Source of the DNA: an uncultured Candidatus Saccharibacteria bacterium
GTDB lineage: Bacteria; Patescibacteriota; Minisyncoccia; Phycocordibacterales; UBA5272
DNA length: 64,000 nucleotides
Direction of reading: 5' to 3'
NCBI GenBank assembly: GCA_964464695.1
Contig: CAYXKW010000003.1
Coordinates: forward strand, 10,577-74,576
Below, one piece after another: positions 1 through 64,000 of this stretch; within the stretch, counting starts at the first letter, position 1, and every line of letters starts with the position of its first letter. Made by a program: the position numbers and the translations under genes. Below the pieces are notes generated by a model. The model saw only the letters and a list, made by a program, of their open reading frames with translations. It was not told where the DNA came from and made no database searches.

Positions 1-212
1 ATGAAAAAGGCTGGTTACATGGCAGTGAACAAATCCTGACGAACCTCGCTGAATCAACAACTACCTCATACATTGGAGGAGGTGATACAGTTACGGTTGC
101 TCACAAGCTCGGATTACTTCAAAAATTTAATTTTGTGTCTTTAGGTGGCGGAGCAATGCTTGATTTCTTGTCATCTGGTACACTACCAGGTATAGATGCT
201 GTCACAAAATAA
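1..212 (+). CDS. pgk: phosphoglycerate kinase, 3' end only (partial; starts upstream of window)
   Basis: Frame ending at TAA 210-212 translates to ...SYIGGGDTVTVAHKLGLLQKFNFVSLGGGAMLDFLSSGTLPGIDAVTK*. This matches the conserved PGK C-terminus (GGGDT...S.GGGA.LEFLEGK.LPG). Confidence 0.6.
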   Translation, partial: EKGWLHGSEQILTNLAESTTTSYIGGGDTVTVAHKLGLLQKFNFVSLGGGAMLDFLSSGTLPGIDAVTK

Positions 213-789
213 TTCCTCATCTGTTATAGTAAGTACAGGGGATCATGTAGCGTTAAAAAAGCTTATTTTACAAGCAAAGGCCGGGGACACCGATTCTTTC
301 GGAAAACTTTACCAAGCGCTCTATGTTCCCCTCTATAGATACGTCATCTCTAAATGTCATGACACGGAACTTGCTGTAGATATAAGTCAGCAGACATTTC
401 TTAAGTTTTATGAGGCACTTGCAACATATGAACCAGAAAAGTCACCACTTGCATATCTCTTTACGATTGCAAAAAGACTGCTAATTAATCACAGTGAGAA
501 GAAGACGTTTGAATCTTTTGACGAAACTCTCTTAGAGACCTACAACGATACATCTTCAACAATTCTTGATGAAGCTCATATCAAAAATCTCGCTGAAACA
601 ATAGACACATATCTTCCTTCACTAACAAGTGATGAACAAGAAGTTATACGATTATTTTTCTACTCAGAGTTAAGTTACAAGGAAATTAGTGACGTATTAG
701 AAAAAGAAGAGGCGTACATTCGAAAAATAAAAGAACGTGCGCTCAAAAAACTTCGCATTCTTACAACACATCTCCATGAAACAAACTAA
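196..789 (+). CDS. RNA polymerase sigma-70 factor, ECF subfamily
   Basis: 197-aa ORF with ECF region 2 (LILQAKAGDTDSFGKLYQALYVPLYRYV...) and region 4 HTH (ELSYKEISDVLEKEEAYIRKIKERALKKLR). The start is uncertain because it overlaps the pgk stop by 17 nt. Confidence 0.75.
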   Translation: MLSQNNSSSVIVSTGDHVALKKLILQAKAGDTDSFGKLYQALYVPLYRYVISKCHDTELAVDISQQTFLKFYEALATYEPEKSPLAYLFTIAKRLLINHSEKKTFESFDETLLETYNDTSSTILDEAHIKNLAETIDTYLPSLTSDEQEVIRLFFYSELSYKEISDVLEKEEAYIRKIKERALKKLRILTTHLHETN

Positions 790-1135
790 CTCCCAACCAC
801 AGTCACATATTGAAAAAGCCTTGTCCATGTATAAGGAGAACGTATCGCCGTCAGAAACCTATTTTCAAGCAATACTTTCTCAAATACCAGAGCAACAAAA
901 ACTTAAAGAGGGACGTGCGGTACGTTCCCCGTATAGATGGTTGGCAATTTCACAAATGGTTACCCTCACTGCTGTTATTCTTGCAGTTCTACCTACCTAC
1001 ATTACCCCAACATCAAAAGATGCAGTAGTAAATTCGAGTAATCCATATTATGAGGTAGACAAGCAGATTGAGGCTTTTGAGTCTGCGATTAATAATGAGG
1101 ACTACCAAAATCACCTTAAAGATTACTCTCTTTAA
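776..1135 (+). CDS. putative anti-sigma factor (single-pass membrane protein) co-transcribed with the ECF sigma
   Basis: Start MKQTN overlaps the sigma-factor stop, a typical sigma/anti-sigma overlap. One hydrophobic segment (WLAISQMVTLTAVILAVLP). No recognisable catalytic domain. Confidence 0.4.
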   Translation: MKQTNSQPQSHIEKALSMYKENVSPSETYFQAILSQIPEQQKLKEGRAVRSPYRWLAISQMVTLTAVILAVLPTYITPTSKDAVVNSSNPYYEVDKQIEAFESAINNEDYQNHLKDYSL

Positions 1136-1190
1136 CCTATACCTCATTATATGAGGTATACTCAATAGGACATATATCTTCCACAATTTT

Positions 1191-1841
1191 ATGAAAAAAA
1201 CGACACTCACACTCCTCCTCCTTGCTTCATGCGCACTCCCAGCTATTTCATTTGCTGAGGATGTATCACTAGCACCACAAACCTCTGGAACGGTAACCAC
1301 CTACAGTACTTCAACGGGTAAATCTTTTACGGTATACGGTACTTCCACCCTAGAAATAGAAACAACATACAGTACATCTACTGTAAAATCTTTTACTCTT
1401 TGTTCACAGGAGTCAATTGAAAAACGTGATTCTTCTATTGCTGCTTCTCGGTCAATTTATAATATTGCAATGAACAATGCGCTTACCGAAAGAAAGAACA
1501 AGGAGAAGGAAGCTGTTGCTTTAATTGATATTGATGAGAAAAATGATGCTATCAAGCTTTCTGTTGATACGTACAAACGACAAACAAAGGATGCTCAAAA
1601 TGAGCTTACCGAGGCACGAAAAATTACTTGGGCAAAGTTTGATACTGATGTAAGTACATGTCGTGATATGGAACAAAATCAGTTAACCCAAGAACAAACT
1701 CTTTCTAAAGAGTCCCCAAAAGCTGAATCAAGAATGTTAATGAGCGAACCTGCTTCAAAAGAAATGAAGGCACCAGAAGCAAAGACTTTTCGAGAAACAA
1801 TCAAAATAAAAATAGAAAGTTTTATTTCTTTATTTAATTAA
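1191..1841 (+). CDS. secreted hypothetical protein (signal peptide, short TYSTST.KSFT repeats, charged coiled-coil C-terminus)
   Basis: N-terminal signal peptide MKKTTLTLLLLASCALPAISFA. Repeated TVTTYSTSTGKSFTVYGTST / TTYSTSTVKSFTL. K/E-rich tail. Confidence 0.5.
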   Translation: MKKTTLTLLLLASCALPAISFAEDVSLAPQTSGTVTTYSTSTGKSFTVYGTSTLEIETTYSTSTVKSFTLCSQESIEKRDSSIAASRSIYNIAMNNALTERKNKEKEAVALIDIDEKNDAIKLSVDTYKRQTKDAQNELTEARKITWAKFDTDVSTCRDMEQNQLTQEQTLSKESPKAESRMLMSEPASKEMKAPEAKTFRETIKIKIESFISLFN

Positions 1842-1845
1842 AATT

Positions 1846-1881
1846 AAAATCCCTTCTGAAATAGAAGGGATTTTAATTTTT
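1846..1881. terminator. bidirectional rho-independent terminator hairpin between convergent genes
   Basis: aaaatcccttc-tgaaata-gaagggatttt perfect stem with A/T runs on both sides. Confidence 0.6.
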
Positions 1882-2647
1882 AAATGATGCACTCAACGAC
1901 AACCGGCGCATGATCACTCCCTAAGAAATCATCCATAATGGCAGCCTTTGAATACGCACCCGAAAGCGCTTTACTTACAAATATATAATCAATTCTCCAA
2001 CCAACATTTCTTGCTCGAGCTCCACTTTTTTGATCCCACCAACTGTACCTAACTTCATCTTTATGACCTGTACGAAATGTATCAATATATCCTGCTTCGA
2101 TTACTCTATCAACCCAAGCACGCTCAACAGGGAGGAAACCAATCTGCTTTGCGTTTTCTTTAGGACGAGCAATATCAATTTCACGATGTGCCACATTTAA
2201 GTCGCCGCAAAAAATAACTCTTGTGTGTTTTTTCTCCAACATCTTTACGTATGCTAAAAATTTGTCATAGTACCGAAGTTTGAATTGAAAGTGTTCTTCG
2301 TCTCGTCCTCCGTTTGGGAAATATGCAGTTACAAATGCGAAATCCTTGTAGATGAGCGTTAAGCATCTTCCTTCGCTATCATATTCATCTTCTCCTAGTC
2401 CATAATAGACTTCTTCTGGTTTTACTTTTGTGTACACAGCAACACCAGAGTATCCTTTACGCTCCTTTGAACTATCAAAATATGAAAAATATCCAGCAGG
2501 GGAAATGATTTCTTCTGTTAATTGATCAGGGGTAGATTTTGTTTCTTGAATACCGACAATATCTGCATCACACTTGAGAAGTTCTTGAAATGCGCCTTTT
2601 TTATGAGATGCTCGAATTCCATTTACATTAAAAGAGATTATTTTCAT
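1880..2647 (-). CDS. xth: exodeoxyribonuclease III (AP endonuclease family)
   Basis: MKIISFNVNGIRA...DIVGIQETK...FCGDLNVAH...WWDQ...GWRIDY...LGSDHAPV are canonical ExoIII motifs. The track ORF extends 33 codons upstream. The internal ATG at 2645-2647 gives the conserved N-terminus. Confidence 0.85.
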   Translation of the reverse strand: MKIISFNVNGIRASHKKGAFQELLKCDADIVGIQETKSTPDQLTEEIISPAGYFSYFDSSKERKGYSGVAVYTKVKPEEVYYGLGEDEYDSEGRCLTLIYKDFAFVTAYFPNGGRDEEHFQFKLRYYDKFLAYVKMLEKKHTRVIFCGDLNVAHREIDIARPKENAKQIGFLPVERAWVDRVIEAGYIDTFRTGHKDEVRYSWWDQKSGARARNVGWRIDYIFVSKALSGAYSKAAIMDDFLGSDHAPVVVECII

Positions 2648-2742
2648 ATAGTACCCAGTATAGCAAACACATAATTCAATAGTATAAAAAATAAAACCAG
2701 CTAGACATCTCTGTCTGCTGGTAAAAATGCACACCTGGTAAC

Positions 2743-3021
2743 TCAAGAAGAGTTGTCAGCTTTTGGAAGTGAAACATTCCTCCCTGGCACAACTGTCGAA
2801 ATTGCATGCTTATACACCATCTGTGTCACCTGATTTTTCAGCAACACAACGTACTGGTCAAAAGACTCAATCTGACCTTGAAGCTTGATGCCATTCGCCA
2901 AGTAAATTGAGACTGGGATGTTTTCCCTCCGCAAAGCATTCAAAAATGGATCTTGTAAAGGATTTTGTTTGTTTCCTGCTTTGCTTGCTGGTTTGTTTTC
3001 CAATGTAGCTGTAGCGGTCAT
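2743..3021 (-). CDS. hfq: RNA chaperone Hfq
   Basis: Sm1/Sm2 core [57 protein letters not shown] is near-identical to canonical Hfq, with a short N-terminal extension. Confidence 0.85.
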
Positions 3022-3161
3022 GATGACCTCCCTGTAAAAGTGCTGCTTCGGCGGACGCCTAGCTTACCATAACACTAGTACATATGGATGGATATGTCAA
3101 TACATTCAACAAAAAAGACCCATTATTCCTGGATCTTTTTCGCTACAGATTTTAGGTTTTT

Positions 3162-5228
3162 CTACTGCTCTTCGCTTGTTGTCACTCGTATTATTTTTGT
3201 CTCTTTATTCCCACCTCCACAGTCGTACGTAATATCGGTAGTGTAGGGGATAGCAAGAGTCTTCTTTCCAAGAGCTAACCAATCGGTATCAAAGTGTCCT
3301 GGTGCAACTGTCTTAATTGCAGTCATAATCAGACGGGAGGTCGCAGAATCATTATCATCGGTCTTTTGTGTTTGCAGAATTGAATTGATATTTGTCTGCG
3401 ATGCAACCTGATCAGCTGAACAAGCATTATTTGGACAAACTGACTTTGCGGAAAGTGTACAAGCGTTCGTTGGGAATTTTGTACTCCAAGTGAGTGTTAC
3501 TTTTCCGTTCTTGGCAATTGTAATCGGGGAGATTGTAAGTGAAACTTTTGCTGGAGGTGGTGTAGCATTGTAAAAGCGTACAACTTGGTCCTCCACAGAC
3601 CCATGAATACATTTAATAATATAGTTATCTTCAGTCGATATGTTATTTATAGTTATTGGACCAGAGTAGGGGGTGCTTGGCACAACCACAACACTTCCAC
3701 CACTTCGTGTCACACCATATGATGTTGCTCCGTTACACACCAAATCAATGCTTCCTGGTGGGTAGTATGGTTTTTTCACAACTGCACTTACTACTTGAGG
3801 ATTAGCACACACATTATTAACAGCGTCCCAACTTCCTGCCGTACAAGATGCAGTAACCGTTTTACTATCAAGAAGTGCTCCGTTGTTGTACAAGTAATAG
3901 GATTGTGTCGCTGGACCTCTAACGGTAAGTGATGAAGGCCCTCCTGAGTTTGCATTATATAAGATAGTATTTGCTGCAGGAATGTTAGTAGTGACAGCTG
4001 AAGTACCGCGAGGATTTGCAGTTGACCATGTTGTAGATACGGAACACGTAGTTGCTCCAACAGCTATCTGACAACTTAGCGGACTAATATTCAATGAGCC
4101 AGATGGTAGTGGCTTTGACTCTGCGCAAAGAACACTAGACCCACCACCGGAACCATTACACCACCATTCATATGCATAATAATTTGGAGCTGCACCATTT
4201 GGATAATCAGCAGTTGCTCCAACTGTTCCTGAAGAACATCCATAGTGAACGGCCTGACATGAACCATTTACTACAGGCGTTCCATTTCCACCGCTACCAT
4301 TTCCGCCGTTACCGTCAGCACTACCCCCACCAGTTCCCACATTATTACCAGATCCATCAGACACATTTCCACCAGAACCATCACCTAGATCTGGACCAGA
4401 ACTACCTCCACCTCCATCACTACCACCGCCTGATCCTCCTCCTCCAGCATCATCATCAACCCCGGCATACGCAGTATCGACTAATAGATTAAGAAGGGAT
4501 GACTTCGCACTTCCATTTATAATTTTGATTCCGTTTGCAAGATTAATCATGTTCTCGCTGGTTGCAGATCCTTTAGTGACTGGGTCACTTATGGTAACCC
4601 AATTTGTTACATCAGATTGCTTTCCAATATAGAAAATATAGTATATGGCTGTAAAAGTTTTTCCACCTTCAACGGTAATTGCACATGAAAATGCACGCGA
4701 ACTAAAGCCTGCATCTACCGTCACCGCAATACCAGTGTGATTATCACAGACTGAAGTAAACTTCTTATTTGCTCCAAAATACAAATGAACTAAGTCAGCG
4801 GCCACCTTAAGGGAGAAGGTTGTATTATCAAGATTTTTGTCTTTCCATCCAACACGAATATACGGCTTATCCTGAATGGTATTATTACAAAAACTACCAT
4901 ACACACCGCCATTTTTTGCCTCAGCTGGTGAGCGCATAAATTCTGGATAACATGTAATTCCAGTAAAATTTTCTTTAGGGATATCTAAAGAAAATCCATA
5001 CTTCTCAAATACATGAGTAAATCCAGAAACTGGTGAAGCTGGCACTGTTGTTACAGCAGGCGTGTTCATTTTATCTGCCTCCTTTTTTTGAACAACTGAC
5101 GAATACAATGTAAACACCCCTACAATTCCTGTAATAATAATCACGCCAATAAAAAATACTAAAACTTTTTTGTTTATACCAAAAAATTCCCCTTGTGTGG
5201 TGTCGTTCATAATGTACTTATTATACAC
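3162..5228 (-). CDS. large surface/secreted hypothetical protein: N-terminal TM anchor, conserved about 190-aa domain, Gly/Ser/Asp/Asn low-complexity linker, Cys-rich C-terminal region
   Basis: TM segment VLVFFIGVIIITGIVGVFTLY. Poly-Gly stretch DDDAGGGGSGGGSDGGGGSSGPDLGDGSGG... (nt about 4283-4478). Many Cys. The N-domain is paralogous to ORF 5329-5970. Confidence 0.6.
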   Translation of the reverse strand: MYNKYIMNDTTQGEFFGINKKVLVFFIGVIIITGIVGVFTLYSSVVQKKEADKMNTPAVTTVPASPVSGFTHVFEKYGFSLDIPKENFTGITCYPEFMRSPAEAKNGGVYGSFCNNTIQDKPYIRVGWKDKNLDNTTFSLKVAADLVHLYFGANKKFTSVCDNHTGIAVTVDAGFSSRAFSCAITVEGGKTFTAIYYIFYIGKQSDVTNWVTISDPVTKGSATSENMINLANGIKIINGSAKSSLLNLLVDTAYAGVDDDAGGGGSGGGSDGGGGSSGPDLGDGSGGNVSDGSGNNVGTGGGSADGNGGNGSGGNGTPVVNGSCQAVHYGCSSGTVGATADYPNGAAPNYYAYEWWCNGSGGGSSVLCAESKPLPSGSLNISPLSCQIAVGATTCSVSTTWSTANPRGTSAVTTNIPAANTILYNANSGGPSSLTVRGPATQSYYLYNNGALLDSKTVTASCTAGSWDAVNNVCANPQVVSAVVKKPYYPPGSIDLVCNGATSYGVTRSGGSVVVVPSTPYSGPITINNISTEDNYIIKCIHGSVEDQVVRFYNATPPPAKVSLTISPITIAKNGKVTLTWSTKFPTNACTLSAKSVCPNNACSADQVASQTNINSILQTQKTDDNDSATSRLIMTAIKTVAPGHFDTDWLALGKKTLAIPYTTDITYDCGGGNKETKIIRVTTSEEQ

Positions 5229-5328
5229 TCTGGTTAACAGTAAGTTTCAAGTTCTTATCCACCTCTAACATAAATAAGAAAAAGCCGAGCTACACAAGTA
5301 ACAAGGCTTTTTTTATGCTCAGATACAT

Positions 5329-5970
5329 TTAATCCTGGGCTTTTATTTTTCGTATTCCTTTTGCAATCTCTACCATTTTATCGACGGTAGCAGTACCGGG
5401 ATTATTGGAATCACTGATAGTAACCCAGTGAACGACATTTTTAGGAGTTTTGCTAATAGCAAAGAGGTAGTAGAGTATCTTAAACGACTTACCACCTTCG
5501 ACATGCACATCACACGAAAATGCTGTTGACTTAAAGTCTTGACCCTCTGGGTAAAAATGTGAGCCGACCGCAAACTCAATTCCAGTTCTGTTATTGCAAA
5601 CGAACTTGAACTTCTTTACTTCATTGTTGTAACTGATCCAAACAATGTTCCGAGTCATCCAAAGGGATAAGTCAGTATTGTTGTCAGCTCTCACACTCCA
5701 CCCTACCTGAACAAACAGATCACTATTGACCCGATTCTTACACAGGGTTCCAAAGGTCCTTGCCGCTGTTGGCTCAGGCGGTGAGTCGACGAGATTTTTT
5801 TCACAATACAAAGTTGGGACACTTGGTGCATCAAGCACGAAGTTATTTTTTGGAAATTCGTGTGTTGTTTCACCGGCTATGCTCTGTGGCACAGCAAAGA
5901 AACACCCAATCACGAAAATAATTACACTAACCATCTCCATGATTAAACTCCTGTTTAAAAGGAAACACAC
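5329..5970 (-). CDS. secreted hypothetical protein, paralog of the N-terminal domain of ORF 3162-5228
   Basis: Signal/TM N-terminus. Alignable blocks FKFVCNNRTGIEFAV..FSCDVHVEGGKSFKILYYLFAISK..VHWVTISD vs FTSVCDNHTGIAVTV..FSCAITVEGGKTFTAIYYIFYIGK..TNWVTISD. Confidence 0.55.
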   Translation of the reverse strand: MCFLLNRSLIMEMVSVIIFVIGCFFAVPQSIAGETTHEFPKNNFVLDAPSVPTLYCEKNLVDSPPEPTAARTFGTLCKNRVNSDLFVQVGWSVRADNNTDLSLWMTRNIVWISYNNEVKKFKFVCNNRTGIEFAVGSHFYPEGQDFKSTAFSCDVHVEGGKSFKILYYLFAISKTPKNVVHWVTISDSNNPGTATVDKMVEIAKGIRKIKAQD

Positions 5971-6065
5971 TGGGAACTCTGCTATTTATTATACACTATA
6001 TATTGCGTATTTGTCAAGATTTAATTTTACACAAAACTGTCGTTTTATACGCTATACTTTTATAA

Positions 6066-7286
6066 ATGTCTAAATGTATCGAGGTAAAAAAAATTACACG
6101 ATGTGCTCTTATTAAATGGAAGTATCTTGTTATAGCACTTACCTGTGTTATATTTTTTCAATTTCTAACGGAACCCAGAATTCCAGGTATTCTACTATAT
6201 CTAGTTCGACATACTCACGCAAATGGTGCATATGATTATGTGTATTATCCAAAAGACGATTTTAGTGGTTATTCCTATAATTTAATTAGGCATTCTGCAA
6301 CAACTTATGTACTAGCATCGTATCTACATGAGCACCCAATCTACACAAAACTATTCATACACCGTGTCCGGGAATCACTTACATTCCTTGATAGATATCA
6401 AGTACCTTGCGCTCCTAAAATACAAAATTCTCCAATGTGTCTCGTTATTAGCTCGGACCCTCCAACACTTGCTGCAAACGCTTTTACAATTATGGCATTC
6501 CATGCAGTTACACAGTTGCATGGAATTACCGAAGATGAAAAGAAAAGCAATCTCCAAAAAATGATCATGCTTGAAAAATATCTCTCGGCATCTTTTCAAA
6601 AAAATAAGCTCGTCTTTCCTCCACTCACAGACCCAGTTAGTAAACGATATCAGGAAGGACAAGTACTCCTTGCGTGGAGTGTTCTCTACAAAGCAACTGG
6701 TGATATATCATACTTACAAAAGGCGCAGCATCTACGAGATGATATTCTTACTCGACTTACTAATGAGCATGATTATATATTACACCATTGGTTCTGGTTA
6801 GGTTTACAAGAGTATCATCTTATAACAGGTGATTCACTTTCTCAAGAAGAGTTTGAATATCTTACTCGGGCTGCAAATCAAGCACTGTCACTGCAAATTA
6901 ATGAAAAAAACAACCTTCTCTACGGAACGTTCACTAAAGAAAATTCAAAAATAATAAGAACAGATTCATCAGATGAGACAGATGATCCATTAGATCCCTC
7001 CTCATTCTCCGTACGAATCGAAGGATTTGGAACTCTCCTTTCGTTACTTTCATTTAATTCTAATAAAACATGTGCTCCAACTGAACTATGTAGAAATCTC
7101 AAAGAGGGAATACACCTAGCGGCTAAACCATTTTATTCAGCACAAATAAACTTCTTAGATATATTACATGGTTTTTCTTTAAAATCATTTGGCGGGATTC
7201 CCGCGCGACAAAAAGATTCTATGATACAAATTGATTACCTACAACACGCACTCTCAGCATATTTAGTTATTCAAAAATATAAATGA
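6066..7286 (+). CDS. hypothetical protein with N-terminal membrane anchor
   Basis: 406-aa ORF, hydrophobic N-terminus (YLVIALTCVIFFQF). No domain I can name from sequence. Confidence 0.45.
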   Translation: MSKCIEVKKITRCALIKWKYLVIALTCVIFFQFLTEPRIPGILLYLVRHTHANGAYDYVYYPKDDFSGYSYNLIRHSATTYVLASYLHEHPIYTKLFIHRVRESLTFLDRYQVPCAPKIQNSPMCLVISSDPPTLAANAFTIMAFHAVTQLHGITEDEKKSNLQKMIMLEKYLSASFQKNKLVFPPLTDPVSKRYQEGQVLLAWSVLYKATGDISYLQKAQHLRDDILTRLTNEHDYILHHWFWLGLQEYHLITGDSLSQEEFEYLTRAANQALSLQINEKNNLLYGTFTKENSKIIRTDSSDETDDPLDPSSFSVRIEGFGTLLSLLSFNSNKTCAPTELCRNLKEGIHLAAKPFYSAQINFLDILHGFSLKSFGGIPARQKDSMIQIDYLQHALSAYLVIQKYK

Positions 7287-7296
7287 TCTCAAAAAT

Positions 7297-8256
7297 TTAC
7301 ACATCATTCTTTCCTTTCTTCCCGTGGAACTTCTCGAATTGATCACGAAGAAACTTATTCGTAACATTCGTATAAATTTGTGTAGTTGCAATTGACGCAT
7401 GTCCAAGCATAAGCTGTACAGTACGGAGGTCAGCTCCATTATACAAAAGATCTGTTGCAAATGAGTGGCGTAAAACGTGAGGCGTACATTTCTTCGCAAT
7501 TCCGGCACGTTCTGCATATTTTTGCACTACACGCTCAACAGAACGAGGAGTGAGTCTCACTGATTCTTCCTTTACCATTCGAGCATGGGCACGAGGAGAG
7601 TGGTCGATAAACATTGCTTCATCAATATCAACTCTATTTTTCAAATATTTCTGAACAGCCATAAGTGCACCACCCGAAACGAACACAACACGTATCTTGC
7701 CTCCTTTTCCACGCACAGATATTTCACCAGTTCCTAATTCTGTGTCTCTATCTAATGAACACAACTCTGACACTCGAAGTCCTGTTGAGAAAAATAACTC
7801 GAGCATCGCCTTATCACGAAGACCCGCAATTGTTGATTCGTCCGGTGCTGCCAAAAGGTTCATAAGCTCTCGCTCAGATATCAAATCAAGCTCACGTTGT
7901 TGTGTCTTTGCTAACTCAATTCTTTCTGGATCATATCCTTGGATGCCTTTTTTACGAATATATTTAAAAAATGCTCGAAGTGCAATTAAATGATAGTTTT
8001 GTGTTTTCTTGTCCAATGTTTCTTGGACCTGCCCTCGCTTTGCCTCACGCGCTGGATGACGATTAAGGAAAACACGGTACTCTCGCATCATTGGCTCATT
8101 AATATCAGTCGGGGATTCAATACCGGAATGCTTATTAGCAAAGTCTAAAAAACGCGTAAGATAGTGATCGTAATTACGAACAGTGAGAGCACTACGACCT
8201 TTTTCGATTTCAATATACTGAAGGAAATCTTGCTTGAGTGTAAAAAGGGAGGACAT
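7297..8256 (-). CDS. xerC: tyrosine site-specific recombinase, XerC/XerD family
   Basis: N-terminal core-binding domain (LTVRNYDHYLTRFLDF). C-terminal catalytic RHRY region (GLRVSEL..., HVLRHSFATDLLYNGADLRTVQLMLGHASIATTQIYTNV). The track ORF has a 136-codon spurious N-terminal extension. ATG at 8254-8256 gives a 320-aa protein. Confidence 0.8.
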   Translation of the reverse strand: MSSLFTLKQDFLQYIEIEKGRSALTVRNYDHYLTRFLDFANKHSGIESPTDINEPMMREYRVFLNRHPAREAKRGQVQETLDKKTQNYHLIALRAFFKYIRKKGIQGYDPERIELAKTQQRELDLISERELMNLLAAPDESTIAGLRDKAMLELFFSTGLRVSELCSLDRDTELGTGEISVRGKGGKIRVVFVSGGALMAVQKYLKNRVDIDEAMFIDHSPRAHARMVKEESVRLTPRSVERVVQKYAERAGIAKKCTPHVLRHSFATDLLYNGADLRTVQLMLGHASIATTQIYTNVTNKFLRDQFEKFHGKKGKNDV

Positions 8257-8383
8257 AGTGGGCAATGACGAAGGAGTAGACCTCCAGTATATACCAACGT
8301 CGTACAATATTATGTGGAGAATGACTATATATGTATAGATAGGGGATATACTACCTAATAGTAGTACTTTATAGGAGTTTGGT

Positions 8384-8770
8384 GTGCGGAAACTATTCAG
8401 GTGGATTCTTTTTTCTTGTGGGACACTCTTCACACTTATCGGAATAGTGGGGATTTTTATACCGTTACTTCCAACGGTTCCATTTATCATTCTTGCGTCA
8501 ATTTGTTTCGCAAAAAGCTCACCCAAAGCATATGAATGGCTTATAACCAATTCATACACAGGTGAAACAGTGCGACATTTTGAAAAAACGAGGCGAGTGG
8601 TGATTCCAACAAAAATAAAAATTATCGTGATCAGCTCTCTAGTCTTAAGCTCGTATGTGATCATTCAGAGGCAAAACAATGAACTTTTGATATTTTTGCT
8701 CATTTCGATACTATTTTTGGTTGGATGTTACATTCTTTCAAGACCAAATAGTGCCAAAAACCAAAAATAA
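8384..8770 (+). CDS. small inner-membrane protein, DUF454/YbaN-like
   Basis: LIGIVGIFIPLLPTVPFIILASICFAKSSPKAYEWL matches the YbaN/DUF454 pattern. Two TM helices. Confidence 0.55.
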   Translation: MRKLFRWILFSCGTLFTLIGIVGIFIPLLPTVPFIILASICFAKSSPKAYEWLITNSYTGETVRHFEKTRRVVIPTKIKIIVISSLVLSSYVIIQRQNNELLIFLLISILFLVGCYILSRPNSAKNQK

Positions 8771-8792
8771 AGAGTATTTTTTAACTTCATAA

Positions 8793-8817
8793 CCACGCCT
8801 ACAGCGTGGTTATCTTA
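8793..8817 (+). terminator. terminator hairpin after DUF454 gene
   Basis: ataaccacgc-ctaca-gcgtggttat followed by a T-containing tract. Confidence 0.5.
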
Positions 8818-8871
8818 TGTTTATCGGTTTATATACAAAAAAACCATTATACAAAGAGGTCCGGGGTGGGG

Positions 8872-8900
8872 TTGCAATTTTATAAAATGTGTGCTATACT
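8872..8900 (+). promoter_or_regulatory. candidate sigma70 promoter of rpsO (TTGCAA -35, 17-nt spacer, TGcTATACT extended -10)
   Basis: Hexamers read directly, about 30 nt upstream of the rpsO ATG. Confidence 0.4.
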
Positions 8901-8929
8901 ATGTCAATAGTTACTAAATACTACTTTAT

Positions 8930-9193
8930 ATGCTTACTCCTCGAAAAAAGGCAACAGCCATCAAAAACGTTCAAATTCATGCTACAGATACAGGATCTCC
9001 TGAGGTTCAAGTATCTATTTTAAGCAAGAAAATCACTGAACTCACTGGACATCTCAAGGTCCATGCAAAGGATAACCACTCACGACGTGGTCTTATCCAA
9101 ATGGTAGCTGATCGCCGTGTACATCTTAAGTATCTCGAAGCAACTAACAAAAAGCGATACACTGCTTTAGTTACCAAGCTCGGACTTAAGTAA
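8930..9193 (+). CDS. rpsO: 30S ribosomal protein S15
   Basis: 87 aa. ...LTGHLKVHAKDNHSRRGLIQMVADRRVHLKYL... is canonical S15. Confidence 0.9.
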   Translation: MLTPRKKATAIKNVQIHATDTGSPEVQVSILSKKITELTGHLKVHAKDNHSRRGLIQMVADRRVHLKYLEATNKKRYTALVTKLGLK

Positions 9194-9210
9194 TAAACAT
9201 TTTTTTACAA

Positions 9211-9241
9211 GATAAGCGCCACCCTACGGGTGGCGCTTATC
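9211..9241 (+). terminator. strong GC hairpin after rpsO (terminator or processing hairpin; no U-tract on the plus strand)
   Basis: gataagcgccaccc-tac-gggtggcgcttatc, a 14-bp perfect stem. Confidence 0.5.
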
Positions 9242-9395
9242 TACAGAAATAAAGCGGAGTTACATCTTTGTGCAGTATACTAACTATAGTTTTTCATTTT
9301 TAATATTTAATTAATCAATTTTGGTTATTTGTATTCACACAGCATTAAGCAATATCAGCTAGTGCCTCAGGTTACAATATACCGACTATCTATAT

Positions 9396-10037
9396 ATGAC
9401 AGTCATCAAACACAGCGACCAGCGTGTCGCAATTTTTATTGATACACAAAACTTGTATCACAGTGCAAAAAATCTTTACAATACAAAAGTAAATTTTGGC
9501 GCAATTATGGAGACCGTAACCGGTAAACGTAAACTTATTCGTGCTCTCGCATATGTTATTACAACTGAAGCAGGGGATGAAACACAATTTTTTGAAGCAC
9601 TCACAAAGCTTGGAATTGAAACAAAAACAAAAGATCTCCAAATATTTTATGGAGGTGCTAAAAAAGCCGACTGGGATGTTGGTATGGCGGTGGACGCTAT
9701 TCGTATTGCGCCAAAAGTTGATACGATAGTACTCGCAACAGGGGATGGAGATTTTGTGCCACTTGTTAATTTTCTCAAGGAACACTTTGGTGTCCAGGTG
9801 GAAGTAATTTCATTTGGTAGATCATCATCAACTAAACTTCGCGAAGCATGTGAAGATTTTATTGATATGTGTGACCAACCAGAGAAGTTCCTCATGGGGT
9901 ACAGAGTCAGGAGACCTGCACCAAAAAAGGGGAAGACTCGTGATACCAGCGTCAAAAAATCAGTCCGCAAAGAATATTCAGATGAAGACTTGGGAATTTT
10001 TAGCGGGGAAAGTCCTTCGGGAGAAACAAAGAATTAA
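9396..10037 (+). CDS. NYN-domain (LabA/DUF88-like) putative RNase with basic C-terminal tail
   Basis: RVAIFIDTQNLYHSAK...KADWDVGMAVDAI...IVLATGDGDFVPLV matches the NYN/LabA-like PIN-fold pattern. It sits where pnp usually follows rpsO. Confidence 0.6.
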   Translation: MTVIKHSDQRVAIFIDTQNLYHSAKNLYNTKVNFGAIMETVTGKRKLIRALAYVITTEAGDETQFFEALTKLGIETKTKDLQIFYGGAKKADWDVGMAVDAIRIAPKVDTIVLATGDGDFVPLVNFLKEHFGVQVEVISFGRSSSTKLREACEDFIDMCDQPEKFLMGYRVRRPAPKKGKTRDTSVKKSVRKEYSDEDLGIFSGESPSGETKN

Positions 10038-10050
10038 AAAGAAGTAGAAA

Positions 10051-10085
10051 ATACGAGCGACACCTTCGGTGTCGCTCGTATTTTC
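10051..10085 (+). terminator. rho-independent terminator
   Basis: atacgagcgacacc-ttcg-ggtgtcgctcgtat followed by TTTT. Confidence 0.65.
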
Positions 10086-10153
10086 ATAAACACCACTCTT
10101 TACATCCATAACTACATAGCATATAGCTAGATGCTGTACTATACTAGTTACAT

Positions 10154-10927
10154 ATGACCCAAAAAGTCGACACCTTCGAACATGACATTGCTGACGAGAT
10201 ACGTAGAAAAGAAGCGAGTCTCGCTGAAATTCAAGCAGTATCCAAACAAAATAGTCCATTAATTACTATTGATCCACCAAAAACATTGCCGTGGCTTACT
10301 ATTACACTTGTCGTAGGACTTATTGTTGCAGTGGTTGGGATTAGCTCTGTTGCATACTATTATTTTACTGATTCACTACTTCCTCCGTCTGCCGAACCTC
10401 AAGTCATTAATAAAAATGATATCCCAAAGGTTATGACAGATATTTCAAAACTTTCCCCAAGTTTAAGTTCGGGAATAGGGAGATTTTCTACGCTTGTTGA
10501 AAAAAAGGACACGGGATATGTTATTACTCTTAATAATTACACAGAGGTATTTGCATACATGACTCGCAACGAAGACGCATATATTCATGAGCTTGTTGGT
10601 GTCTATCCAAAAGCTGTTGCAACTAGTACACAAGAGGCGGTTCAAGAAAATACTTCTACAAGTTCCACAACCAAAATAGGTGAAAGTGGTGCGACCTCAA
10701 CTAAACCTAAAACAGCTAAAGTTGTAGTAGCTTCCTCAACTGAAATACAAGAAGATGACTCGTCACCTTTTTCATATTTTTCTGACCTAACTGTGTCAAA
10801 TCAGAATATGCGAGTTTACAAAAAAGAGGAACAAACAGTAATCTATGCGTTTGCTGGAGACAAGTACGTACTCATATCAAACACACCCGAGGGAATTCTT
10901 GCTCTAAAGAGTGCTATACTTCGCTAA
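10154..10927 (+). CDS. hypothetical single-pass membrane protein
   Basis: TM segment LPWLTITLVVGLIVAVVGISSVAYYYF, then a Ser/Thr-rich extracytoplasmic region. Stop overlaps the comM start (TAATG). Confidence 0.5.
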   Translation: MTQKVDTFEHDIADEIRRKEASLAEIQAVSKQNSPLITIDPPKTLPWLTITLVVGLIVAVVGISSVAYYYFTDSLLPPSAEPQVINKNDIPKVMTDISKLSPSLSSGIGRFSTLVEKKDTGYVITLNNYTEVFAYMTRNEDAYIHELVGVYPKAVATSTQEAVQENTSTSSTTKIGESGATSTKPKTAKVVVASSTEIQEDDSSPFSYFSDLTVSNQNMRVYKKEEQTVIYAFAGDKYVLISNTPEGILALKSAILR

Positions 10928-12483
10928 TGAGTGTTGCTATAACACATTCTGCACACATTGTTGGCCTACAAGCTTCACAGGTAACTGTCGAGGTGGACGT
11001 CTCATCTGGTTTATATTCTTTTGCAATTGTAGGCTTGCCCGATAAAGCAATTGAAGAAAGTAAAGACAGAATTATTGCAGCACTAAAAAATAGTGGGGCG
11101 AGGAACCCAAAAACAGAAAACCATAAAGTTACTGTTTCACTTTCTCCAGCGAGTGTAAAGAAAGAGGGGTCACATTTTGATGTACCAATCGCTCTTGCAT
11201 ATCTTGTTGCATCCAAACAGTTATCTCTTCCAAAAGATATCGGATGGTTCGTTGGTGAACTATCCCTCACCGGTGAAATACTTCCCATGAAAGGAGTCCT
11301 TGTCATCGCAGAATTTGCAAAAGCGTGCGGTGCTCGTGCACTCTACGTTCCGTATGCAAATAAAGAAGAAGCTGCGCTTATTGATGGACTAGTAGTATAC
11401 GGATGTACCTCACTTTCTGATATTGTAACGCACCTCGGAGGCGCGTTTGAAAATAATAATAGTATTTTTGAAATTATTCCTCAAGAAAAAACAGCAATTA
11501 TCTATTCACGTCCTGAATCATTTTTAGATTTTAAAGATATCAAAGGACAAATTTCCGCAAAACGCGCATTAGAAATTGCTGCGGCAGGAGGTCACAACAT
11601 TGCTCTCTATGGACCACCAGGAACTGGAAAGACAATGCTTGCTCGTGCATTTACAGGGATTTTACCACCACTTACTCACGATGAAACACTTGTGGTTACT
11701 CGCATTCATTCACTTATTAACAAAGACGTAACTATTATTTCTCACCCACCACTTCGGAGCCCTCATCACACATCATCACATGTTTCTCTTGTTGGAGGAG
11801 GGACAAACCCACGACCAGGAGAAATTACGCTTGCTCATCACGGTGTACTTTTTTTAGATGAGTTCCCTGAGTTTGATAAAAAAGTTATTGAATCATTACG
11901 AGAACCGCTTGAGGAGGGTCACATCACTGTTTCAAGAGCTAAGGGATCTTTTACCTTTCCTGCATCATGCACGCTTATCGCTTCCATGAATCCATGTCCC
12001 TGCGGATACATGGGAAGTAAGCTCAAACGCTGTATCTGCAAACCGTCTGATATAGATAAGTATGCGAGAAAATTATCAGGACCAATCATGGATCGTATCG
12101 ATATGTGGGTACCAGTACTTCATGTAGACTATGACACCTTATCAAAAAGTGAAGGTGGCGAGGGGAGTGAGCTCGTTCAATCAAGAGTACTACAAGCCAG
12201 GGAATTTGCTCGCTCTAGATTTAGGAATAACGGAAATACAACACTTTTAAAAAATAAAGATTTGCGTGCAAAAGATTTAGAGTTGTACATTCAACTGGAT
12301 CCGAAGTGCACTGAACTCATGAAAAAGTTATCTACTTCATCTGTGTTATCACCGCGTGCGTATCATCGAGTGCTGCGACTAGCTCGAACAATTGCAGACT
12401 ATAGGGGAGACGACAATATTACTGAAGCAGATATTTTAGAGGCATTCCAATATAGACCGAAGTTGTACCAGGATAGATTGTAG
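10927..12483 (+). CDS. comM: Mg-chelatase-like AAA+ ATPase, YifB/ComM family
   Basis: N-terminal Lon-like domain (IVGLPDKAIEESKDRI). Walker A GPPGTGKTM. LFLDEFPEF. Zinc-ribbon-like MNPCPCGY. Typical YifB C-terminus. Confidence 0.85.
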   Translation: MSVAITHSAHIVGLQASQVTVEVDVSSGLYSFAIVGLPDKAIEESKDRIIAALKNSGARNPKTENHKVTVSLSPASVKKEGSHFDVPIALAYLVASKQLSLPKDIGWFVGELSLTGEILPMKGVLVIAEFAKACGARALYVPYANKEEAALIDGLVVYGCTSLSDIVTHLGGAFENNNSIFEIIPQEKTAIIYSRPESFLDFKDIKGQISAKRALEIAAAGGHNIALYGPPGTGKTMLARAFTGILPPLTHDETLVVTRIHSLINKDVTIISHPPLRSPHHTSSHVSLVGGGTNPRPGEITLAHHGVLFLDEFPEFDKKVIESLREPLEEGHITVSRAKGSFTFPASCTLIASMNPCPCGYMGSKLKRCICKPSDIDKYARKLSGPIMDRIDMWVPVLHVDYDTLSKSEGGEGSELVQSRVLQAREFARSRFRNNGNTTLLKNKDLRAKDLELYIQLDPKCTELMKKLSTSSVLSPRAYHRVLRLARTIADYRGDDNITEADILEAFQYRPKLYQDRL

Positions 12484-12535
12484 GATAGCTAGTAGACTTT
12501 AGCCGGTGGACTGTAGCTTTTTAATACAAATACTA

Positions 12536-12571
12536 AACAGGAGAATGACCTTTGATCATTCTCCTGTTTTA
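12536..12571. terminator. bidirectional terminator hairpin between convergent comM and M23 peptidase genes
   Basis: aacaggagaatga-cctttga-tcattctcctgtt, a 13-bp perfect stem, flanked by GTCTACAGTCTG-family motifs. Confidence 0.55.
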
Positions 12572-12606
12572 GCTACAGACTAAAGTCTAATGTCTACAGT
12601 CTGTGT

Positions 12607-13629
12607 TTAGAAAGGATTTTTTGCTCCACGAACTTCGAAGTGTAGATGCGCTCCTGTAGATTTACCAGTATTCCCAACTTCTCCAATTGTTTGACCTTGT
12701 GTTACTGATTGACCTTGATTAATATAAATATCATTCAAGTGCGCATACACTGTTTGAATACCATTTGCATGAGAAATAATAATCATACTTCCATACCCTC
12801 CATTATAACCACCATTTCTTGCAGCAATAACAGTACCTGCTGCCGCTGCGAACACTGGTGTACCAATTGAGGCAGCAAGGTCAACGCCATTATGCCCATG
12901 AACACCTTGAGATCTTCTTCCTCCCGAAATAGGACGAACAAGAAAGCCTGATGGTGCAGTGTATGTGTAGGAATTAAGAACACGAGGCTGATTTGATGCT
13001 TTTGGTTTTACTGGTTGAACAACTTGAATTTCACCGTCAGGAACAATAACTGTATCACCGATTTCAAGAGATGCATTTACTGCTAAACCGTTGTAAATAG
13101 CAACATCTTGACTGTCTGCTTTATATTTCTTAGCAATAGCTGTGATTGTTTCACCTTTTTTAACAGTGTGGCGAATTCCTGTAATAGGAAGAATGATGAG
13201 CGTATCACCTTTTACAGCAGTTCTTGAGGTAAGATCATTAGCCCATACAATAGTGTTAACAGTTACTCCAAAAAGTTTAGCTATACCATTTAGTGTGTCT
13301 CCTTTTTTTACTTCATACACACTAATTTTATCACTAGCTGGGAAAACGACGTCTTCAGTTGAAATTCGAAGTGGTCCAGAAACTGCTTGGAGTGAGGTTT
13401 GGTTTACATCTTGGTTTTCTTCCGAAGACGACGAGTTACTTTCAACTACGACAGGCTTAAAAAGCACCATAGTTTGTGAGGTGGCAAGAGTTTGCTGATC
13501 TTCATCAACTGAATCTGCAACAAATATTGCTTTAAACTTTTCTGTAAGTGCGGCAAGAGTTCCCGCATTTGCTAAAAGTGGTCGAGCGACTGAAATGATG
13601 CAGAGGAGAATAAGGACACTATGTGACAC
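12607..13629 (-). CDS. LysM-domain M23 family metallopeptidase (peptidoglycan endopeptidase)
   Basis: Signal peptide. Two LysM repeats (YEVKKGDTLNGIAKLFGV..., HTVKKGETITAIAKKY...). M23 motifs HGHNGVDLAA and GNTGKSTGAHLHFE. Confidence 0.8.
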   Translation of the reverse strand: MSHSVLILLCIISVARPLLANAGTLAALTEKFKAIFVADSVDEDQQTLATSQTMVLFKPVVVESNSSSSEENQDVNQTSLQAVSGPLRISTEDVVFPASDKISVYEVKKGDTLNGIAKLFGVTVNTIVWANDLTSRTAVKGDTLIILPITGIRHTVKKGETITAIAKKYKADSQDVAIYNGLAVNASLEIGDTVIVPDGEIQVVQPVKPKASNQPRVLNSYTYTAPSGFLVRPISGGRRSQGVHGHNGVDLAASIGTPVFAAAAGTVIAARNGGYNGGYGSMIIISHANGIQTVYAHLNDIYINQGQSVTQGQTIGEVGNTGKSTGAHLHFEVRGAKNPF

Positions 13630-13868
13630 TGATTTCCAGTGTTTTTTGGTAGTTACTACGATAGGATTTCGTTTAAAAACTATAAGTCTCTAGGTGTGAT
13701 GTTTCTACACATTGACAATATAATATATATAGCGTGTCAACGTCTTCTACATGAAGTTTGTCATTCTAGCATAGCAAATATGAGAGACTAGCACAAGAAA
13801 AAGAATAGATAAAATATGTGGAGAAGTACCGTAAAAGTCTTGTAAAATAAAGTATACTGAGCGGAGCT

Positions 13869-16800
13869 ATGACGGAACCAACTAACCCAGAAAATAAAGG
13901 GGAGGGGACTTCACCAACCTCAGGTAAACCTGCTGGCACTTTTGGACCACCCAATAGAAGAGTGGACAGTATTACTCCTCCAAAGGGTGAGAAGGTTTCA
14001 ACAACCGATCTCGAAAAAATGAGAAAATTGGAAAGATTTTCTGAAAAAGTAGATTATATAATAAAATACGCCAAGAATTTACTGAGTGACGCAAAAGAAC
14101 TACTCCCCCAAGAAGGTTACGCTGAAATTGAATCTATGATTTCAGAACTAGAGAGTTTTAAAGTTGACGTAGAAAAAGATTATAATACATTCGAAAGTTG
14201 TGATGGCGAGGCTGACAAAATTGAAGAAATTTTAAGAGGTGTCCAAAAACAAATTTTTGGACTACTAAATAATGGTGAGGTGGAAGTACTGCAAGAGAAA
14301 AACCGCAATGAAAAAATCACACTACTATCTAGGCAGCAAACAAGATACTTAAAACTTCTTTCCAGTATTGAGACTATTCGAAAATCAAATATTTCAGATA
14401 CAACATTACAAGAGGATACACTTCGTACAGCAGATGAACTCAATTGGCTATCTGAATCTGAAAAAACTGAAGAATTTGCACGAGAAGCAGAATTAGAAAA
14501 ATTAGTAGAAATTAAAACCTCAGTAGACACACTCACAGAAAAATTAGAAGAGGCTCTCATGCTTCTTAAAAAAGAGAACGAAGAGAGGGAACAAACTGAG
14601 ATAGAAAATAAAGCTCAAGAAAATATAAAAACGAGAACTGCAGATATTTCAAGAAAATACCAAGAACTACGAGATGAAGTTGGAGGGTTAAAGATTATTG
14701 ATACCGCACTTCATTCACAAATAGAAGAAAAGGAGGGGGCCATAGCTAAAGTAAGAGGGAAATTAAAAGGTAAGCCTTCACAAAAAAATCTCGACGACTT
14801 TATAAAGCTCGTTACTGAGTATGAAGAGCTACTTCCTGAGTTACGAAGCGCTGTCGTTGCAACTATTACCCCTCCTTCGTTTTTAAGTAGAAGCATCTCT
14901 AATCAGGAGGATCCCGCACCAACTCCAGATAGTACACCAGCTAAAACAACAGAACAATTAACAGACAGAGCGCCTGACGATATAGGTATCTCAAATATCC
15001 GAGAAACAAAAGAATCTCTTGATAGAAATAATGACTCGAAAGAGTACGAGATACTTATTGATGGAAAAAATATACTGGTGCCGAAAGTTTTTTTGGGAAC
15101 ACTCAATAGATACACATCTGCTCTTAAAAATCCAGCACTTAGCGGTAAAGATTTTTCTCGAGCTACAAGATTAAAAGAAGAAGTACTTCATGCGATTGAG
15201 GGTGCTGAATTTGACTTTGCTGACAGAAAGGCGAGAGCATTGGGTGAAGAATTAAATATAATTGAAGGTGTGACGGCTGTAACTGATCCATCAAAAGCAC
15301 CTAACAGAAATGTGGGGGACATTACCGGTAGTTTTGAAAGTGGTTATGAAATACAAACCAAATCAGGTTTACACCCGCTAAGAAATCCAAAAGTTCCTGA
15401 AACTATAATGAAATATGAGGAAATGTCGAATGACCCAAAATATGTAGGGTATGATTTTACGTTAGCAAGTCAAAGTAAAGATGCGGTTATTGCTAAGTTA
15501 GTTGACGATGATTTCGCACAAGCAAAATTTGAAGCAATGAGACTAGGGGATGAGTTACGTAAAATAGAGCTAGCAGTTAATGATGCTGTTGCCAAAGAAA
15601 ACAGTAGGAGGGGGTTACAAAGGAGCCCTAAGGATATTAATCTACCTGAAATAAGCGAAAATAAAAAAGCTGGAAGCGAAGAGAATCGATATAAAATTAG
15701 AATTAATGGAAAATTTGAAACTGTACCTCTGTCAGCACTTCACACTCTTAATCGGTATAAGAAAATTTTTGAAAATCAAGCATTCAAAAGTGAAAACTTT
15801 ACTTCTGCAATTACACTTAAGGATGCAGTACTAGACGCAATACAAACAGGGGATTTTACTACGGCAAAAAAGAAAGCAGATTTACTTACGATTGAGCTTA
15901 ATAGAATAACCAAAGAAAATAGCAATCAAAATAGTACACAAGAAAATCAAAGTGCAAAAACTGGACAGGAACCTAGTCAACTAGAAAAAAATAAAAAATT
16001 TAATAACCCACCGGTTGGAGAAATTGTATCTCTTTTAACTAAAGATCGTTATGTTGGAAAGCAAGTAGAATACAGAGCGAAAAATAATACTTCCGCAGAG
16101 CGGGAAATAATAAATGATTTAAAAACATGGGAAAAAAAATGGCTACTAGGGGGTGCAATTGATACCTATCGTGAAAAAAATGGCAACATTAAAATTAGTG
16201 ATGCTCAAGTACGTACAACAAAATTAATTCTCCAAACATACAAGCAATTATTAGAACAAAACATTAACTCAGAAGTTAATACGGACGTGATGAGAACTGT
16301 ACCCCAAAATATTATTATATGTACACAGATACTTGCCGGAATACATAATGAAACAAAAAGTGACATCAAATACTTGGTTGAACACTACAGTGAGCGAGCT
16401 GATGATGCATTGTTGCAAAAGTTAAGAAGTTATTTTATTGCTCAACCACATGTCACACACAAACAATTATCTTCTATAGAGAATAGCAACCTTGAAAAGC
16501 GATTCTTACTACTGGGCAACACACTAAAAGATGGCGACACTGTCTTACAAACTATCCTTCCATACATAACATCTACAGAGGAGAGAAGTTCTCTACTCAA
16601 ACTTTCTAGTGAATTAAAAACACTCGAGGAAGAAATAAAAGGAAATAAAACTCTAGAATTAATCGAATCATTTAAGAAAAAATTAGACGTGTATCTCATG
16701 TATGTAACAAAAAAAGCTGCAGTGTTACAAGCTAGATATGGTGCACAAAATATCGTACCTCAGCCAACAGTGTCTCCAAAAAACATAACTGTCATGCGTA

Positions 16801-18185
16801 GTAAAAGATTACGTGGTGACGGTCCGAAAACTGAAACACTCGAAGAATATGATAAGCGCGAAAAGTTAGAGAAAGTTGTAACTGACGCTAAAAATAGTGA
16901 CGAACACCAAGAAAACCAAGATGAGCTAAGAAAGAAACATCAGGAAATGTTTGCTCGTGATCCTGACCTCTACAAACATATCTATGGAGGGGGGAATAAA
17001 GTACGTGACGATGTTACTGAGAAAATTTCATCAGAAATTCTGCCATCAAAATCTGCCCAGACTCCAAAAGAATATCTAATAGCTCTTATAAAAGAAAAAG
17101 AGGTCCTCGAAAAGAAGTGGCAAGCTATCTATGATGATATTGCCAAAGGAACTGCTGTTGGTAATCCAACTGGGGAAGCCAAAGTACTACGTGCACAAAT
17201 TGAGCTTCTTGATCTACGAATAGCAAAGTACACCAAAGTTATTCTTGATGATCAAATCCACAAACCAGAACACTCTTCATTTGTAACCAATAAAATGGTG
17301 TACAGCCCAACAGATGAAGTACAGCCCACACCAGGTGCCGTAAACATCGGTCGGGAACTTTTAACGAACAGAGAAGAAATAGAAGCACTTGGAAAAGAAC
17401 AAGTTAATGTGGCAACGAGTGTCCTTCCTCATCATCAATCAGGACTTATATCGACGCTCACTCCACAGCAAGCAGGGATAGCTGAAGGAGCTATTCACTT
17501 AGAGCCTGGAGCAATGGACAATACTGACTTAGAACGTTATAAAACAGAAAATCCTGAAGCAAAAGTTGTTAGTGTAGAAAATAAACAAGAACGCCAAACA
17601 TTTGTTCAAAAACTAGTTGACGTACTTTTTACATTTCCAAAAGTAAGAATGAATAAGTGGGGGTGGCTTGCAGCTGGATTAACAACAGCTGCGGTTGGGG
17701 GAGCTGCTGCATATACCGTAGGGACAGTCGAAAAAAATAATAGACCGAAAACTATTGCAGAACTTATAAAAAATCAACCATCATGGGAGACTTTTATAAA
17801 CGAAAATGTTCCAAAACAATTTATTCTTAATTTTAACGGACCAAAAGCATTACCCTTTGATGAATTTATTAAAGTCAGTGCTCCTTCGTTTGCAATTGGA
17901 CCAAATAATCCATCTGCAAAAGATAAGATTGCAAATTTACTTTGTAAAGATGTCTACGATGTTGAGGGTGCAAACAGTGGATTAACAGAGCTACAACAGC
18001 GTGAGAGTGCAGAGATAGTTAAAAACCTACAAGAGATTATCAAAGCAACAAAAGCACCTTCTGGTGTACTCTACGAAAAAGATGCTCGATTCTTTGGTGA
18101 TATGACTATTCGTCAACTCTATGAAGTAGCTCGTAAAATTGCTGCTGACGCTACAACAGAAAAAGCTAGACTAGGTACAAAATAA
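13869..18185 (+). CDS. giant (1438 aa) acidic coiled-coil protein with internal repeats and a single predicted TM helix near the C-terminus
   Basis: No signal peptide. Long K/E-rich coiled-coil. Internal duplication: YEILIDGKNILVPKVFLGTLNRY...FSRATRLKEEVLHAIEGAEFDFADRKARALGEELN vs YKIRINGKFETVPLSALHTLNRY...FTSAITLKDAVLDAIQTGDFTTAKKKADLLTIELN. TM WGWLAAGLTTAAVGGAAAYTVGTV at about aa 1270. Confidence 0.6.
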   Translation: MTEPTNPENKGEGTSPTSGKPAGTFGPPNRRVDSITPPKGEKVSTTDLEKMRKLERFSEKVDYIIKYAKNLLSDAKELLPQEGYAEIESMISELESFKVDVEKDYNTFESCDGEADKIEEILRGVQKQIFGLLNNGEVEVLQEKNRNEKITLLSRQQTRYLKLLSSIETIRKSNISDTTLQEDTLRTADELNWLSESEKTEEFAREAELEKLVEIKTSVDTLTEKLEEALMLLKKENEEREQTEIENKAQENIKTRTADISRKYQELRDEVGGLKIIDTALHSQIEEKEGAIAKVRGKLKGKPSQKNLDDFIKLVTEYEELLPELRSAVVATITPPSFLSRSISNQEDPAPTPDSTPAKTTEQLTDRAPDDIGISNIRETKESLDRNNDSKEYEILIDGKNILVPKVFLGTLNRYTSALKNPALSGKDFSRATRLKEEVLHAIEGAEFDFADRKARALGEELNIIEGVTAVTDPSKAPNRNVGDITGSFESGYEIQTKSGLHPLRNPKVPETIMKYEEMSNDPKYVGYDFTLASQSKDAVIAKLVDDDFAQAKFEAMRLGDELRKIELAVNDAVAKENSRRGLQRSPKDINLPEISENKKAGSEENRYKIRINGKFETVPLSALHTLNRYKKIFENQAFKSENFTSAITLKDAVLDAIQTGDFTTAKKKADLLTIELNRITKENSNQNSTQENQSAKTGQEPSQLEKNKKFNNPPVGEIVSLLTKDRYVGKQVEYRAKNNTSAEREIINDLKTWEKKWLLGGAIDTYREKNGNIKISDAQVRTTKLILQTYKQLLEQNINSEVNTDVMRTVPQNIIICTQILAGIHNETKSDIKYLVEHYSERADDALLQKLRSYFIAQPHVTHKQLSSIENSNLEKRFLLLGNTLKDGDTVLQTILPYITSTEERSSLLKLSSELKTLEEEIKGNKTLELIESFKKKLDVYLMYVTKKAAVLQARYGAQNIVPQPTVSPKNITVMRSKRLRGDGPKTETLEEYDKREKLEKVVTDAKNSDEHQENQDELRKKHQEMFARDPDLYKHIYGGGNKVRDDVTEKISSEILPSKSAQTPKEYLIALIKEKEVLEKKWQAIYDDIAKGTAVGNPTGEAKVLRAQIELLDLRIAKYTKVILDDQIHKPEHSSFVTNKMVYSPTDEVQPTPGAVNIGRELLTNREEIEALGKEQVNVATSVLPHHQSGLISTLTPQQAGIAEGAIHLEPGAMDNTDLERYKTENPEAKVVSVENKQERQTFVQKLVDVLFTFPKVRMNKWGWLAAGLTTAAVGGAAAYTVGTVEKNNRPKTIAELIKNQPSWETFINENVPKQFILNFNGPKALPFDEFIKVSAPSFAIGPNNPSAKDKIANLLCKDVYDVEGANSGLTELQQRESAEIVKNLQEIIKATKAPSGVLYEKDARFFGDMTIRQLYEVARKIAADATTEKARLGTK

Positions 18186-18191
18186 ACAATC

Positions 18192-18476
18192 ATGAACTTC
18201 GAAGAAATATACAACCAACTTATTATTGATTTTAAATTAGAAGACCTGCCAGAGGAGGACAGGGAGGAGACTCTTACTGAGATTTCAAAAACAATACAGA
18301 AACAATTTCTCATTGATATATACGATCAGATTGGAAAGAAAAATTTTGAAGCACTACAAGCATCAGCAAACATGGGAGAGGACTTCTATTTCACAACCCT
18401 TAAACATCTCGTACCCAACTATGATGAACTGTTTCACGGGGCTCGGAAAAAAATAATACAAGCATTTCATGTGTAG
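18192..18476 (+). CDS. small acidic hypothetical protein
   Basis: 94-aa ORF immediately after the giant gene, followed by a terminator. Confidence 0.4.
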   Translation: MNFEEIYNQLIIDFKLEDLPEEDREETLTEISKTIQKQFLIDIYDQIGKKNFEALQASANMGEDFYFTTLKHLVPNYDELFHGARKKIIQAFHV

Positions 18477-18480
18477 ATAA

Positions 18481-18508
18481 AAAGTGGTCGTAAGACCACT
18501 TTTTGTAT
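18481..18508 (+). terminator. rho-independent terminator
   Basis: aaagtggtc-gtaa-gaccacttt followed by TTTG. Confidence 0.6.
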
Positions 18509-18549
18509 ATAGAATTGGTATCATTTTGTAAAATTAATGACAAAGTAGC

Positions 18550-20523
18550 ATGGTACACTACACTCTTATGAATGAGCAACTAACCAGCCAAAAACCTGTT
18601 TCACTCAACAACGCACAGCAAGATGCCGTTTCTCACACCGAAGGACCTCTTCTTATTATTGCAGGAGCTGGTGCTGGTAAAACAAAAACACTCACTGAAC
18701 GTATTGTGCATATCATCAAAAAGGGCACCGATCCGAGAAATATTTTAGCGGTAACATTCACCAACAAAGCTGCCAAAGAAATGCGAGAAAGAGTTGTAGG
18801 GAGACTTGAAGAAGAACATATCATCGAAAAAGAAAACCCGTACCATCCAACTCCAGTCATTAAAACATTTCATTCTCTTGGTCTTATGATGCTATCCGAG
18901 CAAGCTCAAACTCTTGGACTGCTTCGCCATCCAACCATTTTAGATTCTGCGGATTCACTTTCTATCATTAAACGTGCAGTCGAACAACTCTCGCTTGATC
19001 CAAAAATTAATGACCCTTCAAAAATTCGCTCAATTATTAGTCGAGAGAAGAGTGATTTCGTTAGTCAGACTGACTACTTGAAAAAGGTTGCAACTGCTCA
19101 GATGGATATTGTTGCGTCAGTTTGGAGAATATATGAAGAGGAACTCAAGCGCCAAAAAGCAGTGGACTTCGATGATCTAATTGTAAAGACAGTGCATATG
19201 CTTGAGGACCACGTAGCAATCAGAGAGTTTTATCAGAAGCGTTTTACATATATGCATGTCGATGAGTACCAAGATACCAATGGTGCGCAGTATGCGTTCA
19301 TTAAGCTTCTTGTTAACCCTGAAAAAAATAATATCTGCGTTGTGGGAGATACTGATCAAAATATTTATTCATGGCGTGGAGCAAACATCCATAACATTCT
19401 TAATTTTGAAAAAGATTTTGCAGGTGCTCACGCAGTTCTTCTTGAAGAAAACTATCGCTCGACAGGCAATATCCTTAACCTTGCAAACAAAGCAATTAAA
19501 AAAAATACTGTGCGTACTGAAAAAAATCTTTTCACATCTCAAAGTGAAGGGGATAAGATAGAGGTTAGTCCATGTTGGGATGAGGGAGCTGAGGCTGAAC
19601 AAATAGCTCGTAAATGTAAAGCTCTCATCGAACAAGGAGAAGACCCTACTCAAATGGCTGTACTCTATAGAGCAAACTTCCAGTCACGAATACTAGAAGA
19701 AGGATTTATGAAAGAAAATATTATCTACAATCTTTTAGGTACAAAGTTTTTTGAACGTAAAGAAATAAAAGATGTTTTAAGCTATTTACGTGCTGCACTT
19801 AATAGAGCGTCCCAACCTGACCTACGACGTGTATTTGATAGCCCAAAGCGTGGTATTGGGAAGGTAACCATTGCTAAAATTTTTGCAGGAGAAGAACTTT
19901 CCGCAAAGGCTGCACAAAAAATTGGAGAGGTGTATGAATTTTTGGACAAGGTAATGCTAACACTTGAAACAGAACCACTCTCTCATGCTATCCAAATGAT
20001 TATTGTCGACGGTGGTATGGAAAAGGAGATGCTTGAAGGCTCATCTGAGGACAGGGAGCGTCTCGAGAATGCTCGTGAACTAGTATCTCTTACCGTACGC
20101 TACGACGACACTTCAGGGCTTGATGCCCTCACACAATTCCTTGAAGAAACATCTCTCCAATCAGATCAAGATAATGATACGAAAGAAAAGAAAGGGGTGA
20201 GACTGATGACCATCCACGCAAGTAAGGGACTTGAATTTAATCATGTCTTTGTTGTTGGTCTTGAGCAAGATTTATTCCCACATAAAAATATTGGTAACCG
20301 AAAACGAAGTAAAGAAGAGGAGGAAGAGGAAAGAAGACTTTTCTATGTTGCTGTCACACGAGCACGTAAAAATTTATACCTTAGTTATGCAGAACTCCGC
20401 ACTATCTTCGGTCAGAAACAAATTAATGCACCGAGTGAATTCCTACAAGATATAGATGACGAGATAGCACTTCATAATGATTTGTACTATAAAGAGCAAG
20501 GTGGTGGTGTGGTCTATATCTAA
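18550..20523 (+). CDS. uvrD: UvrD/PcrA/Rep-family ATP-dependent DNA helicase (short form, 657 aa)
   Basis: Walker A AGAGAGKTKTL. Motif II DEYQDTN. VGDTDQNIYSWRGA. Motifs V-VI TIHASKGLEF...RRLFYVAVTRAR. Confidence 0.85.
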   Translation: MVHYTLMNEQLTSQKPVSLNNAQQDAVSHTEGPLLIIAGAGAGKTKTLTERIVHIIKKGTDPRNILAVTFTNKAAKEMRERVVGRLEEEHIIEKENPYHPTPVIKTFHSLGLMMLSEQAQTLGLLRHPTILDSADSLSIIKRAVEQLSLDPKINDPSKIRSIISREKSDFVSQTDYLKKVATAQMDIVASVWRIYEEELKRQKAVDFDDLIVKTVHMLEDHVAIREFYQKRFTYMHVDEYQDTNGAQYAFIKLLVNPEKNNICVVGDTDQNIYSWRGANIHNILNFEKDFAGAHAVLLEENYRSTGNILNLANKAIKKNTVRTEKNLFTSQSEGDKIEVSPCWDEGAEAEQIARKCKALIEQGEDPTQMAVLYRANFQSRILEEGFMKENIIYNLLGTKFFERKEIKDVLSYLRAALNRASQPDLRRVFDSPKRGIGKVTIAKIFAGEELSAKAAQKIGEVYEFLDKVMLTLETEPLSHAIQMIIVDGGMEKEMLEGSSEDRERLENARELVSLTVRYDDTSGLDALTQFLEETSLQSDQDNDTKEKKGVRLMTIHASKGLEFNHVFVVGLEQDLFPHKNIGNRKRSKEEEEEERRLFYVAVTRARKNLYLSYAELRTIFGQKQINAPSEFLQDIDDEIALHNDLYYKEQGGGVVYI

Positions 20524-20587
20524 AATAAAAAAACGTAAAACCTTGTCTTGGAAGCTTCTGCTCCCAAATGGTTTTACGTTTTCGAAA

Positions 20588-20932
20588 CTACAAAATTGGT
20601 TTTTGTGTTATGCGTGTATGTGTCACAATTAAAGCACCAAAAAATGCCATCGCAACCACCACAGATACTACCCACCACACTTTTAAACCTTGCTCCAACT
20701 CTTGTAATGGAACCGTTCCAAAACAAAAAATTGCGATAATCGTAATCAGAACTGGCACAAGACAGCTTTGCACAACCATTGATTTTGCATCTTCTTGAAA
20801 GTTTCTTTCAAGATAACGTATCCGAAAGAAAAGAAACCATGAGCCAAAAATAGCGAGAACAACAAAGGACCACTGAAGCAACATGAATGCTTTATCATGA
20901 AGAGAAATGCTATTCATATCAAAGCCTCTCAC
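20588..20932 (-). CDS. hypothetical small membrane protein
   Basis: 114-aa ORF with 3 hydrophobic segments, on the opposite strand between uvrD and ksgA. Support is weak. Confidence 0.35.
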   Translation of the reverse strand: MRGFDMNSISLHDKAFMLLQWSFVVLAIFGSWFLFFRIRYLERNFQEDAKSMVVQSCLVPVLITIIAIFCFGTVPLQELEQGLKVWWVVSVVVAMAFFGALIVTHTRITQKPIL

Positions 20933-21032
20933 TGGTTAGATTACAAATGACTACACTCTTTCCAAAGACTACTCTTTTTAGTATATGTAGTCAATCGTAA
21001 ATTATGGTAGAGTAAGGAAACATTACATAGAT

Positions 21033-21830
21033 ATGCTTCCAAAAAAATCCCTTGGTCAAAATTTTCTTACTTCTATTCCTGCACGTATAGCTATTGTGAA
21101 AGCAGGGGAAATAGTGCCGTCTGACACTATTTTTGAAGTTGGTCCAGGGAGAGGATTCCTCACAAAAGGTTTACTCGAGACGAGAGCGTGTGTTGTTGCT
21201 CTTGAAAAAGATAGAGATCTTATCCCGGTACTCACAGAAACCTTTGCGGAAGAGATCGCAAATAAGCAGCTTATCCTAACTGAAGGGGATGTCCTTGATT
21301 TTGACCTTACTGACCAAAAGCTAATGGCTAATGGCTACAAACTGATTGCAAACATTCCATACTACATAACAGGCGCAATTCTCTCAAAGTATCTCTCTCA
21401 CACACACCAACCGAACATGATGGTGGTCTTAGTACAAAAGGAAGTGGCAGAACGAGTATGCGCACGTGATGGTAAAGAGTCTCTCCTTTCACTTTCGGTA
21501 AAAGTATACGGCGAACCAAAAGTGTACTATAGAGTATCTCGCGGGAGTTTCAACCCTGCGCCAAATGTTGACTCGGCAGTCCTTCAAATAAAAAACATCT
21601 CACGTGCTAACTTTACTAATCAATACCATGAAGCAATTTTCTTCAAACTTATTCACGCTGGATTTGCTCATAAAAGGAAATTTGCTATCTCAAATATTAA
21701 AGAAGTCTTTGCTGCATTTGATATTCCAGCTTTATTTGAAGAAGTTGGACTTTCTCCGAAGGTGCGAGCTGAGGATGTTACACTCTCCTCATGGCTGTTA
21801 CTATCCTCTCGTTTGTCTACACACTCATAA
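21033..21830 (+). CDS. rsmA: 16S rRNA (adenine1518/1519-N6)-dimethyltransferase
   Basis: KKSLGQNFL...VFEVGPGRGFLT is the KsgA SAM-binding motif. C-terminal KsgA domain. Confidence 0.85.
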   Translation: MLPKKSLGQNFLTSIPARIAIVKAGEIVPSDTIFEVGPGRGFLTKGLLETRACVVALEKDRDLIPVLTETFAEEIANKQLILTEGDVLDFDLTDQKLMANGYKLIANIPYYITGAILSKYLSHTHQPNMMVVLVQKEVAERVCARDGKESLLSLSVKVYGEPKVYYRVSRGSFNPAPNVDSAVLQIKNISRANFTNQYHEAIFFKLIHAGFAHKRKFAISNIKEVFAAFDIPALFEEVGLSPKVRAEDVTLSSWLLLSSRLSTHS

Positions 21831-23203
21831 CTGTAGGGCTTCTTTATTTTTTTCTTAATAAATCTCTTACCCGGGACTTTCCATTACGAAAAAACATACC
21901 TTGGTGGATACTCTTTGGTTTTGTTTTTAATTTTTGTAGTTTCACATGGCTCTATACCGTCTATCCACTTATTTGGATACCAACGGGAGTACTACAGATT
22001 ATTGGTATCGCAATCATTCATCTTACGGTATCTATTCTCGTAGGGCTTTGTTTTTGTATTGTAGGGTACATACTGACAAACTCTTCTTCCAAGAAGATTA
22101 CATCCATATATAGACCATTTCTATTTGCAGCCAGCCTTACACTAGCAGAAGTATTCCGGTCACTTATGTTGTCACTTATTTTTTATGGCAATGATGGGTC
22201 GATTAACTTGCACTTCACCTCAGGAACTCTTGGAAATGCACTTTCATCTACACCACTTATCGAGTTTGCATATTTTGGTGGGACGTTTGCACTCACCTTT
22301 CTACTTGGATACCTTGTCTATTCCTTCAGTTCTTACTCTCATATGAAGACCTACTGGAAACACGTTGCTATCATAGTAGCAATACTTGTTGGTATTCATG
22401 TATTTGTTCCAATATATGGTCCAACACAAAAAACAGTAGTTGGTATTGTTACTACTCATTTTAAAACACAATCAGATAATTATCTTGTAAGTTCTTTTAA
22501 AGAACAAAATATAAAAGTAGATGCAATGACACAATCTTTTTTCATATCTTCACGTGATATACCTGATATCATTGTCTATCCAGAAGACACGCGTTATATA
22601 GACCACCTCTCAAATGAAAAGGTATCACTACTTTCAACAACATTTCCAAAAACACTTTTTGTTGATGGTTCTACACGAATCATTGATGGTAAACGTGTCA
22701 ACATTTCATTTTTTTATAATTCTGAAACCAGAAAGACGTTAGGGCGTGGTAAAAGTTTTCTACTACCCTTTAATGAGTACATTCCATTATTCTTTAAACC
22801 TATATTTGGATTTTTTATTCCTAAAGAAGAGATGGGGGAGTACTCAGCTAATCACACGTATACACCAGTCTACTCAGGTAAAACAATCTTTTTTAATGGT
22901 ATGCACATTGGCACACTACTTTGTTCAGAAATTCTCTCGTTTAAAACAATAGCGGATGTAAAAAAAGAGAAACCCTCTCTTGTGTTCTTTCAATCACATT
23001 TAAATGTATTCCATGATAACTCACTGTTTAGAATGCACCTCTACTCTTTTACAAAAATAGCAGCTGCACAGTTGCGGCGTCCACTTATAAGTAGCACAAA
23101 TGGTGCACCTTCACTTATTGTTTCTCCGTATGGAGTAATCATTGAAATCATTCCTACTGGGTTTAGTACATCGACACATGTATTTTCATCTCCTTCTCAA
23201 TAA
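21791..23203 (+). CDS. lnt: apolipoprotein N-acyltransferase-like membrane protein (CN-hydrolase fold)
   Basis: Six or more N-terminal TM helices. Candidate Lnt catalytic triad context: IVYPED (E), KSFLLPFNEYIPLFF (K, close to Lnt K..LVPFGEY.P) and GTLLCSEIL (C). The start overlaps the ksgA end and is uncertain. Confidence 0.5.
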   Translation: MAVTILSFVYTLITVGLLYFFLNKSLTRDFPLRKNIPWWILFGFVFNFCSFTWLYTVYPLIWIPTGVLQIIGIAIIHLTVSILVGLCFCIVGYILTNSSSKKITSIYRPFLFAASLTLAEVFRSLMLSLIFYGNDGSINLHFTSGTLGNALSSTPLIEFAYFGGTFALTFLLGYLVYSFSSYSHMKTYWKHVAIIVAILVGIHVFVPIYGPTQKTVVGIVTTHFKTQSDNYLVSSFKEQNIKVDAMTQSFFISSRDIPDIIVYPEDTRYIDHLSNEKVSLLSTTFPKTLFVDGSTRIIDGKRVNISFFYNSETRKTLGRGKSFLLPFNEYIPLFFKPIFGFFIPKEEMGEYSANHTYTPVYSGKTIFFNGMHIGTLLCSEILSFKTIADVKKEKPSLVFFQSHLNVFHDNSLFRMHLYSFTKIAAAQLRRPLISSTNGAPSLIVSPYGVIIEIIPTGFSTSTHVFSSPSQ

Positions 23204-23326
23204 CTTTACATAAGAAGGAAATGTTTACTCAAAAATACTTCTTCATTAGAGAAATGAGCGCGTCACTAAGTTATCCTCCATTAAGTTATTGCCAGTAATT
23301 TCTATGCGCTATACTCTATATATACT

Positions 23327-24253
23327 ATGAACGAACAACAAAACATGACAACAAAGAAAGCACTCATTGTTGTTGGACTTTTTATTTTTTTACTTATGAT
23401 TACGCTTGTTGCTCCTGCAACCTGGGTCGGGGTTAAGCCAAAAAAACAAACTGGTCTTATTCTTAGAAATGCTAATGATTTCGCTGTTCTTTCAAAAGAT
23501 ACAGACAGAAATAATAACCCAGACTGGAAAGACCTTCTCATGCAGACAACAAGTGCGTCCACGACCGCTGTTGCAAATAAATATATTGTTACAGAAGCCG
23601 ACAAACAAAGACTTGATGACCCTAACAACATAACATCTTCTTTTTCTAAGAATCTCTACACAGTCTCTTCCTATGCAAAAAAGGCAGGGGACATGTCTAC
23701 ATCTGAACAAGAATCTATTGTAACAAGTCTAGTGACAAAGGAAGTACAAAAAATAGAGACTTCAGTGTATACATTTGATGACATTAAAGTATCAAGCACT
23801 GAAACCCCTACAAGTATTAGAGCGTACGGTAATCAACTTGGTACTATTTTTAAAAAGGCAACGAGTTTTAAGTTAGAGATTGTTGATGTAGACAAAATTC
23901 AAGCGTACAGTACAAATAAAGATCCTAATACTCTAGCTTCACTTGTTATTAAAAAAAATAATGCGAAGCTCATCTTAGAAGAACTTCTTAAAGTATCTGC
24001 TCCTAGATCAGCTTCGCCCTACCATCTCCTTATAGTTAACAGACTATCTGGGTATATAACTGTATTAGAAAATATGACTCAAGCTGAAAATGACCCTATG
24101 CGTGCAACGATTGCTTTTAATAACTATCTTCCAGCAATGAGATTACTCTTTTCATCACTATCAAATATGCAGCTGTATTTTAAGTTGTCTGATACCACAT
24201 TTTCTCAAAATGAACCTGGATATGTCTTAAATTCAGAGTATACTATCAAATAA
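23327..24253 (+). CDS. hypothetical bitopic membrane protein, first gene of the T4SS-like block
   Basis: N-terminal TM (ALIVVGLFIFLLMITLVAPA), then an about 280-aa extracytoplasmic domain. Confidence 0.45.
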   Translation: MNEQQNMTTKKALIVVGLFIFLLMITLVAPATWVGVKPKKQTGLILRNANDFAVLSKDTDRNNNPDWKDLLMQTTSASTTAVANKYIVTEADKQRLDDPNNITSSFSKNLYTVSSYAKKAGDMSTSEQESIVTSLVTKEVQKIETSVYTFDDIKVSSTETPTSIRAYGNQLGTIFKKATSFKLEIVDVDKIQAYSTNKDPNTLASLVIKKNNAKLILEELLKVSAPRSASPYHLLIVNRLSGYITVLENMTQAENDPMRATIAFNNYLPAMRLLFSSLSNMQLYFKLSDTTFSQNEPGYVLNSEYTIK

Positions 24254-24255
24254 CT

Positions 24256-25893
24256 ATGAAATATTTTTTCTTTCTTTTTTTCTTTCTTCTTAGCACAATT
24301 ACTCCAACGCAAGTTCATGCAGGCGCTGCAGGTGGAGGGTCTACTGAAGTTACACAGATTCTTAATAATGTTCAACTAATTCCTATAAACTACTCTGATG
24401 CAATTACAGCCTTTGCAACCAAAGGAACGTTTGTTAAAGAAGTTATTCTTAATCCAATAGCAAATGCTCTTATTTCCTCAGCTCTTGAAGGAGTTAGTAA
24501 TGATATTCTTTCATGGGTAAGTGGCGGTTTTGGGGGATCAGCACCACTTGTGATTGGTGACCCCGAGAGTTACATTAGAAACGCTGGTCTCGAAGCTGTT
24601 CGCGATAGTCTTTCTGGAATTCCAACTGATAGTGTTTTTGGGGACAGTATTTTTAATTCAATTCTTAACCAGTACAAAAACACAGACGACGTAACTGCTA
24701 CACTAAAAAATCTAAGCAAGTCTGATATTCCCTCTATTCTTCAGAATAATTTATGTACCGATGAGAAGTTGACGTCACTTTCTGTTGATGCGATAGCGGA
24801 CCAAAATGGTAACTATAACCAAGCAGATCTTACTGCCAAAAAAACAGAGCTGTGGAATTATGCATGTGCCGGAGATCCAGAGTCTAATCCACAAGTTGCA
24901 GCAAGGTTACAGGATCTTAATGATCAGAATCCATCAATTGGTGGCTGGGATACATATCTTGCTACAACAGGAGGAGACAATGCTTACACAAAAGGTGCAT
25001 TAGCAAAAAACGTCGTGAAAGAAGCCGACGAAATAAAAAAATCACTTGCTTCAAAAGAATTGTTTGATGGCGCAGGACCAGTGAGCGAGAAAGAATGTCT
25101 AAAGTTTGATGGAAATGTTAGTGAAGGTCAGATTGCAAAATGTTTACAATGGTTAACTACAACTCCAGGGGAACAAGTAGGGGATACTCTTACTGAGGCT
25201 CTCACCGCAGGAACTAAAAGACTAGAAAACATCATGGGGGACGGTTCATTAACTAACATGCTACAAGGTTTTGCTGTTTCTGCTATTACATCAGGCATAA
25301 AAAAGGCACTTAATTCATCTAGTGGTGGCTCACTCAATATTCCCATAGCCCTCCCTTCTAGTCGCCCAATAGTTCAAGACCTACTAAATGACCCACTTAA
25401 GAAAACTCAAAACTTACAGCCAATGGACAAGCAACTGGCATATTTCTCAACCTCACTAAACAACCTTGCGTCAATTGATAGTAGTTACATGACAGACCTT
25501 TTGTCTTATGAAGCGAAAATTGCCACCTTAAGTACTTGCGCCCTCGCATCCTCATACTACAGTAACAGAATGAGTAGAATCACTACTGCAAAAAGCTCAA
25601 TTATAGCAGAACAAGCAAAAATTGCTGAAGCAAAACTTCTTGTAACCGAAACCCAAACTAAGCTAAATGCTTCTGATTCATCCCAGGAACAAAGTACGAT
25701 TTTTAACGCCTATTTAACTGCTGTAGATGACAGAGGCCTTCCAACTTACCAAACAGAAGCAACTCGAGAAGCTGAGTACACCATCAACAAATTCAATGTT
25801 AGCCATGATACAGAATTGGGAACTTACCAGACACAGTGTGCTCAACAGCAGCAACAGCAGCAACCCAATCAAATATACGAAGGTAGCGGATAG
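24256..25893 (+). CDS. secreted hypothetical protein (545 aa)
   Basis: Signal peptide MKYFFFLFFFLLSTITPTQVHA. Q-rich C-terminus (QQQQQQQPNQ). Confidence 0.5.
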   Translation: MKYFFFLFFFLLSTITPTQVHAGAAGGGSTEVTQILNNVQLIPINYSDAITAFATKGTFVKEVILNPIANALISSALEGVSNDILSWVSGGFGGSAPLVIGDPESYIRNAGLEAVRDSLSGIPTDSVFGDSIFNSILNQYKNTDDVTATLKNLSKSDIPSILQNNLCTDEKLTSLSVDAIADQNGNYNQADLTAKKTELWNYACAGDPESNPQVAARLQDLNDQNPSIGGWDTYLATTGGDNAYTKGALAKNVVKEADEIKKSLASKELFDGAGPVSEKECLKFDGNVSEGQIAKCLQWLTTTPGEQVGDTLTEALTAGTKRLENIMGDGSLTNMLQGFAVSAITSGIKKALNSSSGGSLNIPIALPSSRPIVQDLLNDPLKKTQNLQPMDKQLAYFSTSLNNLASIDSSYMTDLLSYEAKIATLSTCALASSYYSNRMSRITTAKSSIIAEQAKIAEAKLLVTETQTKLNASDSSQEQSTIFNAYLTAVDDRGLPTYQTEATREAEYTINKFNVSHDTELGTYQTQCAQQQQQQQPNQIYEGSG

Positions 25894-25917
25894 TAACTTA
25901 CTTCTTTAGAAAATACT

Positions 25918-25947
25918 AAAAGTCACAAACAATTGTTTGTGACTTTT
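25918..25947. terminator. perfect 30-bp palindrome / terminator hairpin
   Basis: aaaagtcacaaacaattgtttgtgactttt. Confidence 0.5.
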
Positions 25948-26007
25948 AGTATTTTCTAATAACAACCAAACCCTTTCCTAACCTAACTATATGATACACT
26001 ACACATC

Positions 26008-28896
26008 ATGAAAAGACTTGTTGTACTGGTCTCTGTTATGGTATTTGCTGTAAGTATTTTCGGCTCTTTCCCTGTATTAAAAGTACACGCTCAAGCTGCA
26101 GCAGCAGAAGCAACTGTTACAAAACAAGACTTGTTAAATAGTGGTAATGCTGTGTTTAATACTTTTCTTGCGGAACTAGCACAAAGACAAGCTAATCCTC
26201 GACAAATCCCATCATTAACAACTGCTACAGACCAAGTAGTTGCCAACTATGTCTTAGGGGTATCAAAGTTAATTCCAGCGATCGTGGCTGCTCAAGGTAC
26301 TTTTGTTCAATTACTTAACACTCCTGCGGCTGCCTCTACAAATATCTTTGCTGATTACACTGCTGCACTAAACGCAGCACACTCGAGCATTAATCTAGCT
26401 CAATCAAATACTTTTGAAATAAGAACTGTTTCTCAAGTTCGTACAGAAGTAACCACAATTTCTACTAGAATTAGACTTGAATCTCAAAATCAACAGAGTG
26501 CTTTAATTAATAGCGGCCAGGGGAACGCTGCACTTGCTATACAAAGTGCAGTTGGAACACAAAGAACCCAGCAAGTTGTAAATGAACTAGAGAGTACCTG
26601 TAGCTTACTGAACATAATCTCATGCCTTGACCAGGCAACAAACTGGATTATAAAAAATATTCTTCTGGAGATTGCTGGATTTTTAGTTTGGGTGACTGCA
26701 AACATCTTTAATTATTCCGTCCAAATAGGAATTCTTAATTTTTCTAAGTGGGCACCTGATGCACTCTACCCGATATGGATCATCATTCGACAAATTATTT
26801 CTCTTCTTATCGTATTCATTGGTCTCTATCTTGGGTTCATGTACATTTTGGGTAAAGATGAGAAGTTTGCAAAGTACGTTCCATGGGTTATCGCATTTGC
26901 ACTATTTGTTAATTTCTCCTACCCACTTGTGAGGACTGCAATTGATCTTTCAAATATTGTCTCGTTAAAAGTGTATGTGAGCGCCATTGGTCCAGGAGCA
27001 TTGGATGCGAGCTTTTCATCAGAAAAAACAGCAGGGGCAATCATACGTGACAAGCTTGGTCTGCAAAGCTTGGCAGCTAACACAACAGCAACAGGAGCAA
27101 ATTCAAACAGTATCAGAACTGGACTAACTAGTACTCCAGCGTCGCTTATGGCACTATTTTTCACACTCTATGCTGCATACATTTTCTTTATGGTTTCCAT
27201 AATTATGGTCACTAGAACAGCTGCTCTTGTATTCTTAATTGTCGCTTCACCTCTACTGTTTGTAGACAGCGTTTTACCGATGCTTGGTGATAAAGCAATG
27301 ATGTTACGTAAAATATTTTTTGAGCAACTTGCAGTTGGTCCGATATTTATGATAATGCTTGCACTCACACTTAAATTTTTAGATGTCTTTCAAGTATCTG
27401 GCGCTTTTACCGGATTAAGTTCTGGAGACCAAACCATAAAAACATTCTTTAACCTTCTCATGATGCTTGTCATGTTACACATCATGATGACAGTAACTAA
27501 GAAAACAGCAGGTGCTGTTGGTGAGTTCGGAACCAAAGCAATGGGAACTGTTGGGGGATTTGCTCTAGGTGCTGCAGCTGGTGGCACAGGGCTACTTGCA
27601 CGAAAGGGTATTGGAGGGTTGGCTGCAAAAGCACGAGATAGCAAATGGGTAACCAACAATCAAGACTCATTCATTGGACGTCGTGCATATAATCTTTCCA
27701 ACTCTGTAGCAAATAGTACGTTTGATCTTCGTAACACTGCAGTTGCAGGCAAAATGGCAGGCATCGGCATGGGGATGGGGATGGGAGCAAAGCTTGGGTA
27801 CAGTGAAGAAACTAAAGCAAAAATGGAAGCACGAACAAAGGAAGCTCTTGCAAAAAGTGCAAGAATAAAAACTCATTATGAGAGAGACATGGTTAAAGAT
27901 AAGATTGGAGAGGACGGGAAAGTTGTCTATGAAGAAGTTGATGACGGTAAAGGAGGAAAAGTAAAAAGAAAAGTCCAAGAAGTAGTTCACAGAAAAGGGG
28001 ACGTGGATGCAGATGCTTGGAAGGCAAAAGACAGACTCATTACTGCGGCAGGGGGAGGTACTTTGTTTATGACCAAGAAACAAAAACAAGATCTGCGAGA
28101 CACACTTGGGAAAACACAAAATGAGGAAGCTTCAAAAAGAATTGCAGAAAATGAAGCAAACAGTACGAAAGATGCTCAAATATATAAGAGTATTAATGAA
28201 GAAGAAAGACTTCCTGATGGTAAAATCCTAACCATAAAGCAATCTAAGGCAAGATTCCTTGCAGGGCTTGAAAATGAACTTAAAACACTAGAAAAAACAG
28301 ACCCTACACTTCAAGGCAATCAAGCTCAGTCACTTATGAAAAGTATTCAGTCTATCAAAAAAACTGAAGCTGCTGAAAATGCTGCTTTTGACAAGCAAGT
28401 TAAAGATGTCTTCTTTAGTTATAACAATAAAATTGGAGCTGAGAGAGAGAACTATCTATCTAATCAATCAAAGGAAATTTTTGACGCAGTACACGCACTG
28501 AAAGATGAGGCGTTGGCAATAGATAAAGCAAGAGATGAGGCTCTGGATCTTGATTTAACCGGTACACCTGAGGAACGAAGAGTCTCTGGCATAGCTGCTG
28601 CTGCTAATCTTCGTGGACAAGTAGAATCAATACTTGCTGAGAAGGATCAAAATGGGGCAGTTCCAATTTATTCTTCTGCAGTCGATATTCCATTTGACGT
28701 GTCCACTCAGAGTTTTGCAGAAAAAGTAGCAGCTACACGTAAAGCAAAATTAAAACTAGCAACACAAGCAGCGGACGCCTATGTTCCTCCTCAGGTAACC
28801 CAACCTGATCCAGCAACTCCAATTCCTTCTGCTACCGCTCAGGCACCTTCAACCCCAGCCGCAAATGACTCCAAAAGTAACACAGCAACCGCATAA
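26008..28896 (+). CDS. TrbL/VirB6-like polytopic membrane protein with secreted N-domain and long Ala/Lys/Glu-rich C-terminal extension (962 aa)
   Basis: Signal peptide. About 7 TM helices between aa about 210-520 (IAGFLVWVTANIF..., IISLLIVFIGLYLGFMYIL..., VPWVIAFALFVNF..., SLMALFFTLYAAYIFFMVSIIMV..., FLIVASPLLF..., VGPIFMIMLALTL..., LLMMLVMLHIMMTV). Gly-rich GMGMGMGMG. C-terminal coiled-coil and P/A/T-rich tail. The topology and gene context resemble VirB6/TrbL. The assignment rests on pattern only. Confidence 0.45.
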   Translation: MKRLVVLVSVMVFAVSIFGSFPVLKVHAQAAAAEATVTKQDLLNSGNAVFNTFLAELAQRQANPRQIPSLTTATDQVVANYVLGVSKLIPAIVAAQGTFVQLLNTPAAASTNIFADYTAALNAAHSSINLAQSNTFEIRTVSQVRTEVTTISTRIRLESQNQQSALINSGQGNAALAIQSAVGTQRTQQVVNELESTCSLLNIISCLDQATNWIIKNILLEIAGFLVWVTANIFNYSVQIGILNFSKWAPDALYPIWIIIRQIISLLIVFIGLYLGFMYILGKDEKFAKYVPWVIAFALFVNFSYPLVRTAIDLSNIVSLKVYVSAIGPGALDASFSSEKTAGAIIRDKLGLQSLAANTTATGANSNSIRTGLTSTPASLMALFFTLYAAYIFFMVSIIMVTRTAALVFLIVASPLLFVDSVLPMLGDKAMMLRKIFFEQLAVGPIFMIMLALTLKFLDVFQVSGAFTGLSSGDQTIKTFFNLLMMLVMLHIMMTVTKKTAGAVGEFGTKAMGTVGGFALGAAAGGTGLLARKGIGGLAAKARDSKWVTNNQDSFIGRRAYNLSNSVANSTFDLRNTAVAGKMAGIGMGMGMGAKLGYSEETKAKMEARTKEALAKSARIKTHYERDMVKDKIGEDGKVVYEEVDDGKGGKVKRKVQEVVHRKGDVDADAWKAKDRLITAAGGGTLFMTKKQKQDLRDTLGKTQNEEASKRIAENEANSTKDAQIYKSINEEERLPDGKILTIKQSKARFLAGLENELKTLEKTDPTLQGNQAQSLMKSIQSIKKTEAAENAAFDKQVKDVFFSYNNKIGAERENYLSNQSKEIFDAVHALKDEALAIDKARDEALDLDLTGTPEERRVSGIAAAANLRGQVESILAEKDQNGAVPIYSSAVDIPFDVSTQSFAEKVAATRKAKLKLATQAADAYVPPQVTQPDPATPIPSATAQAPSTPAANDSKSNTATA

Positions 28897-28899
28897 CAT

Positions 28900-29643
28900 A
28901 TGAGTACACCATCTTACATCGCAACAAACCCAGATGAGCTCTTCGAAAAAGCTTCTGTAGAAATACAAGACTTAATTGCTGGTGGAGAAATTGATACTGA
29001 GATTAAATCTCTTAGTACTAAATATAAAATCCCTGAAGAATTCCAAACGCCTCTCTCTAACATTATTTCCTTTATTTTAATTGGGGCGATTGATACAGAT
29101 GATGTTGTTCAAGCACTTCAAGATCTTGTAAACATTAGTCTTGATGATGCAATTCGCATCGCAACTGACCTAGAACATGGCGTCCTCGAGAAGGCTCATA
29201 TATCTCTTCTTAAAAAATCTGACGACACTATTGCCACACTTGAATTCCAAGGAGAGAAATCTAAGACTGAGCTCAGGAAAGATATATTAGATACAACCAA
29301 AAGGGAATCTGCACTTGCTAAAAATCCGGTTCCAGTTGCAACAGCTCCAAAAAAACCAGCCACTATCTTAAAGCCTGGCTCTCGTTCACAACTTCTTGAA
29401 CAACTCCAGGTTCTAGGTACAATACCAAATGAAGAAGAGATAGCGACAAGAATTTCTCATATTCAAGAACAAATTACATCACTAAAAAAAGAGGAAGAGG
29501 ACAGTAGCCTTACCTCTAACATAGCACTTAAGAGTTTCATGTTTGGGGAAAAAGGAAAGGACATTGCGGATCAAACCATAAAAACAACCTACAGTGTTCC
29601 TCCAACACGATACACCGTTGATCCATACAGGGAAGTAGATTAA
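28900..29643 (+). CDS. hypothetical soluble acidic protein within T4SS-like block
   Basis: 247-aa ORF, no TM segment. The start ATG is 4 nt after the upstream stop. Confidence 0.45.
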   Translation: MSTPSYIATNPDELFEKASVEIQDLIAGGEIDTEIKSLSTKYKIPEEFQTPLSNIISFILIGAIDTDDVVQALQDLVNISLDDAIRIATDLEHGVLEKAHISLLKKSDDTIATLEFQGEKSKTELRKDILDTTKRESALAKNPVPVATAPKKPATILKPGSRSQLLEQLQVLGTIPNEEEIATRISHIQEQITSLKKEEEDSSLTSNIALKSFMFGEKGKDIADQTIKTTYSVPPTRYTVDPYREVD

Positions 29644-29846
29644 AACCCCGAAAGACACCAGATGTCGGACCGCTTTGCTAACAGACAGTCAGAAAAAATA
29701 CTACGTCACTATTATTTAATTCTAGTTTTATAGCCAGAAGTCTGACAGTCTGTTTGTCGGACGTCTGAATGTACTTGTGCCCACCAAACAAAACATGTGA
29801 GCTAAAGGCTACCGGCTAAAAGCTAAAAGCTGTATACTATATACAT

Positions 29847-30278
29847 ATGCAATTTCGAGTACCACAATTCATTGACCTAGAAGACAAAGTGTTTGGTCCT
29901 TTTACACTTAAGCAATTTGGATATCTTGTTGGAGCTGGAGGTCTTGCTTTTATCATTTGGACACTTATTCCAGTTAAGTTTATTGCAATGCTTATCATCG
30001 CACCCGTTGTTGGATTGTTCCTTTCTCTTGCCTTTGTTAAATTTAACAATAGATCATTTGGAGAAATTCTCCAGAGTGCTTTTAATTACTACACGGGTTC
30101 AAAAGTATTCACATGGCAACAACCTGCACCAAAAAAGAATGAGACGTCCGTTGACAGGGTGGTAGCAGACACTCAGAAAGAAATTATTATCCAGAAAACA
30201 AATAGGGATAAAATTCATGATATTGCTTTAGGGCTTGATGTGTACGAACATGCCAAGAACAAAGAAGAGGATAATTAA
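29847..30278 (+). CDS. PrgI/VirB3-like small membrane protein
   Basis: VPQFIDLEDKVFGPFTLKQFGYLVGAGGLAFIIWTLIP...IAPVVGLFLSLAFV matches the PrgI-family pattern (vPkdl..edK.l.G.lt.rQ...l..g...). It sits immediately upstream of the VirB4-type ATPase, as in Gram-positive-type T4SS. Confidence 0.55.
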   Translation: MQFRVPQFIDLEDKVFGPFTLKQFGYLVGAGGLAFIIWTLIPVKFIAMLIIAPVVGLFLSLAFVKFNNRSFGEILQSAFNYYTGSKVFTWQQPAPKKNETSVDRVVADTQKEIIIQKTNRDKIHDIALGLDVYEHAKNKEEDN

Positions 30279-30359
30279 ATTTATTGTTATAGCCTAAAAA
30301 ATATAAATTGTTAAGTACTGCACAGTTTTGAAGTACATTCTCATGTATACTGTACGTAT

Positions 30360-31001
30360 ATGGCAAAAGGGCAAGCAACACAGGAATTTGTACCAATCGA
30401 AAGAGTGCGTGATGGAATCGTAATCCTTAAGACAGGTGAAATTCGTTCTATCTTAATCACAAATTCACTGAACCTTGGACTTAAGAGTGAGGATGAGCAA
30501 CAAGCTGTACTTTCTCAATTCCAAAATTTTCTTAATTCTCTTGATTTTCCAGTACAATTTTTTGTTGAATCACGAAAGCTCAATATAAAACCTTATATGA
30601 CACTCCTTCAAGAGAGAAGCACACTTGTCAAAGAAGACCTTCTTAAAATTCAGATCCATGAATACATGGGGTTTATAACAAAGTTCACGGAAGAGAGTAA
30701 TATTATGACGAAACACTTCTTTGTAACGGTTCCATATTTTAACCAGAGTACTCAGACCATATCTACCAATTCGCTTATTAATTTAGCAGGGGCAAGTAGT
30801 AGTCAGCCAAAAAATATAGAAGACACCTTTGAAATGTCACGTATCCAACTCGACCAGCGTATTGCAACTGTTATTCAAGGGCTTTCACGATTTGGTCTGC
30901 GTGCACAACGACTTGGAACAGAGGAGGTTGTGGAACTTTTTTATAAACTATTTAACCCAGGAGAAGGAGACCGTACAGCTCCTAAGGCAGGACAACAATA
31001 A
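30360..31001 (+). CDS. VirB4/TraC/PrgJ-type ATPase, N-terminal domain, encoded as a separate ORF (213 aa)
   Basis: EFVPIERVRDGIVILKTGEIRSILITNSLNLGLKSEDEQQAVLSQFQNFLNSLDFPVQFFVESRKLNI is the conserved N-domain pattern of VirB4-family proteins. It ends at TAA 30999-31001. The downstream ATPase ORF starts 6 nt later in another frame. Confidence 0.6.
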   Translation: MAKGQATQEFVPIERVRDGIVILKTGEIRSILITNSLNLGLKSEDEQQAVLSQFQNFLNSLDFPVQFFVESRKLNIKPYMTLLQERSTLVKEDLLKIQIHEYMGFITKFTEESNIMTKHFFVTVPYFNQSTQTISTNSLINLAGASSSQPKNIEDTFEMSRIQLDQRIATVIQGLSRFGLRAQRLGTEEVVELFYKLFNPGEGDRTAPKAGQQ

Positions 31002-31006
31002 CAACT

Positions 31007-32836
31007 ATGGGACTATTTGATTTTTTAAACAAAAAGAAGGAAGAGCCGTCAGGTGGCTCACTTATCACACCCGTTCTTCCAGACCAGGTCTACAAAGTTG
31101 CGGAAATGCAGCTCAAAGATATCATCGCACCGAGCGCTCTTGAGATACAACCAAAGGCACTTAACCTTGGGACAACAATTGTGCGTTCATTTTTTGTTAT
31201 CTCATATCCTAGATACCTTACTGATAATTGGCTCAGTCCGATTATTAACTTAGACAAGGTGTTTGATATTGCAATTCACGTTGTTCCACTTAACACTGGC
31301 GAAATCATGAAAACATTCCAACGTAAAGTTGCGGAAGTGGAAAGTCAGATTATGATTCGTGATGAAAAGGGGCTCGTACGAGATCCAACACTTGACGTTG
31401 CCTACCAAGACTTAGAAGACCTCCGTGACGGACTTACTCAGGCTCAGGAAAAAATGTTTGAGGTCTCCCTCTACATCACACTCTACGGATATACAAATGA
31501 GGAACTTGATAAATCAGAAAATGAAATCAAAAATATTCTTGAAAGTAAGCTTGTCTACGTAAAACCAGCACTCTTTCAACAAGACACTGGTTTTGTTTCT
31601 ACTATTCCTGTAGGACAAGATCTTCTTCAAATAAAAAACAAACTAAACACTTCTCCTCTTTCATCTTTTTTCCCGTTTGTATCATTTGATCTTTCGTCAG
31701 ACAAAGGTATTTTATATGGACTCAATCGTCATAATGGAAGTCTCATTCTTTTTGATAGATATTCACTTGAAAACTACAACTCTATTGTTTTTGCAAAATC
31801 TGGTTCTGGAAAAAGTTATTTCACAAAACTAGAAATTTTAAGAACACTCATGTTTGAAACAGAAGTTATTATCATCGACCCAGAACGAGAATACGAATTC
31901 TTAGCTGAATCTGTTGGGGGAAGGTACTTTGATATTTCTCTTGTTGGGAATCACCACATCAATCCATTTGACCTCCCTCATCCAACACAAGATGAATCAC
32001 CGTCTGAAGTGCTTCGCTCGAACATTGTTAACCTCGTTGGGCTTTTCCGTGTAATGCTTGGAGGTCTTACTCCGGAAGAAGACGCAATTATCGACCAAGC
32101 TATTACAGAAACATATGCACTTAAAGATATTAATGGGGAAAATGACTTTACACGACTTGAACCACCACTTCTTTCAGACTTCGAAACAGTGCTTGAGGGG
32201 ATAGACGGGTCAGAAAGTTTATTACAAAGACTTTCTAAATATACACGTGGGACATGGTCTGGATTTATTAATCAACCATCTAATGTTGATATTAATAAAA
32301 AACTTGTTTGTTTCTCTATTCGAGATATGGAGGAAGAGCTCAAACCAGTTGCGATGTATATCATTACACACTTCATTTGGAATGCGGTACGAAAGCACCT
32401 TAAGAAGAGACTCCTTGTTGTGGATGAAGCGTGGATTATGATGAAAAATGATGACACTGCATCATTCCTTTTTAGTCTTGCGAAACGTGGAAGAAAATAT
32501 TATCTTGGACTTGCCACAATCACTCAAGACGTTGGGGACTTCCTCAAGTCACCGTACGGTCTACCTATTATTACCAACTCCTCGATTCAGATTCTCCTTA
32601 AACAATCTCCTTCATCAATTGATATCGTTCAAAAAACATTTAACCTTACCAATGAAGAAAAATATCTACTCCTGGAGTCCGGTGTCGGAGAGGGCATATT
32701 CTTTGCAGGACTAAAGCATGTGGCCATAAAAGTGGTAGCTTCATATACTGAGGACCAAATTATTACTAGTGACCCTTCTCAACTTCTTAAAATCCAGAAG
32801 ATGAAAGAAGAAGTTTCAGAATCAAAAGGTGTATGA
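31007..32836 (+). CDS. VirB4/TraC/PrgJ-type type IV secretion ATPase, ATPase domain (609 aa)
   Basis: Walker A FAKSGSGKSYFT. Walker B LLVVDEAWIMM. Conserved LATITQDVGDF and IFFAG motifs of VirB4-family ATPases. Confidence 0.8.
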   Translation: MGLFDFLNKKKEEPSGGSLITPVLPDQVYKVAEMQLKDIIAPSALEIQPKALNLGTTIVRSFFVISYPRYLTDNWLSPIINLDKVFDIAIHVVPLNTGEIMKTFQRKVAEVESQIMIRDEKGLVRDPTLDVAYQDLEDLRDGLTQAQEKMFEVSLYITLYGYTNEELDKSENEIKNILESKLVYVKPALFQQDTGFVSTIPVGQDLLQIKNKLNTSPLSSFFPFVSFDLSSDKGILYGLNRHNGSLILFDRYSLENYNSIVFAKSGSGKSYFTKLEILRTLMFETEVIIIDPEREYEFLAESVGGRYFDISLVGNHHINPFDLPHPTQDESPSEVLRSNIVNLVGLFRVMLGGLTPEEDAIIDQAITETYALKDINGENDFTRLEPPLLSDFETVLEGIDGSESLLQRLSKYTRGTWSGFINQPSNVDINKKLVCFSIRDMEEELKPVAMYIITHFIWNAVRKHLKKRLLVVDEAWIMMKNDDTASFLFSLAKRGRKYYLGLATITQDVGDFLKSPYGLPIITNSSIQILLKQSPSSIDIVQKTFNLTNEEKYLLLESGVGEGIFFAGLKHVAIKVVASYTEDQIITSDPSQLLKIQKMKEEVSESKGV

Positions 32837-33804
32837 AAAAAATAATCACCTCATTTCTTTTTTTTGGAGCTGCATTAGTATGTTCTTTATCACTAACACA
32901 TGCTCAAGTTTCTGCCACAATTGAGCTGTACCCAAAAAACCCAGAACCAAAAAGTGATGTAACACTTACCTTTAAAAGTTATTCATTTGATGCAAATACA
33001 GCTTCTCTTGTTTGGACAGTAAATGGTAAAAAGGTTCTTGAAGGGGAAGGGGAAACAAAACTAATAGTAAGAACAGGGGAGGTTGGCGACGCTATAACTG
33101 TTACCGTCAGAGCATCCACGCAGGGCGGGTTTACTACTGCTCAGTCAATAACTGTTACCCCAGCATCAGTTATGATAATGTATGAATCACCAAAAAGTTA
33201 TGTTCCACTTCTGTATGAAGGTAAATCTCTTCCAGGTGAGGGGGCTTTAATCCGAGTATCAGCATTTCCTTCTATCGGAGATAGCGGAGGAATAACACCT
33301 CCTTCAAAACTTTCATATACATGGTACATCAATGACACTCTTTTTAAAGATGTCTCGGGCGCCGGTAAACAGTCTGCTCTTATTAGATTGGACTATCTTC
33401 AGTCAAAAAATACCATAAAAGTTATAGTACGTAGCCCATCAGGTGCTTCTGCAGAAAAAACTATCACTATCTATCCCCATGCGGTCATGCCACTTTTGTA
33501 TACCTTTGACAGTGTTCTTGGGGTAAATTACACAAAATTAATTGATAAACGTTTTGAGACAGTGAATGAATTTATTGTCTCACTTGAGCCATTTTATGTT
33601 TCTGATGAAGAAACAAAGAGGGCATCATTTGTTTGGTATTTGGATGGTTTTCCTTCTACTCCACTTGGAGGAAGAATCCTTGCTCTTCAACCAAAAGAAA
33701 ATAGTTACGGCACAAAAATGCTCAGTATTGATGTCTATGGAACTGACAAAAGACTTCAAAAAGCATCAATAAAAACTGAGCTTATTTTTGATACTAGAAA
33801 ATAA
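32833..33804 (+). CDS. secreted protein with three tandem about 95-aa Ig-like repeats
   Basis: Signal peptide MKKIITSFLFFGAALVCSLSLTHA. Three repeats each with the pattern ...Y.W.VNG/INDT...G..K...IRL......I.V.VRS..G..A...I.IYP..VMPLLY. Start overlaps the VirB4 stop (ATGA). Confidence 0.5.
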   Translation: MKKIITSFLFFGAALVCSLSLTHAQVSATIELYPKNPEPKSDVTLTFKSYSFDANTASLVWTVNGKKVLEGEGETKLIVRTGEVGDAITVTVRASTQGGFTTAQSITVTPASVMIMYESPKSYVPLLYEGKSLPGEGALIRVSAFPSIGDSGGITPPSKLSYTWYINDTLFKDVSGAGKQSALIRLDYLQSKNTIKVIVRSPSGASAEKTITIYPHAVMPLLYTFDSVLGVNYTKLIDKRFETVNEFIVSLEPFYVSDEETKRASFVWYLDGFPSTPLGGRILALQPKENSYGTKMLSIDVYGTDKRLQKASIKTELIFDTRK

Positions 33805-33857
33805 AAACCATACACCTTCTTTGAAGATGGGTATTTGTTGATATACTACACACAAAC

Positions 33858-34718
33858 ATGGCCTCATATACGCAACTCGAACCTGCTGCATTTCAATCAT
33901 TGGGAATAACTACTAACACTTCCTTTAATGGCGCAGATGTTTCATTCTTCACCACAACCTCCTTTCTCTATACCTTATGTTTTATTGCAATAGTAGGAGC
34001 TGCATTTTATAGATATGTACTTGTAGGGGTATACAGAATGGAAGCGTCCGAGAGTGGAATACGAAAGAGTAATGAGACATTTAAAAAGACGACTCTTGGA
34101 TTACTTGGGGTGTTCGCACTTTTTTTGATTATTGCGACGTTGAATAGTCAGTTGTTGACGGGGAATGTGGGATTAGAGGAACTTCAATCAAAACCTGCAG
34201 CCCCTGCAGCACCAGTTACTCAGTCATCCGGAGGAACGACAGGAACAAATCCCATTGCACAAGCTCCTTCTGGAGTAACAAATCCTACAATTCCAACTAA
34301 CAATAATGACCCCGTAGGTTGGGGGGCAATTAGTGCTGATCCAGTTGTAAGAACCCAGTTAAGATCATTGCCAAATGGTGGAATAACCGTAAACAAGAAT
34401 GTTTGCCAAGCTCCAACCCTAACCCAATGCACAACAGTTGGTGGTTGGCCAGCAGAAACTCCTTCAATGTTGGCTACATTAAGACAGACTTGTGGTGGTA
34501 ATATTGAAGTTACAGGAGGGACTGAAGCTGGACACTCATCACACGGACCTGGTAGAACAGCCGTTGATCTTTCGTTAAATGACTCAACTCTCGAAGCTTG
34601 TATTAGATCTTTTCCTGTTGGACCTCAAAAAAGTTTCTGTAGGGTCACCTATATTAAATTTGGTTATCTTTTTTGTGATGAGTTAGGTGTTAGACATTGG
34701 CACGTTTACCAACAGTAG
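33858..34718 (+). CDS. membrane protein: two-helix (pilin-like) N-terminal module fused to M15-like (LAS-type) zinc peptidase domain
   Basis: Two TM helices separated by loop RMEASESGIRKSNETFKKTT. The C-domain has SSHGPGRTAVDL (close to the LAS/M15 S.H..G.A.D motif) and a terminal HWH (H.H). The N-module is nucleotide-identical to the paralog at 36091-37077. Confidence 0.5.
   Translation: MASYTQLEPAAFQSLGITTNTSFNGADVSFFTTTSFLYTLCFIAIVGAAFYRYVLVGVYRMEASESGIRKSNETFKKTTLGLLGVFALFLIIATLNSQLLTGNVGLEELQSKPAAPAAPVTQSSGGTTGTNPIAQAPSGVTNPTIPTNNNDPVGWGAISADPVVRTQLRSLPNGGITVNKNVCQAPTLTQCTTVGGWPAETPSMLATLRQTCGGNIEVTGGTEAGHSSHGPGRTAVDLSLNDSTLEACIRSFPVGPQKSFCRVTYIKFGYLFCDELGVRHWHVYQQ
33935..34172 (+). repeat. 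238-bp segment, 100% identical to 36165-36402 (direct repeat inside two paralogous genes)
   Basis: Read directly. gatgtttcattcttcaccacaacc...gggaatgtggga is identical in both copies. Flanks diverge immediately. Confidence 0.9.
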
Positions 34719-34792
34719 AATCAGACAGCTGCCACTATGCTCTATAGCTAGAGTTCTCTCAGTTCTGTTATAATCTCTGCTATACTTCTCAT

Positions 34793-36088
34793 ATGGAAAA
34801 TAATAGTAATCGTCGAATACTTTTTGCAGTTGGGTTCGTTATGTTTTTTTCGGTGATTATTATTATTTGGTACTTTTTTTATGCTAAACCAATAATTGCC
34901 CCAACACTTTCTGAGACAAATAATCCTTTTCCTGTTAAACAACTTCCTCCACGATTTCAATTTCTTAACTGGGGAGGGGAAGCTTCCACTTCAACAACAG
35001 AAGTAACTGATCCACTTTCTGTACCACTTGTGAGAATTTGGGATAAGCCAGCAACAGGTCAAACATTTATTACTCAAAATATACTACAAGAAATTACTTC
35101 AACAAGCACAGAGGGGACAACAACTATACAAGTAAAGAAAACAGTTCGTGCCACTTCAACGGTTGTTTTATTCGTTGACAGAACTACCGGATACATATAC
35201 GGATATCCAGTAGAAACAGGAAAACCTTACCAGATAAGTAACACAATTCTACCTGGAATACATGATGCTTACTTTTTTGAAAATGGTAAAAAAGTAATCA
35301 TGAGATATCTTGACCAAGATAAGAATAGGATAGTCGGAGTAATTGGCACACTCCCAAATGTTAAAGATAACGAAATGGCTTTACCTCTTACAAATATTCA
35401 ATACCTATCATCTCAAGTGACCAGTATTGCAACTAACGAAAAGAAAGATACAATTTCTTATATTGTTGCAAATGACAATGGAAGTGCTATATACACAATC
35501 GGAACTAAAGGCCCTGTTCTTGTAACCTCATCACCATTTAAAGAATGGGAGCTCTCCTACGGAGGGGATTCTCTCTACGTAACGACAAAACCTTCAGCAT
35601 ATAGTAACGGTGTAACCTTATCAGTTCCGTCATTTCAGCCTGAAATAACTGAGAAGACAGGTCTACTAAGTACCCCGACTTCTGGAAAAGTAATGTTACA
35701 CAGCATGTGGGGGTCTCAAGGACTTGCAACATTTATATCAGATGTATCTGGTATAAAGATACTCAATATAAAAACACTGGCGTCCAAATGTTCATGGGGT
35801 GAGAGAAAATTTTTAGTGTGTGCTGTTCCACGAATACTCCCTCGAGCAGTTGAAGGGTTACCTGATGACTGGTACCAAGGGAGGGTTTCATTTACTGATG
35901 ATCTCTTTATTATTGAGCAAACAACGGGTGAAAAATATCCATTATACAATTTTAAAGATGATGATGATGGGGTTTTTGATGTTACAAATATTTCTTTTTC
36001 TACTGCTAACACGTATTTTAGTTTTAATAACAAAAAAGATGCAAGTTTGTGGATGATTAATACTTCACTTCTTGGTGGAGATCAATAG
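34793..36088 (+). CDS. hypothetical bitopic membrane protein with large extracytoplasmic domain (431 aa)
   Basis: N-terminal TM ILFAVGFVMFFSVIIIIWYFFYA. The rest is hydrophilic with many Ser/Thr. Confidence 0.5.
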   Translation: MENNSNRRILFAVGFVMFFSVIIIIWYFFYAKPIIAPTLSETNNPFPVKQLPPRFQFLNWGGEASTSTTEVTDPLSVPLVRIWDKPATGQTFITQNILQEITSTSTEGTTTIQVKKTVRATSTVVLFVDRTTGYIYGYPVETGKPYQISNTILPGIHDAYFFENGKKVIMRYLDQDKNRIVGVIGTLPNVKDNEMALPLTNIQYLSSQVTSIATNEKKDTISYIVANDNGSAIYTIGTKGPVLVTSSPFKEWELSYGGDSLYVTTKPSAYSNGVTLSVPSFQPEITEKTGLLSTPTSGKVMLHSMWGSQGLATFISDVSGIKILNIKTLASKCSWGERKFLVCAVPRILPRAVEGLPDDWYQGRVSFTDDLFIIEQTTGEKYPLYNFKDDDDGVFDVTNISFSTANTYFSFNNKKDASLWMINTSLLGGDQ

Positions 36089-36090
36089 GT

Positions 36091-37077
36091 ATGGTACAGT
36101 ATCAACCTCTCGAACCCTCCTCATTCCAGTCATTAGGAATTACTTCTCCTTCCTTCAACGGAGAAGATGTTTCATTCTTCACCACAACCTCCTTTCTCTA
36201 TACCTTATGTTTTATTGCAATAGTAGGAGCTGCATTTTATAGATATGTACTTGTAGGGGTATACAGAATGGAAGCGTCCGAGAGTGGAATACGAAAGAGT
36301 AATGAGACATTTAAAAAGACGACTCTTGGATTACTTGGGGTGTTCGCACTTTTTTTGATTATTGCGACGTTGAATAGTCAGTTGTTGACGGGGAATGTGG
36401 GACTGTCTGATCTTACTGTGAACGGTGTTAGATCTGGTGCAGCAGTAACCAATCCAATAAATACTCAAGTAAACACAGGCTCAGGGAGTGGTAGTAGCTC
36501 GCGATCGTGTGAAACAACCGAAGCAACAATCACTAAACTTACTTCCACTGGTGGTATTTGTGGTGGGACAGCATGTACTATTTTATCCGGTTGTAACTAC
36601 CAACAGTACTCGTCAATTATAGATCAAGAAGTTGCAGGTAATACTGATCTTAGAAAGATGATAATTGTAACTATGTGCAAAGAGTCTCGAGCGCAGGTAA
36701 ATGCTGCAGGAAATAATCCAAATGGAACGTTTGATTGTGGGCTAATGCAAATCAATCAACCAACTCCATGTGACGCAACTATTTTAAACCCTGCAGAAAA
36801 TATTCGTCGAGGAGTAGCACTTATGAAAGAAAAAATAAGACTTACTTCTCAAACATATCAAAATATACCTGCAGAAACTGGACCTTTTTCATCGTACAAT
36901 TGCTGTGCAAACGGCACTGTTCCAAATGCTCCAAGTGCTGATTGTACTACCGCTAATGGCTTTCCTTTTGCGATCCCTAAATGGGCATGTCCAATCAACC
37001 CAGGAGAGAGTTCTTCAAATATGTGTACTGTAAAAAATTACGCTTGTGAGCTGAGTGTCTGTATGAAGCAACTATAA
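36091..37077 (+). CDS. membrane protein: the same two-helix N-terminal module fused to a lytic transglycosylase (SLT) domain, VirB1-like function
   Basis: SLT signature MCKESRAQVNAAGNNPNGTFDCGLMQINQ...AENIRRGVALM (catalytic E-S, GLMQ). N-terminal 80 aa identical to ORF 33858-34718. Confidence 0.6.
   Translation: MVQYQPLEPSSFQSLGITSPSFNGEDVSFFTTTSFLYTLCFIAIVGAAFYRYVLVGVYRMEASESGIRKSNETFKKTTLGLLGVFALFLIIATLNSQLLTGNVGLSDLTVNGVRSGAAVTNPINTQVNTGSGSGSSSRSCETTEATITKLTSTGGICGGTACTILSGCNYQQYSSIIDQEVAGNTDLRKMIIVTMCKESRAQVNAAGNNPNGTFDCGLMQINQPTPCDATILNPAENIRRGVALMKEKIRLTSQTYQNIPAETGPFSSYNCCANGTVPNAPSADCTTANGFPFAIPKWACPINPGESSSNMCTVKNYACELSVCMKQL
36165..36402 (+). repeat. second copy of 238-bp identical direct repeat
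   Basis: See 33935-34172. Confidence 0.9.
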
Positions 37078-37159
37078 ATATATAAATAAAAAATTATCAC
37101 AGCAATCTGATGAGGTGCTTGAATACTTCACCTCACTTCTCCCGCTCTACAACACAAAC

Positions 37160-37186
37160 AAAAAACTACCTCGAGGTAGTTTTTTA
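37160..37186. terminator. bidirectional terminator hairpin between SLT-fusion gene and yidC
   Basis: aaaaactacctc-gaggtagtttttt, a perfect 11-bp stem with A/T tracts on both sides. Confidence 0.6.
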
Positions 37187-37218
37187 TATTACATTTAGAA
37201 ATTATCTGTAAAAAAACT

Positions 37219-38082
37219 TTATCTATGTTTTTTGTATTTCTTATTTCTCTTATCCTTTTTACCAGATGAGTGAATTTCTTCTTTAACTTCTTTAACAATT
37301 TCTAGCCCTTCTTCTTCAACTTCCTTAATAACATCAAATGCTTCACCTCTAATGAGAGGAGGGGCAAGGTGGGCCAATTTTCGCTTCATATGAACATCTA
37401 GAGCGTAACTTGCTGTGTTACTGATGAACCAGTAGAGGCCAAGGGCAGAGGGAAGAGCCATCGCTGAAACTGCGATAATAATTGGAAGAACATACAATAA
37501 CTGTATCTTCATAGACTTCATAAAATGAGCCTGGAAAGATTCTTTATCTTTATTATTCTGAGAGCCACTCATATCCATAGTTTGTGTCTGACGACGAGCC
37601 AAGAAATAGGAAGAAATGCCTGCAAGAAGTGCAATTACTATATTCTTTTCTGTTACGTCAAAAACACCAAAGGCTACAGTATGTAGAGATTCTGGGAAAG
37701 TCACAAATGAATAAATAGACTTTGGATCATCAATCAATCCTTTAGAGAAAACGATATAGAGTGCAATAAATATTGGAATCTGTAATATCATCGCAAACAA
37801 AGAAGAAAAAGGATTTATTTTCTGTGTTCTATAAAGTGCAACCATCTGCTTAGACGCACCTTGTGGGTCTGTTTTCTGCATTTCCTTAATCTTATTCATT
37901 TCAGGTTCAATCTTCTTCATCATGTACTGCGTACGAAGAGCAGACATGTTAAATGGAAGTAAAATTGCCTTTACAATAAGGGTTACAATAACAATTGCTG
38001 CTCCAATATCATGAAGAGGGACAAAAGTAAGTACTATAACAAGGAGGTTATAGACTGGTTCGTAAAATAGTGTGTGGAACAT
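37219..38082 (-). CDS. yidC: membrane protein insertase YidC (short form) with Lys-rich C-terminal tail
   Basis: LLPFNMSALRTQYMMKKIEPEMNKIKEMQKTDPQGASKQMVALYRTQKINPFSSLF is the canonical YidC/Oxa1 core. C-terminal KKDKRNKKYKKHR ribosome-binding-type tail. Confidence 0.85.
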   Translation of the reverse strand: MFHTLFYEPVYNLLVIVLTFVPLHDIGAAIVIVTLIVKAILLPFNMSALRTQYMMKKIEPEMNKIKEMQKTDPQGASKQMVALYRTQKINPFSSLFAMILQIPIFIALYIVFSKGLIDDPKSIYSFVTFPESLHTVAFGVFDVTEKNIVIALLAGISSYFLARRQTQTMDMSGSQNNKDKESFQAHFMKSMKIQLLYVLPIIIAVSAMALPSALGLYWFISNTASYALDVHMKRKLAHLAPPLIRGEAFDVIKEVEEEGLEIVKEVKEEIHSSGKKDKRNKKYKKHR

Positions 38083-38084
38083 AA

Positions 38085-38399
38085 TTAATGTAGTGTATCA
38101 AATGCTTTCTGTATTTCCTCCTGCAATAACCTAAAAGGGGCCGTTTGACTATTCTTTTTAGGATAAAAAATAAATGAGTAAGGAGAAGGAGGTTTGATTG
38201 TGATAAGTATACTAAATATCCTTCTTTTTATAAGATTCCTGTCTACTGCACGTTTTAAGGTTTTTTTTGAAGTCACACAGGCAACCTTTTGTGTTTGAAG
38301 GGTTACACCTGCAACATCAAATAATTCACCACGAAAAAAGACTTTTGGTCTTTTTTCGTTAAAATCTTCTTTAGTGAGTCGCTTCGACTTTGGAAGCAT
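38085..38399 (-). CDS. rnpA: ribonuclease P protein component
   Basis: LPKSKRLTKEDFNEKRPKVFFRGELFDV...KRAVDRNLIKRRI is the RnpA RNR-like motif. Position between rpmH and yidC. Confidence 0.8.
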   Translation of the reverse strand: MLPKSKRLTKEDFNEKRPKVFFRGELFDVAGVTLQTQKVACVTSKKTLKRAVDRNLIKRRIFSILITIKPPSPYSFIFYPKKNSQTAPFRLLQEEIQKAFDTLH

Positions 38400-38422
38400 A
38401 TTTAAAAATCAGATAAGAAAGC

Positions 38423-38557
38423 TTAAACAGAAAGCTTTTTACGTCCAATACTTCGACGACGAGCAAGGACTTTACGTCCTCCTTTTGAAGCCATACGTAC
38501 GAGAAAACCGTGTGTTGTTGCTCGCTTCTTTTTCTTAGGTTGGTATGTGATTGACAT
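38423..38557 (-). CDS. rpmH: 50S ribosomal protein L34
   Basis: Not in the ORF track (44 aa). Minus-strand translation is [44 protein letters not shown], canonical L34. Confidence 0.9.
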
Positions 38558-38749
38558 GGCGGTATTCTACAGGAATATTGATAATAAATCAACTAAGTGT
38601 AGATTCTAGAAAATAGAATGTAGAATACAGATACAATATATATTTCTATATTTTTAAAAAGTTTTTCTATATTCTATACTCTAATATCTAGACTCTATCT
38701 ATACGTCAAGTTGTGACAAATTTTCACACGTGTATACTAACAGGTAACT
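38558..38749. other. candidate oriC region (rpmH-dnaA intergenic, AT-rich, short TAGAAT / TCTATA-type repeats)
   Basis: Conserved gene order rpmH-rnpA-yidC / dnaA-dnaN. The 192-bp spacer is very AT-rich with repeated tagaat, tctata and ctatac units. No perfect TTATCCACA boxes seen. Confidence 0.4.
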
Positions 38750-40087
38750 ATGGATTATCTACAACTTTGGAATAGCGCTTTATCCCAGATTGAGATAGAA
38801 CTTTCTCGAGTTAACTTTAATACGTGGTTCAAAAATACTCGTATTATTGATTACAAAGATGGAGAGGTTACAATTGGTGTTCCTAATGAGTTCGTTAAAG
38901 ATTGGCTCAATCAGAAATATCATAAGTTTATTTTAAGAATTCTAAGAACTATTCATGAAGGGGTTCGTTCTGTTGTCTTTACGGTTGTAAAACCAGAGGC
39001 TCTTCAAAAGAAGGCTCAACATATTACAATTACTGGTCAAACACTCCCACTTCAGGATTTATATATCAATAAAGATGATGGTCTTAATCCACGATATACC
39101 TTTGATACTTTTATCGTTGGTTCTTTTAATGAAGTAGCATATGCTTGCTCTCAAGCAGTTATTAATGGTTTAGGAATTGTTTATAATCCTTTGTTTATTT
39201 ACGGCAGTACAGGGCTTGGAAAGACACACCTCATGCAAGCAATGGGGAATACCATTAAGAAAAAGTATCCAGATAGAAAAGTTTTTTATACATCCATTGA
39301 AAAATTCTACATGGACTATGTAAGTGCAACGAATTTGAATAAAATAAATAGTTTTAAAGAAAAATATAGAAAATTTGATGTCTTTATTATGGATGATATT
39401 CAATTCATTAATGGGAAAGAACGTACTCAGGATGAACTTTTCCATCTATTTAATGCTTTATATGAAATGAATAAACAAATTATTTTTTCATCAGATAAAC
39501 ATCCTAATTTAATTACAGGGTTAGAAGATAGATTACGTTCACGTTTTAATCATGGAATGATTGTTGATGTTAATATTCCATCAGTAGAATCAAGACTTGC
39601 GATCTTGCAATCAAAAACAAAAGATCATCGAGAAAAAATTCCGCATGAGGTTCTTCAATATATTGCAGATACAATTCAAGGTAATATTCGTGAACTAGAA
39701 GGGGTTATGACTTTAATTCTTGGACATATTCAAATTAAACAGCAAGCAATTTCACTTCTTGATGTTAAAAATCTCCTTAAAAATAGTGTACGAGCGAAAA
39801 AAAGTATATCTATTCCAGAAATAGTAAAAATAATTTCAGAATACTATCATATTCCTGATGTTTATATTTATAACAAGACTCGTAGAAAAGATGTTGTAAA
39901 ACCTCGTCAAATTGTTATGTATATTTTACGAGAAGATTTTGATATTTCTTATCCAATGATTGGTGATAGATTAGGAGGTCGTGATCACACTACCGTAATT
40001 CACTCGTATGAAAAAATAAAAGGATTACTTAAAGATAATCCTCAACTTTCCAGAGAAATTGAAGACATTCGAGCAATGTTAGTCTAA
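38750..40087 (+). CDS. dnaA: chromosomal replication initiator DnaA
   Basis: AAA+ Walker A GSTGLGKTHLMQA. Walker B FIMDDIQF. Sensor and box VII regions. C-terminal DNA-binding domain (VMYILRE...GGRDHTTVIHS). Confidence 0.95.
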   Translation: MDYLQLWNSALSQIEIELSRVNFNTWFKNTRIIDYKDGEVTIGVPNEFVKDWLNQKYHKFILRILRTIHEGVRSVVFTVVKPEALQKKAQHITITGQTLPLQDLYINKDDGLNPRYTFDTFIVGSFNEVAYACSQAVINGLGIVYNPLFIYGSTGLGKTHLMQAMGNTIKKKYPDRKVFYTSIEKFYMDYVSATNLNKINSFKEKYRKFDVFIMDDIQFINGKERTQDELFHLFNALYEMNKQIIFSSDKHPNLITGLEDRLRSRFNHGMIVDVNIPSVESRLAILQSKTKDHREKIPHEVLQYIADTIQGNIRELEGVMTLILGHIQIKQQAISLLDVKNLLKNSVRAKKSISIPEIVKIISEYYHIPDVYIYNKTRRKDVVKPRQIVMYILREDFDISYPMIGDRLGGRDHTTVIHSYEKIKGLLKDNPQLSREIEDIRAMLV

Positions 40088-40353
40088 ATATCTACTCAAT
40101 TGAGTAGATATTTTAATTTAATTTTGGAACTGTGGAAATCTCTGTGTATAACCAATCAACAACATAGTAATAACCTACTTAGTTATCCTTTTAATAATTA
40201 TAGAATTCATAGTTTTACACACATTTTGAATTCTGTATCTAATTACTAAAGATAATTGATTTCTAAATTATTATTATTTTATAAAGGTTTTATCTTTATC
40301 AACATCATCCCCAGACCTATACTTAGTATTATATTTTATATATACTAATACCT
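40088..40353. other. dnaA-dnaN intergenic region: terminator-like palindrome plus AT-rich region with degenerate DnaA-box-like 9-mers (second oriC candidate)
   Basis: Palindrome atatctactcaattgagtagatat at 40089-40112. TGTGGAAAT (about 40131) is 2 mismatches from TGTGGATAA. Also TTATCCTTT and TTATCTTTA. Confidence 0.35.
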
Positions 40354-41445
40354 ATGAAATTCGAATGTAAAGGAGAAGTGTTTATTCAAGCAGTTCAACA
40401 AGTGTCTCGAGCTAAGAGTAAAACTCAATCACAACAATCACTACAAGATATTCATATTGAGGTAATTAATCATCTTCTAACATTACGTGCTACTAACTTA
40501 GAATTATTCTGTGAGAAGAGTATTCCTGTAAAAGGAATTGTTAATGGTGCATGTTTACTACAAGGAGAAACACTTCTTAGAATTATTTCTACATTTAATT
40601 CAAAAGATATAACTCTTACCTGTGAAATTATTGATGGAGTTTTTACTATTACAACAGAAAAGGGGGTTATTGAAATAAAAACAACACCATATGAAGATTT
40701 TCCAACACTACCTTCTCAAGGTGAACAGATAGGAATTCTTCCAAAAGAATCTATTGATATGTTATTACGTGAAGTTTCTTTTTGTTCAGCAACAACAGAT
40801 ATAAAACCAGAAATATCTTCTGTGTATATTTATACAAAAGATAGTTCTATTTATGCTGTTGCAACAGATTCTTATCGCCTTGCAGAAAAAACAATTCCTA
40901 ATAATAATGATTTAGATTTTTCATTTCTTATTCCTCAAAAACACATTGGTGAAATTCTTCAAATTTTAAATGAAGAAGAAGGGGATATTATGATTTCTCG
41001 TAATCAGAATATTGTTACCTTTTCAGGAACAACTTTAACACTTTCTATCCATACTGTTACTGGTCATTTCCCTGATTACAGACAACTTTTTCCAAAAGAA
41101 TTTACTACAAATGTGCTTGTTTCAAAAAGTGAATTACAAAAAGCTCTTTTACTAACAACATTTTTTAATGAACAATATTCTCAAGTTGAATGTATTTTTA
41201 CAGAAAATAAATGTACTGTTCATAGTAAAAGTGAAAGAGTTGGACAAGTAACTCATACAATAGAAGTAAAAAAAGAAGGGGAAGATATCGAAGTAAAATA
41301 TAATAATAAATTCTTCTTAGAAGTTCTCCCTCATATTGAAGGTGGTCTTGTTACGTGTATGTTCACAACACCTAATAAACCACTATTTATTCAAAGCAAG
41401 CAAGATATTAGTTTTACGTATCTTTTGATGCCACTAAACAGATAA
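40354..41445 (+). CDS. dnaN: DNA polymerase III beta sliding clamp
   Basis: 363 aa. Three-domain clamp pattern. Position directly after dnaA. Confidence 0.85.
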   Translation: MKFECKGEVFIQAVQQVSRAKSKTQSQQSLQDIHIEVINHLLTLRATNLELFCEKSIPVKGIVNGACLLQGETLLRIISTFNSKDITLTCEIIDGVFTITTEKGVIEIKTTPYEDFPTLPSQGEQIGILPKESIDMLLREVSFCSATTDIKPEISSVYIYTKDSSIYAVATDSYRLAEKTIPNNNDLDFSFLIPQKHIGEILQILNEEEGDIMISRNQNIVTFSGTTLTLSIHTVTGHFPDYRQLFPKEFTTNVLVSKSELQKALLLTTFFNEQYSQVECIFTENKCTVHSKSERVGQVTHTIEVKKEGEDIEVKYNNKFFLEVLPHIEGGLVTCMFTTPNKPLFIQSKQDISFTYLLMPLNR

Positions 41446-41448
41446 TGT

Positions 41449-41682
41449 ATGAATGAAGGGCTTTTTGAAAAGTATTCAAAAGTACTTAAAGAGAAAAAAT
41501 CAGAAAAAGAAGAGCTTATAGGTATATTACAAGAAATAACTGGAATTATGTTTACACCTCAAGAATTGAGTATTACAAAGAAGTGTATTTCATTTCAAAC
41601 AAGCTCTGTTAAAAAAAGTATTGTACGTCAAAAACGAATTGAGGACGCGTTACAACAAAAAGGGTATAGTATTAAAATATAA
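41449..41682 (+). CDS. small hypothetical protein downstream of dnaN (77 aa)
   Basis: Start 4 nt after the dnaN stop. Basic and acidic mix. No motif I can name. Confidence 0.4.
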   Translation: MNEGLFEKYSKVLKEKKSEKEELIGILQEITGIMFTPQELSITKKCISFQTSSVKKSIVRQKRIEDALQQKGYSIKI

Positions 41683-41687
41683 GATAT

Positions 41688-41720
41688 AAAAAAACGTAGT
41701 ACTTGGTACTACGTTTTTTT
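41688..41720. terminator. bidirectional terminator between the dnaN operon and convergent PBP gene
   Basis: aaaaacgtagtac-ttg-gtactacgttttttt. Confidence 0.6.
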
Positions 41721-43933
41721 TATTGAACTGTTGTGGTCGCTATTTGAACAGGGTAGATAGGGTTTGTTTGTGTTGGATCAAATGATGTACTTCCGTTGTT
41801 TTGTACTGGTGGTTGGTATCCGCAAGCAAGAGGATGAGTAGATAACCAATTCTGGAGAGATGTCTCCCATAACCAGTACTGAGAATCGGAAGTTGGGTTG
41901 AATGGATATTCTCCTCCAGGATTACTTTTTACAACAGATGCAAGGATAGTATGAATACCATTGCTTCCACAGTACTGACCGCGTAATATTGGCTTAGACG
42001 AGGTGTTAGGAAGTGGATCAGGGAAATACTCAACTGGAGTGTTTTCTACTGCTGCATCCATAGCTTTTCGCCAAACAGGGGCAAGTACGAATCCAGCTGT
42101 CCTTTTATCAATTGGTGTATTATCATTATTACCTGCCCACATACCAACAACAACTGAAGGAGTGTATCCAACCACCCACACATCCTTGTAGTCATTCGTT
42201 GTTCCTGTTTTTACAGCTACTGGTCGGTTTTTAAAATACAAAGAAGAATTTGCTCCATAACTTGGAGTTCGTGCTACGTTATCAGAAAGCATGCTTGAAA
42301 TGAGAGTGGTAACTTCTTCAGGAAGAACTTCTGTTTGAGAAAGTGAAAATTTTTCCAAAATACTATCATCTCTGTCGCGCACTTCTAGTATTCCTTGTTG
42401 TTTATGATAGACGCCATTATTTGCAAATACTCCATAAGCATTAGTAAGTTCAAGTAAAGTAACTTCACCACCACCAAGTACAAGTGATAATCCATATCGA
42501 GAAGCATCCACAATAGTAGATAATCCCATTGCTTGAGCAAGTGAAACTGCATTATTTAGCCCTGTAAGATACAACAATTTAACAGCAGGAACGTTAAGTG
42601 ATTGAGCTAGAGCCTCACGTAATGAAACTGGTCCTCTAAATAGTCCGTCATAATTATCAGGCATATAACAGACAGATGGATTTGTTCCAGAATTAATTGG
42701 TTTTCCATAAGCATCACATAATGTACTAAATTGTGTAGGAGTATCAAATAAAACTGTTTCAGGGGTGTATCCAACTTTCATAGCGGCCGCGTATACAATT
42801 GGCTTAAAAGAAGATCCAGGCTGACGAAATGCTGTAGTTATATTAAACTGCCCTGGGATTTCTTTATCAAAAAAATCTCGTGAACCAACCATCGACAATA
42901 TTTGTCCTGTTTTTGGATCAATTGCAATTAGTGCTGAATTATCCGCTTTATATTTTTTAGCATTTTCAAGAGCTCCTTCTTTTACTATTTTCTCCGCTTG
43001 CTCTTGTAGAGGATAATCAATTGTTGTAATTACCTTTAATCCACCATTTAAAACAGTATCAATACCATATTTTTCTTCAAGATATTCTCTGATATACATT
43101 ACAAAGTGAAGCGCTTTCCCACTATTAGATAAATCTTTTTCAAAGGTAACAGATTCTTTTTGTGAGAAGTTTTTTTGTTCAAGTGTAATATGTCCAAGTT
43201 CATACATTCGCTGGAGCACTAAGTTTTTTCTTTTCTCTAAGTCATCTCGATGTTTTCCATATGGAGAATAATATGTTGGGGCTTGTGGTAGAGCTGCTAA
43301 ATACGCTGCTTCTGTTAAGGTAACATCCTTTGCTTTTTTATTGAAAAAAGTAAGAGAGGCTTCTTCAACCCCATACATAGTTCCACCATATGGACTTTCA
43401 TTTAAATATATTTGTAAAATAGTATCTTTCGGAAGTTCTCTGTCTAATTTAATCGATAGAATTATCTCTTTTAGTTTACGAGAAATAGTTTTTTCACGTG
43501 TTAAGAGAGCATTTTTAACAACTTGTTGATTAATGGTTGACCCACCTTGTGCATATCCACCGGAAGTAACATTTGCGAGAGCTGCACGAATAAAAGATGT
43601 TGGTCTGAATCCATAATGTTCATAAAAATGAGCATCTTCAATAGAAATAGTTGCTTTTTGGATATATGGACTAATGTCTTTAATATCAATTGCAGTACGA
43701 CGAACATTATCATGGATGTTATACAGAACTATTTTCCCAGTTCTGTCATAAATTTTTGTAGAATTAATAATATTTCTATTTTCAAAGTTATTAAAATCTG
43801 GTAATTGAATAGTAGAAAGCCACGCAACTACAAGAGCTGAGGCAACAACACCTAAAGAAAGGGTAATTAAAAATAATTCCTTTAAAAACTTACCCTTTAC
43901 GCGCTTTTTTCTAAATACATGAGAATCTGACAT
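41720..43933 (-). CDS. mrcA: bifunctional class A penicillin-binding protein (GT51 glycosyltransferase + transpeptidase)
   Basis: N-terminal TM. GT51 motif SIEDAHFYEHYGF. Transpeptidase motifs SSFKP, SLN and KTGTT. Confidence 0.85.
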   Translation of the reverse strand: MSDSHVFRKKRVKGKFLKELFLITLSLGVVASALVVAWLSTIQLPDFNNFENRNIINSTKIYDRTGKIVLYNIHDNVRRTAIDIKDISPYIQKATISIEDAHFYEHYGFRPTSFIRAALANVTSGGYAQGGSTINQQVVKNALLTREKTISRKLKEIILSIKLDRELPKDTILQIYLNESPYGGTMYGVEEASLTFFNKKAKDVTLTEAAYLAALPQAPTYYSPYGKHRDDLEKRKNLVLQRMYELGHITLEQKNFSQKESVTFEKDLSNSGKALHFVMYIREYLEEKYGIDTVLNGGLKVITTIDYPLQEQAEKIVKEGALENAKKYKADNSALIAIDPKTGQILSMVGSRDFFDKEIPGQFNITTAFRQPGSSFKPIVYAAAMKVGYTPETVLFDTPTQFSTLCDAYGKPINSGTNPSVCYMPDNYDGLFRGPVSLREALAQSLNVPAVKLLYLTGLNNAVSLAQAMGLSTIVDASRYGLSLVLGGGEVTLLELTNAYGVFANNGVYHKQQGILEVRDRDDSILEKFSLSQTEVLPEEVTTLISSMLSDNVARTPSYGANSSLYFKNRPVAVKTGTTNDYKDVWVVGYTPSVVVGMWAGNNDNTPIDKRTAGFVLAPVWRKAMDAAVENTPVEYFPDPLPNTSSKPILRGQYCGSNGIHTILASVVKSNPGGEYPFNPTSDSQYWLWETSLQNWLSTHPLACGYQPPVQNNGSTSFDPTQTNPIYPVQIATTTVQ

Positions 43934-43990
43934 CTGTCCATAGTATCACACTGCTTAAAGAAAAGTAGTGCATATGTTAGTATAAAGTCC

Positions 43991-45187
43991 ATGGATAAAG
44001 TAATTATCGACGAAAAAAAGATTGACGAAATTCTTAACAGAGGTGTGGAAGATATTATTGTTCTAGAAGAATTACGTGCAAAACTTCTGTCCGGTAAGTC
44101 ACTTCGTATTAAACTTGGGATTGATCCAACTGGACCAAAAATCCATTTAGGAAGAGCTATCCCACTTAGAAAGTTACGTGAATTTCAAAAACTTGGTCAC
44201 CAGGTAGTACTTATTGTTGGAGATTTTACAGCACAAGTTGGAGATGCGTCAGATAAAAGTGAAAAGCGTCCAATGTTAACTCGAGCCGATATTGATAATA
44301 ATCTTAAAGATTATAAGAGTCAGATTTCGAAGATTCTTGATCTTTCAAAAACAGAATTCGTTTACAATAATGATTGGCTTTCTAAACTTTCTTTTGAAGA
44401 GGTTACAAAACTCGCAGAATGCTTCTCTGTTCAACAAATGCTCGCACGTCGTAACTTTAAGGACAGATATGAAGCAGGGACTGAAATCTCTCTCCGTGAG
44501 TTTTTATATCCAATGATGCAAGGTTATGATTCTGTTGCCGTAAAGGCTGACGTTGAGTTGGGTGGCTTTGATCAGCTTTTTAATCTAAAAGCTGGAAGAA
44601 TTATGCAGGAATACTTTGGACAACCAAAACAGAGTATTGTTACCTGCCAGATGCTCGAGGGAACAGACGGGAGGAAGATGTCGAGCTCATGGACAAATAT
44701 TATTTCCATTGTTGATGACCCAGAGACAATGTTTGGAAAGGTTATGGCACTTCATGATGATTTAATAATTAAATATTTTATATTGTGTACCGACTTACCT
44801 CTTGAAGAAATTCAAAACATTGAACTCGATATTAAAAATGGAGGAAATCCAAAAGATAGTAAGATGCGACTTGCTTCAGAAATTGTGAGACTCTACCATA
44901 AAGAAAAGGACGCACTCTTTGCACGAGATTCATGGGTAAAGGCATTTGAACAAGGGGGTGTGCCAGAAACTGTTCCTGAGATTATTACAACAAAAGACAG
45001 AGATCTTGCTTCTGTGCTTGTAGAAGCAGAGATTGTAACTTCCAAAACTGACTGGAGGCGTCTTGTTGAAGAAAATGCAGTTACTGATACAGAAAAAGGT
45101 GAAGTTCTCACTGACCCTAAAATACTTTGTTATAACGGAATCTTTAAAATAGGGAAGAAGAGGTTCGTGAGAATAACAATACAGTAA
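43991..45187 (+). CDS. tyrS: tyrosyl-tRNA synthetase with C-terminal S4-like domain
   Basis: Class I HIGH-type motif GIDPTGPKIHLGRAIPL. KMSKS-type motif KMSSS. C-terminal S4-like segment LASVLVEAEIVTSKTDWRRLVEENAV. Confidence 0.75.
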   Translation: MDKVIIDEKKIDEILNRGVEDIIVLEELRAKLLSGKSLRIKLGIDPTGPKIHLGRAIPLRKLREFQKLGHQVVLIVGDFTAQVGDASDKSEKRPMLTRADIDNNLKDYKSQISKILDLSKTEFVYNNDWLSKLSFEEVTKLAECFSVQQMLARRNFKDRYEAGTEISLREFLYPMMQGYDSVAVKADVELGGFDQLFNLKAGRIMQEYFGQPKQSIVTCQMLEGTDGRKMSSSWTNIISIVDDPETMFGKVMALHDDLIIKYFILCTDLPLEEIQNIELDIKNGGNPKDSKMRLASEIVRLYHKEKDALFARDSWVKAFEQGGVPETVPEIITTKDRDLASVLVEAEIVTSKTDWRRLVEENAVTDTEKGEVLTDPKILCYNGIFKIGKKRFVRITIQ

Positions 45188-45241
45188 TCAGACTGTCAGA
45201 CCACTTCGTTGACAGACATCAGACAAATTAAAACACACAAT

Positions 45242-45279
45242 AAAATACAGGGACAACCGAAGGTTGTCCCTGTATTTTT
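45242..45279. terminator. bidirectional rho-independent terminator
   Basis: aaaatacagggacaacc-gaa-ggttgtccctgtatttt, a 16-bp perfect stem. Confidence 0.65.
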
Positions 45280-45320
45280 AGTCAGTAGTCGCACTGTCTG
45301 GCGGTCTGTTTGTCTTCTAC

Positions 45321-45500
45321 CTACCAGTATCCTTCATCATTTGCAGCAAACGCGATATCAATCTCATCTGCCTCCTCATCATCTTCTACTTTAAAAATAA
45401 CCACCTCTTCGTCTACCACAATGTCACCCTCGAACACCTCTTCTAAGGCATCAGGGTTTATATCTCCAACCGGTTTTGTTTCTTCTTCTTCAATAAGCAT
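45321..45500 (-). CDS. small highly acidic protein (59 aa), downstream of ruvC on the minus strand
   Basis: Not in track (<60 aa). Minus-strand translation MLIEEEETKPVGDINPDALEEVFEGDIVVDEEVVIFKVEDDEEADEIDIAFAANDEGYW*. Clean ATG..TAG ORF ending just before the terminator. Confidence 0.3.
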   Translation of the reverse strand: MLIEEEETKPVGDINPDALEEVFEGDIVVDEEVVIFKVEDDEEADEIDIAFAANDEGYW

Positions 45501-45576
45501 ACTAGAAAATCTTTTTAATTAATGTATTGAAAAGATACCACCTAATAAAGATACATGCAAGTCCTTTTATAAACAA

Positions 45577-46086
45577 CTATTTTATTCCTTGTAGAATAAG
45601 GCTATTTCGTCTATTCGCACTATGGGTTAAAGCGATAGCAATTGCGTCTATTTCGTCATCCAACGAATCTATTCGAAGTGGTTGTTTAAGAATTTTTGGA
45701 ACCATGTGAGAGATGTCTTCTTTTGTTGCTTTTCCGTGTCCTGCGATAGCTAGTTTTATTTGCGGAGGAGAATATTCGAATAATTTAACTTCATGAATGT
45801 GTGCAAGATAGATACACACGCCACGAACTTCAGCTACCGTAATAATTGTCTTTTGGTTATTAGTAAAAAAAATAGTTTCAATAGCAAGCTCGTGAGGGTT
45901 ATGAGTGATAATAATATGCTCTACTTCTTTTCCAATAGCGGCAAGCCTCTTTTCAAATGAATCTTTTTTATTTGTCGTAATACATGTCGAAAAAACAAGG
46001 GTTTCTTTTGTTCCTTCTTTATCTACAACACAGATACCCAACCTATCAAACCCAGGGTCAATTCCTAAAATACGAATAGTGCTCAT
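45577..46086 (-). CDS. ruvC: crossover junction endodeoxyribonuclease RuvC
   Basis: ILGIDPGFDRLGICVV...ETIFF...IAGHGKATKEDI are the RuvC catalytic acidic residues and fold pattern. Confidence 0.85.
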   Translation of the reverse strand: MSTIRILGIDPGFDRLGICVVDKEGTKETLVFSTCITTNKKDSFEKRLAAIGKEVEHIIITHNPHELAIETIFFTNNQKTIITVAEVRGVCIYLAHIHEVKLFEYSPPQIKLAIAGHGKATKEDISHMVPKILKQPLRIDSLDDEIDAIAIALTHSANRRNSLILQGIK

Positions 46087-46169
46087 AGTGGTAAGTATCT
46101 CAAAGTTTGGTAAAAATAGGAACTTGTCACCAAAAACTGGTGTGCTAGTATCAAATCAGTTGTATTTTA

Positions 46170-46709
46170 TTGAAAGGGAATTGTATGCAACCAACTCGTG
46201 TGGAAGAAAAACTAATACGTTTTCTTTCAAAAATTACTCAGGAATTTCACAACAGTTGTAAGCTTGGCGTTATCAGCGCATCTTTTGTTGTCAACGCACT
46301 GTTCGTGCTCCTCTTTTCGAGTGTAGTAAATATTTCAAGTACAGTATTGTTTAACGGTGAATTTCATCTTGGCTGGGAATTAACGCTTGGAATATATTCT
46401 GCTTTGATTGTCTGGGCGTCTATTACACTCGCGACGATACTGACAGGCGCTTTGATTGTGGAGGTGATTTTCGGGAAGCTCTCAAAGAATTTTCTTACAA
46501 ACACGCAAGAAGTGAATAATCCAAATAAGTTCACATGGTGGTTAGTTTTTTGCCGAATGAGCTTCCCAGTTATTGCACTTGTCCTTGTGGCAATGAATGA
46601 CAAGGTAGATGCCATTCTTTTCTTGTTGATACTTGGACACATTGGACAAACACTTGCTCTGTATTCATTATGTGTAAATATACCAGTTACCAAAAAGAGT
46701 AAAGAGTAA
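46170..46709 (+). CDS. hypothetical polytopic membrane protein (179 aa)
   Basis: 4 hydrophobic segments. Lies between ruvC and ruvB on the opposite strand. Confidence 0.45.
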   Translation: MKGNCMQPTRVEEKLIRFLSKITQEFHNSCKLGVISASFVVNALFVLLFSSVVNISSTVLFNGEFHLGWELTLGIYSALIVWASITLATILTGALIVEVIFGKLSKNFLTNTQEVNNPNKFTWWLVFCRMSFPVIALVLVAMNDKVDAILFLLILGHIGQTLALYSLCVNIPVTKKSKE

Positions 46710-46762
46710 ATGAAAATTTTGGTTTCAAGTTTACACAATACAACAGCACCAATTGGTGCTGT

Positions 46763-47746
46763 TTATTTTTTAAAATGTTTCAGTGCCTTTTCTGTGGCCT
46801 TTCTTCCTCGTGGAGTTCTTTCTATCATTCCAATTTGTAATAGATATGGTTCGGTCACGTCCGCAATAGTTGCTTCTTCTTCACCTGTCGCCGCAGCAAG
46901 GGTATTTACACCAACTGGGCCACCATTAAAGACGTTCACCAGACACTCAAGAATTATTCTTTCTGATGTTCCTATTCCGAACTCGTCAATTTCAAGTAAA
47001 GAAAGAGAAATATCAACAACATCTTTATCGATAACTGCTTTATGGACTTGCGCGTAATCTCTTGCACGTTTTAAATAATAGTTTGCTATTCGAGGTGTGA
47101 ATCGTGAACGCTTTGCTATTTCCATAGCTGCATCATGTGGAAGAACTGTCCCTAAAATATCAGCACTATGAGTCACAATCGTTGCAATCTCATCTTCTGT
47201 ATAATACTGCAGTCGATATACTCCACCTGAGAATCGTGATCGAAGGGGAGCAGATAAAAGTGAGATACGCGTAGTAGCACCGATGAGCGTAAAAGGCGGA
47301 AGGTCTAATTGAATAGTTCTAGCAGACGGACCTTTACCAATGACAATATCAAGCTTCCCTGATTCCATGGCAGGATAGAGAACTTCTTCAATTAATTTAT
47401 TTAAACGATGGATTTCATCAATAAAAAGAACGTCTCCTGGTGTGAGGTTAGTTAAAATAGCTGCCAAGTCTCCAACTTTCATGATTGCTGGACCGCTTGA
47501 TAACCGAAGATTACTTCCAAGCTCTTTTGCAATCAAGTGCGCAAGGGTTGTTTTTCCAAGTCCTGGTGGACCGTATAAAAGAATGTGCTCAGGTGGAGTA
47601 TTACGCTCTTTTGCAGCAGTTAAAAGTATATGTAAATTCTTTTTTATGACTTCCTGACCAATGTAATCTGAGAATTTCTCAGGCCGAAGAGTACTGTCTA
47701 AATGCCGTGTCTCTTCTAGTTCTATTACAGGTGTTGGTGTTGTCAT
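46763..47746 (-). CDS. ruvB: Holliday junction branch-migration helicase RuvB
   Basis: EHILLYGPPGLGKTTLAHLIA, DVLFIDEIHRL. RuvB C-terminal winged-helix. Confidence 0.95.
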   Translation of the reverse strand: MTTPTPVIELEETRHLDSTLRPEKFSDYIGQEVIKKNLHILLTAAKERNTPPEHILLYGPPGLGKTTLAHLIAKELGSNLRLSSGPAIMKVGDLAAILTNLTPGDVLFIDEIHRLNKLIEEVLYPAMESGKLDIVIGKGPSARTIQLDLPPFTLIGATTRISLLSAPLRSRFSGGVYRLQYYTEDEIATIVTHSADILGTVLPHDAAMEIAKRSRFTPRIANYYLKRARDYAQVHKAVIDKDVVDISLSLLEIDEFGIGTSERIILECLVNVFNGGPVGVNTLAAATGEEEATIADVTEPYLLQIGMIERTPRGRKATEKALKHFKK

Positions 47747-48033
47747 AAATAGGGGGTTTGGTCAAGATTTGACAAAAGTTTTATATATGCTATAATAGAC
47801 ACATCACTACGGAATTAATGGTAATTACGGACATGATTGTGTGACTTTGTCAGAACCTATATATCTCTAAACAATCGGGGTTTTACCCCATCTTCTAATT
47901 CGAAGGACGATCTGGTTGCACTTGTTGCCTCTGTGTCTATCCTTATGAAGGAATTTTCTTCACCAAGGGGTTGCTTAGAGGTATATATGCTGTGGCAGTG
48001 TAAAGTTCATAAAGTAAAAAGTTTATAAAGTGA

Positions 48034-48072
48034 ACACAAGAAGGAGTGGCCGAAGGCCACTCCTTCTTGTGT
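48034..48072. terminator. strong terminator hairpin downstream of pilB (minus strand)
   Basis: acacaagaaggagtggcc-gaa-ggccactccttcttgtgt, an 18-bp perfect stem. Confidence 0.6.
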
Positions 48073-48119
48073 TTGCTTCTACTTTTAACTTTACAAACTT
48101 TCTAACTTTCAACTACTCA

Positions 48120-49823
48120 CTATTCCGGCGTATACAAATCAACCGTCTTCGCTACTTCATCATATGAAGTAAGCCCTTCCAACATCTTTATTATAGCATC
48201 CTCTCGTAGTGAGGGGATTTTTTGGCCTTTTGCAGCCACATGCACTTCTCGTTCACTTGGGTTTCCAAGTAAAACTGTTTCAATCTCTGGGGTCATGATA
48301 ATTGCTTCGAAGATTCCAATTCTTCCTTTGTATCCAGTTCCTGAACACTCTTCACAACCGGAAGCATGGTAGAGCGTATACGATGGCGATGCTATGTGTC
48401 CTGCCATTGAATCTGTTTTACTAGTTGTTATCATATCTCCTAAGATATTCGTGATGGCGCGTGATTCTTTTTCATTTGATTCATAGGCTTTCTTACAATT
48501 CTCACAGATCTTTCGTACAAGACGTTGAGCAAGTGAAATAGAAAGTGCTCCTGCGATTATTTTTCCGTTTACTCCAAGATCAATAAGACGTGGAATAGTT
48601 CCGGCTGCATTATTGGTGTGAAGTGTGGAGAATACTAAGTGCCCAGTGAGAGCTGCGTTGATTGCAACTTTTGCAGTGTCGGTATCACGGATTTCTCCAA
48701 CCATGATTACATCAGGGTCCTGTCTGAGAGCGGCACGTAATCCTGCTACGAAGGTATATCCTTTTTCTTCTTCTACTTGTGTTTGCGTGAGACCTTCTAG
48801 ATGGTACTCGATCGGGTCTTCAATGGTAATGATTTTTACTTCTTCATTATAGACATGGTGAAGGAATGCATAGAGTGTTGTTGTTTTTCCAGATCCTGTT
48901 GGTCCTGTTGTTAAAATAATTCCATGCGGTTTAGTAAGAGCATGCATGATTGCTTCACGAAGTACATCAGGGAAGGCGATTTTATCAAGCCCTGAAACGG
49001 TATTTCGAGGATCGAGGATTCTCATTACAAAACTCTCTCCATAATTACCTGGAATAACTGACACACGTATATCCACCTCAACATCACCTAAGTCGATACT
49101 AAATCTTCCATCTTGAGCTCCTTTTGTATTTGAGAGTTTAAGACCGGCAAGTAATTTGAGTCGACTCGTTATATTTTTAAGAAGAGCATAGTCAAAAAAA
49201 GAAATATCCTCAAGCACTCCATTAACACGATATCGCAATCTTACCTTTCCTTCTTCTGGCTCAATGTGTACATCGCTTGCACCGAATTTAAGTGCACCCG
49301 CCATCACAAGTTCAAGTATGCGCGTTGTTTTATAGAGCATCTGAGAATGAGACATTTCATCAAAAAAAGTATGCAACTCATCGCGAGTTTCAAAGTGACT
49401 CATCAAATCCTCCATTCTTTCGTGAGTTAGGTCGAACATTCCAGAGTCTACTTTCTCACCATGTTGTAACTCGGCATATCTGGACAGTACGTGCTCAAGA
49501 GACGCATGAGAACACATAAAAAGCAGAAGTTCAGTTCCTTTGTCTTCAATTGGACGAAGCAAGTGTTCAAGTTTTTCGCTCGTTGGAGAAATCGCCGCAA
49601 GATAGAGTTTTTGACCAACTAATTTAAAGGGAACAACGCCCGCTTCGCGGGCTTCTTCCTCATGAAGATAATTCATGGCGTCCGGTTCTGGTGCAATACC
49701 ACGAAGATCAATATAAGGAAGATTGTATTTATCAGAAAGAATTTTCACGAGCTCCTCCTCCTCAGATTTATGAAGTTCCGAAAGTTCCGTATTTTGTTTT
49801 ACATCGTCAAAGACTGTTGTCAT
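48120..49823 (-). CDS. pilB: type IV pilus / type II secretion assembly ATPase (PilB/GspE family)
   Basis: Walker A TGPTGSGKTTTL. Asp box and His box. Tetracysteine CENCKK...CEECSGTGYKGR. The track ORF has 54 extra N-terminal codons. ATG at 49821-49823 gives the typical N-terminus MTTVFDDV...LPYIDL. Confidence 0.85.
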   Translation of the reverse strand: MTTVFDDVKQNTELSELHKSEEEELVKILSDKYNLPYIDLRGIAPEPDAMNYLHEEEAREAGVVPFKLVGQKLYLAAISPTSEKLEHLLRPIEDKGTELLLFMCSHASLEHVLSRYAELQHGEKVDSGMFDLTHERMEDLMSHFETRDELHTFFDEMSHSQMLYKTTRILELVMAGALKFGASDVHIEPEEGKVRLRYRVNGVLEDISFFDYALLKNITSRLKLLAGLKLSNTKGAQDGRFSIDLGDVEVDIRVSVIPGNYGESFVMRILDPRNTVSGLDKIAFPDVLREAIMHALTKPHGIILTTGPTGSGKTTTLYAFLHHVYNEEVKIITIEDPIEYHLEGLTQTQVEEEKGYTFVAGLRAALRQDPDVIMVGEIRDTDTAKVAINAALTGHLVFSTLHTNNAAGTIPRLIDLGVNGKIIAGALSISLAQRLVRKICENCKKAYESNEKESRAITNILGDMITTSKTDSMAGHIASPSYTLYHASGCEECSGTGYKGRIGIFEAIIMTPEIETVLLGNPSEREVHVAAKGQKIPSLREDAIIKMLEGLTSYDEVAKTVDLYTPE

Positions 49824-50154
49824 GTAATTAGTATACAAGATATGTCGAATGTCCGAGCCATAAATCTGTTGATGTAGCAGGGAACAGCTCATAGACTGTA
49901 GATCGAGACGGCTTGGCCCAAGACATGAATTTGCTAGTTCATCCGCGAAGATGCGAATTACCAAATTCTGAATTACCAAATTCACATCTCGGATGAAAGC
50001 TTGGCCATAAATAAGTAGCCGGCGAAGGGAACTGTAGACTGTAGTTTTATAATATTAAGACACATTTTTGATCACAGGTACATTAATAAAATATCGACAT
50101 TTTGCACCAAGACTACAGTTTACAAGCTGAAGTCTACAGTCTGAATTTTTTCGC

Positions 50155-50182
50155 TTGACAAAAGTCCATTTTCGTGTATAAT
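50155..50182 (+). promoter_or_regulatory. consensus sigma70 promoter (TTGACA-16-TATAAT) of GC-rich island gene 1
   Basis: cTTGACAaaagtccattttcgtgTATAATat read directly, about 80 nt upstream of ATG 50265. Confidence 0.5.
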
Positions 50183-50264
50183 ATATACAGAGTTTTGAGG
50201 CTTCCGGAATCCTCCGGAGATCAATAAAGACCAACCGCACATTCACTTTTCTAGGAGTTTCGAC

Positions 50265-50939
50265 ATGAAAACCTTTGCTAAAATGGCTTTCGTACTTGCT
50301 TTGGCCTTTGGTTCGCAGTTCGCTTCGGCGGTCTGCTTCCAGAATCCGAGCCCAATTCCGTACGGAACTGGCCCACTTCACCCTGTAAACGGCCTCTGGT
50401 GTACCGAAAGGCCCATCCAGAACCAAGGCTTTGGACAACAACAAGTCATTGTTCAACAGCAAGTCGCTGTACCACAGCAGGTGCAGCTCGTGCCTGTCCA
50501 AGGAGTCCCGAACCAATTTACTTCCGGCGGCAATGTCTACAACTGCTCCACACTGAGAAGTGTGGTTGGTGGTGTGCTGGGCGCTGTTGGAGGGCATTTG
50601 GTTGGTAAGAACATTACCACACGAGGTCACAACCTCGGCGGTCTTGGTGCAATTGGAGGAGCTGTCGCAGGTAGTCAAATTGCTTGCGAATTGGCAGGTC
50701 CTCAGTCTGTCCAGCAAATAAATGTTGTAAGACAAGGAGTTTCTGGCGTTTCTGGAGTTCCTTCGACAACAGTTGTTGCAGGCCGTCAAAAACCTCCTCC
50801 TCCACCTGCTGGCAATTGGACTTGCAACTTTTCGCAGAATGGTCAAATCACCGAAACGGTGATGACGACAGATGATGCGACTTGCAGGGACTGGACGAAG
50901 GCAGTGGCGGTCTACAAAGGTCTGATCGCAGCGAATTAA
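50265..50939 (+). CDS. secreted Q-rich glycine-zipper protein with C-terminal Cys-bracketed motif (224 aa)
   Basis: Signal peptide MKTFAKMAFVLALAFGSQFASA. Q-rich segment. Glycine zipper VVGGVLGAVGGHLVG...LGGLGAIGGAVAGS. PPPPP. C-terminal NWTCNFSQNGQITETVMTTDDATCRDWT shared with ORF 51125-52120. Confidence 0.6.
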   Translation: MKTFAKMAFVLALAFGSQFASAVCFQNPSPIPYGTGPLHPVNGLWCTERPIQNQGFGQQQVIVQQQVAVPQQVQLVPVQGVPNQFTSGGNVYNCSTLRSVVGGVLGAVGGHLVGKNITTRGHNLGGLGAIGGAVAGSQIACELAGPQSVQQINVVRQGVSGVSGVPSTTVVAGRQKPPPPPAGNWTCNFSQNGQITETVMTTDDATCRDWTKAVAVYKGLIAAN

Positions 50940-50972
50940 TTTCGCCACCCATAAGCAGGTGTAAAATGCCTC

Positions 50973-51004
50973 AACCCCCGTCATTTCGATGGGGGTTTTT
51001 CTTA
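50973..51004 (+). terminator. rho-independent terminator after island gene 1
   Basis: aacccccgtc-atttc-gatgggggtt followed by TTTTTCTT. Confidence 0.6.
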
Positions 51005-51025
51005 TATATACAGGAGAAATTTGAC

Positions 51026-51053
51026 TTGACAAAAGTAGAATTTCATGTATACT
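51026..51053 (+). promoter_or_regulatory. consensus-like sigma70 promoter (TTGACA-16-TGtATACT) of island gene 2
   Basis: gacTTGACAaaagtagaatttcaTGTATACTgta shares the cTTGACAaaagt core with the promoter at 50155. Confidence 0.5.
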
Positions 51054-51124
51054 GTAATCATGTTTGTGTGGTATTAAAAACCCACGAGCACCGATGTTCT
51101 TTCCAAATCAACCAATGACCAGCA

Positions 51125-52120
51125 ATGGTCACAGCGTCTAAGGAGGCGCTACAAATGACAAATCCAAAAACCGTCCCCGCGACCCCTGCACCCCGCGCCT
51201 CGCGTGCAAAACCTGCACAAGTGGCTGCACCTGGAGCAGTCGTTCAGCAGAAGACGAGCATGACCGCATGGGTGGCCTTGGCTGCTGTGGTGATGCTTGC
51301 CATCATCATTGCCGCCTGGAAGTTTGGACCGATTGGTTCTGACAATCCTGCACTCGGTTCTTCGGAACCGAGCAAGGCTGTAGCAGTGAGCCAGTCTGCC
51401 GTCGTTGCTCCCGTGGATCATGTTGCAAAAGCTTCGGCTGTGGCGACAGTGGTTTGCGACAAGGACAACACTCAAACCGCGAAAGCGATTGGGAAGACAG
51501 CCTCTGCGGTGGCAACGTGTGGAAACACGAAGCCTGCTGTGCGGGTGGCAAAAGCTCCTGCAAAAGCTCCTGCAAAAGCAAGTGTTGCTCACGCAGCACC
51601 TGCCGGTATGAGCGCCGAAACCGTCCGCCGCATGGCTGACGAAAACATCGCTCGCCGGATCGCATCGGGGGTGAAAACCACCTCCGCAGCCGCTTCTTCA
51701 GGAATTTCGGGTATCCCGCGTTTTCCTGAAGAAGGGAAGGTCTACTCTGATGCCGAAGGTAACACCTTCGAACGTCATACTGGAGGCTCACGGTTGTGCA
51801 AGTTCTTCGTGAACGGTGAATTGGTCAGTCGTAAGTTTGTCCAAGATCCGGACCCACGGAAGAGCAAGGCGCAATGCGACCTTCTGGCCGCTGAGTTCAT
51901 CGCTGGACTCACTCCGACGACACCTGAAGCTATCGTAGCTGCGGCACCGCAAGTTGCACAAGCGCCACAAGCCGTGGTTGCAAGTGCTGGTTCAGGAAAC
52001 CATACTTGCAATCTGACCTTTGATGGCAAGATCGTGGAAACGGTCACAACCATCGATGACGCTGCTTGCAAGGTCTGGACCCGAAGCCGAGGTAAGGAAA
52101 AAGGCTGGATTCCGAAGTAA
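51125..52120 (+). CDS. Ala/Pro-rich single-pass membrane protein with two copies of the Cys-bracketed motif (331 aa), paralog of island gene 1
   Basis: TM WVALAAVVMLAIIIAAW. AKAPAKAPAKA. Motif copies LCKFFVNGELVSRKFVQDPDPRKSKAQCD and HTCNLTFDGKIVETVTTIDDAACKVWT. Confidence 0.55.
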   Translation: MVTASKEALQMTNPKTVPATPAPRASRAKPAQVAAPGAVVQQKTSMTAWVALAAVVMLAIIIAAWKFGPIGSDNPALGSSEPSKAVAVSQSAVVAPVDHVAKASAVATVVCDKDNTQTAKAIGKTASAVATCGNTKPAVRVAKAPAKAPAKASVAHAAPAGMSAETVRRMADENIARRIASGVKTTSAAASSGISGIPRFPEEGKVYSDAEGNTFERHTGGSRLCKFFVNGELVSRKFVQDPDPRKSKAQCDLLAAEFIAGLTPTTPEAIVAAAPQVAQAPQAVVASAGSGNHTCNLTFDGKIVETVTTIDDAACKVWTRSRGKEKGWIPK

Positions 52121-52156
52121 TTTCGGCGGTACCTCAGATTCCGTAATATCTGATAC

Positions 52157-52187
52157 AACCCCACCAAATTGGTGGGGTTCTTTTTTT
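52157..52187 (+). terminator. rho-independent terminator after island gene 2
   Basis: aaccccacc-aaatt-ggtggggtt followed by CTTTTTTT. Confidence 0.7.
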
Positions 52188-52234
52188 GGTAATTCGTAAA
52201 TATCCTGTATTTAAAGAAAGTCAACTACACCCCT

Positions 52235-52263
52235 TGACAAATGGTGTATATGTGTAGTATAAT
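52235..52263 (+). promoter_or_regulatory. perfect consensus sigma70 promoter (TTGACA-17-TATAAT) of repeat surface protein gene
   Basis: ccTTGACAaatggtgtatatgtgtagTATAATat read directly, 40 nt upstream of ATG 52304. Confidence 0.55.
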
Positions 52264-52303
52264 ATATGGACTATTTATCTGAGAAGTAATAGTATAAACA
52301 ATT

Positions 52304-54661
52304 ATGAAAAACAAAATTACAACATTAGCAGTCGCACTTTCTATGGTTATAGGTGTATTTCCTGTGCAACTTTTTGCACAATATGATTACACATCATCGT
52401 ATTACTACGATACATCAGTAACTTCAAGTTATGATTACACTTCTCCAACAGTGTCATCTTATAACTACACAAGTCCAACAGTGAGTTCGTATGATTATGT
52501 ATCACCAACTGTTAGTTCATACAACTATACGTCACCAACCGTATCTAGTTACAACTACACAAGTCCAACAGTAAGTTCATATGATTACACTTCCCCAACA
52601 GTAAGTTCATATGATTACACTTCCCCAACAGTATCATCTTATAACTATACTTCTCCAACAGTAAGTTCATATGATTACACTTCCCCAACAGTGTCATCTT
52701 ATAACTACACATCACCTACAGTAAGTTCATATAATTACACAAGTCCGACAGTATCGTCATATAACTATACTTCTCCAACAGTAAGTTCATATGATTACAC
52801 TTCTCCAACAGTGTCTAATTACAACTACACTTCACCAGTAGGGACAGGTTACACAACTGGCTCAGGTAACACAAATACAAGTCCAACAGTATATAGTTAT
52901 GACTATACTTCAGCACCTACAGTATATAGTTATGATTACACGAACCCAGCAGGCTCTACATATGATTACACAGGCTCAACATATAATTATAATAGTCCAA
53001 CTGGTTCAACATATAATTACAACAACCCTGGGTACACTACTGGAGTTATTCAGACAACACAAACAGTTGCTCCAAGTTACAATTCATACCCAACAACATA
53101 TTCAACAGGTGTAACAGGAACTACATACACAACTATCCCTACAACAAATACTACTATTTGTTCAGACGGATATGCTCCAACAAATGGTTCATGTATAAGA
53201 ACTACAACGATCACAACTACTAACACTACTGTATGTTCAGATGGTTACGCTCCTACAAATGGATCATGCGTACGTACAAACACTATTCCAACTTCAAATG
53301 TAACAGTTTGTTCAGATGGATATGCCCCAACTAATGGCTCATGTATTCGTACAAGTACTATTCCTACAACAAATACAACTATCTGTTCTGATGGATTCGC
53401 TCCAACAAACGGAACATGTATTCGTACAAACACTATCCCAACTGTTAATCAGACTATCTGCTCAGATGGACGTGCACCAGTCAATGGATCATGTATTCGA
53501 ATCGTTTCAGTACCGACTGTTACGTACCAATCATGTTGGGATGGATCAGTTATTCCTACAACATCAGTGTGTGCTGCACAGTACAAAGTATGTGCTAACG
53601 GAACAAGTATTCCAGTTAACCAAGCATGTTATGTAGCATCTACTCCTGTGTATATCGCTCCACAAATTGTGAAATTCAACAACGTTGTAACAAGTGTTGT
53701 AACAGAAATTTCAAAGACAAGTGGAAGATGTAATGGAATTGGTCTTATTGCAAACAACGCTCCATCTACTGGATGGTTCGAATACGGTGAGACTTCTAAT
53801 CTTGGAAGAACAACTGCAACTGCAAATATTGGATCTGCAAACACCGCACCATTCTCAAATGTACTTACTAATCTTAAGCCTTCAACAAAGTACTACTGCC
53901 GCGCAGTGATGCAAAATCAGTATGGACTTGTGAAAGGGGAGATCGTTGGATTCGTAACTAAAGCAACGGTTGTAACTTATGTTAAGCCGGTTATTGTGAA
54001 GACACCAGTGAAGACTCCTGTAAAGACAAATATCATTACATGTTCAGATGGATCTACTGTTTCAACAAAGAGTACATCTTCTGCGACACTTCTAAGTCAA
54101 GGTGAAAAGTTAATGGCGGTACAGATTGAGAAGATTAATGGTAATCTCGTAAGTTCTGAAGAAGTTCGTTACAAGGTAACCTACAAGAACCTTGCTGATA
54201 CAAAACTCTCGGGTGTGTTACTTAAAGTAACGCTTCCACAAGAAGTAGTATTTGCAGGAGCAACTGCAGGAAACTATGATGTAACAACACGTACACTTAC
54301 TCTTAACCAAGATACTGTTGATCCATACACAGAAGGTGTTATCGTTATTACTGCAAATGTACAGAAGGATGCACCAATTGGAAAAACAATTGTAGCGAAT
54401 GTATACGCAGCCTACACAGTACCTGGTACTGCTACACAAGATGAAGTAACTGCATATGTTGTTGGGTCTATCATGCCATCAACTGCATACGCTAATCAAG
54501 ACACTGGTGCGAAGAAAGTTATCGGCGCACCAAGTGATAGAGGATTCATGCCAAATAGTTTAATCGAATGGCTTGCACTCCTTGCTATCCTCTTTATCAT
54601 CTTCATTCTAGGACGTAGTGTCTATGCATCATACAAAGATGATGAAAGTCACAAGCACTAA
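52304..54661 (+). CDS. tandem-repeat cell-surface protein (785 aa): signal peptide, about 18x 10-aa Y(D/N)YTSPTVSS repeats, about 6x 20-aa CSDGYAPTNGSCIRT repeats, globular region, C-terminal TM anchor
   Basis: Signal peptide MKNKITTLAVALSMVIGVFPVQLFA. Repeats read directly from translation. C-terminal hydrophobic anchor LIEWLALLAILFIIFILG followed by charged tail. Confidence 0.7.
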   Translation: MKNKITTLAVALSMVIGVFPVQLFAQYDYTSSYYYDTSVTSSYDYTSPTVSSYNYTSPTVSSYDYVSPTVSSYNYTSPTVSSYNYTSPTVSSYDYTSPTVSSYDYTSPTVSSYNYTSPTVSSYDYTSPTVSSYNYTSPTVSSYNYTSPTVSSYNYTSPTVSSYDYTSPTVSNYNYTSPVGTGYTTGSGNTNTSPTVYSYDYTSAPTVYSYDYTNPAGSTYDYTGSTYNYNSPTGSTYNYNNPGYTTGVIQTTQTVAPSYNSYPTTYSTGVTGTTYTTIPTTNTTICSDGYAPTNGSCIRTTTITTTNTTVCSDGYAPTNGSCVRTNTIPTSNVTVCSDGYAPTNGSCIRTSTIPTTNTTICSDGFAPTNGTCIRTNTIPTVNQTICSDGRAPVNGSCIRIVSVPTVTYQSCWDGSVIPTTSVCAAQYKVCANGTSIPVNQACYVASTPVYIAPQIVKFNNVVTSVVTEISKTSGRCNGIGLIANNAPSTGWFEYGETSNLGRTTATANIGSANTAPFSNVLTNLKPSTKYYCRAVMQNQYGLVKGEIVGFVTKATVVTYVKPVIVKTPVKTPVKTNIITCSDGSTVSTKSTSSATLLSQGEKLMAVQIEKINGNLVSSEEVRYKVTYKNLADTKLSGVLLKVTLPQEVVFAGATAGNYDVTTRTLTLNQDTVDPYTEGVIVITANVQKDAPIGKTIVANVYAAYTVPGTATQDEVTAYVVGSIMPSTAYANQDTGAKKVIGAPSDRGFMPNSLIEWLALLAILFIIFILGRSVYASYKDDESHKH
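52430..52860 (+). repeat. 30-nt tandem repeat array (encodes the Y(D/N)YTSPTVSS decapeptide, about 14 near-perfect plus several degenerate units)
   Basis: Period-30 nucleotide repetition with synonymous drift (e.g. tatgattacacttccccaacagtaagttca / tataactatacttctccaacagtaagttca). Confidence 0.85.
53138..53515 (+). repeat. 60-nt tandem repeat array (6 units encoding TNTTICSDGYAPTNGSCIRT-type 20-mers with paired Cys)
   Basis: Period-60 repetition read from sequence and translation. Confidence 0.85.
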
Positions 54662-54706
54662 AGTACGCTCATAAAGTTAATGCCTTATGTGAGCCGAAAG
54701 GTTAGA

Positions 54707-54736
54707 AAAGCGCGACCCGAAAGGGTCGCGCTTTTC
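54707..54736 (+). terminator. rho-independent terminator after surface protein gene
   Basis: aaagcgcgaccc-gaaa-gggtcgcgcttt followed by TC. Confidence 0.7.
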
Positions 54737-54847
54737 GCATGCGGCTACTAGCTAACAGCTAAAAAGTCCCTTCGCCTGTTGGCTTCGGACATCTTCGCGG
54801 CCGAGCCGTCTCGAGCTACCGACTATCTTCTGTGGTATTATTGACCT

Positions 54848-55396
54848 ATGAAAGAGCCATTTATGGTAACTGAACAAGACCTAGCAGACATTGCTAAAAA
54901 GGTGGTAGACACGCTCGCTGCTTCGTATTCTACACAAGCTAAGGTGCTTTTTTTAGAAGGAGATTTAGGTGCTGGTAAAACAACATTCACAAAAGAGTTA
55001 GCGAGTGTGCTCGGCATCACCAAAGAAGATGTTCATAGTCCAACATTTATTTTAAAGAAAGAATATAAAGGCGACCATTCTTTTTTTAAAAAACTCATTC
55101 ATATTGATGCGTACCGTTTCGAGTCGCCGGACGAAGTGAAGGTTCTTAAATTAACAAATGATATCGAGAAGCATGACACACTAATTGTTATAGAATGGCC
55201 ATCTAAAATGGCAGGGACGGTGAACGAGGACATGACGATTTCCTTTTCTGTTATTGATGATGATACACGAGAGGTGATGATAAATTATACCAACAGTCAC
55301 ATTGGTAATCCTTCTAACGTCTCAAAACATGAAGTGCCAGAAACGATTATAACCGACCCTACAACATCCTCCATCTCCTCACTCTTTCGAACATGA
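54848..55396 (+). CDS. tsaE: tRNA threonylcarbamoyladenosine biosynthesis ATPase TsaE (YjeE)
   Basis: FLEGDLGAGKTTFTKELASVLGI...VHSPTFIL...IHIDAYRF...LIVIEWP matches TsaE motifs. Confidence 0.8.
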   Translation: MKEPFMVTEQDLADIAKKVVDTLAASYSTQAKVLFLEGDLGAGKTTFTKELASVLGITKEDVHSPTFILKKEYKGDHSFFKKLIHIDAYRFESPDEVKVLKLTNDIEKHDTLIVIEWPSKMAGTVNEDMTISFSVIDDDTREVMINYTNSHIGNPSNVSKHEVPETIITDPTTSSISSLFRT

Positions 55397-57735
55397 TAAA
55401 AAGTAAATTAAAAACAGTTGTATTATTAGATGCTCATGCGATTTTACATCGTGGGTATCATGCTATGCAGGGATTCGCCACTCGTGACGGCAAACCAACA
55501 GGAGCCCTCTATGGATTTATTACTATGGTGCTTCGTATTTATGAAGACATACAGCCAGATTATATTGCGGCATGTTTTGATTTACCAAAGCCTACATTTC
55601 GTCATATTAGTTATGATGGTTACAAAGCAGGGAGAGCAAAGACTGACGATGCACTCGTAACCCAGATACAAGAAGCCTACGCACTGTGCGATGCGCTGTG
55701 CATTCCGATATATAAAGAAGAGGGGTTTGAGGCGGATGACTTACTGGGAACATTAAGTGAACAACTAAAAAAGCAACCGAATACTCGTGTGATTATTGCA
55801 AGTGGCGATATGGACACATTCCAGCTTATTGATGATGATATTGTGACAGTCTACACACTTAAGAAAGCAAATGTCGCTGCGCTTTTTAATGCTGACTCTA
55901 TTATGGAACGTTTTGGATTTGGTCCAGAGCATATTCCGGATTATAAAGGTCTTTCAGGTGATCCATCGGATAATATTATTGGCATCAAAGGAATCGGAGA
56001 TAAGACCGCTACTGAACTCATTAAGAAGTATGGAACAATCGAGCAGATGTATGAAGTTATAAAAAAAGATAGGCAAACACTTCTTGATGCTGGGTTCAAA
56101 GAACGAATCGTGAAGCTCTTAGAAGAAGGGGAAGAAGATGCATTATTTTCAAAAACACTCGCAACAATTAGACGTGATGCAACATCTGTGTATGTTGAGC
56201 CGGAGAAACCTTGGAAAGAAATTCTTGATATCGATAAATATCAGGAGATGTGTGATCTCTATGAGTTCAGGTCACTTCGTAACAGATTACACCTTGTAAA
56301 AGGTGAGAACAAAGAAGCAGAAAAGGAACCAGAAGTGTCGGTTGCATTTCATGACCTAGAAGAAATGAGGGTAATGGTGAACTTGCTTCACAGTGAAATG
56401 ACGAACGCACATTTTATTGATATCCAAAATGTCGCACAAAAGTCAGATGTTGCAGAAGTAAAACAAGTACTCACTGAAATGCTTACTAAGGAAGGTCTCA
56501 TGGAGCTATTCCTAACCGTAGAAAAACCGATCATTACAATTTTGGAAGAGATGCAAAAAGTAGGGATAACGCTTGATGTCAAAAAACTAAGTGACATGAG
56601 CAAGGAGTTACATGCCCAAGTAAAAGTTCTTGAGAAAAAAATTCATACACTTGCTGGAGTTGAGTTTAATATCGCCTCTCCGAAACAATTAGGAGACGTA
56701 CTGTACGACACCCTTAATCTCGGAAGTAAAATTAAGAAAACAAAGACCGGACAAAAAAGTACTAATGTCTCTGAGCTTGAGAAGATTCGGGAAGAGCATG
56801 AAATTGTACCGCTTATTTTAGAATATAGAGAACTGACAAAACTTCTATCAACGTATGTTGATTCGATTCCAACATTTGTAAAAGATGATGGTAAAATCCA
56901 CGCGCATTATATTCAAACAGGTGCAGGAACAGGAAGGTTTGCATGTGAAGACCCGAACCTTCAAAATCTACCAGTTAAAAGTGAGCTTGGCCAAAAGGTG
57001 CGAGGCGCATTTGTTGCAAGTAAGGGTAAAGTATTGTTGTCGTGTGACTATGCGCAGATTGACTTGCGCGCAGCTGCAATTTTATCAGGGGATGAAAACC
57101 TCGTAGAAATTTTTAAGAATAACATTGATGTGCACACAGGAACTGCGGCGAGAGTTTTTGGTGTAAAAGAAGAAGATGTAACTCCTGAGATGCGACGTAA
57201 AGCAAAAGCAATTAACTTTGGCATCTTATACGGCATGGGGGTTACAGCGCTTAAAGAGGGGATGAAAGTTGAACGAAAAGAAGCACAAGATTTCTTTGAT
57301 CAGTACAAAGCAACGTTTGTGAGATTGATGGCCTTCCTTGAGGAAGTAAAAGCCGATGCGTGGAAGAAAGGATATACAACGACATTACTTGGACGCAGAT
57401 GTGAAGTTCCACTACTTAAAAGCCCGCTCCCTTTTCTTCGAGCTCAAGGGGAGAGAATTGCCATGAATGCACCAATTCAAGGAACGAGTGCAGATATCGT
57501 GAAGCTTGCGATGATTGACGCAACAGCGTATTTTGCTGCAAAGAAATTAGAAGGCAAAGCCAGTCTTTTACTTCAGATACATGATGAATTAATATTTGAA
57601 ATTGATGAAGACCTTGCAGAAGATGTTGCTAAGGATCTTGTAAAGATATTGGAAAATGTACTTGCAACTAGAAACCTAACTGATATTCCACTTGTCGTTT
57701 CTAAGAGTTTGGGGGAGAATTTGGAAGTTATATAA
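55393..57735 (+). CDS. polA: DNA polymerase I (5'-3' exonuclease domain + family A polymerase domain; short, 780 aa)
   Basis: N-terminal FEN-like domain (LLDAHAILHRGYHA..., GIKGIGDKTA). Pol A motifs DYAQIDLRAAAILSGD (motif A region), RRKAKAINFGILYGMG (motif B), QIHDELIFE (motif C). Start overlaps the tsaE stop. Confidence 0.9.
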   Translation: MIKSKLKTVVLLDAHAILHRGYHAMQGFATRDGKPTGALYGFITMVLRIYEDIQPDYIAACFDLPKPTFRHISYDGYKAGRAKTDDALVTQIQEAYALCDALCIPIYKEEGFEADDLLGTLSEQLKKQPNTRVIIASGDMDTFQLIDDDIVTVYTLKKANVAALFNADSIMERFGFGPEHIPDYKGLSGDPSDNIIGIKGIGDKTATELIKKYGTIEQMYEVIKKDRQTLLDAGFKERIVKLLEEGEEDALFSKTLATIRRDATSVYVEPEKPWKEILDIDKYQEMCDLYEFRSLRNRLHLVKGENKEAEKEPEVSVAFHDLEEMRVMVNLLHSEMTNAHFIDIQNVAQKSDVAEVKQVLTEMLTKEGLMELFLTVEKPIITILEEMQKVGITLDVKKLSDMSKELHAQVKVLEKKIHTLAGVEFNIASPKQLGDVLYDTLNLGSKIKKTKTGQKSTNVSELEKIREEHEIVPLILEYRELTKLLSTYVDSIPTFVKDDGKIHAHYIQTGAGTGRFACEDPNLQNLPVKSELGQKVRGAFVASKGKVLLSCDYAQIDLRAAAILSGDENLVEIFKNNIDVHTGTAARVFGVKEEDVTPEMRRKAKAINFGILYGMGVTALKEGMKVERKEAQDFFDQYKATFVRLMAFLEEVKADAWKKGYTTTLLGRRCEVPLLKSPLPFLRAQGERIAMNAPIQGTSADIVKLAMIDATAYFAAKKLEGKASLLLQIHDELIFEIDEDLAEDVAKDLVKILENVLATRNLTDIPLVVSKSLGENLEVI

Positions 57736-57739
57736 GCGT

Positions 57740-58369
57740 ATGATTTATTCTATTGTAGGCACTCACATACACATACGAGAAAAGGGTCATCAAGAACTTT
57801 TAAAAATGGGCGTCGTTACTCATCATGTATATGGTGAACATGTCGAAGAACTGGAGCAGTTGGTTGATGCAAGTAGTTTATTTGGAGATCCTGTCATTGT
57901 GTTGTGTATTCAGTTAGGTGATAACACTCACGCAAAAGATGAATTAAAGAGACTTCTCGACAGGATGCAAGAGTCATCAAATATATTTGTTATCGATGAG
58001 CCATTTGCTGATGTGCATCTTTTTAATAGGTTAACTAAAGTTTCAAAAAAAGTATTTGATGCACGAGAGGAGAAAATAAAAGACATGAGTGTTTTTGCAC
58101 TATGTGATGCCTTCATTTCTCGTGACAAAAAACAAGCATGGATACTTTTTCAAGATTTAAAAAAAGATGGAAGTGGAGAAGCAATTCAAGGAGCTCTCTG
58201 GTGGAAGTTCCAAACAGAATGGAGTAAGGTACGTGAAGGCAAGAGATCACTTTTTACACAGAGTGACTGCGAAAGAATAGGGGGAGAACTTTTGCGATCG
58301 AGTATTTTGGCGCACCGAGGAGAAAAAGATTTACTCCTTGATTTAGAGAGAATTATTTTAACAGTATAG
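57740..58369 (+). CDS. hypothetical protein, possibly DNA polymerase III delta-subunit-like (weak)
   Basis: 209-aa ORF starting 5 nt after the polA stop (the track ORF has 16 extra codons overlapping polA). Helical pattern loosely like a HolA C-domain. Not diagnostic. Confidence 0.35.
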   Translation: MIYSIVGTHIHIREKGHQELLKMGVVTHHVYGEHVEELEQLVDASSLFGDPVIVLCIQLGDNTHAKDELKRLLDRMQESSNIFVIDEPFADVHLFNRLTKVSKKVFDAREEKIKDMSVFALCDAFISRDKKQAWILFQDLKKDGSGEAIQGALWWKFQTEWSKVREGKRSLFTQSDCERIGGELLRSSILAHRGEKDLLLDLERIILTV

Positions 58370-58385
58370 TATCTGTACAAGAACT

Positions 58386-59426
58386 CTATCCTCCAATACC
58401 ATCTTGTGGTGTTGACGTAGCTTCATATTGTAAGCGACAGTCTTTCTCCTCATTCTCTGCTCTGTAATAGAGGGTTGGCGAAATAATGTAGCGTCGTAAT
58501 CCATTTTCTAATTTTGTAACATCGAGGTACCATGTTTGCTCTGGCTCACTCCAGGTACCTTCACAGGTTGTTCCTGTTCCAACAGTGTGAGATTTTAGGA
58601 TGAGCTTTTCTCCTTCTGTTGCGAGAAGATAAAGTTCACTTGTGCATGACCGTGCAATAGCGCTACCCGCTGTTGAGTTATTTTCTTCGTACATGAGAAT
58701 TTTTTCTCCTGTTTTTGTGTCGAGAATATATACTTTATTAGAAAATTCACACGCCTCGATATTGCCGAGGGAGTTTTCACTAATATAAAATTGCCCTGGC
58801 TGACCAATGATAGGAATACTATTAATAATTGCAGTAACTGAGTTAGTTGGAACTACGTTTACAATATGTGTTGTCCAACCATCAGCTGTGGTTGAACTTG
58901 GTGGAAATGTATAGATAACAGTTCCATTTTGATCAACAATTGTGCCGTTTATAACGGTGTATCTCGTCTCATTAAATACTGCATTTTTTTCTGATGTTGG
59001 AGCTTGGGTATTTTGAGTATTCGTTTGATTAATTTGAGTAGTTACAACAACGTTTGGCTTGTCAGTTAATCCAAGTGATTCTGTAACTTTTTGCACAACT
59101 TCTACTACAGAGTCTACAACTGTCTTAACGACTGATTTAGGAGCATTTGATTTACTCGTAGAAGTATTTGTTGTCGATGCTACAGGAGTTGTGCTTGCAA
59201 CTTCTTCAGGTAATGGTTCCATGTAACTTGGTAGCTCTTGTTTGCAAATAGCAAACTCACAATTTGGTCCAGTTCTTCCAACTGAAGTTCCATCAGGGCA
59301 CATCATGGCATCCGCTGGGCACGCTGTAACAACAGGGGTTTGGTGTTTATTTTTATAGAGCACTACTCCAAACACAACACTCAGTATAAAGATGATAACA
59401 CCAAGAATGATGTGTAATTTATTCAT
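58386..59426 (-). CDS. secreted/anchored hypothetical protein (346 aa), Thr/Ser/Val-rich linker, Cys-containing C-domain
   Basis: N-terminal TM/signal MNKLHIILGVIIFILSVVFGVVLY. Confidence 0.5.
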   Translation of the reverse strand: MNKLHIILGVIIFILSVVFGVVLYKNKHQTPVVTACPADAMMCPDGTSVGRTGPNCEFAICKQELPSYMEPLPEEVASTTPVASTTNTSTSKSNAPKSVVKTVVDSVVEVVQKVTESLGLTDKPNVVVTTQINQTNTQNTQAPTSEKNAVFNETRYTVINGTIVDQNGTVIYTFPPSSTTADGWTTHIVNVVPTNSVTAIINSIPIIGQPGQFYISENSLGNIEACEFSNKVYILDTKTGEKILMYEENNSTAGSAIARSCTSELYLLATEGEKLILKSHTVGTGTTCEGTWSEPEQTWYLDVTKLENGLRRYIISPTLYYRAENEEKDCRLQYEATSTPQDGIGG

Positions 59427-59483
59427 AGCTAAAGTATAGCAACAAAAGAAACAGAAATAGGAATGTTGTTCCCAAGAAGGGTC

Positions 59484-59526
59484 GGTCGCGAATCTACTTC
59501 GAGCAACGCGAAGTAGATTCGCGACC
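59484..59526. repeat. perfect 18-bp-stem hairpin (ggtcgcgaatctacttcg-agcaacg-cgaagtagattcgcgacc) in module Y1
   Basis: Read directly. Confidence 0.8.
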
Positions 59527-59629
59527 GTGTATTCGATTCCTTACGATGGTGACGCAGCTTACTTCTACAACAAAACACACCTGGACTACCAAGTGTGTTT
59601 TGTTGTATCGTGGTGCCCCCACAAGGGAT

Positions 59630-59782
59630 CTCTCCGACTCGTCGGATTATCAACTCGCTGGACTGCGATTTTTGCAGACTGAGTACAGTCTAAAAAATCG
59701 GGAGCCTTCGGTTCGACTCAAGTTCTGTAGAACTGTGAAATAATAAACACCCCTTTATTAAAAGAGGTGTTTATTATTTCAA
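59630..59782 (+). repeat. 153-bp module X, copy 1 (near-identical to 63029-63182)
   Basis: ctctccgactcgtcggat...aataaacacccctttattaaaagaggtgtttattatttcaa. Two substitutions and one 1-nt indel versus copy 2. Contains the palindrome ccgactcgtcgg and a terminator-like hairpin aataaacacc...ggtgtttatt. Confidence 0.85.
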
Positions 59783-59882
59783 GTGCCCCGAAACGTGACA
59801 CGACCTCCAGGGTTCATTACCCCACAAGGTCCGTTTGGTAATTTTTAGTATATCAGTTCGACCCTTCTCGTGCGTCTATGAA
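59783..59882 (+). repeat. 100-bp module Z, copy 1 (about 95% identical to 61215-61314); overlaps the 3' end of ORF 59853-61007
   Basis: gtgccccgaaacgtgacacgacctcc...cagttcgacccttctcgtgcg(t/c)ctatgaa. Confidence 0.85.
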
Positions 59883-61007
59883 TTTATCAGCTTTGACTAA
59901 TAAAGTATCAATAGCAGCATGTAAGTTTTTACATGTATCTATCTGACTGCGTTTCCAGCTTTCTATTCTTTCTCTTAAATTTTTTCTAAAAGAAGGATCG
60001 ATAATATTCCCATCTGTATCGATTTGACCAGGCTCTAAGTCTTTCCATAAAAATAACTCAAGTCCACTAATACTTATATTGTCCAAATTATCTTTATAAG
60101 TATCTATATGGGATTTTATTTTTAAATTAATATTGTTCACTATACCATCTGTCGAAAGTATTCCACCTTGTATTTGAAGTTCTTGTACTGAAAAGCTAAT
60201 AAAATCAACAACTGCTTTCATCTGTTCTTCTTCCATATCTTCAAAAGATTGAGCAATCTTTTGAATTGTAGGCTCAATAACATACAGGTCCAAATACTCA
60301 TGTATCTTATTTCTGTTTAACTCGTATTGTTTAGCAAGCAGTTCGGCGTCAAAGCCTTCTTCTCGTGGAGTTTGTTCAGGTGCAACATATTTATCTAGAA
60401 AAAGTATTTCAAGTTCCGGTACAAGAATTTTTACACCACCTAAGTCAACCGTTTCAAAGGTCTTACTAAGCAAGTCCGGAGGTAAATTAACTAAGCCTTT
60501 TGTCCTTCTAGACTCCGAACTAAAACTCTCCTCTCCCGGAAATACTTCCTCAAAGAGATTGCTGTTGCTTCTATCATTTACTCCGTACAATTCAAAATCA
60601 GCATGTGATCTGTATGGAAAATCTATAGACTTCTTTTTTCTTCCTAACACCTTGCCTCTTAAAGCAACTTCTACACCAATACCTTTGCCGAGCAAATATG
60701 TGGTACCCATTGCATCACTTTGATGCCACAAAGAAACAGCCAGTAATACTTTTTTATAAAAATCATCTATTGTATCCATCTGAACTCCGGAGTCTACAGT
60801 TGTGGATTCATGCCACCTCTTAAGCTCTGTTATCTGTGCTTGGTTTAAATTTTGAGAAATAAAACCGTTACTTTCAACTAGTAAACCCTTACTTTCGAAA
60901 AAAGCTTGTGCGTCTTTTACAGCCTCAATATTTGGAGTTATTTTTTCTTGACTAACTAGTATTTCTTGGTTTAAAGATTCGGCAGATTGTCCAAAAGGAA
61001 TATTCAT
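59853..61007 (-). CDS. hypothetical protein (384 aa), cargo of the tRNA-Lys-linked region; possible nucleotidyltransferase-like fold (very weak)
   Basis: Clean ORF. GKGIGVEVALRGK...DFEL and VKILVPELEILFLDKY segments are loosely like NTase-fold proteins but not diagnostic. The last 10 codons lie inside repeat module Z. Confidence 0.5.
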   Translation of the reverse strand: MNIPFGQSAESLNQEILVSQEKITPNIEAVKDAQAFFESKGLLVESNGFISQNLNQAQITELKRWHESTTVDSGVQMDTIDDFYKKVLLAVSLWHQSDAMGTTYLLGKGIGVEVALRGKVLGRKKKSIDFPYRSHADFELYGVNDRSNSNLFEEVFPGEESFSSESRRTKGLVNLPPDLLSKTFETVDLGGVKILVPELEILFLDKYVAPEQTPREEGFDAELLAKQYELNRNKIHEYLDLYVIEPTIQKIAQSFEDMEEEQMKAVVDFISFSVQELQIQGGILSTDGIVNNINLKIKSHIDTYKDNLDNISISGLELFLWKDLEPGQIDTDGNIIDPSFRKNLRERIESWKRSQIDTCKNLHAAIDTLLVKADKFIDAREGSN

Positions 61008-61163
61008 ACCCTAATAGTAACATTTATAGGAAAGAGAATCTTTCTCGTGCTGGTATGTTTTGGGATCAGAAGGGATCGGTCACAAATCTGCCTCGCTGCG
61101 CTCGAAGCAGATTCCCGACCCGTATTCGATCCCTTACGAAAGTGACGCAGGTCACTTTCTCTG

Positions 61164-61221
61164 GGGGCACAGAAATACAAAAGCCACATCTTAAGATGTG
61201 GCTTTTGTATTTCTGTGCCCC
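61164..61221. repeat. perfect 58-bp palindrome (29-bp arms, centre cttaag)
   Basis: ggggcacagaaatacaaaagccacatctt | aagatgtggcttttgtatttctgtgcccc read directly. The 3' arm overlaps the start of module Z2. Confidence 0.9.
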
Positions 61222-61314
61222 GAAACGTGACACGACCTCCTAGCTTCATTACCCCACAAGGTCGGTTTGGTAATTTTTAGTATATCAGTTCGACCCTTCT
61301 CGTGCGCCTATGAA
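61215..61314 (+). repeat. 100-bp module Z, copy 2
   Basis: See 59783-59882. Confidence 0.85.
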
Positions 61315-61367
61315 ATAGTGACAAAAGTGACACATCTTAGACTACGAATAGTTACAGCTATATGTAA

Positions 61368-62417
61368 CTATTCGTAGTATCCTCCAAGGCTTAGGTTGAA
61401 TTTACCATCCGCACGTAGCTCCTGAATAAGGTATCTTCCTGACTGATAATTTTGACCATTTGCACTTTTATAAAGTAGAACAAGTTTTAGGTTTGTCAGC
61501 TGTCTGTCGGCAAGAGCAGAAGAGCTGTATATTGCCGTTGTGTAATGTCTCGTTGTATCTCCAGCAGTAAGAAGATGCATTAGATTTTGGAGTGAATCCC
61601 CGAAGAAGTCATCTGCGATAAACTGAAACTTCATATCCATAGCACTTTCATTGCCAATATTTATAACCTTAAAACTCATCTCCTGACCGTTAGGTCCGCC
61701 AGAAGTAAGAAACTCTGATATATCCAGACGCGGTCTCGATGGGTTGTTATTTGGTATTTCTTCCAACGTCTCTCTTGTTGCTCGTACTTTCTTTCCGCTA
61801 TTAAGAGTAATAATTGTTTCGAAGTGTTTAGCTGTATCAGTAGGTTCTCCTCGATTATCTTCCACTCTCTGTTCTCCTGTCTTTCCGTCCACAATCATAT
61901 GAGCTTTTTCACTTCTCCCAGTTCTGTTTCCAATAAGAATGTGATGATCTTCATCTCCTTCTTGAGAACGAGATTCAATAAATACTTCATCTGTCTTGAA
62001 ACCATTCTTGGTGGTCTTTCCTCTTTGCTTACGCTCTTCAATAGGTAAACCACAAAATTCATACAACGTATCTCGTGAAGCAATCTTAATAAAATATCTA
62101 ACTTCGGTGAATTTGTCAGGAAGTCCCATTTGCCAATTCCAACTAGTTAGTAATCGCTCCTTTGTGTCTGATTTTTTAGGCACAGGCATGAAATGAAAAT
62201 CATATCTCCTTGTCACGACAGAAGATAGTTTGTGCTTATTCATGGCGTTAAGAAAAAACTGAGTATCATCGTATGAAAACTTTGCTTTCTTCAGTTGTGG
62301 CTCAGTAATGACCACAGTATCATCATCAATATAAAAAAGCTGATCTGTGATCAGTGCAAGAAACTTCCTCAAATTTTTAGGCACAGGGGCCTCTTTTACC
62401 TTGTTCATTTGGCACAA
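61368..62417 (-). CDS. hypothetical protein (349 aa), cargo gene immediately downstream of the excisionase-like gene
   Basis: Clean ORF. Basic/acidic mixed. No motif I can name. Real start may be MNKVKEAPV (62408). Confidence 0.5.
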   Translation of the reverse strand: MCQMNKVKEAPVPKNLRKFLALITDQLFYIDDDTVVITEPQLKKAKFSYDDTQFFLNAMNKHKLSSVVTRRYDFHFMPVPKKSDTKERLLTSWNWQMGLPDKFTEVRYFIKIASRDTLYEFCGLPIEERKQRGKTTKNGFKTDEVFIESRSQEGDEDHHILIGNRTGRSEKAHMIVDGKTGEQRVEDNRGEPTDTAKHFETIITLNSGKKVRATRETLEEIPNNNPSRPRLDISEFLTSGGPNGQEMSFKVINIGNESAMDMKFQFIADDFFGDSLQNLMHLLTAGDTTRHYTTAIYSSSALADRQLTNLKLVLLYKSANGQNYQSGRYLIQELRADGKFNLSLGGYYE

Positions 62418-62440
62418 TTATAGCATTTTTAAAAGTTTCG

Positions 62441-62980
62441 CTACACTTCCTTCTTTTCGTCAACTTCTGTGAACTTTAAGTAGTTCATAATCTTGTACTT
62501 CTCTACTTTCTTACGAAGATCTGCATAACAATACCACTCGTAAGACCTGTGCCAGGTCTTTCCATCTTTTTCATAGCTACTGCTTCTTGATTTTGTGAAT
62601 TCTTTAGGAGGAAGAAAATCCTTATTATCTTTAATAAGGTAAATGTAAGCTTGTACTCCTTTACCATAACGACTAATGGTACGAGGTTTGATAATTCCTT
62701 CTTTTATCCACTTTCGCAGTGTTGGAGTTTTTAAATTAAACCTGTCTTTAATCTCCCACTCGGAGTACCAACTTTCTTTAAACTTAAGTAATGAGCCAGG
62801 TATTTCTTTTCTATCTATTGCTTTCTGACACGCAAGACACTTAGAACCCCACTTGTCATACCAGTATTCTATATCCTGCCCGTAATCATACTGACCACAG
62901 AGAGGGCATGACCCACCGTTTCGTTTGATGGCAAATCCCTCAGGATGTTCTTTCAGCCTTTCCTCCCGTTCCTGTTCTTC
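62441..62980 (-). CDS. excisionase/AlpA-like HTH DNA-binding protein with N-terminal C4 zinc ribbon; no in-frame ATG (alternative start or decayed gene)
   Basis: Stop-to-stop minus-strand frame (179 codons) is absent from the ATG-based track. It translates to ...GSCPLCGQYDYGQDIEYWYDKWGSKCLACQKAIDRKE...EIKDRFNLKTPTLRKWIKEGIIKPRTISRYGKGVQAYIYLIKDNKDF... The TLRKWIKEG-IKP segment matches the AlpA/excisionase HTH pattern (T.YR.IKEG.FP.P). The only ATG is near the C-terminus. Confidence 0.35.
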   Translation of the reverse strand, partial: EEQEREERLKEHPEGFAIKRNGGSCPLCGQYDYGQDIEYWYDKWGSKCLACQKAIDRKEIPGSLLKFKESWYSEWEIKDRFNLKTPTLRKWIKEGIIKPRTISRYGKGVQAYIYLIKDNKDFLPPKEFTKSRSSSYEKDGKTWHRSYEWYCYADLRKKVEKYKIMNYLKFTEVDEKKEV

Positions 62981-63028
62981 TTACTTATGCTTCTCGTACT
63001 AGCACGTTTGGGTGCCCCCAGAAGGGAT

Positions 63029-63182
63029 CTCTCCGACTCGTCGGATGACCAACTCGCTGGACTGCGATTTTTGCAGACTGAGTACAGTCTAAAAAATCGG
63101 GAGCCTTCGGTTCGACTCAAGTTCTGTAGAACTGTGAAATAATAAACACCCCTTTATTAAAAGAGGTGTTTATTATTTCAAG
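63029..63182 (+). repeat. 153/154-bp module X, copy 2, directly abutting the tRNA-Lys 3' end
   Basis: See 59630-59782. Confidence 0.85.
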
Positions 63183-63183
63183 T

Positions 63184-63256
63184 GCCCCCAGAAGGGATTG
63201 AACCTTCGACCGTCTGCTTAAAAGGCAGCTGCTCTACCAACTGAGCTATAGGGACA
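63184..63256 (-). tRNA. tRNA-Lys (anticodon UUU), CCA not encoded
   Basis: Minus-strand sequence GTCCCTATAGCTCAGTTGGTAGAGCAGCTGCCTTTTAAGCAGACGGTCGAAGGTTCAATCCCTTCTGGGGGCA folds as a cloverleaf. Acceptor 7 bp (2 G-U). D-stem GCTC/GAGC. Anticodon loop CTTTTAA (U33, anticodon TTT, A37). T-stem GAAGG/CCTTC. T-loop TTCAATC. Confidence 0.8.
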
Positions 63257-63325
63257 TGTGTTTAGAAATCCTATCATAAAACACAACATATTTCCAGTAG
63301 TGACAAATAGTAAAAAAGAAGTCTC

Positions 63326-63483
63326 TATTTTTTTGTACTAGTCCCGACAGGAGAAGTGGTGCCATCTTGGTTGTACTGAACAAACAACGTAGTACCATCA
63401 TTTCTGAGTGGTCCACCAGTTAAGTACCAAGCAATCCAAATTGCCCAGAATACTGCAAAAATTTTTAAGAGAAGTCCTCCCAT
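63326..63483 (-). CDS. small hydrophobic protein (52 aa), speculative
   Basis: Minus-strand ORF MGGLLLKIFAVFWAIWIAWYLTGGPLRNDGTTLFVQYNQDGTTSPVGTSTKK*. Below track size cutoff. Confidence 0.25.
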
Positions 63484-63590
63484 GTAAAGATAGTATAATA
63501 CAGCAGGTAGCTCTTAGCTATTAGAAACTTACAGTCTTTGCATTCCGTCTGCTAGTTTAGTAGAATCGAATAAACTTCAAGGAGATTGTC

Positions 63591-64000
63591 ATGGGTTCTT
63601 TATTTTTTAGCATTCTTGTTCCTCCAATTCTGTTAAGTTTGATTGTGTGGGCGTATTATTTCAGACATTACCACATTGGATACGGAATGGTGCTTATACG
63701 AAGAAAAAGTGATGGCACGGTTTGGGTGGTTTCAAGGCTGCTTAATTCTCCAGCAGAAAAAGCTGGGATACAAAATCGCATCCAAGTAGAGTCAGTTAAC
63801 GGAGAGTCGATGATTTTTCCAATTGAAACAAGTTTCCGTTACTGGGCGCATCAATCTAAACCAAAAATTGGTCAAAAGGAAATGTGGACTTTTACCAATG
63901 GTTTACGAGTCACTTTGGAACCATCGATTGTAAGACAAAAAATTCCAATATATTGGAATCCAAATGCTACACAGGTTGGCGAAAAAAGTTTTAATCAGGA
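63591..64000 (+). CDS. membrane-anchored PDZ-domain protein, 5' part (continues beyond window)
   Basis: AAGGAG RBS 7-12 nt upstream of ATG 63591. N-terminal TM ILVPPILLSLIVWAYYF. PDZ-like VVSRLLNSPAEKAGIQNRIQVESVNGES. Confidence 0.5.
   Translation, partial: MGSLFFSILVPPILLSLIVWAYYFRHYHIGYGMVLIRRKSDGTVWVVSRLLNSPAEKAGIQNRIQVESVNGESMIFPIETSFRYWAHQSKPKIGQKEMWTFTNGLRVTLEPSIVRQKIPIYWNPNATQVGEKSFNQ

Follow-up and report, generated by a model that had tools for sequence, protein, structure and literature searches.

A trsD-virB4 gene pair in a chromosomal type IV secretion cluster of a Patescibacteria genome, probably encoding VirB4 as two polypeptides

A VirB4-family ATPase of a type IV secretion system (T4SS) is encoded by two adjacent open reading frames (ORFs) in the stretch of DNA analysed here (64,000 nucleotides, hereafter the window), and this arrangement raises the question of whether one is dealing with a genuine split into two polypeptides, with a frameshift or sequencing error, or with an inactivated gene, the three options that an earlier sequence-only reading had left side by side. 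When the coordinates were re-read, the architecture described at that time was found to be correct, i.e. the upstream ORF ends with TAA, the ATPase ORF begins 6 nt later with an ATG in another reading frame, and the summed length of both ORFs is 822 aa. The difference in frame follows from the start positions, (31007-30360) mod 3 being 2. In the frame of the ATPase, the closest stop codon 5' of its ATG is a TAA at positions 30983-30985, so that any indel able to fuse the two frames would be confined to positions 30986-30998, and these 13 nt contain no homopolymer run. No clear Shine-Dalgarno motif was recognized before the ATPase start in the loci compared, i.e. those of 79 related species. 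The features of the locus and of its surroundings are collected in Table 1.

Table 1. Features of the trsD-virB4 locus and of the neighbouring genes (positions are those of the window).
Feature	Position	Strand	Remarks
ksgA	21033-21830		Pfam RrnaAD
962-aa polytopic membrane protein, candidate VirB6-like channel component	26008-28896	+	~8 hydrophobic segments
PrgI/VirB3-like membrane protein, 143 aa	29847-30278	+	2 hydrophobic segments; Pfam PrgI 40.2 bits, cutoff 27
trsD-like gene, 213 aa	30360-31001	+	own TAA stop at 30999-31001
Spacer CAACT, 5 nt	31002-31006		trsD stop to virB4 start
virB4 gene, 609 aa	31007-32836	+	ATG start at 31007
Walker A, AKSGSGKSY	31793-31819	+	VirB4 residues 263-271 (GSGKS, residues 266-270)
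Walker B, LLVVDEAW	32411-32434	+	VirB4 residues 469-476
328-aa protein, candidate VirB1-like cell-wall hydrolase	36091-37077	+	Pfam SLT 20.4 bits, cutoff 21.3
yidC	37219-38082	-	
dnaA	38750-40087	+	Pfam Bac_DnaA, DnaA_N, Bac_DnaA_C
dnaN	40354-41445		

The predicted 609-aa product is a VirB4-family T4SS ATPase consisting of the remainder of the N-terminal half and the C-terminal P-loop ATPase domain. It was matched by the NCBIfam model NF045971 (CD1110 VirB4 family) with 376.3 bits, above the cutoff of 325, and by the Pfam model P-loop_TraG with 90.3 bits, above the cutoff of 25.8. Its residues 230-588 match the VirB4 C-terminal domain of PDB entry 4AG5 (E 1.1e-37), a match to TrwK (7O41) was obtained as well (E 2.8e-8), and both Walker motifs are intact. 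Since the NF045971 match covers model positions 183-733 of 752, i.e. begins only at position 183, the complete N-terminal region is absent from this chain.

The 213-aa product, judged from its profile matches, is of the TrsD type, its homologous region in VirB4 being the first ~200 residues. It aligns with positions 2-137 of 752 in the CD1110 VirB4 model, with positions 102-239 of 894 in the Mbov_0397 VirB4 model and with positions 13-200 of 201 in the NCBIfam TrsD/TraD model NF041427 (E 1.6e-7). With the last model it scored 31.3 bits, under the cutoff of 200 bits, while TrsD of pSK41 itself scores 227.6, and the window protein is thus to be taken as a remote relative outside this narrowly curated family. 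The domain PF26593 'TraC-like' is present in the precomputed annotation of an identical protein (P0001) and of all 120 best homologues out of 5236. PF26593 was not among the results of the local Pfam scan, the model being presumably missing from that copy; the sole match of the scan, PNK3P, was sub-threshold and was judged spurious. No hydrophobic segment was found in the 213-aa protein, which was called soluble. The sequence did not match any PDB chain even at E <= 10, and its link to solved VirB4 structures is therefore a weak one that runs through the predicted fold: in Foldseek searches of the PDB with the AF2 model (pLDDT 70.7, moderate confidence), the top 14 matches were all R388 TrwK/VirB4 chains, with weak E-values (7.5e-3 to 0.3) and TM-scores of 0.34-0.43.

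Both ORFs match complementary stretches of full-length VirB4 models, in agreement with the VirB4 assignment made from the sequence earlier. The accompanying label of an N-domain followed by an ATPase is appropriate for two parts of VirB4, but not for the place of the cut, which is found not at the boundary between these domains but within the N-terminal half of canonical VirB4, past its first ~200 residues; some 230 residues of that half are retained in the 609-aa ORF ahead of the region matching 4AG5. It had also been asked whether alignment to full-length homologues would reveal residues missing at the junction. The concatenate of both proteins is colinear with a fused 797-aa relative, P0254 (48% identity), from which it differs in the linker alone, residues ~200-213 of the small protein and 1-~35 of the ATPase being replaced by a shorter segment; taken by itself, the 213-aa protein is colinear with residues 4-~215 of P0254 and has 37% identity to residues 7-217. 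The cut between TrsD and the ATPase would fall within a variable, dispensable linker. Homologues of the 213-aa protein number 5236 at 90% clustering, the best 120 of them all being 202-218 aa long, and at 50% identity they fall into 2022 clusters; among the best 150 of these, nearly all are standalone proteins of 130-440 aa, with one fused form. Many TrsD homologues carry long disordered C-terminal tails rich in proline, alanine and glutamine (total length 280-443 aa).

Relatives are encoded in 403 species-level genomes, the best 80 of which are all Patescibacteria-type metagenome-assembled genomes, and the junction was surveyed in the 79 assessable loci, each from a different species and all from Patescibacteria. 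The same split was seen in all orthologous loci compared, with the small ORF closed by its own stop codon (TAA in 73 species, TAG in 6) and the ATPase ORF beginning at an ATG aligned to residue 1 in 79 of 79. What lies between them is variable. The spacer measures 1-14 nt in 74 species and 25, 60, 450 or 466 nt in four, and for one locus (L077) it was -6 nt in one measurement and 3 nt in another; the relative frame is 0, +1 and +2 in 21, 33 and 25 species, respectively. In two loci (L068 and L075) a 23S_rRNA_IVP gene (PF05635) is inserted between the ORFs, both of which are intact. In this lineage, in other words, the N-terminal piece is by nature a gene of its own, which is the case that the earlier reading had named as making the split unremarkable.

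At closer range, an identical junction was found in a strain with 96.3% nucleotide identity that originates from a different (JGI) metagenome, and also in a separate Logan assembly. Over larger distances, both ORFs are full length and alignable end to end in species down to 54-59% identity. The values of pN were 0.085-0.24 for the N-terminal ORF and 0.036-0.14 for the ATPase ORF, with pS at 0.63-0.88; pN and pS were compared instead of using dN/dS, since saturation of synonymous sites is already reached in the closest relatives at species level. These values point to strong purifying selection on both ORFs, TrsD evolving ~2-2.5 times faster than VirB4.

The pair is part of a larger T4SS cluster. 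The PrgI-like gene is situated directly upstream of trsD, and the same gene order was observed in independent contigs. No Pfam match was obtained for the 962-aa ORF, its position in the cluster being what makes it a candidate VirB6-like component, and the SLT lytic-transglycosylase match of the 328-aa ORF is weak, just under the cutoff. The neighbouring dnaA places the cluster beside the chromosomal replication origin. Neither a relaxase nor a coupling protein (T4CP) was found by Pfam scans of 38 ORFs across the window; several large ORFs are free of matches, and a very divergent relaxase among them is conceivable.

Among the three options for the junction, the genuine split into two polypeptides has stood, whereas the frameshift or sequencing error and the inactivated gene have not, in view of the conservation in 79 of 79 species, the junction in the related strain and the low pN; both are ruled out by the comparative evidence. 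A sequencing or assembly indel splitting one virB4 gene of ~820 aa in this contig could be suspected from the distance of just 5 nt between ORFs in different frames and from the existence of one fused relative, P0254; however, the identical junctions in another metagenome and in the Logan assembly, the stop/start architecture that recurs with varied spacers and in all three frames, the 13-nt target without homopolymer and the thousands of standalone homologues of ~210 aa leave it practically no chance. Equally negligible is the chance that virB4 is a pseudogene decaying after a frameshift. Admittedly, such a gene is classically recognized by a broken frame in what is normally a single-chain protein, but here both ORFs remain full length and alignable at 54-59% identity, pN is far under the saturated pS, Walker A and Walker B are preserved, and neither dN/dS near 1 nor scattered stops are seen in the orthologues; moreover, trsD and virB4 are both reported to be essential in the cultivated Ca. 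Southlakia epibionticum ML1 (Wang et al. 2023, as cited in PMC12102498). It is also very improbable that programmed frameshifting or stop-codon readthrough joins the ORFs into a single-chain VirB4, although the stop-to-start distance is short and in 21 of the 79 species the ORFs share a frame, with a stop and a few codons between them. The shift needed would differ among species (0, +1 or +2), the spacer sequence is unconserved and holds further stops, no conserved slippery motif is present across the 79 species, and the ATPase ORF always has its ATG aligned to residue 1; the free variation of frame and spacer, together with the whole gene standing between the ORFs in two species, rules recoding out.

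A different objection accepts two polypeptides and concerns the identity of the smaller one, which might be a detached, paralogue-like protein with a function of its own, e.g. a regulator, a substrate adaptor or an assembly factor, instead of the missing N-terminus of VirB4. The faster evolution of TrsD and the long disordered tails of many homologues would fit such a protein, as would the report that trsD is apart from virB4 in Gracilibacteria and the fact that TrsD has no assigned function (PMC12102498). This alternative is nevertheless considered unlikely, since the two genes are tightly adjacent in almost every species compared, their joined products are colinear with P0254, and they match complementary parts of the VirB4 models, TrsD providing precisely the portion that is missing from the 609-aa protein.

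The locus is thus very probably a normal trsD-virB4 gene pair of a chromosomal T4SS in a Patescibacteria (Paceibacteria/Parcubacteria-type) genome, in which two polypeptides together make up VirB4. Of these, TrsD (213 aa) would represent the first ~200 residues of a single-chain VirB4, a TraC-like subdomain, and the 609-aa protein the remaining N-terminal half with the P-loop ATPase domain. Both genes may be co-transcribed and translationally coupled, so that the proteins are made together, and TrsD would presumably bind the N-terminal part of the ATPase non-covalently. The role proposed for it from homology and synteny is that of the extreme N-terminus of fused VirB4s, by which the cytoplasmic ATPase would be linked to the membrane-embedded VirB3/PrgI-type protein. 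For annotation purposes, the pair should be kept as two genes, with no label marking virB4 as frameshifted or as a pseudogene, and the small ORF should be named TrsD-like (VirB4 N-terminal, TraC-like domain) protein.

Such pairs are already known. According to Quinonero-Coronel et al. (2025, Microb Genom, PMC12102498), TrsD outnumbers every other T4SS component in Patescibacteria, 1,664 of 2,272 homologues adjoin virB4, a remote homology of TrsD to the VirB4 N-terminus is described, and the T4SS clusters are located near dnaA/dnaN/ksgA. In the literature the system is regarded as serving the epibiotic lifestyle and not conjugation. The window agrees with this description of an MPF_FATA-related chromosomal T4SS in lineage, in the order PrgI/VirB3, TrsD, VirB4, in the ksgA/dnaA/dnaN neighbourhood and in having no relaxase or coupling protein beside virB4; there is no substantive difference, and the locus is one further example. 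The trsD-virB4 pair is genuine and functional, and ordinary for its lineage. Interest in the T4SS of Patescibacteria is high at present, since it is indispensable to epibiotic growth in the one species tested. The present locus brings no new kind of system; what is added to the portions of PMC12102498 consulted is the colinearity with P0254, the variability of spacer and frame, and the finding that the breakpoint is the one of pSK41. Together with the tolerated inserted gene and the faster evolution of TrsD, the colinearity and the pSK41 breakpoint are modest additions that may be of use for experiments on the assembly of a two-piece VirB4.

Among other T4SSs, variable gene boundaries at the VirB4 N-terminus are likewise known from certain conjugative systems in which VirB3 and VirB4 are fused. 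The change there went in the opposite direction, however, by fusion as against the fission seen here; no such fusions were found in Patescibacteria by the authors of PMC12102498, and none was seen in the window. With the single-chain VirB4s, such as TrwK of R388, the CD1110 family of CTn2 and PrgJ of pCF10, the window pair has its ATPase core, Walker motifs and overall domain order in common, their whole length being covered by TrsD and the 609-aa protein together, but it differs from them in that the first ~200 residues form a separate polypeptide.

Outside the Patescibacteria, the gene organization is shared by TrsD/TraD and TrsE/TraE of the staphylococcal conjugative plasmids pGO1/pSK41 (MPF_FATA class, pGO1 subclass), with a small VirB3-like gene, a TrsD of ~210-230 aa, a short gap and a VirB4-type ATPase of 610-670 aa; in the Staphylococcus plasmid pSK41, trsC is followed by trsD (227 aa), a 14-nt gap and a 672-aa VirB4-type ATPase. 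Residue 6 of the window VirB4 pairs with residue 5 of the pSK41 ATPase at the start of their alignment, and each of these proteins begins ~30 residues before position 183 of the CD1110 model, so that, relative to full-length VirB4 models, the breakpoint of the window pair coincides with that of trsD/trsE of pSK41. The sequences are very distant, the two ATPases having 23% identity, and hhalign of the window TrsD family against pSK41 TrsD was essentially non-significant (probability 1.9%, E 0.025); what relates the window TrsD to its staphylococcal prototype is accordingly the NCBIfam TrsD match, the synteny and the shared breakpoint. A further difference lies in the setting: pSK41 is conjugative and encodes both a relaxase and a coupling protein of the VirD4 type, whereas the window locus is chromosomal, beside the origin, and neither was detected there. 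That one ancient fission underlies the breakpoint common to Patescibacteria and pGO1/pSK41 is a tentative proposal, and on balance a doubtful one. If true, it would tie the origin of the essential, phylum-wide T4SS of Patescibacteria to a pGO1-like conjugation system of monoderms, and the rare fused forms such as P0254 would be secondary re-fusions. In a stronger version, it would matter functionally that TrsD is kept as a dissociable subunit, long-tailed and disordered at its end in many lineages; in a T4SS turned to epibiosis it could, for instance, connect PrgI/VirB3 with the ATPase as an adaptor under regulation.

The two adjacent ORFs in different frames described by the sequence-only reading were recovered with the same coordinates, sizes, TAA stop and ATG start (see the table below). 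They are separated by a spacer of 5 nt (CAACT), and relative to the 213-aa ORF the ATPase ORF lies in frame +2. The nearest upstream stop in the ATPase frame is TAA at 30983-30985, and an indel fusing both frames is possible only within 30986-30998, a stretch without any homopolymer.

Judged by its sequence, the 609-aa product is a VirB4-type ATPase, since it matched the NCBIfam CD1110 VirB4 family with 376.3 bits (cutoff 325; model positions 183-733 of 752), Pfam P-loop_TraG with 90.3 bits, the solved VirB4 C-terminal domain 4AG5 (E 1.1e-37, residues 230-588) and R388 TrwK (E 2.8e-8), and it contains intact Walker A (GSGKS) and Walker B (LLVVDEAW) motifs. The 213-aa product matches the N-terminal part of full-length models (CD1110 2-137, Mbov_0397 VirB4 102-239); its match to the TrsD/TraD model covers positions 13-200 of 201 (E 1.6e-7), yet lies far under the curated cutoff of that model. 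PF26593 (TraC-like) appears in precomputed tables for the identical 213-aa sequence, the local Pfam scan being without PF26593. Since the matches to VirB4 models are complementary, the two ORFs correspond to different portions of a single-chain VirB4 that do not overlap. The earlier label of N-domain plus ATPase is slightly off: the cut lies within the N-terminal half rather than between this half and the ATPase domain, and ahead of its match to the solved ATPase domain the 609-aa protein still has ~230 residues. Hydrophobic segments were found in neither protein.

An AlphaFold2 model of the 213-aa protein, built with 49 homologues and of moderate confidence (pLDDT 70.7), exhibited an alpha/beta fold in which residues 128-151 form a disordered loop. 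All 14 best Foldseek PDB matches of this model were R388 TrwK/VirB4 chains, with weak scores (E 7.5e-3 to 0.3, TM-score 0.34-0.43); the fold matches are consistent with the assignment as a VirB4 N-terminus, although not independently decisive.

The 213-aa protein has 5236 homologues in a 90%-clustered database, and every one of the best 120, at 74-100% identity, has a length of 202-218 aa. The 50%-clustered library yielded 2022 cluster representatives with E <= 0.001, and the best 150 of these are nearly all standalone proteins of ~130-440 aa, with one fused VirB4 of 797 aa (P0254). Many TrsD homologues (P0140, P0166, P0248 and others among the 280-443-aa matches) possess long, low-complexity C-terminal tails rich in Pro/Ala/Gln/Thr behind the conserved domain of ~205 aa, and only a standalone protein could bear tails of this kind. 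When one genome per species was scanned, 403 species had a relative, the best 80 being all Patescibacteria-type MAGs (labelled Paceibacterota, Parcubacteria, Nomurabacteria, Adlerbacteria etc.). The junction was analysed in all of these 80 loci, 79 of which were assessable, and the split is present in every one of them: the small ORF is closed by its own stop (73 TAA, 6 TAG) and the start codon of the ATPase ORF is aligned to residue 1 of the window protein. This codon is ATG in 78 loci; in the remaining one, L077, another analysis placed an ATG 9 nt further downstream, the spacer being -6 nt in one analysis and 3 nt in another. Of the other loci, 74 have spacers of 1-14 nt and four have spacers of 25, 60, 450 and 466 nt; the relative frame is 0, +1 and +2 in 21, 33 and 25 species, respectively. 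L068 and L075, whose spacers are ~450 nt long, carry a complete 23S_rRNA_IVP-family gene (E ~1e-40) between trsD and virB4, both of which are intact. Some TPA MAG records seem to bear unreliable taxonomic labels: L031 is given as 'uncultured Alphaproteobacteria' and many loci as 'Candidatus Saccharibacteria', yet their TrsD and VirB4 share 70-95% identity with the proteins of MAGs assigned to Paceibacterota or Parcubacteria.

The split had been read as genuine, as a frameshift or sequencing error, or as an inactivated gene. An error is contradicted by the identical junction in two independent assemblies, i.e. a Logan assembly and that of a JGI metagenome strain with 96.3% identity across the 2.5-kb region, and the own stops in 79/79 loci, the variable spacers and the use of all three relative frames exclude a sequencing artefact. 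The same pattern is incompatible with a programmed frameshift and also rules out readthrough. As for inactivation, comparison with the 30 closest species (L001-L030) gave pN values of 0.085-0.24 (small ORF) and 0.036-0.14 (ATPase ORF) against saturated synonymous sites (pS 0.63-0.88), which shows strong purifying selection on both genes and, together with the intact Walker motifs, speaks against a pseudogene. TrsD evolves ~2-2.5 times faster than the adjacent VirB4 ATPase at non-synonymous sites. The genuine split into two polypeptides was thus upheld; the pair is real and functional, conserved and selected, its two soluble proteins together equalling one VirB4, and the two-gene interpretation is very likely.

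The 822-aa concatenate (213 + 609) is colinear with the fused P0254 over its whole length (48% identity), with no conserved block lost at the junction. The sole discontinuity is the linker, for P0254 has a shorter segment in place of the final ~14 residues of TrsD plus the initial ~35 of the ATPase protein; by this alignment, the split sits in a variable linker. The P0254 gene follows a PrgI gene and has dnaA nearby; its linker reads GRQGMGG, compared with GQQ-stop-MGL in the split genes. The comparison suggests that P0254 is a secondary re-fusion through a small deletion; the protein came from one contig, and the fusion may instead be an assembly error of the opposite kind.

In the two-gene arrangement, trsD and virB4 would be co-transcribed and translationally coupled, and TrsD would bind the N-terminal part of the ATPase protein and take over the role of the extreme VirB4 N-terminus, joining the ATPase to the membrane protein VirB3/PrgI. 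The background to this role is the R388 structure, together with the description of VirB3 in PMC12102498 as the anchor of VirB4. The specific assembly role, comprising both the binding and the link to VirB3/PrgI, seems somewhat favoured; a dissociable TrsD with a regulatory or adaptor role is a possibility.

Features of the window and of related loci
Feature	Position	Strand	Description
Tyrosine recombinase	7297-8664	-	455 aa; Phage_integrase and SAM-like N-terminal domains
ksgA	21033-21830		
PrgI/VirB3-like protein	29847-30278		just upstream of trsD; Pfam PrgI 40.2 bits; two hydrophobic segments
trsD-like ORF	30360-31001	+	213 aa; stop TAA 30999-31001
VirB4-type ATPase ORF	31007-32836	+	609 aa; start ATG 31007
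dnaA	38750-40087		yidC, dnaA and dnaN come after the T4SS cluster
T2SSE/PilB-type ATPase	48120-49985	-	MshEN domain; ~15 kb from the T4SS cluster
Inserted 23S_rRNA_IVP-family gene	L068:4374-4763; L075:4677-5039		PF05635; four-helix-bundle protein
Fused TrsD-VirB4 P0254	L081:544-2937		797 aa; rare; MAG GCA_964615945.1 (Patescibacteria)

Besides PrgI, TrsD and VirB4, the T4SS cluster encodes a 962-aa polytopic protein, several secreted/membrane proteins and a weak SLT-like protein; Pfam scans of 38 ORFs across the window detected neither a relaxase nor a coupling protein. The products of 33858-34718 (+) and 36091-37077 (+) have two N-terminal hydrophobic segments each, placed almost identically (28-46/74-92 and 27-45/73-91), which suggests paralogous membrane-anchored modules in the cluster; the latter product also gave a sub-threshold SLT match. 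The 1438-aa ORF 13869-18185 (+), upstream of a uvrD-like helicase gene, gave no Pfam match, and the large ORFs 21791-23203, 23327-24253, 24256-25893 and 52304-54661 gave no family match. The N-terminal extension of the tyrosine recombinase is unusually long (~145 aa), and an NYN-domain gene (9396-10037) is located near the recombinase gene. The T2SSE/PilB-type protein is probably a type IV pilus assembly ATPase; type IV pili, too, are reported to be important for epibiotic Patescibacteria.

Quinonero-Coronel et al. 2025 (PMC12102498) describe TrsD as a protein of the pGO1 subclass of MPF_FATA systems to which no function has been assigned. In their account, no other T4SS component is as abundant in Patescibacteria (2,272 homologues, 1,664 associated with virB4), TrsD is essential in Ca. 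Southlakia epibionticum ML1, and the Patescibacteria T4SS clusters usually lack a relaxase and are located near dnaA, dnaN and ksgA. The window cluster fits this published description in gene content and neighbourhood, and the two-gene trsD-virB4 arrangement is the ordinary state in the phylum and already published (PMC12102498). The layout of the window locus, i.e. a small gene, trsD, a short gap and a VirB4-type ATPase, is also that of the Staphylococcus plasmid pSK41, where trsD (227 aa, annotated as TrsD/TraD family) is followed after a 14-nt gap by a 672-aa DUF87/VirB4-type ATPase. The direct sequence relation between the 213-aa protein and pSK41 TrsD is very weak. Residue 6 of the window ATPase is aligned to residue 5 of the pSK41 ATPase (23% identity, E 5e-33) and both start ~30 residues ahead of CD1110 model position 183, so that the two breakpoints differ by a few residues at most. 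The shared breakpoint of pGO1/pSK41 and the window gene pair may represent one ancient fission, tying the origin of the Patescibacteria T4SS to the pGO1/pSK41 subclass.

Follow-up and report, generated by a model that had tools for sequence, protein, structure and literature searches.

A DUF11-ended repeat protein of Patescibacteria with a conserved base and a species-variable, tyrosine-rich N-terminal region, encoded next to tsaE-polA

Introduction

The locus described here raises the question of what kind of protein is encoded by a long, repeat-bearing reading frame lying 12–14 kb from dnaA/dnaN, on the same strand, in a member of the Patescibacteria, and which part of that protein would face the outside of the cell. 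Patescibacteria (CPR) are ultra-small, mostly uncultured episymbionts, and to our knowledge few of their surface molecules have been described apart from type IV pili and, more recently, Pam pili. An earlier note on the 64-kb window (the whole stretch of 64,000 nucleotides that was analyzed) had read the product as an exported surface protein, anchored at its C-terminus and carrying two repeat arrays, the first of which would form a stalk. An exact-protein look-up returned no record of the 785-residue sequence, and literature searches found no paper on this DUF11-ended repeat family.

Gene and domain organization

A single unbroken open reading frame of 785 residues is present in the assembly, at the coordinates given in the earlier note. 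The features of the gene and its product, with the evidence for each in brackets, are as follows:

52234–52263, + strand: sigma-70 promoter TTGACA-N18-TATAAT, a perfect consensus, 40 nt 5' of the ATG
52304–54661, + strand: complete coding sequence with stop codon (open reading frame and translation)
52304–52378, + strand: Sec-type signal peptide, residues 1–25, MKNKITTLAVALSMVIGVFPVQLFA (sequence; AF2 helix 2–16)
52379–52429, + strand: degenerate Tyr-rich lead-in units, QYDYTSSYYYDTSVTSS (sequence)
52430–52819, + strand: core of array 1, 13 units of 30 nt encoding Y(D/N)Y(T/V)SPTVS(S/N), residues 43–172 (in-register reading, Tandem Repeats Finder)
52820–53131, + strand: degenerate Tyr/Thr/Ser/Gly/Pro-rich continuation, residues 173–276 (SPTVYSYDYT twice, GSTY(D/N)Y three times)
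53132–53506, + strand: array 2, five 75-nt units encoding the 25-mers TIPTTNTT(I/V)-CSDGYAPTNGSC-(I/V)RT(N/T/S) (Tandem Repeats Finder, sequence)
53507–53629, + strand: two further family-conserved Cys loops, CWDGSVIPTTSVC and CANGTSIPVNQAC, residues 402–442 (alignment A1)
53666–53968, + strand: FN3-like β-sandwich, residues 455–555 (AF2, pLDDT 78–91)
53969–54028, + strand: V/K/T/P-rich linker with VKTP repeats, residues 556–575 (Tandem Repeats Finder, period 12 at 53996–54028; pLDDT <50)
54029–54478, + strand: half Cys-loop hairpin, then DUF11 Ig-like domain at about residues 598–725 (PF01345, AF2)
54545–54658, + strand: tail consisting of F-M-P-N-S-L-I-E-W, the TM helix LALLAILFIIFILG, R771 and a charged cytoplasmic tail (sequence, alignment, AF2)
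54705–54736, + strand: terminator-like hairpin GCGCGACCC-GAAA-GGGTCGCGC, followed by UUUUCG (dG -28.5 kcal/mol, z = -5.9)

The promoter is one of only four perfect sigma-70 consensus matches in the window, and it is kept across the family: within 150 nt upstream, 12 of 12 positions match in 30 of 46 orthologs and at least 11 of 12 in 40 of 46, compared with 13 of 365 random windows. Judged solely by this match to the consensus, the promoter would be strong, and from it, together with the gene's own terminator hairpin and its position near dnaA/dnaN, we infer high expression and abundance of the protein. The terminator hairpin was overlooked by a consensus scan because of its short T-run, and Rfam gave no match at the locus. 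At the N-terminus of the product, cleavage of the signal peptide is probable before Q26; the signal peptides of the orthologs likewise have a K-rich start, a hydrophobic core and an A-(Q/D/E) end.

Pfam (E≤0.1) and NCBIfam scans of the whole protein were empty and contained no recognized adhesive domain, and a profile search of PDB sequences gave no relative at E≤1. DUF11 emerged in fragment scans only, where the C-terminal fragment matched PF01345 with 25.6 bits (E=1.6e-5), a borderline match just above the gathering score of 24.6. Among the orthologs P0067 scores 33.3 and P0056 32.3 bits, and many are already annotated as PF01345 or TIGR01451. The AF2 model of the domain has an Ig-like fold with eight strands over residues 604–722 at pLDDT 94–98. 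The half Cys-loop hairpin that precedes it contains C580 (54041–54043), an odd, invariant and unpaired cysteine for which the model proposed below has no explanation and which counts against that model.

The FN3-like domain is the most conserved part of the protein and probably contains a C476–C532 pair. Its likeness is at the level of the fold only: no Pfam fn3, PhoD_N or Pur_ac_phosph_N match exceeds the gathering score, the Pur_ac_phosph_N match being weak (E=0.0055, 17.7 bits against a cut-off of 30), and fn3/PhoD_N matches are carried only by distant relatives (P0074–P0084). Foldseek comparison of the full model with the PDB returned generic tandem β-sandwich matches only (transglutaminase barrels, integrin alpha, RbmA). 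What the earlier note had taken for one globular domain is in fact two separate β-sandwich domains with the V/K/T/P linker, whereas the C-terminal TM helix and charged tail that it described are indeed present. Within the tail, P750, L753, W756 and L769 are invariant and nine more positions are at least 90% conserved; LALLAILFIIFILG is followed by R771 (conserved in at least 90%), giving the hydrophobic-plus-basic arrangement of LPXTG substrates, and the AF2 helix spans residues 753–782. The reading as an exported, C-terminally anchored surface protein is borne out by the signal peptide, the paired Cys loops, the β-sandwiches and the TM helix with a basic residue behind it.

The repeat arrays

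Tandem Repeats Finder (TRF) recovered both arrays with scores of 292–450, against a threshold of 30–50, and the repeats are far beyond chance. In array 1 it reported period 30 and 12.6 copies at 52430–52837 with 71% matches, although periods of 60, 90 and 120 nt outscore period 30. The 30-nt period and the decapeptide of the earlier note thus stand, but only 13 units are clean; they are followed by one truncated unit and flanked on both sides by degenerate Tyr-rich units, and the figure of about 18 copies is reached only if the degenerate ones are counted. A TRF row of period 21 (52950–52989) lies inside the degenerate continuation. Array 2 had been described as six 60-nt units encoding 20-mers, which was incorrect: TRF gives a period of 75 nt (25 residues) and 4.9 copies at 53132–53501, after which come two non-identical Cys loops, C411–C423 and C430–C442, with the alignment A1 consensus QTCWDGSxIPxxSxC..QYKxCxNGTSxPVxQxC. 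The conserved Cys-loop motif attributed to array 2 does occur there, as CSDG(Y/F/R)AP(T/V)NG(S/T)C, five times in the protein.

Each array 2 unit comprises one C-x10-C loop and two N-X-S/T sequons. The units are 0.78 identical in amino acids and 0.71 in nucleotides, and AF2 models them as β-hairpins with pLDDT 56–80. The Cys-loop total is 14 Cys in seven C-x10-11-C loops, which would be closed by disulfides, and N-X-S/T sequons are enriched in this region (11 observed against 4.3 expected, P=0.0005).

Array 1 is modeled differently according to the input. With the family alignment, AF2 assigns the Tyr-rich tip a pLDDT of about 35 and no secondary structure, whereas from the single sequence it builds a regular β repeat with an 8-residue strand TVSSY(D/N)YT and an SP turn (pLDDT 77–91), a regularity that perfect repeats may have produced artificially. 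Compared with the PDB by Foldseek, the repeat-only model had no neighbor with E<6. A search of ten decapeptide units against a set of 5.8 billion proteins returned no candidate and is uninformative, since the L003 ortholog does carry the motif.

The array 1 units have a mean nucleotide identity of only 0.71–0.73 and a nearly invariant peptide. Over 78 unit pairs there are 351 synonymous and 66 non-synonymous codon differences, the synonymous ones including 83 Ser switches between TCN and AGY, in agreement with the synonymous drift described earlier. Units identical in amino acids share 0.79 of their nucleotides, compared with 0.75 expected under random synonymous codon choice, and their synonymous sites are nearly saturated. 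The codon pattern points to strong purifying selection on the repeat peptide. Nucleotide identity within the array (0.71) equals that found on comparison with a second species' array (0.70), so the units have not evolved in concert; this and the low identity agree with the view that the units are not recent slippage copies. Recent 120-nt block duplications in the array amount to a few only, and with units of 30 and 75 nt (multiples of 3) at 71–73% nucleotide identity the locus does not have the character of a slippage-prone contingency locus.

We regard it as extremely improbable that the gene is an assembly artefact or a decaying pseudogene, with a repeat count or frame that is unreal. Such arrays do trouble assemblers, as seen from the repeat regions of relatives, which often lie at contig ends or N runs (L004, L014, L018, L060, L070–L072). 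Here, however, the 785-residue frame is whole, with start, promoter and terminator, the architecture is matched in orthologs from 70 genomes, and the repeat peptide is under the strong purifying selection noted above. Moreover, no exact internal repeat is longer than 40 nt, so that short-read assembly would be less prone to collapse or expand the arrays than if the repeats were perfect.

Orthologs, synteny and the conservation gradient

Orthologs were identified at 70 loci in species-representative Patescibacteria MAGs and form an uncharacterized family. Alignment A1 defines it by Cys loops, CW(D/N)GS loops, an FN3-like domain, DUF11 and an F(L/M)PxSLxEW tail, in a gene directly 5' of tsaE-polA, and the 785-residue protein fits this definition. 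TsaE and PolA are immediately downstream in 65 of 65 loci, and in 42 of 44 PilB is encoded upstream in divergent orientation. The C-terminal module is 30–84% identical to those of the orthologs, and this identity tracks that of PolA (r=0.97). Within a Paceibacteria/Nomurabacteria-like clade of Patescibacteria the gene belongs to the core, is inherited vertically and keeps strict synteny. Horizontal transfer was considered and rejected, because the divergence tracks PolA and the GC content (0.383) equals the window average. A link to the neighboring PilB and the type IV pilus was also rejected, as the protein has no prepilin-type signal and the slot between the two genes is variable; for these reasons the adjacency was treated as conserved housekeeping synteny. 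The best identity in a metagenome scan for same-species relatives was 82–84%.

Conservation differs strongly along the protein. Mean identity to the orthologs is 74% for the FN3-like domain and 73% for the tail, compared with 69% for PolA and 53% for DUF11. Ortholog sizes range from 588 to 977 residues, with N-regions of 50–309 residues and 2–24 Cys loops. Across species the aromatic, acidic, K/R-free N-terminal repeat region changes in motif, period and length, and shares composition only (aromatic 10–28%, S/T/G/N/D/P 54–74%, K+R about 0). The suggestion of a hotspot for length variation therefore holds to the extent that length differs at least between species; the identity of 0.71 within the array against 0.70 between species speaks against ongoing slippage.

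Proposed organization at the cell surface and alternative readings

With the architecture, orthology, synteny, promoter conservation, conservation gradient and codon pattern established, we think it rather likely that this vertically inherited core gene encodes an abundant envelope protein, exported by Sec and anchored in the membrane as a type-I protein, in which a hypervariable exposed tip sits on a conserved base; we infer its abundance, topology, disulfides and geometry across the wall, as well as a part played by the tip in contact or adhesion. The C-terminal TM helix, with an F(L/M)PxSL(I/V)EW interface motif in front of it, would fix the protein in the cytoplasmic membrane. DUF11, the V/K/T/P linker, the FN3-like domain and the seven disulfide-stapled β-hairpin loops would make up a base or shaft, some 25–30 nm long if extended, through a Gram-positive-like wall; CPR envelopes are described as Gram-positive-like and CPR are enriched in extracytoplasmic disulfide machinery (MdbA-like oxidoreductase and VKOR; PMC6744442). 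The N-terminal Tyr/Ser/Thr-rich, acidic, K/R-free repeats would form the outward-facing end. Chiefly through its FN3-like domain and TM tail, the base would serve an interaction conserved throughout the lineage, for example self-assembly or attachment to a component of the cell's own envelope, and the tip would be an exposed interaction surface. Selection there would keep composition and periodicity (aromatics spaced by turn-forming or small polar residues), leaving motif, period and copy number free to turn over between species. Classical accessory adhesins are not typically encoded by a core single-copy gene, nor do they typically have so conserved a base, and this counts against the model, as does the absence of a recognized adhesive domain from the Pfam and NCBIfam scans.

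The earlier designation of array 1 as a stalk does not hold, since the Tyr-rich array is N-terminal, farthest from the anchor, and so forms the tip; the name of stalk would better suit the Cys loops, FN3-like domain and DUF11, if any part. The related proposal, of a disordered, heavily glycosylated, mucin-like spacer or stalk in a classical adhesin whose length varies by repeat slippage, seems to us unlikely. It draws on a composition of 23% Ser, 21% Tyr, 20% Thr and 8% Pro, on the low pLDDT of the alignment-based model, on eight NYT sequons in the N-variant units and on the length variation among species, but, lying at the end opposite the anchor, the array could not hold any other part away from the cell. 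In addition, array 1 sequons are not enriched (9 against 7.1 in shuffles), the units are 71% identical in nucleotides and show no concerted evolution, no glycosyltransferase was found among the window ORFs scanned, and single-sequence AF2 gives an ordered repeat. Similarly doubtful is an S-layer or coat in which a lattice of FN3-like and DUF11 domains, held by the C-terminal helix, would be decorated on the outside by the repeats. The family-wide consensus promoter, the core, single-copy, syntenic gene, the layout of signal peptide, β-sandwiches and C-terminal TM anchor, and the location of all 20 N-X-S/T sequons in the outer half of the protein are consistent with a coat, and conservation of the FN3-like domain beyond that of PolA suggests a conserved protein-protein interface. 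Archaeal S-layer glycoproteins (Haloferax PGF-CTERM type) share the β-sandwiches, C-terminal membrane anchor, sequons and Thr/Ser-rich segments and are abundant envelope proteins, as this one would be. Here, however, the organism is bacterial, the Ser/Thr-rich region is distal rather than juxtamembrane, and there are far fewer globular domains: just two small ones (about 100 and 125 residues), with repeats or low-confidence model making up over half of the protein. Neither SLH nor PGF-CTERM nor any other S-layer signature came out of the Pfam and NCBIfam scans, no PGF motif or archaeosortase signal is present, and the Foldseek matches are generic.

The tail could instead be a cleavable sorting signal, F(L/F)Px(T/S)Lx(G/E)W plus helix plus basic residue, leaving the mature protein covalently attached to the wall through an unspecified enzyme, sortase-like or other; we give this little credence. 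Its tripartite layout is that of LPXTG signals, P750, L753 and W756 are invariant, and over half of CPR genomes encode a sortase (PMC6744442). The same motif closes many other DUF11-terminated proteins, and differently built FN3/DUF11 proteins share the tail in 53 of 140 further top profile hits. On the other hand, five family tails matched no curated NCBIfam sorting-domain model (LPXTG, PEP-CTERM, IPTL, PGF-CTERM type and others), even at E≤10, there is no Gly after the T/S, and residues within the helix are unusually conserved among orthologs, suggesting a retained, interacting helix. The motif is found on no other protein in the window or across 72 loci, no sortase was detected among the Pfam-scanned ORFs of the window (all but a few at its 5' end), and sortases are patchy outside Microgenomates (PMC6744442). 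A broader reading, improbable in our judgment, makes the protein family the major surface determinant of a whole clade within the Patescibacteria by joining tail signal, FN3-like organizer and recognition tip. The motif F(L/F)Px(T/S)Lx(G/E)W with its helix would then be a Patescibacteria-wide anchoring or sorting signal, always coupled to DUF11 and recognized by a partner or enzyme; the FN3-like domain, constrained beyond PolA, would organize the envelope; a distal Tyr/Trp-ladder β-solenoid or β-meander without PDB counterpart would be a rapidly re-invented, species-specific face for recognizing hosts or surfaces; and the units would be maintained in a codon-scrambled state that makes the array resistant to recombination.

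Comparison with known surface proteins

The membrane-proximal Ig-like domain is shared with DUF11 (PF01345)/TIGR01451 surface proteins, which have it in arrayed copies rather than the single copy found here; unlike DUF11, the Tyr-rich repeats, Cys loops and tail motif are covered by no model. We know of no established function for DUF11. The wall-anchored LPXTG repeat proteins of Gram-positive bacteria (MSCRAMM/Sdr) resemble the anchored envelope protein that we favor: they have a signal peptide and Ig-like domains, tandem repeats of low complexity, and at the C-terminus a motif with hydrophobic segment and basic residue. In Sdr/Clf the wall-proximal repeats act as spacers and the ligand-binding domain is N-terminal, whereas here the repeats are N-terminal; the tail is FMPNSLIEW, not matched by curated sorting-signal models, and the gene is core and syntenic rather than accessory.

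Array 2 (25-residue period, C-x10-C) recalls the fungal BAD-1 adhesin of Blastomyces, with 41 copies of 17-residue loops and WxxWxxW (PMC3708853), in that each tandem short repeat is a loop closed by one disulfide. The sequences are unrelated, and the present protein has 5+2 loops with the motif CSDGxAPxNGSC, each unit carrying two sequons. The CPR Pam pilus operon, part of a system reported for Saccharimonadia and Microgenomatia, encodes PamR, an RbmA-like protein of tandem FnIII domains that ends in a TM helix (bioRxiv 10.64898/2026.03.03.709456). As compared by description, PamR is alike in its two tandem FnIII/Ig-like sandwiches followed by a TM helix in a CPR bacterium; RbmA itself was among the Foldseek matches of our model. 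Repeat arrays are absent from PamR as far as the text of that paper goes (bioRxiv 10.64898/2026.03.03.709456), and no pam-like chaperone or pilin genes flank the gene described here.

Choline/cell-wall-binding repeats, the RTX nonapeptide β-roll and the mussel Mefp-1 decapeptide have similarly short periods (9–12 residues) with regularly spaced aromatics and turn-formers, and the single-sequence AF2 model adds one strand and a tight turn per unit. The likeness to such aromatic-repeat solenoids and adhesive decapeptides is confined to composition and period: Pfam gave no PF01473 or RTX β-roll match to the whole protein, and the GW..YY and GGxGxD consensus are absent from its sequence. Fibrillar adhesins as defined by Monzon and Bateman combine a stalk of repeated domains, a recognized adhesive domain and an anchor (PMC8286594, in whose main text DUF11 is not named); the present protein has stalk-like elements and an anchor, but a known adhesive domain was not found.

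Significance

The gene is a good but unproven candidate for presenting cells to hosts or surfaces. Because it is core, lies near the replication origin and combines a consensus promoter with a conserved base and a species-specific tip, its product is a prime candidate for a dominant envelope or contact protein. For metaproteomics, for labelling in cryo-ET and for binding studies with recombinant protein the gene offers a concrete target, and its repeat region could mark strain or species. Conserved peptides encoded by nearly saturated synonymous variants offer a clean natural case of DNA-level stability of long protein repeats, and the tail motif could predict the anchored 'surfaceome' of Patescibacteria from sequence alone.

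Architecture of the repeat protein

The repeat gene is a single intact ORF in the window (52304..54661, + strand) encoding 785 residues. Its parts in the in-frame reading are as follows.

aa 1–25: signal peptide
aa 26–42: degenerate Tyr-rich lead-in
aa 43–172: array 1 core, 13 decapeptides Y(D/N)Y(T/V)SPTVS(S/N)
aa 173–276: degenerate Tyr/Gly/Thr-rich units
aa 277–401: array 2, five 25-mers TIPTTNTT(I/V)-CSDGYAPTNGSC-(I/V)RTx
aa 402–442: two more Cys loops
aa 455–555: first β-sandwich domain (FN3-like)
aa 556–575: V/K/T/P linker
aa 576–725: half-loop with C580, then second β-sandwich (DUF11)
aa 748–785: tail with F-M-P-N-S-L-I-E-W motif, helix LALLAILFIIFILG, R771 and charged end

With the frame intact and two arrays recovered by Tandem Repeats Finder, the observation of the earlier note is correct in substance. 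Array 1 (52430–52837) was detected with a period of 30 nt, 12.6 copies and 71% matches, periods of 60, 90 and 120 nt scoring higher than 30 nt, and array 2 (53132–53501) with a period of 75 nt, 4.9 copies and 72% matches, as well as with a 150-nt period. Array 2, described earlier as six 60-nt units, is instead five units of 75 nt, and the earlier count of about 18 units in array 1 holds only if degenerate units are included, the core itself having 13.

When the 13 core units of array 1 were compared codon by codon in all 78 pairs, 351 differences were synonymous and 66 non-synonymous, nearly all of the latter being the D/N toggle at position 2; Ser TCN↔AGY switches account for 83 codon differences. 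Units with identical amino acids share 0.79 nucleotide identity. The value expected for random draws from this gene's codon usage is 0.75, so the synonymous sites are near saturation. Unit 8 is identical to unit 12 and a 40-nt exact repeat recurs 120 nt apart, reflecting recent duplications of four-unit blocks, few in number. Mean nucleotide identity is 0.71 within array 1 compared with 0.70 to the related array of L003, an orthologous locus in another species, and no positional orthology of units was found between these arrays, so neither concerted evolution nor ongoing homogenisation is at work. Either the peptide has been kept by purifying selection while the DNA drifted, or codon-scrambled arrays are those that survive recombination.

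Domains and predicted fold

Pfam and NCBIfam scans of the full-length protein gave no match. The C-terminal fragment passes the DUF11 model (PF01345) at the borderline, with 25.6 bits for a cut-off of 24.6, and matches the FN3-type Pur_ac_phosph_N weakly (E=0.0055); the protein falls outside FN3 HMM membership, so that the likeness is one of fold only. AlphaFold2 (AF2) with the family alignment modelled the DUF11 domain at pLDDT 94–98, the FN3-like domain at 78–91, the Cys loops as hairpins at 56–80 and a C-terminal helix at residues 753–782, with low confidence for the linker. Foldseek against the PDB returned generic tandem β-sandwiches only, among them the tandem-FnIII biofilm protein RbmA, and no sequence relative was found there.

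The N-terminal 260 residues are without secondary structure in this model (pLDDT about 35), whereas single-sequence AF2 of residues 26–276 gave each decapeptide one eight-residue strand, TVSSY(D/N)YT, and an S-P turn (pLDDT 77–91). In such a strand T/S/Y/Y would face one side and V/S/(D|N)/T the other, and no structural neighbour of the single-sequence model was found. AF2 can over-predict regular β structures for perfect repeats, so the strand-and-turn fold of this region is a candidate only.

The protein has 17 cysteines: seven loops account for 14, the FN3-like domain contains C476 and C532, and C580 is the odd one, which is invariant. The enrichment of CPR in extracytoplasmic disulfide machinery, reported together with that in sortases (PMC6744442), makes the Cys loops plausible. 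Cys580 (54041–54043) lies in a 'CSDG' half-loop between linker and DUF11 domain; every other Cys is pairable, and C580 might be an intermolecular disulfide partner. All 20 N-X-S/T sequons fall within residues 54–432. They are enriched in the Cys-loop region (11 versus 4.3 expected, P=0.0005), missing from the two sandwich domains (0 versus 3.9 expected) and not enriched in array 1 (9 versus 7.1 expected).

Orthologues and conservation

A search with residues 426–785 yielded 73 strong homologues (E<1e-50), annotated as hypothetical proteins, a few labelled as TIGR01451 family and one from Candidatus Pacebacteria. The genome collection contains 70 orthologous loci, all from Patescibacteria MAGs labelled Paceibacterota, Nomurabacteria or Parcubacteria, with TPA assemblies labelled 'Saccharibacteria'. 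All share one plan: signal peptide, aromatic repeat region and Cys loops, including conserved QTCWDGS..C / CxNGTS..C loops, followed by FN3-like domain, linker, DUF11 and tail. One locus (L015 and L043) occurs twice on a 53-kb contig, CAZNZQ010000005.1, in opposite orientations with identical 737-residue products; this reflects an inverted duplication or else a palindrome introduced in assembly.

The 45 complete orthologues are 588–977 residues long and share a C-terminal part of fixed size, about 256 residues counted from the FN3 motif; the N-region spans 50–309 residues and the Cys loops number 2–24. The repeat motif changes in nearly every species (e.g. WDTTSGGNYTGG, GSWSTTYPTYDT, YDYNYGGTT, IDTTGGNSGW, YDPITTYPT, WNTGYPDYTDT and SPTYSxxGYT), and closer relatives share a YxYT(S/A)PxVSx type in differing copy number, 14 units in L003 and 20 in the orthologous locus L005 by one unit pattern. 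N-region composition is 10–28% aromatic and 54–74% S/T/G/N/D/P, with essentially no K+R.

Identity of the C-terminal module follows that of PolA (r=0.97, 75 loci), which shows that the gene is vertically inherited. Mean identity to orthologues is 74% for the FN3-like domain, 73% for the TM tail, 69% for PolA, 67% for PilB, 56% for TsaE and 53% for DUF11; in the family alignment P750, L753, W756 and L769 of the tail are invariant and nine more positions are at least 90% conserved. That the FN3-like domain and TM helix exceed DNA polymerase I in conservation is unexpected for a passive stalk or anchor and points to conserved partners, be these the protein itself, some other constituent of the envelope or an enzyme that processes it.

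Genomic context

The gene order is dnaA (38750–40087), dnaN, PBP1, a TyrS/TrpS-class synthetase, RuvC, RuvB, PilB, two small ORFs, the repeat gene, TsaE and PolA, and from dnaN onward it recurs in two NCBI assemblies. TsaE and PolA lie directly downstream in 65/65 of the fetched loci, and PilB is upstream and divergent in 42 of 44. GC falls to 0.30–0.32 at 38001–42000, around dnaA and dnaN (40354–41445), so the replication origin is probably in the window, 12–14 kb upstream of the repeat gene.

The gene has a perfect TTGACA-N18-TATAAT promoter (52234–52263), and a hairpin at 54705–54736 (−28.5 kcal/mol) followed by UUUU makes it look monocistronic. The promoter is one of four perfect sigma-70 consensus promoters in the 64 kb; 30/46 orthologues have a 12/12 match and 40/46 at least 11/12 within 150 nt, compared with 13/365 random 150-nt windows. 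This conserved promoter, the origin-proximal site and co-orientation with dnaA argue for a very abundant product.

The slot between PilB and the gene varies from 1.7 to 4.6 kb in the fetched loci, of which only 8 contain homologues of orfA and only 6 of orfB, the two ORFs occupying it in the window; it is likewise GC-rich in one locus (L001) and holds unrelated ORFs in another (L002). Other features of the window are as follows.

50265–50939 (+): orfA, 224 aa, signal peptide, Q-rich region, glycine zipper, 6 Cys; GC 0.52, GC3 0.45
51125–52120 (+): orfB, 331 aa, N-terminal TM segment, Ala-rich, 6 Cys; GC 0.56, GC3 0.52
47769–47796 (+): fourth perfect sigma-70 consensus promoter, ruvB-pilB intergenic region
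~48017–48109 (+): long hairpin about 220 nt past that promoter
5988–6017 (−): perfect consensus promoter upstream of a 213-aa ORF (5329–5970, −) without Pfam match
21791–37077 (+): about ten consecutive same-strand ORFs without Pfam match
13869–18185 (+): 1438-aa Glu/Lys-rich, apparently coiled-coil ORF without Pfam match

Both orfA and orfB are strikingly GC-rich (neighbouring GC3 0.23–0.32). Each has a strong terminator and a separate consensus promoter, perfect or 11/12, and they share the C-terminal motif N.TCN...G.I.ETV.T.DDA.C..W. Region 47769–48109 matches no Rfam family at threshold, giving only spurious miRNA-type hits, and could be a small RNA or encode a small protein (63-aa TTG ORF, 47837–48028). 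Most ORFs of the 21791–37077 block have signal peptides or TM segments; they lie around a VirB4/TraG-like P-loop ATPase (31007–32836) and include a paralogous pair (33858–34718 and 36091–37077). The block resembles an apparatus of type IV secretion or of a conjugation-like kind. The 1438-aa ORF has one hydrophobic segment near its C-terminus (aa 1264–1287), and AT skew over the region of this ORF is unusually high (0.24–0.27).

Interpretation

C-terminally anchored bacterial surface proteins with repeats and Ig-like domains are already known, and functional analogies are offered by Sdr-type Gram-positive proteins, archaeal anchored S-layer glycoproteins, BAD-1 for its disulfide-loop repeats (PMC3708853) and, from another CPR class, PamR, which resembles RbmA in its tandem FnIII domains and has a C-terminal helix. 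The family itself is uncharacterised, literature searches found no paper on it, the two repeat types and tail motif are without a model, and the protein falls outside known aromatic repeat families. Our preferred reading, with moderate confidence, is a type-I anchored envelope protein that is abundant and exported by Sec, in which the TM tail, DUF11 and the FN3-like domain, together with the disulfide hairpins, would form a conserved base and the aromatic, acidic N-terminal repeat an exposed, hypervariable end.

A lattice of S-layer or coat type is an unlikely alternative. The earlier reading of array 1 as a disordered glycosylated spacer, or of the protein as an adhesin with slippage, seems similarly doubtful. 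The gene does not belong among contingency loci, and the label of stalk conflicts with the topology, array 1 lying farthest from the anchor. Cleavage of the tail as a sorting signal, leaving the protein attached to the wall, also strikes us as improbable; sortases are reported to be enriched in CPR (PMC6744442) and the hydrophobic and basic parts resemble LPXTG or other sorting signals, but the motif does not, and 0/5 tails matched curated NCBIfam sorting-signal models. An assembly artefact is very improbable; the array falls at contig ends or N-runs in several relatives, and the units of array 1 are so divergent that short reads can assemble through them.

The tail extends beyond this family. 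Searching 1.84 billion representatives with a profile gave 1002 matches at E<1e-30 and 5256 at E<1e-10, many differently built, with FN3-like domain arrays or other N-terminal domains, and sharing the end FN3-like + DUF11 + [FL][FLI]Px[ST]Lx[GE]W + helix + basic residue. The motif occurs in 53/140 further top matches; all other ORFs of the window and of the first 72 loci fetched (L001–L072) lack it. Judged from its recurrence on such differently built proteins, the tail is a putative module by which Patescibacteria surface proteins in general are anchored, whether it is retained or processed. The conserved composition of the tip, with motif and period free, suggests that it may touch hosts, polysaccharides or other surfaces, or form a hydrated coat.
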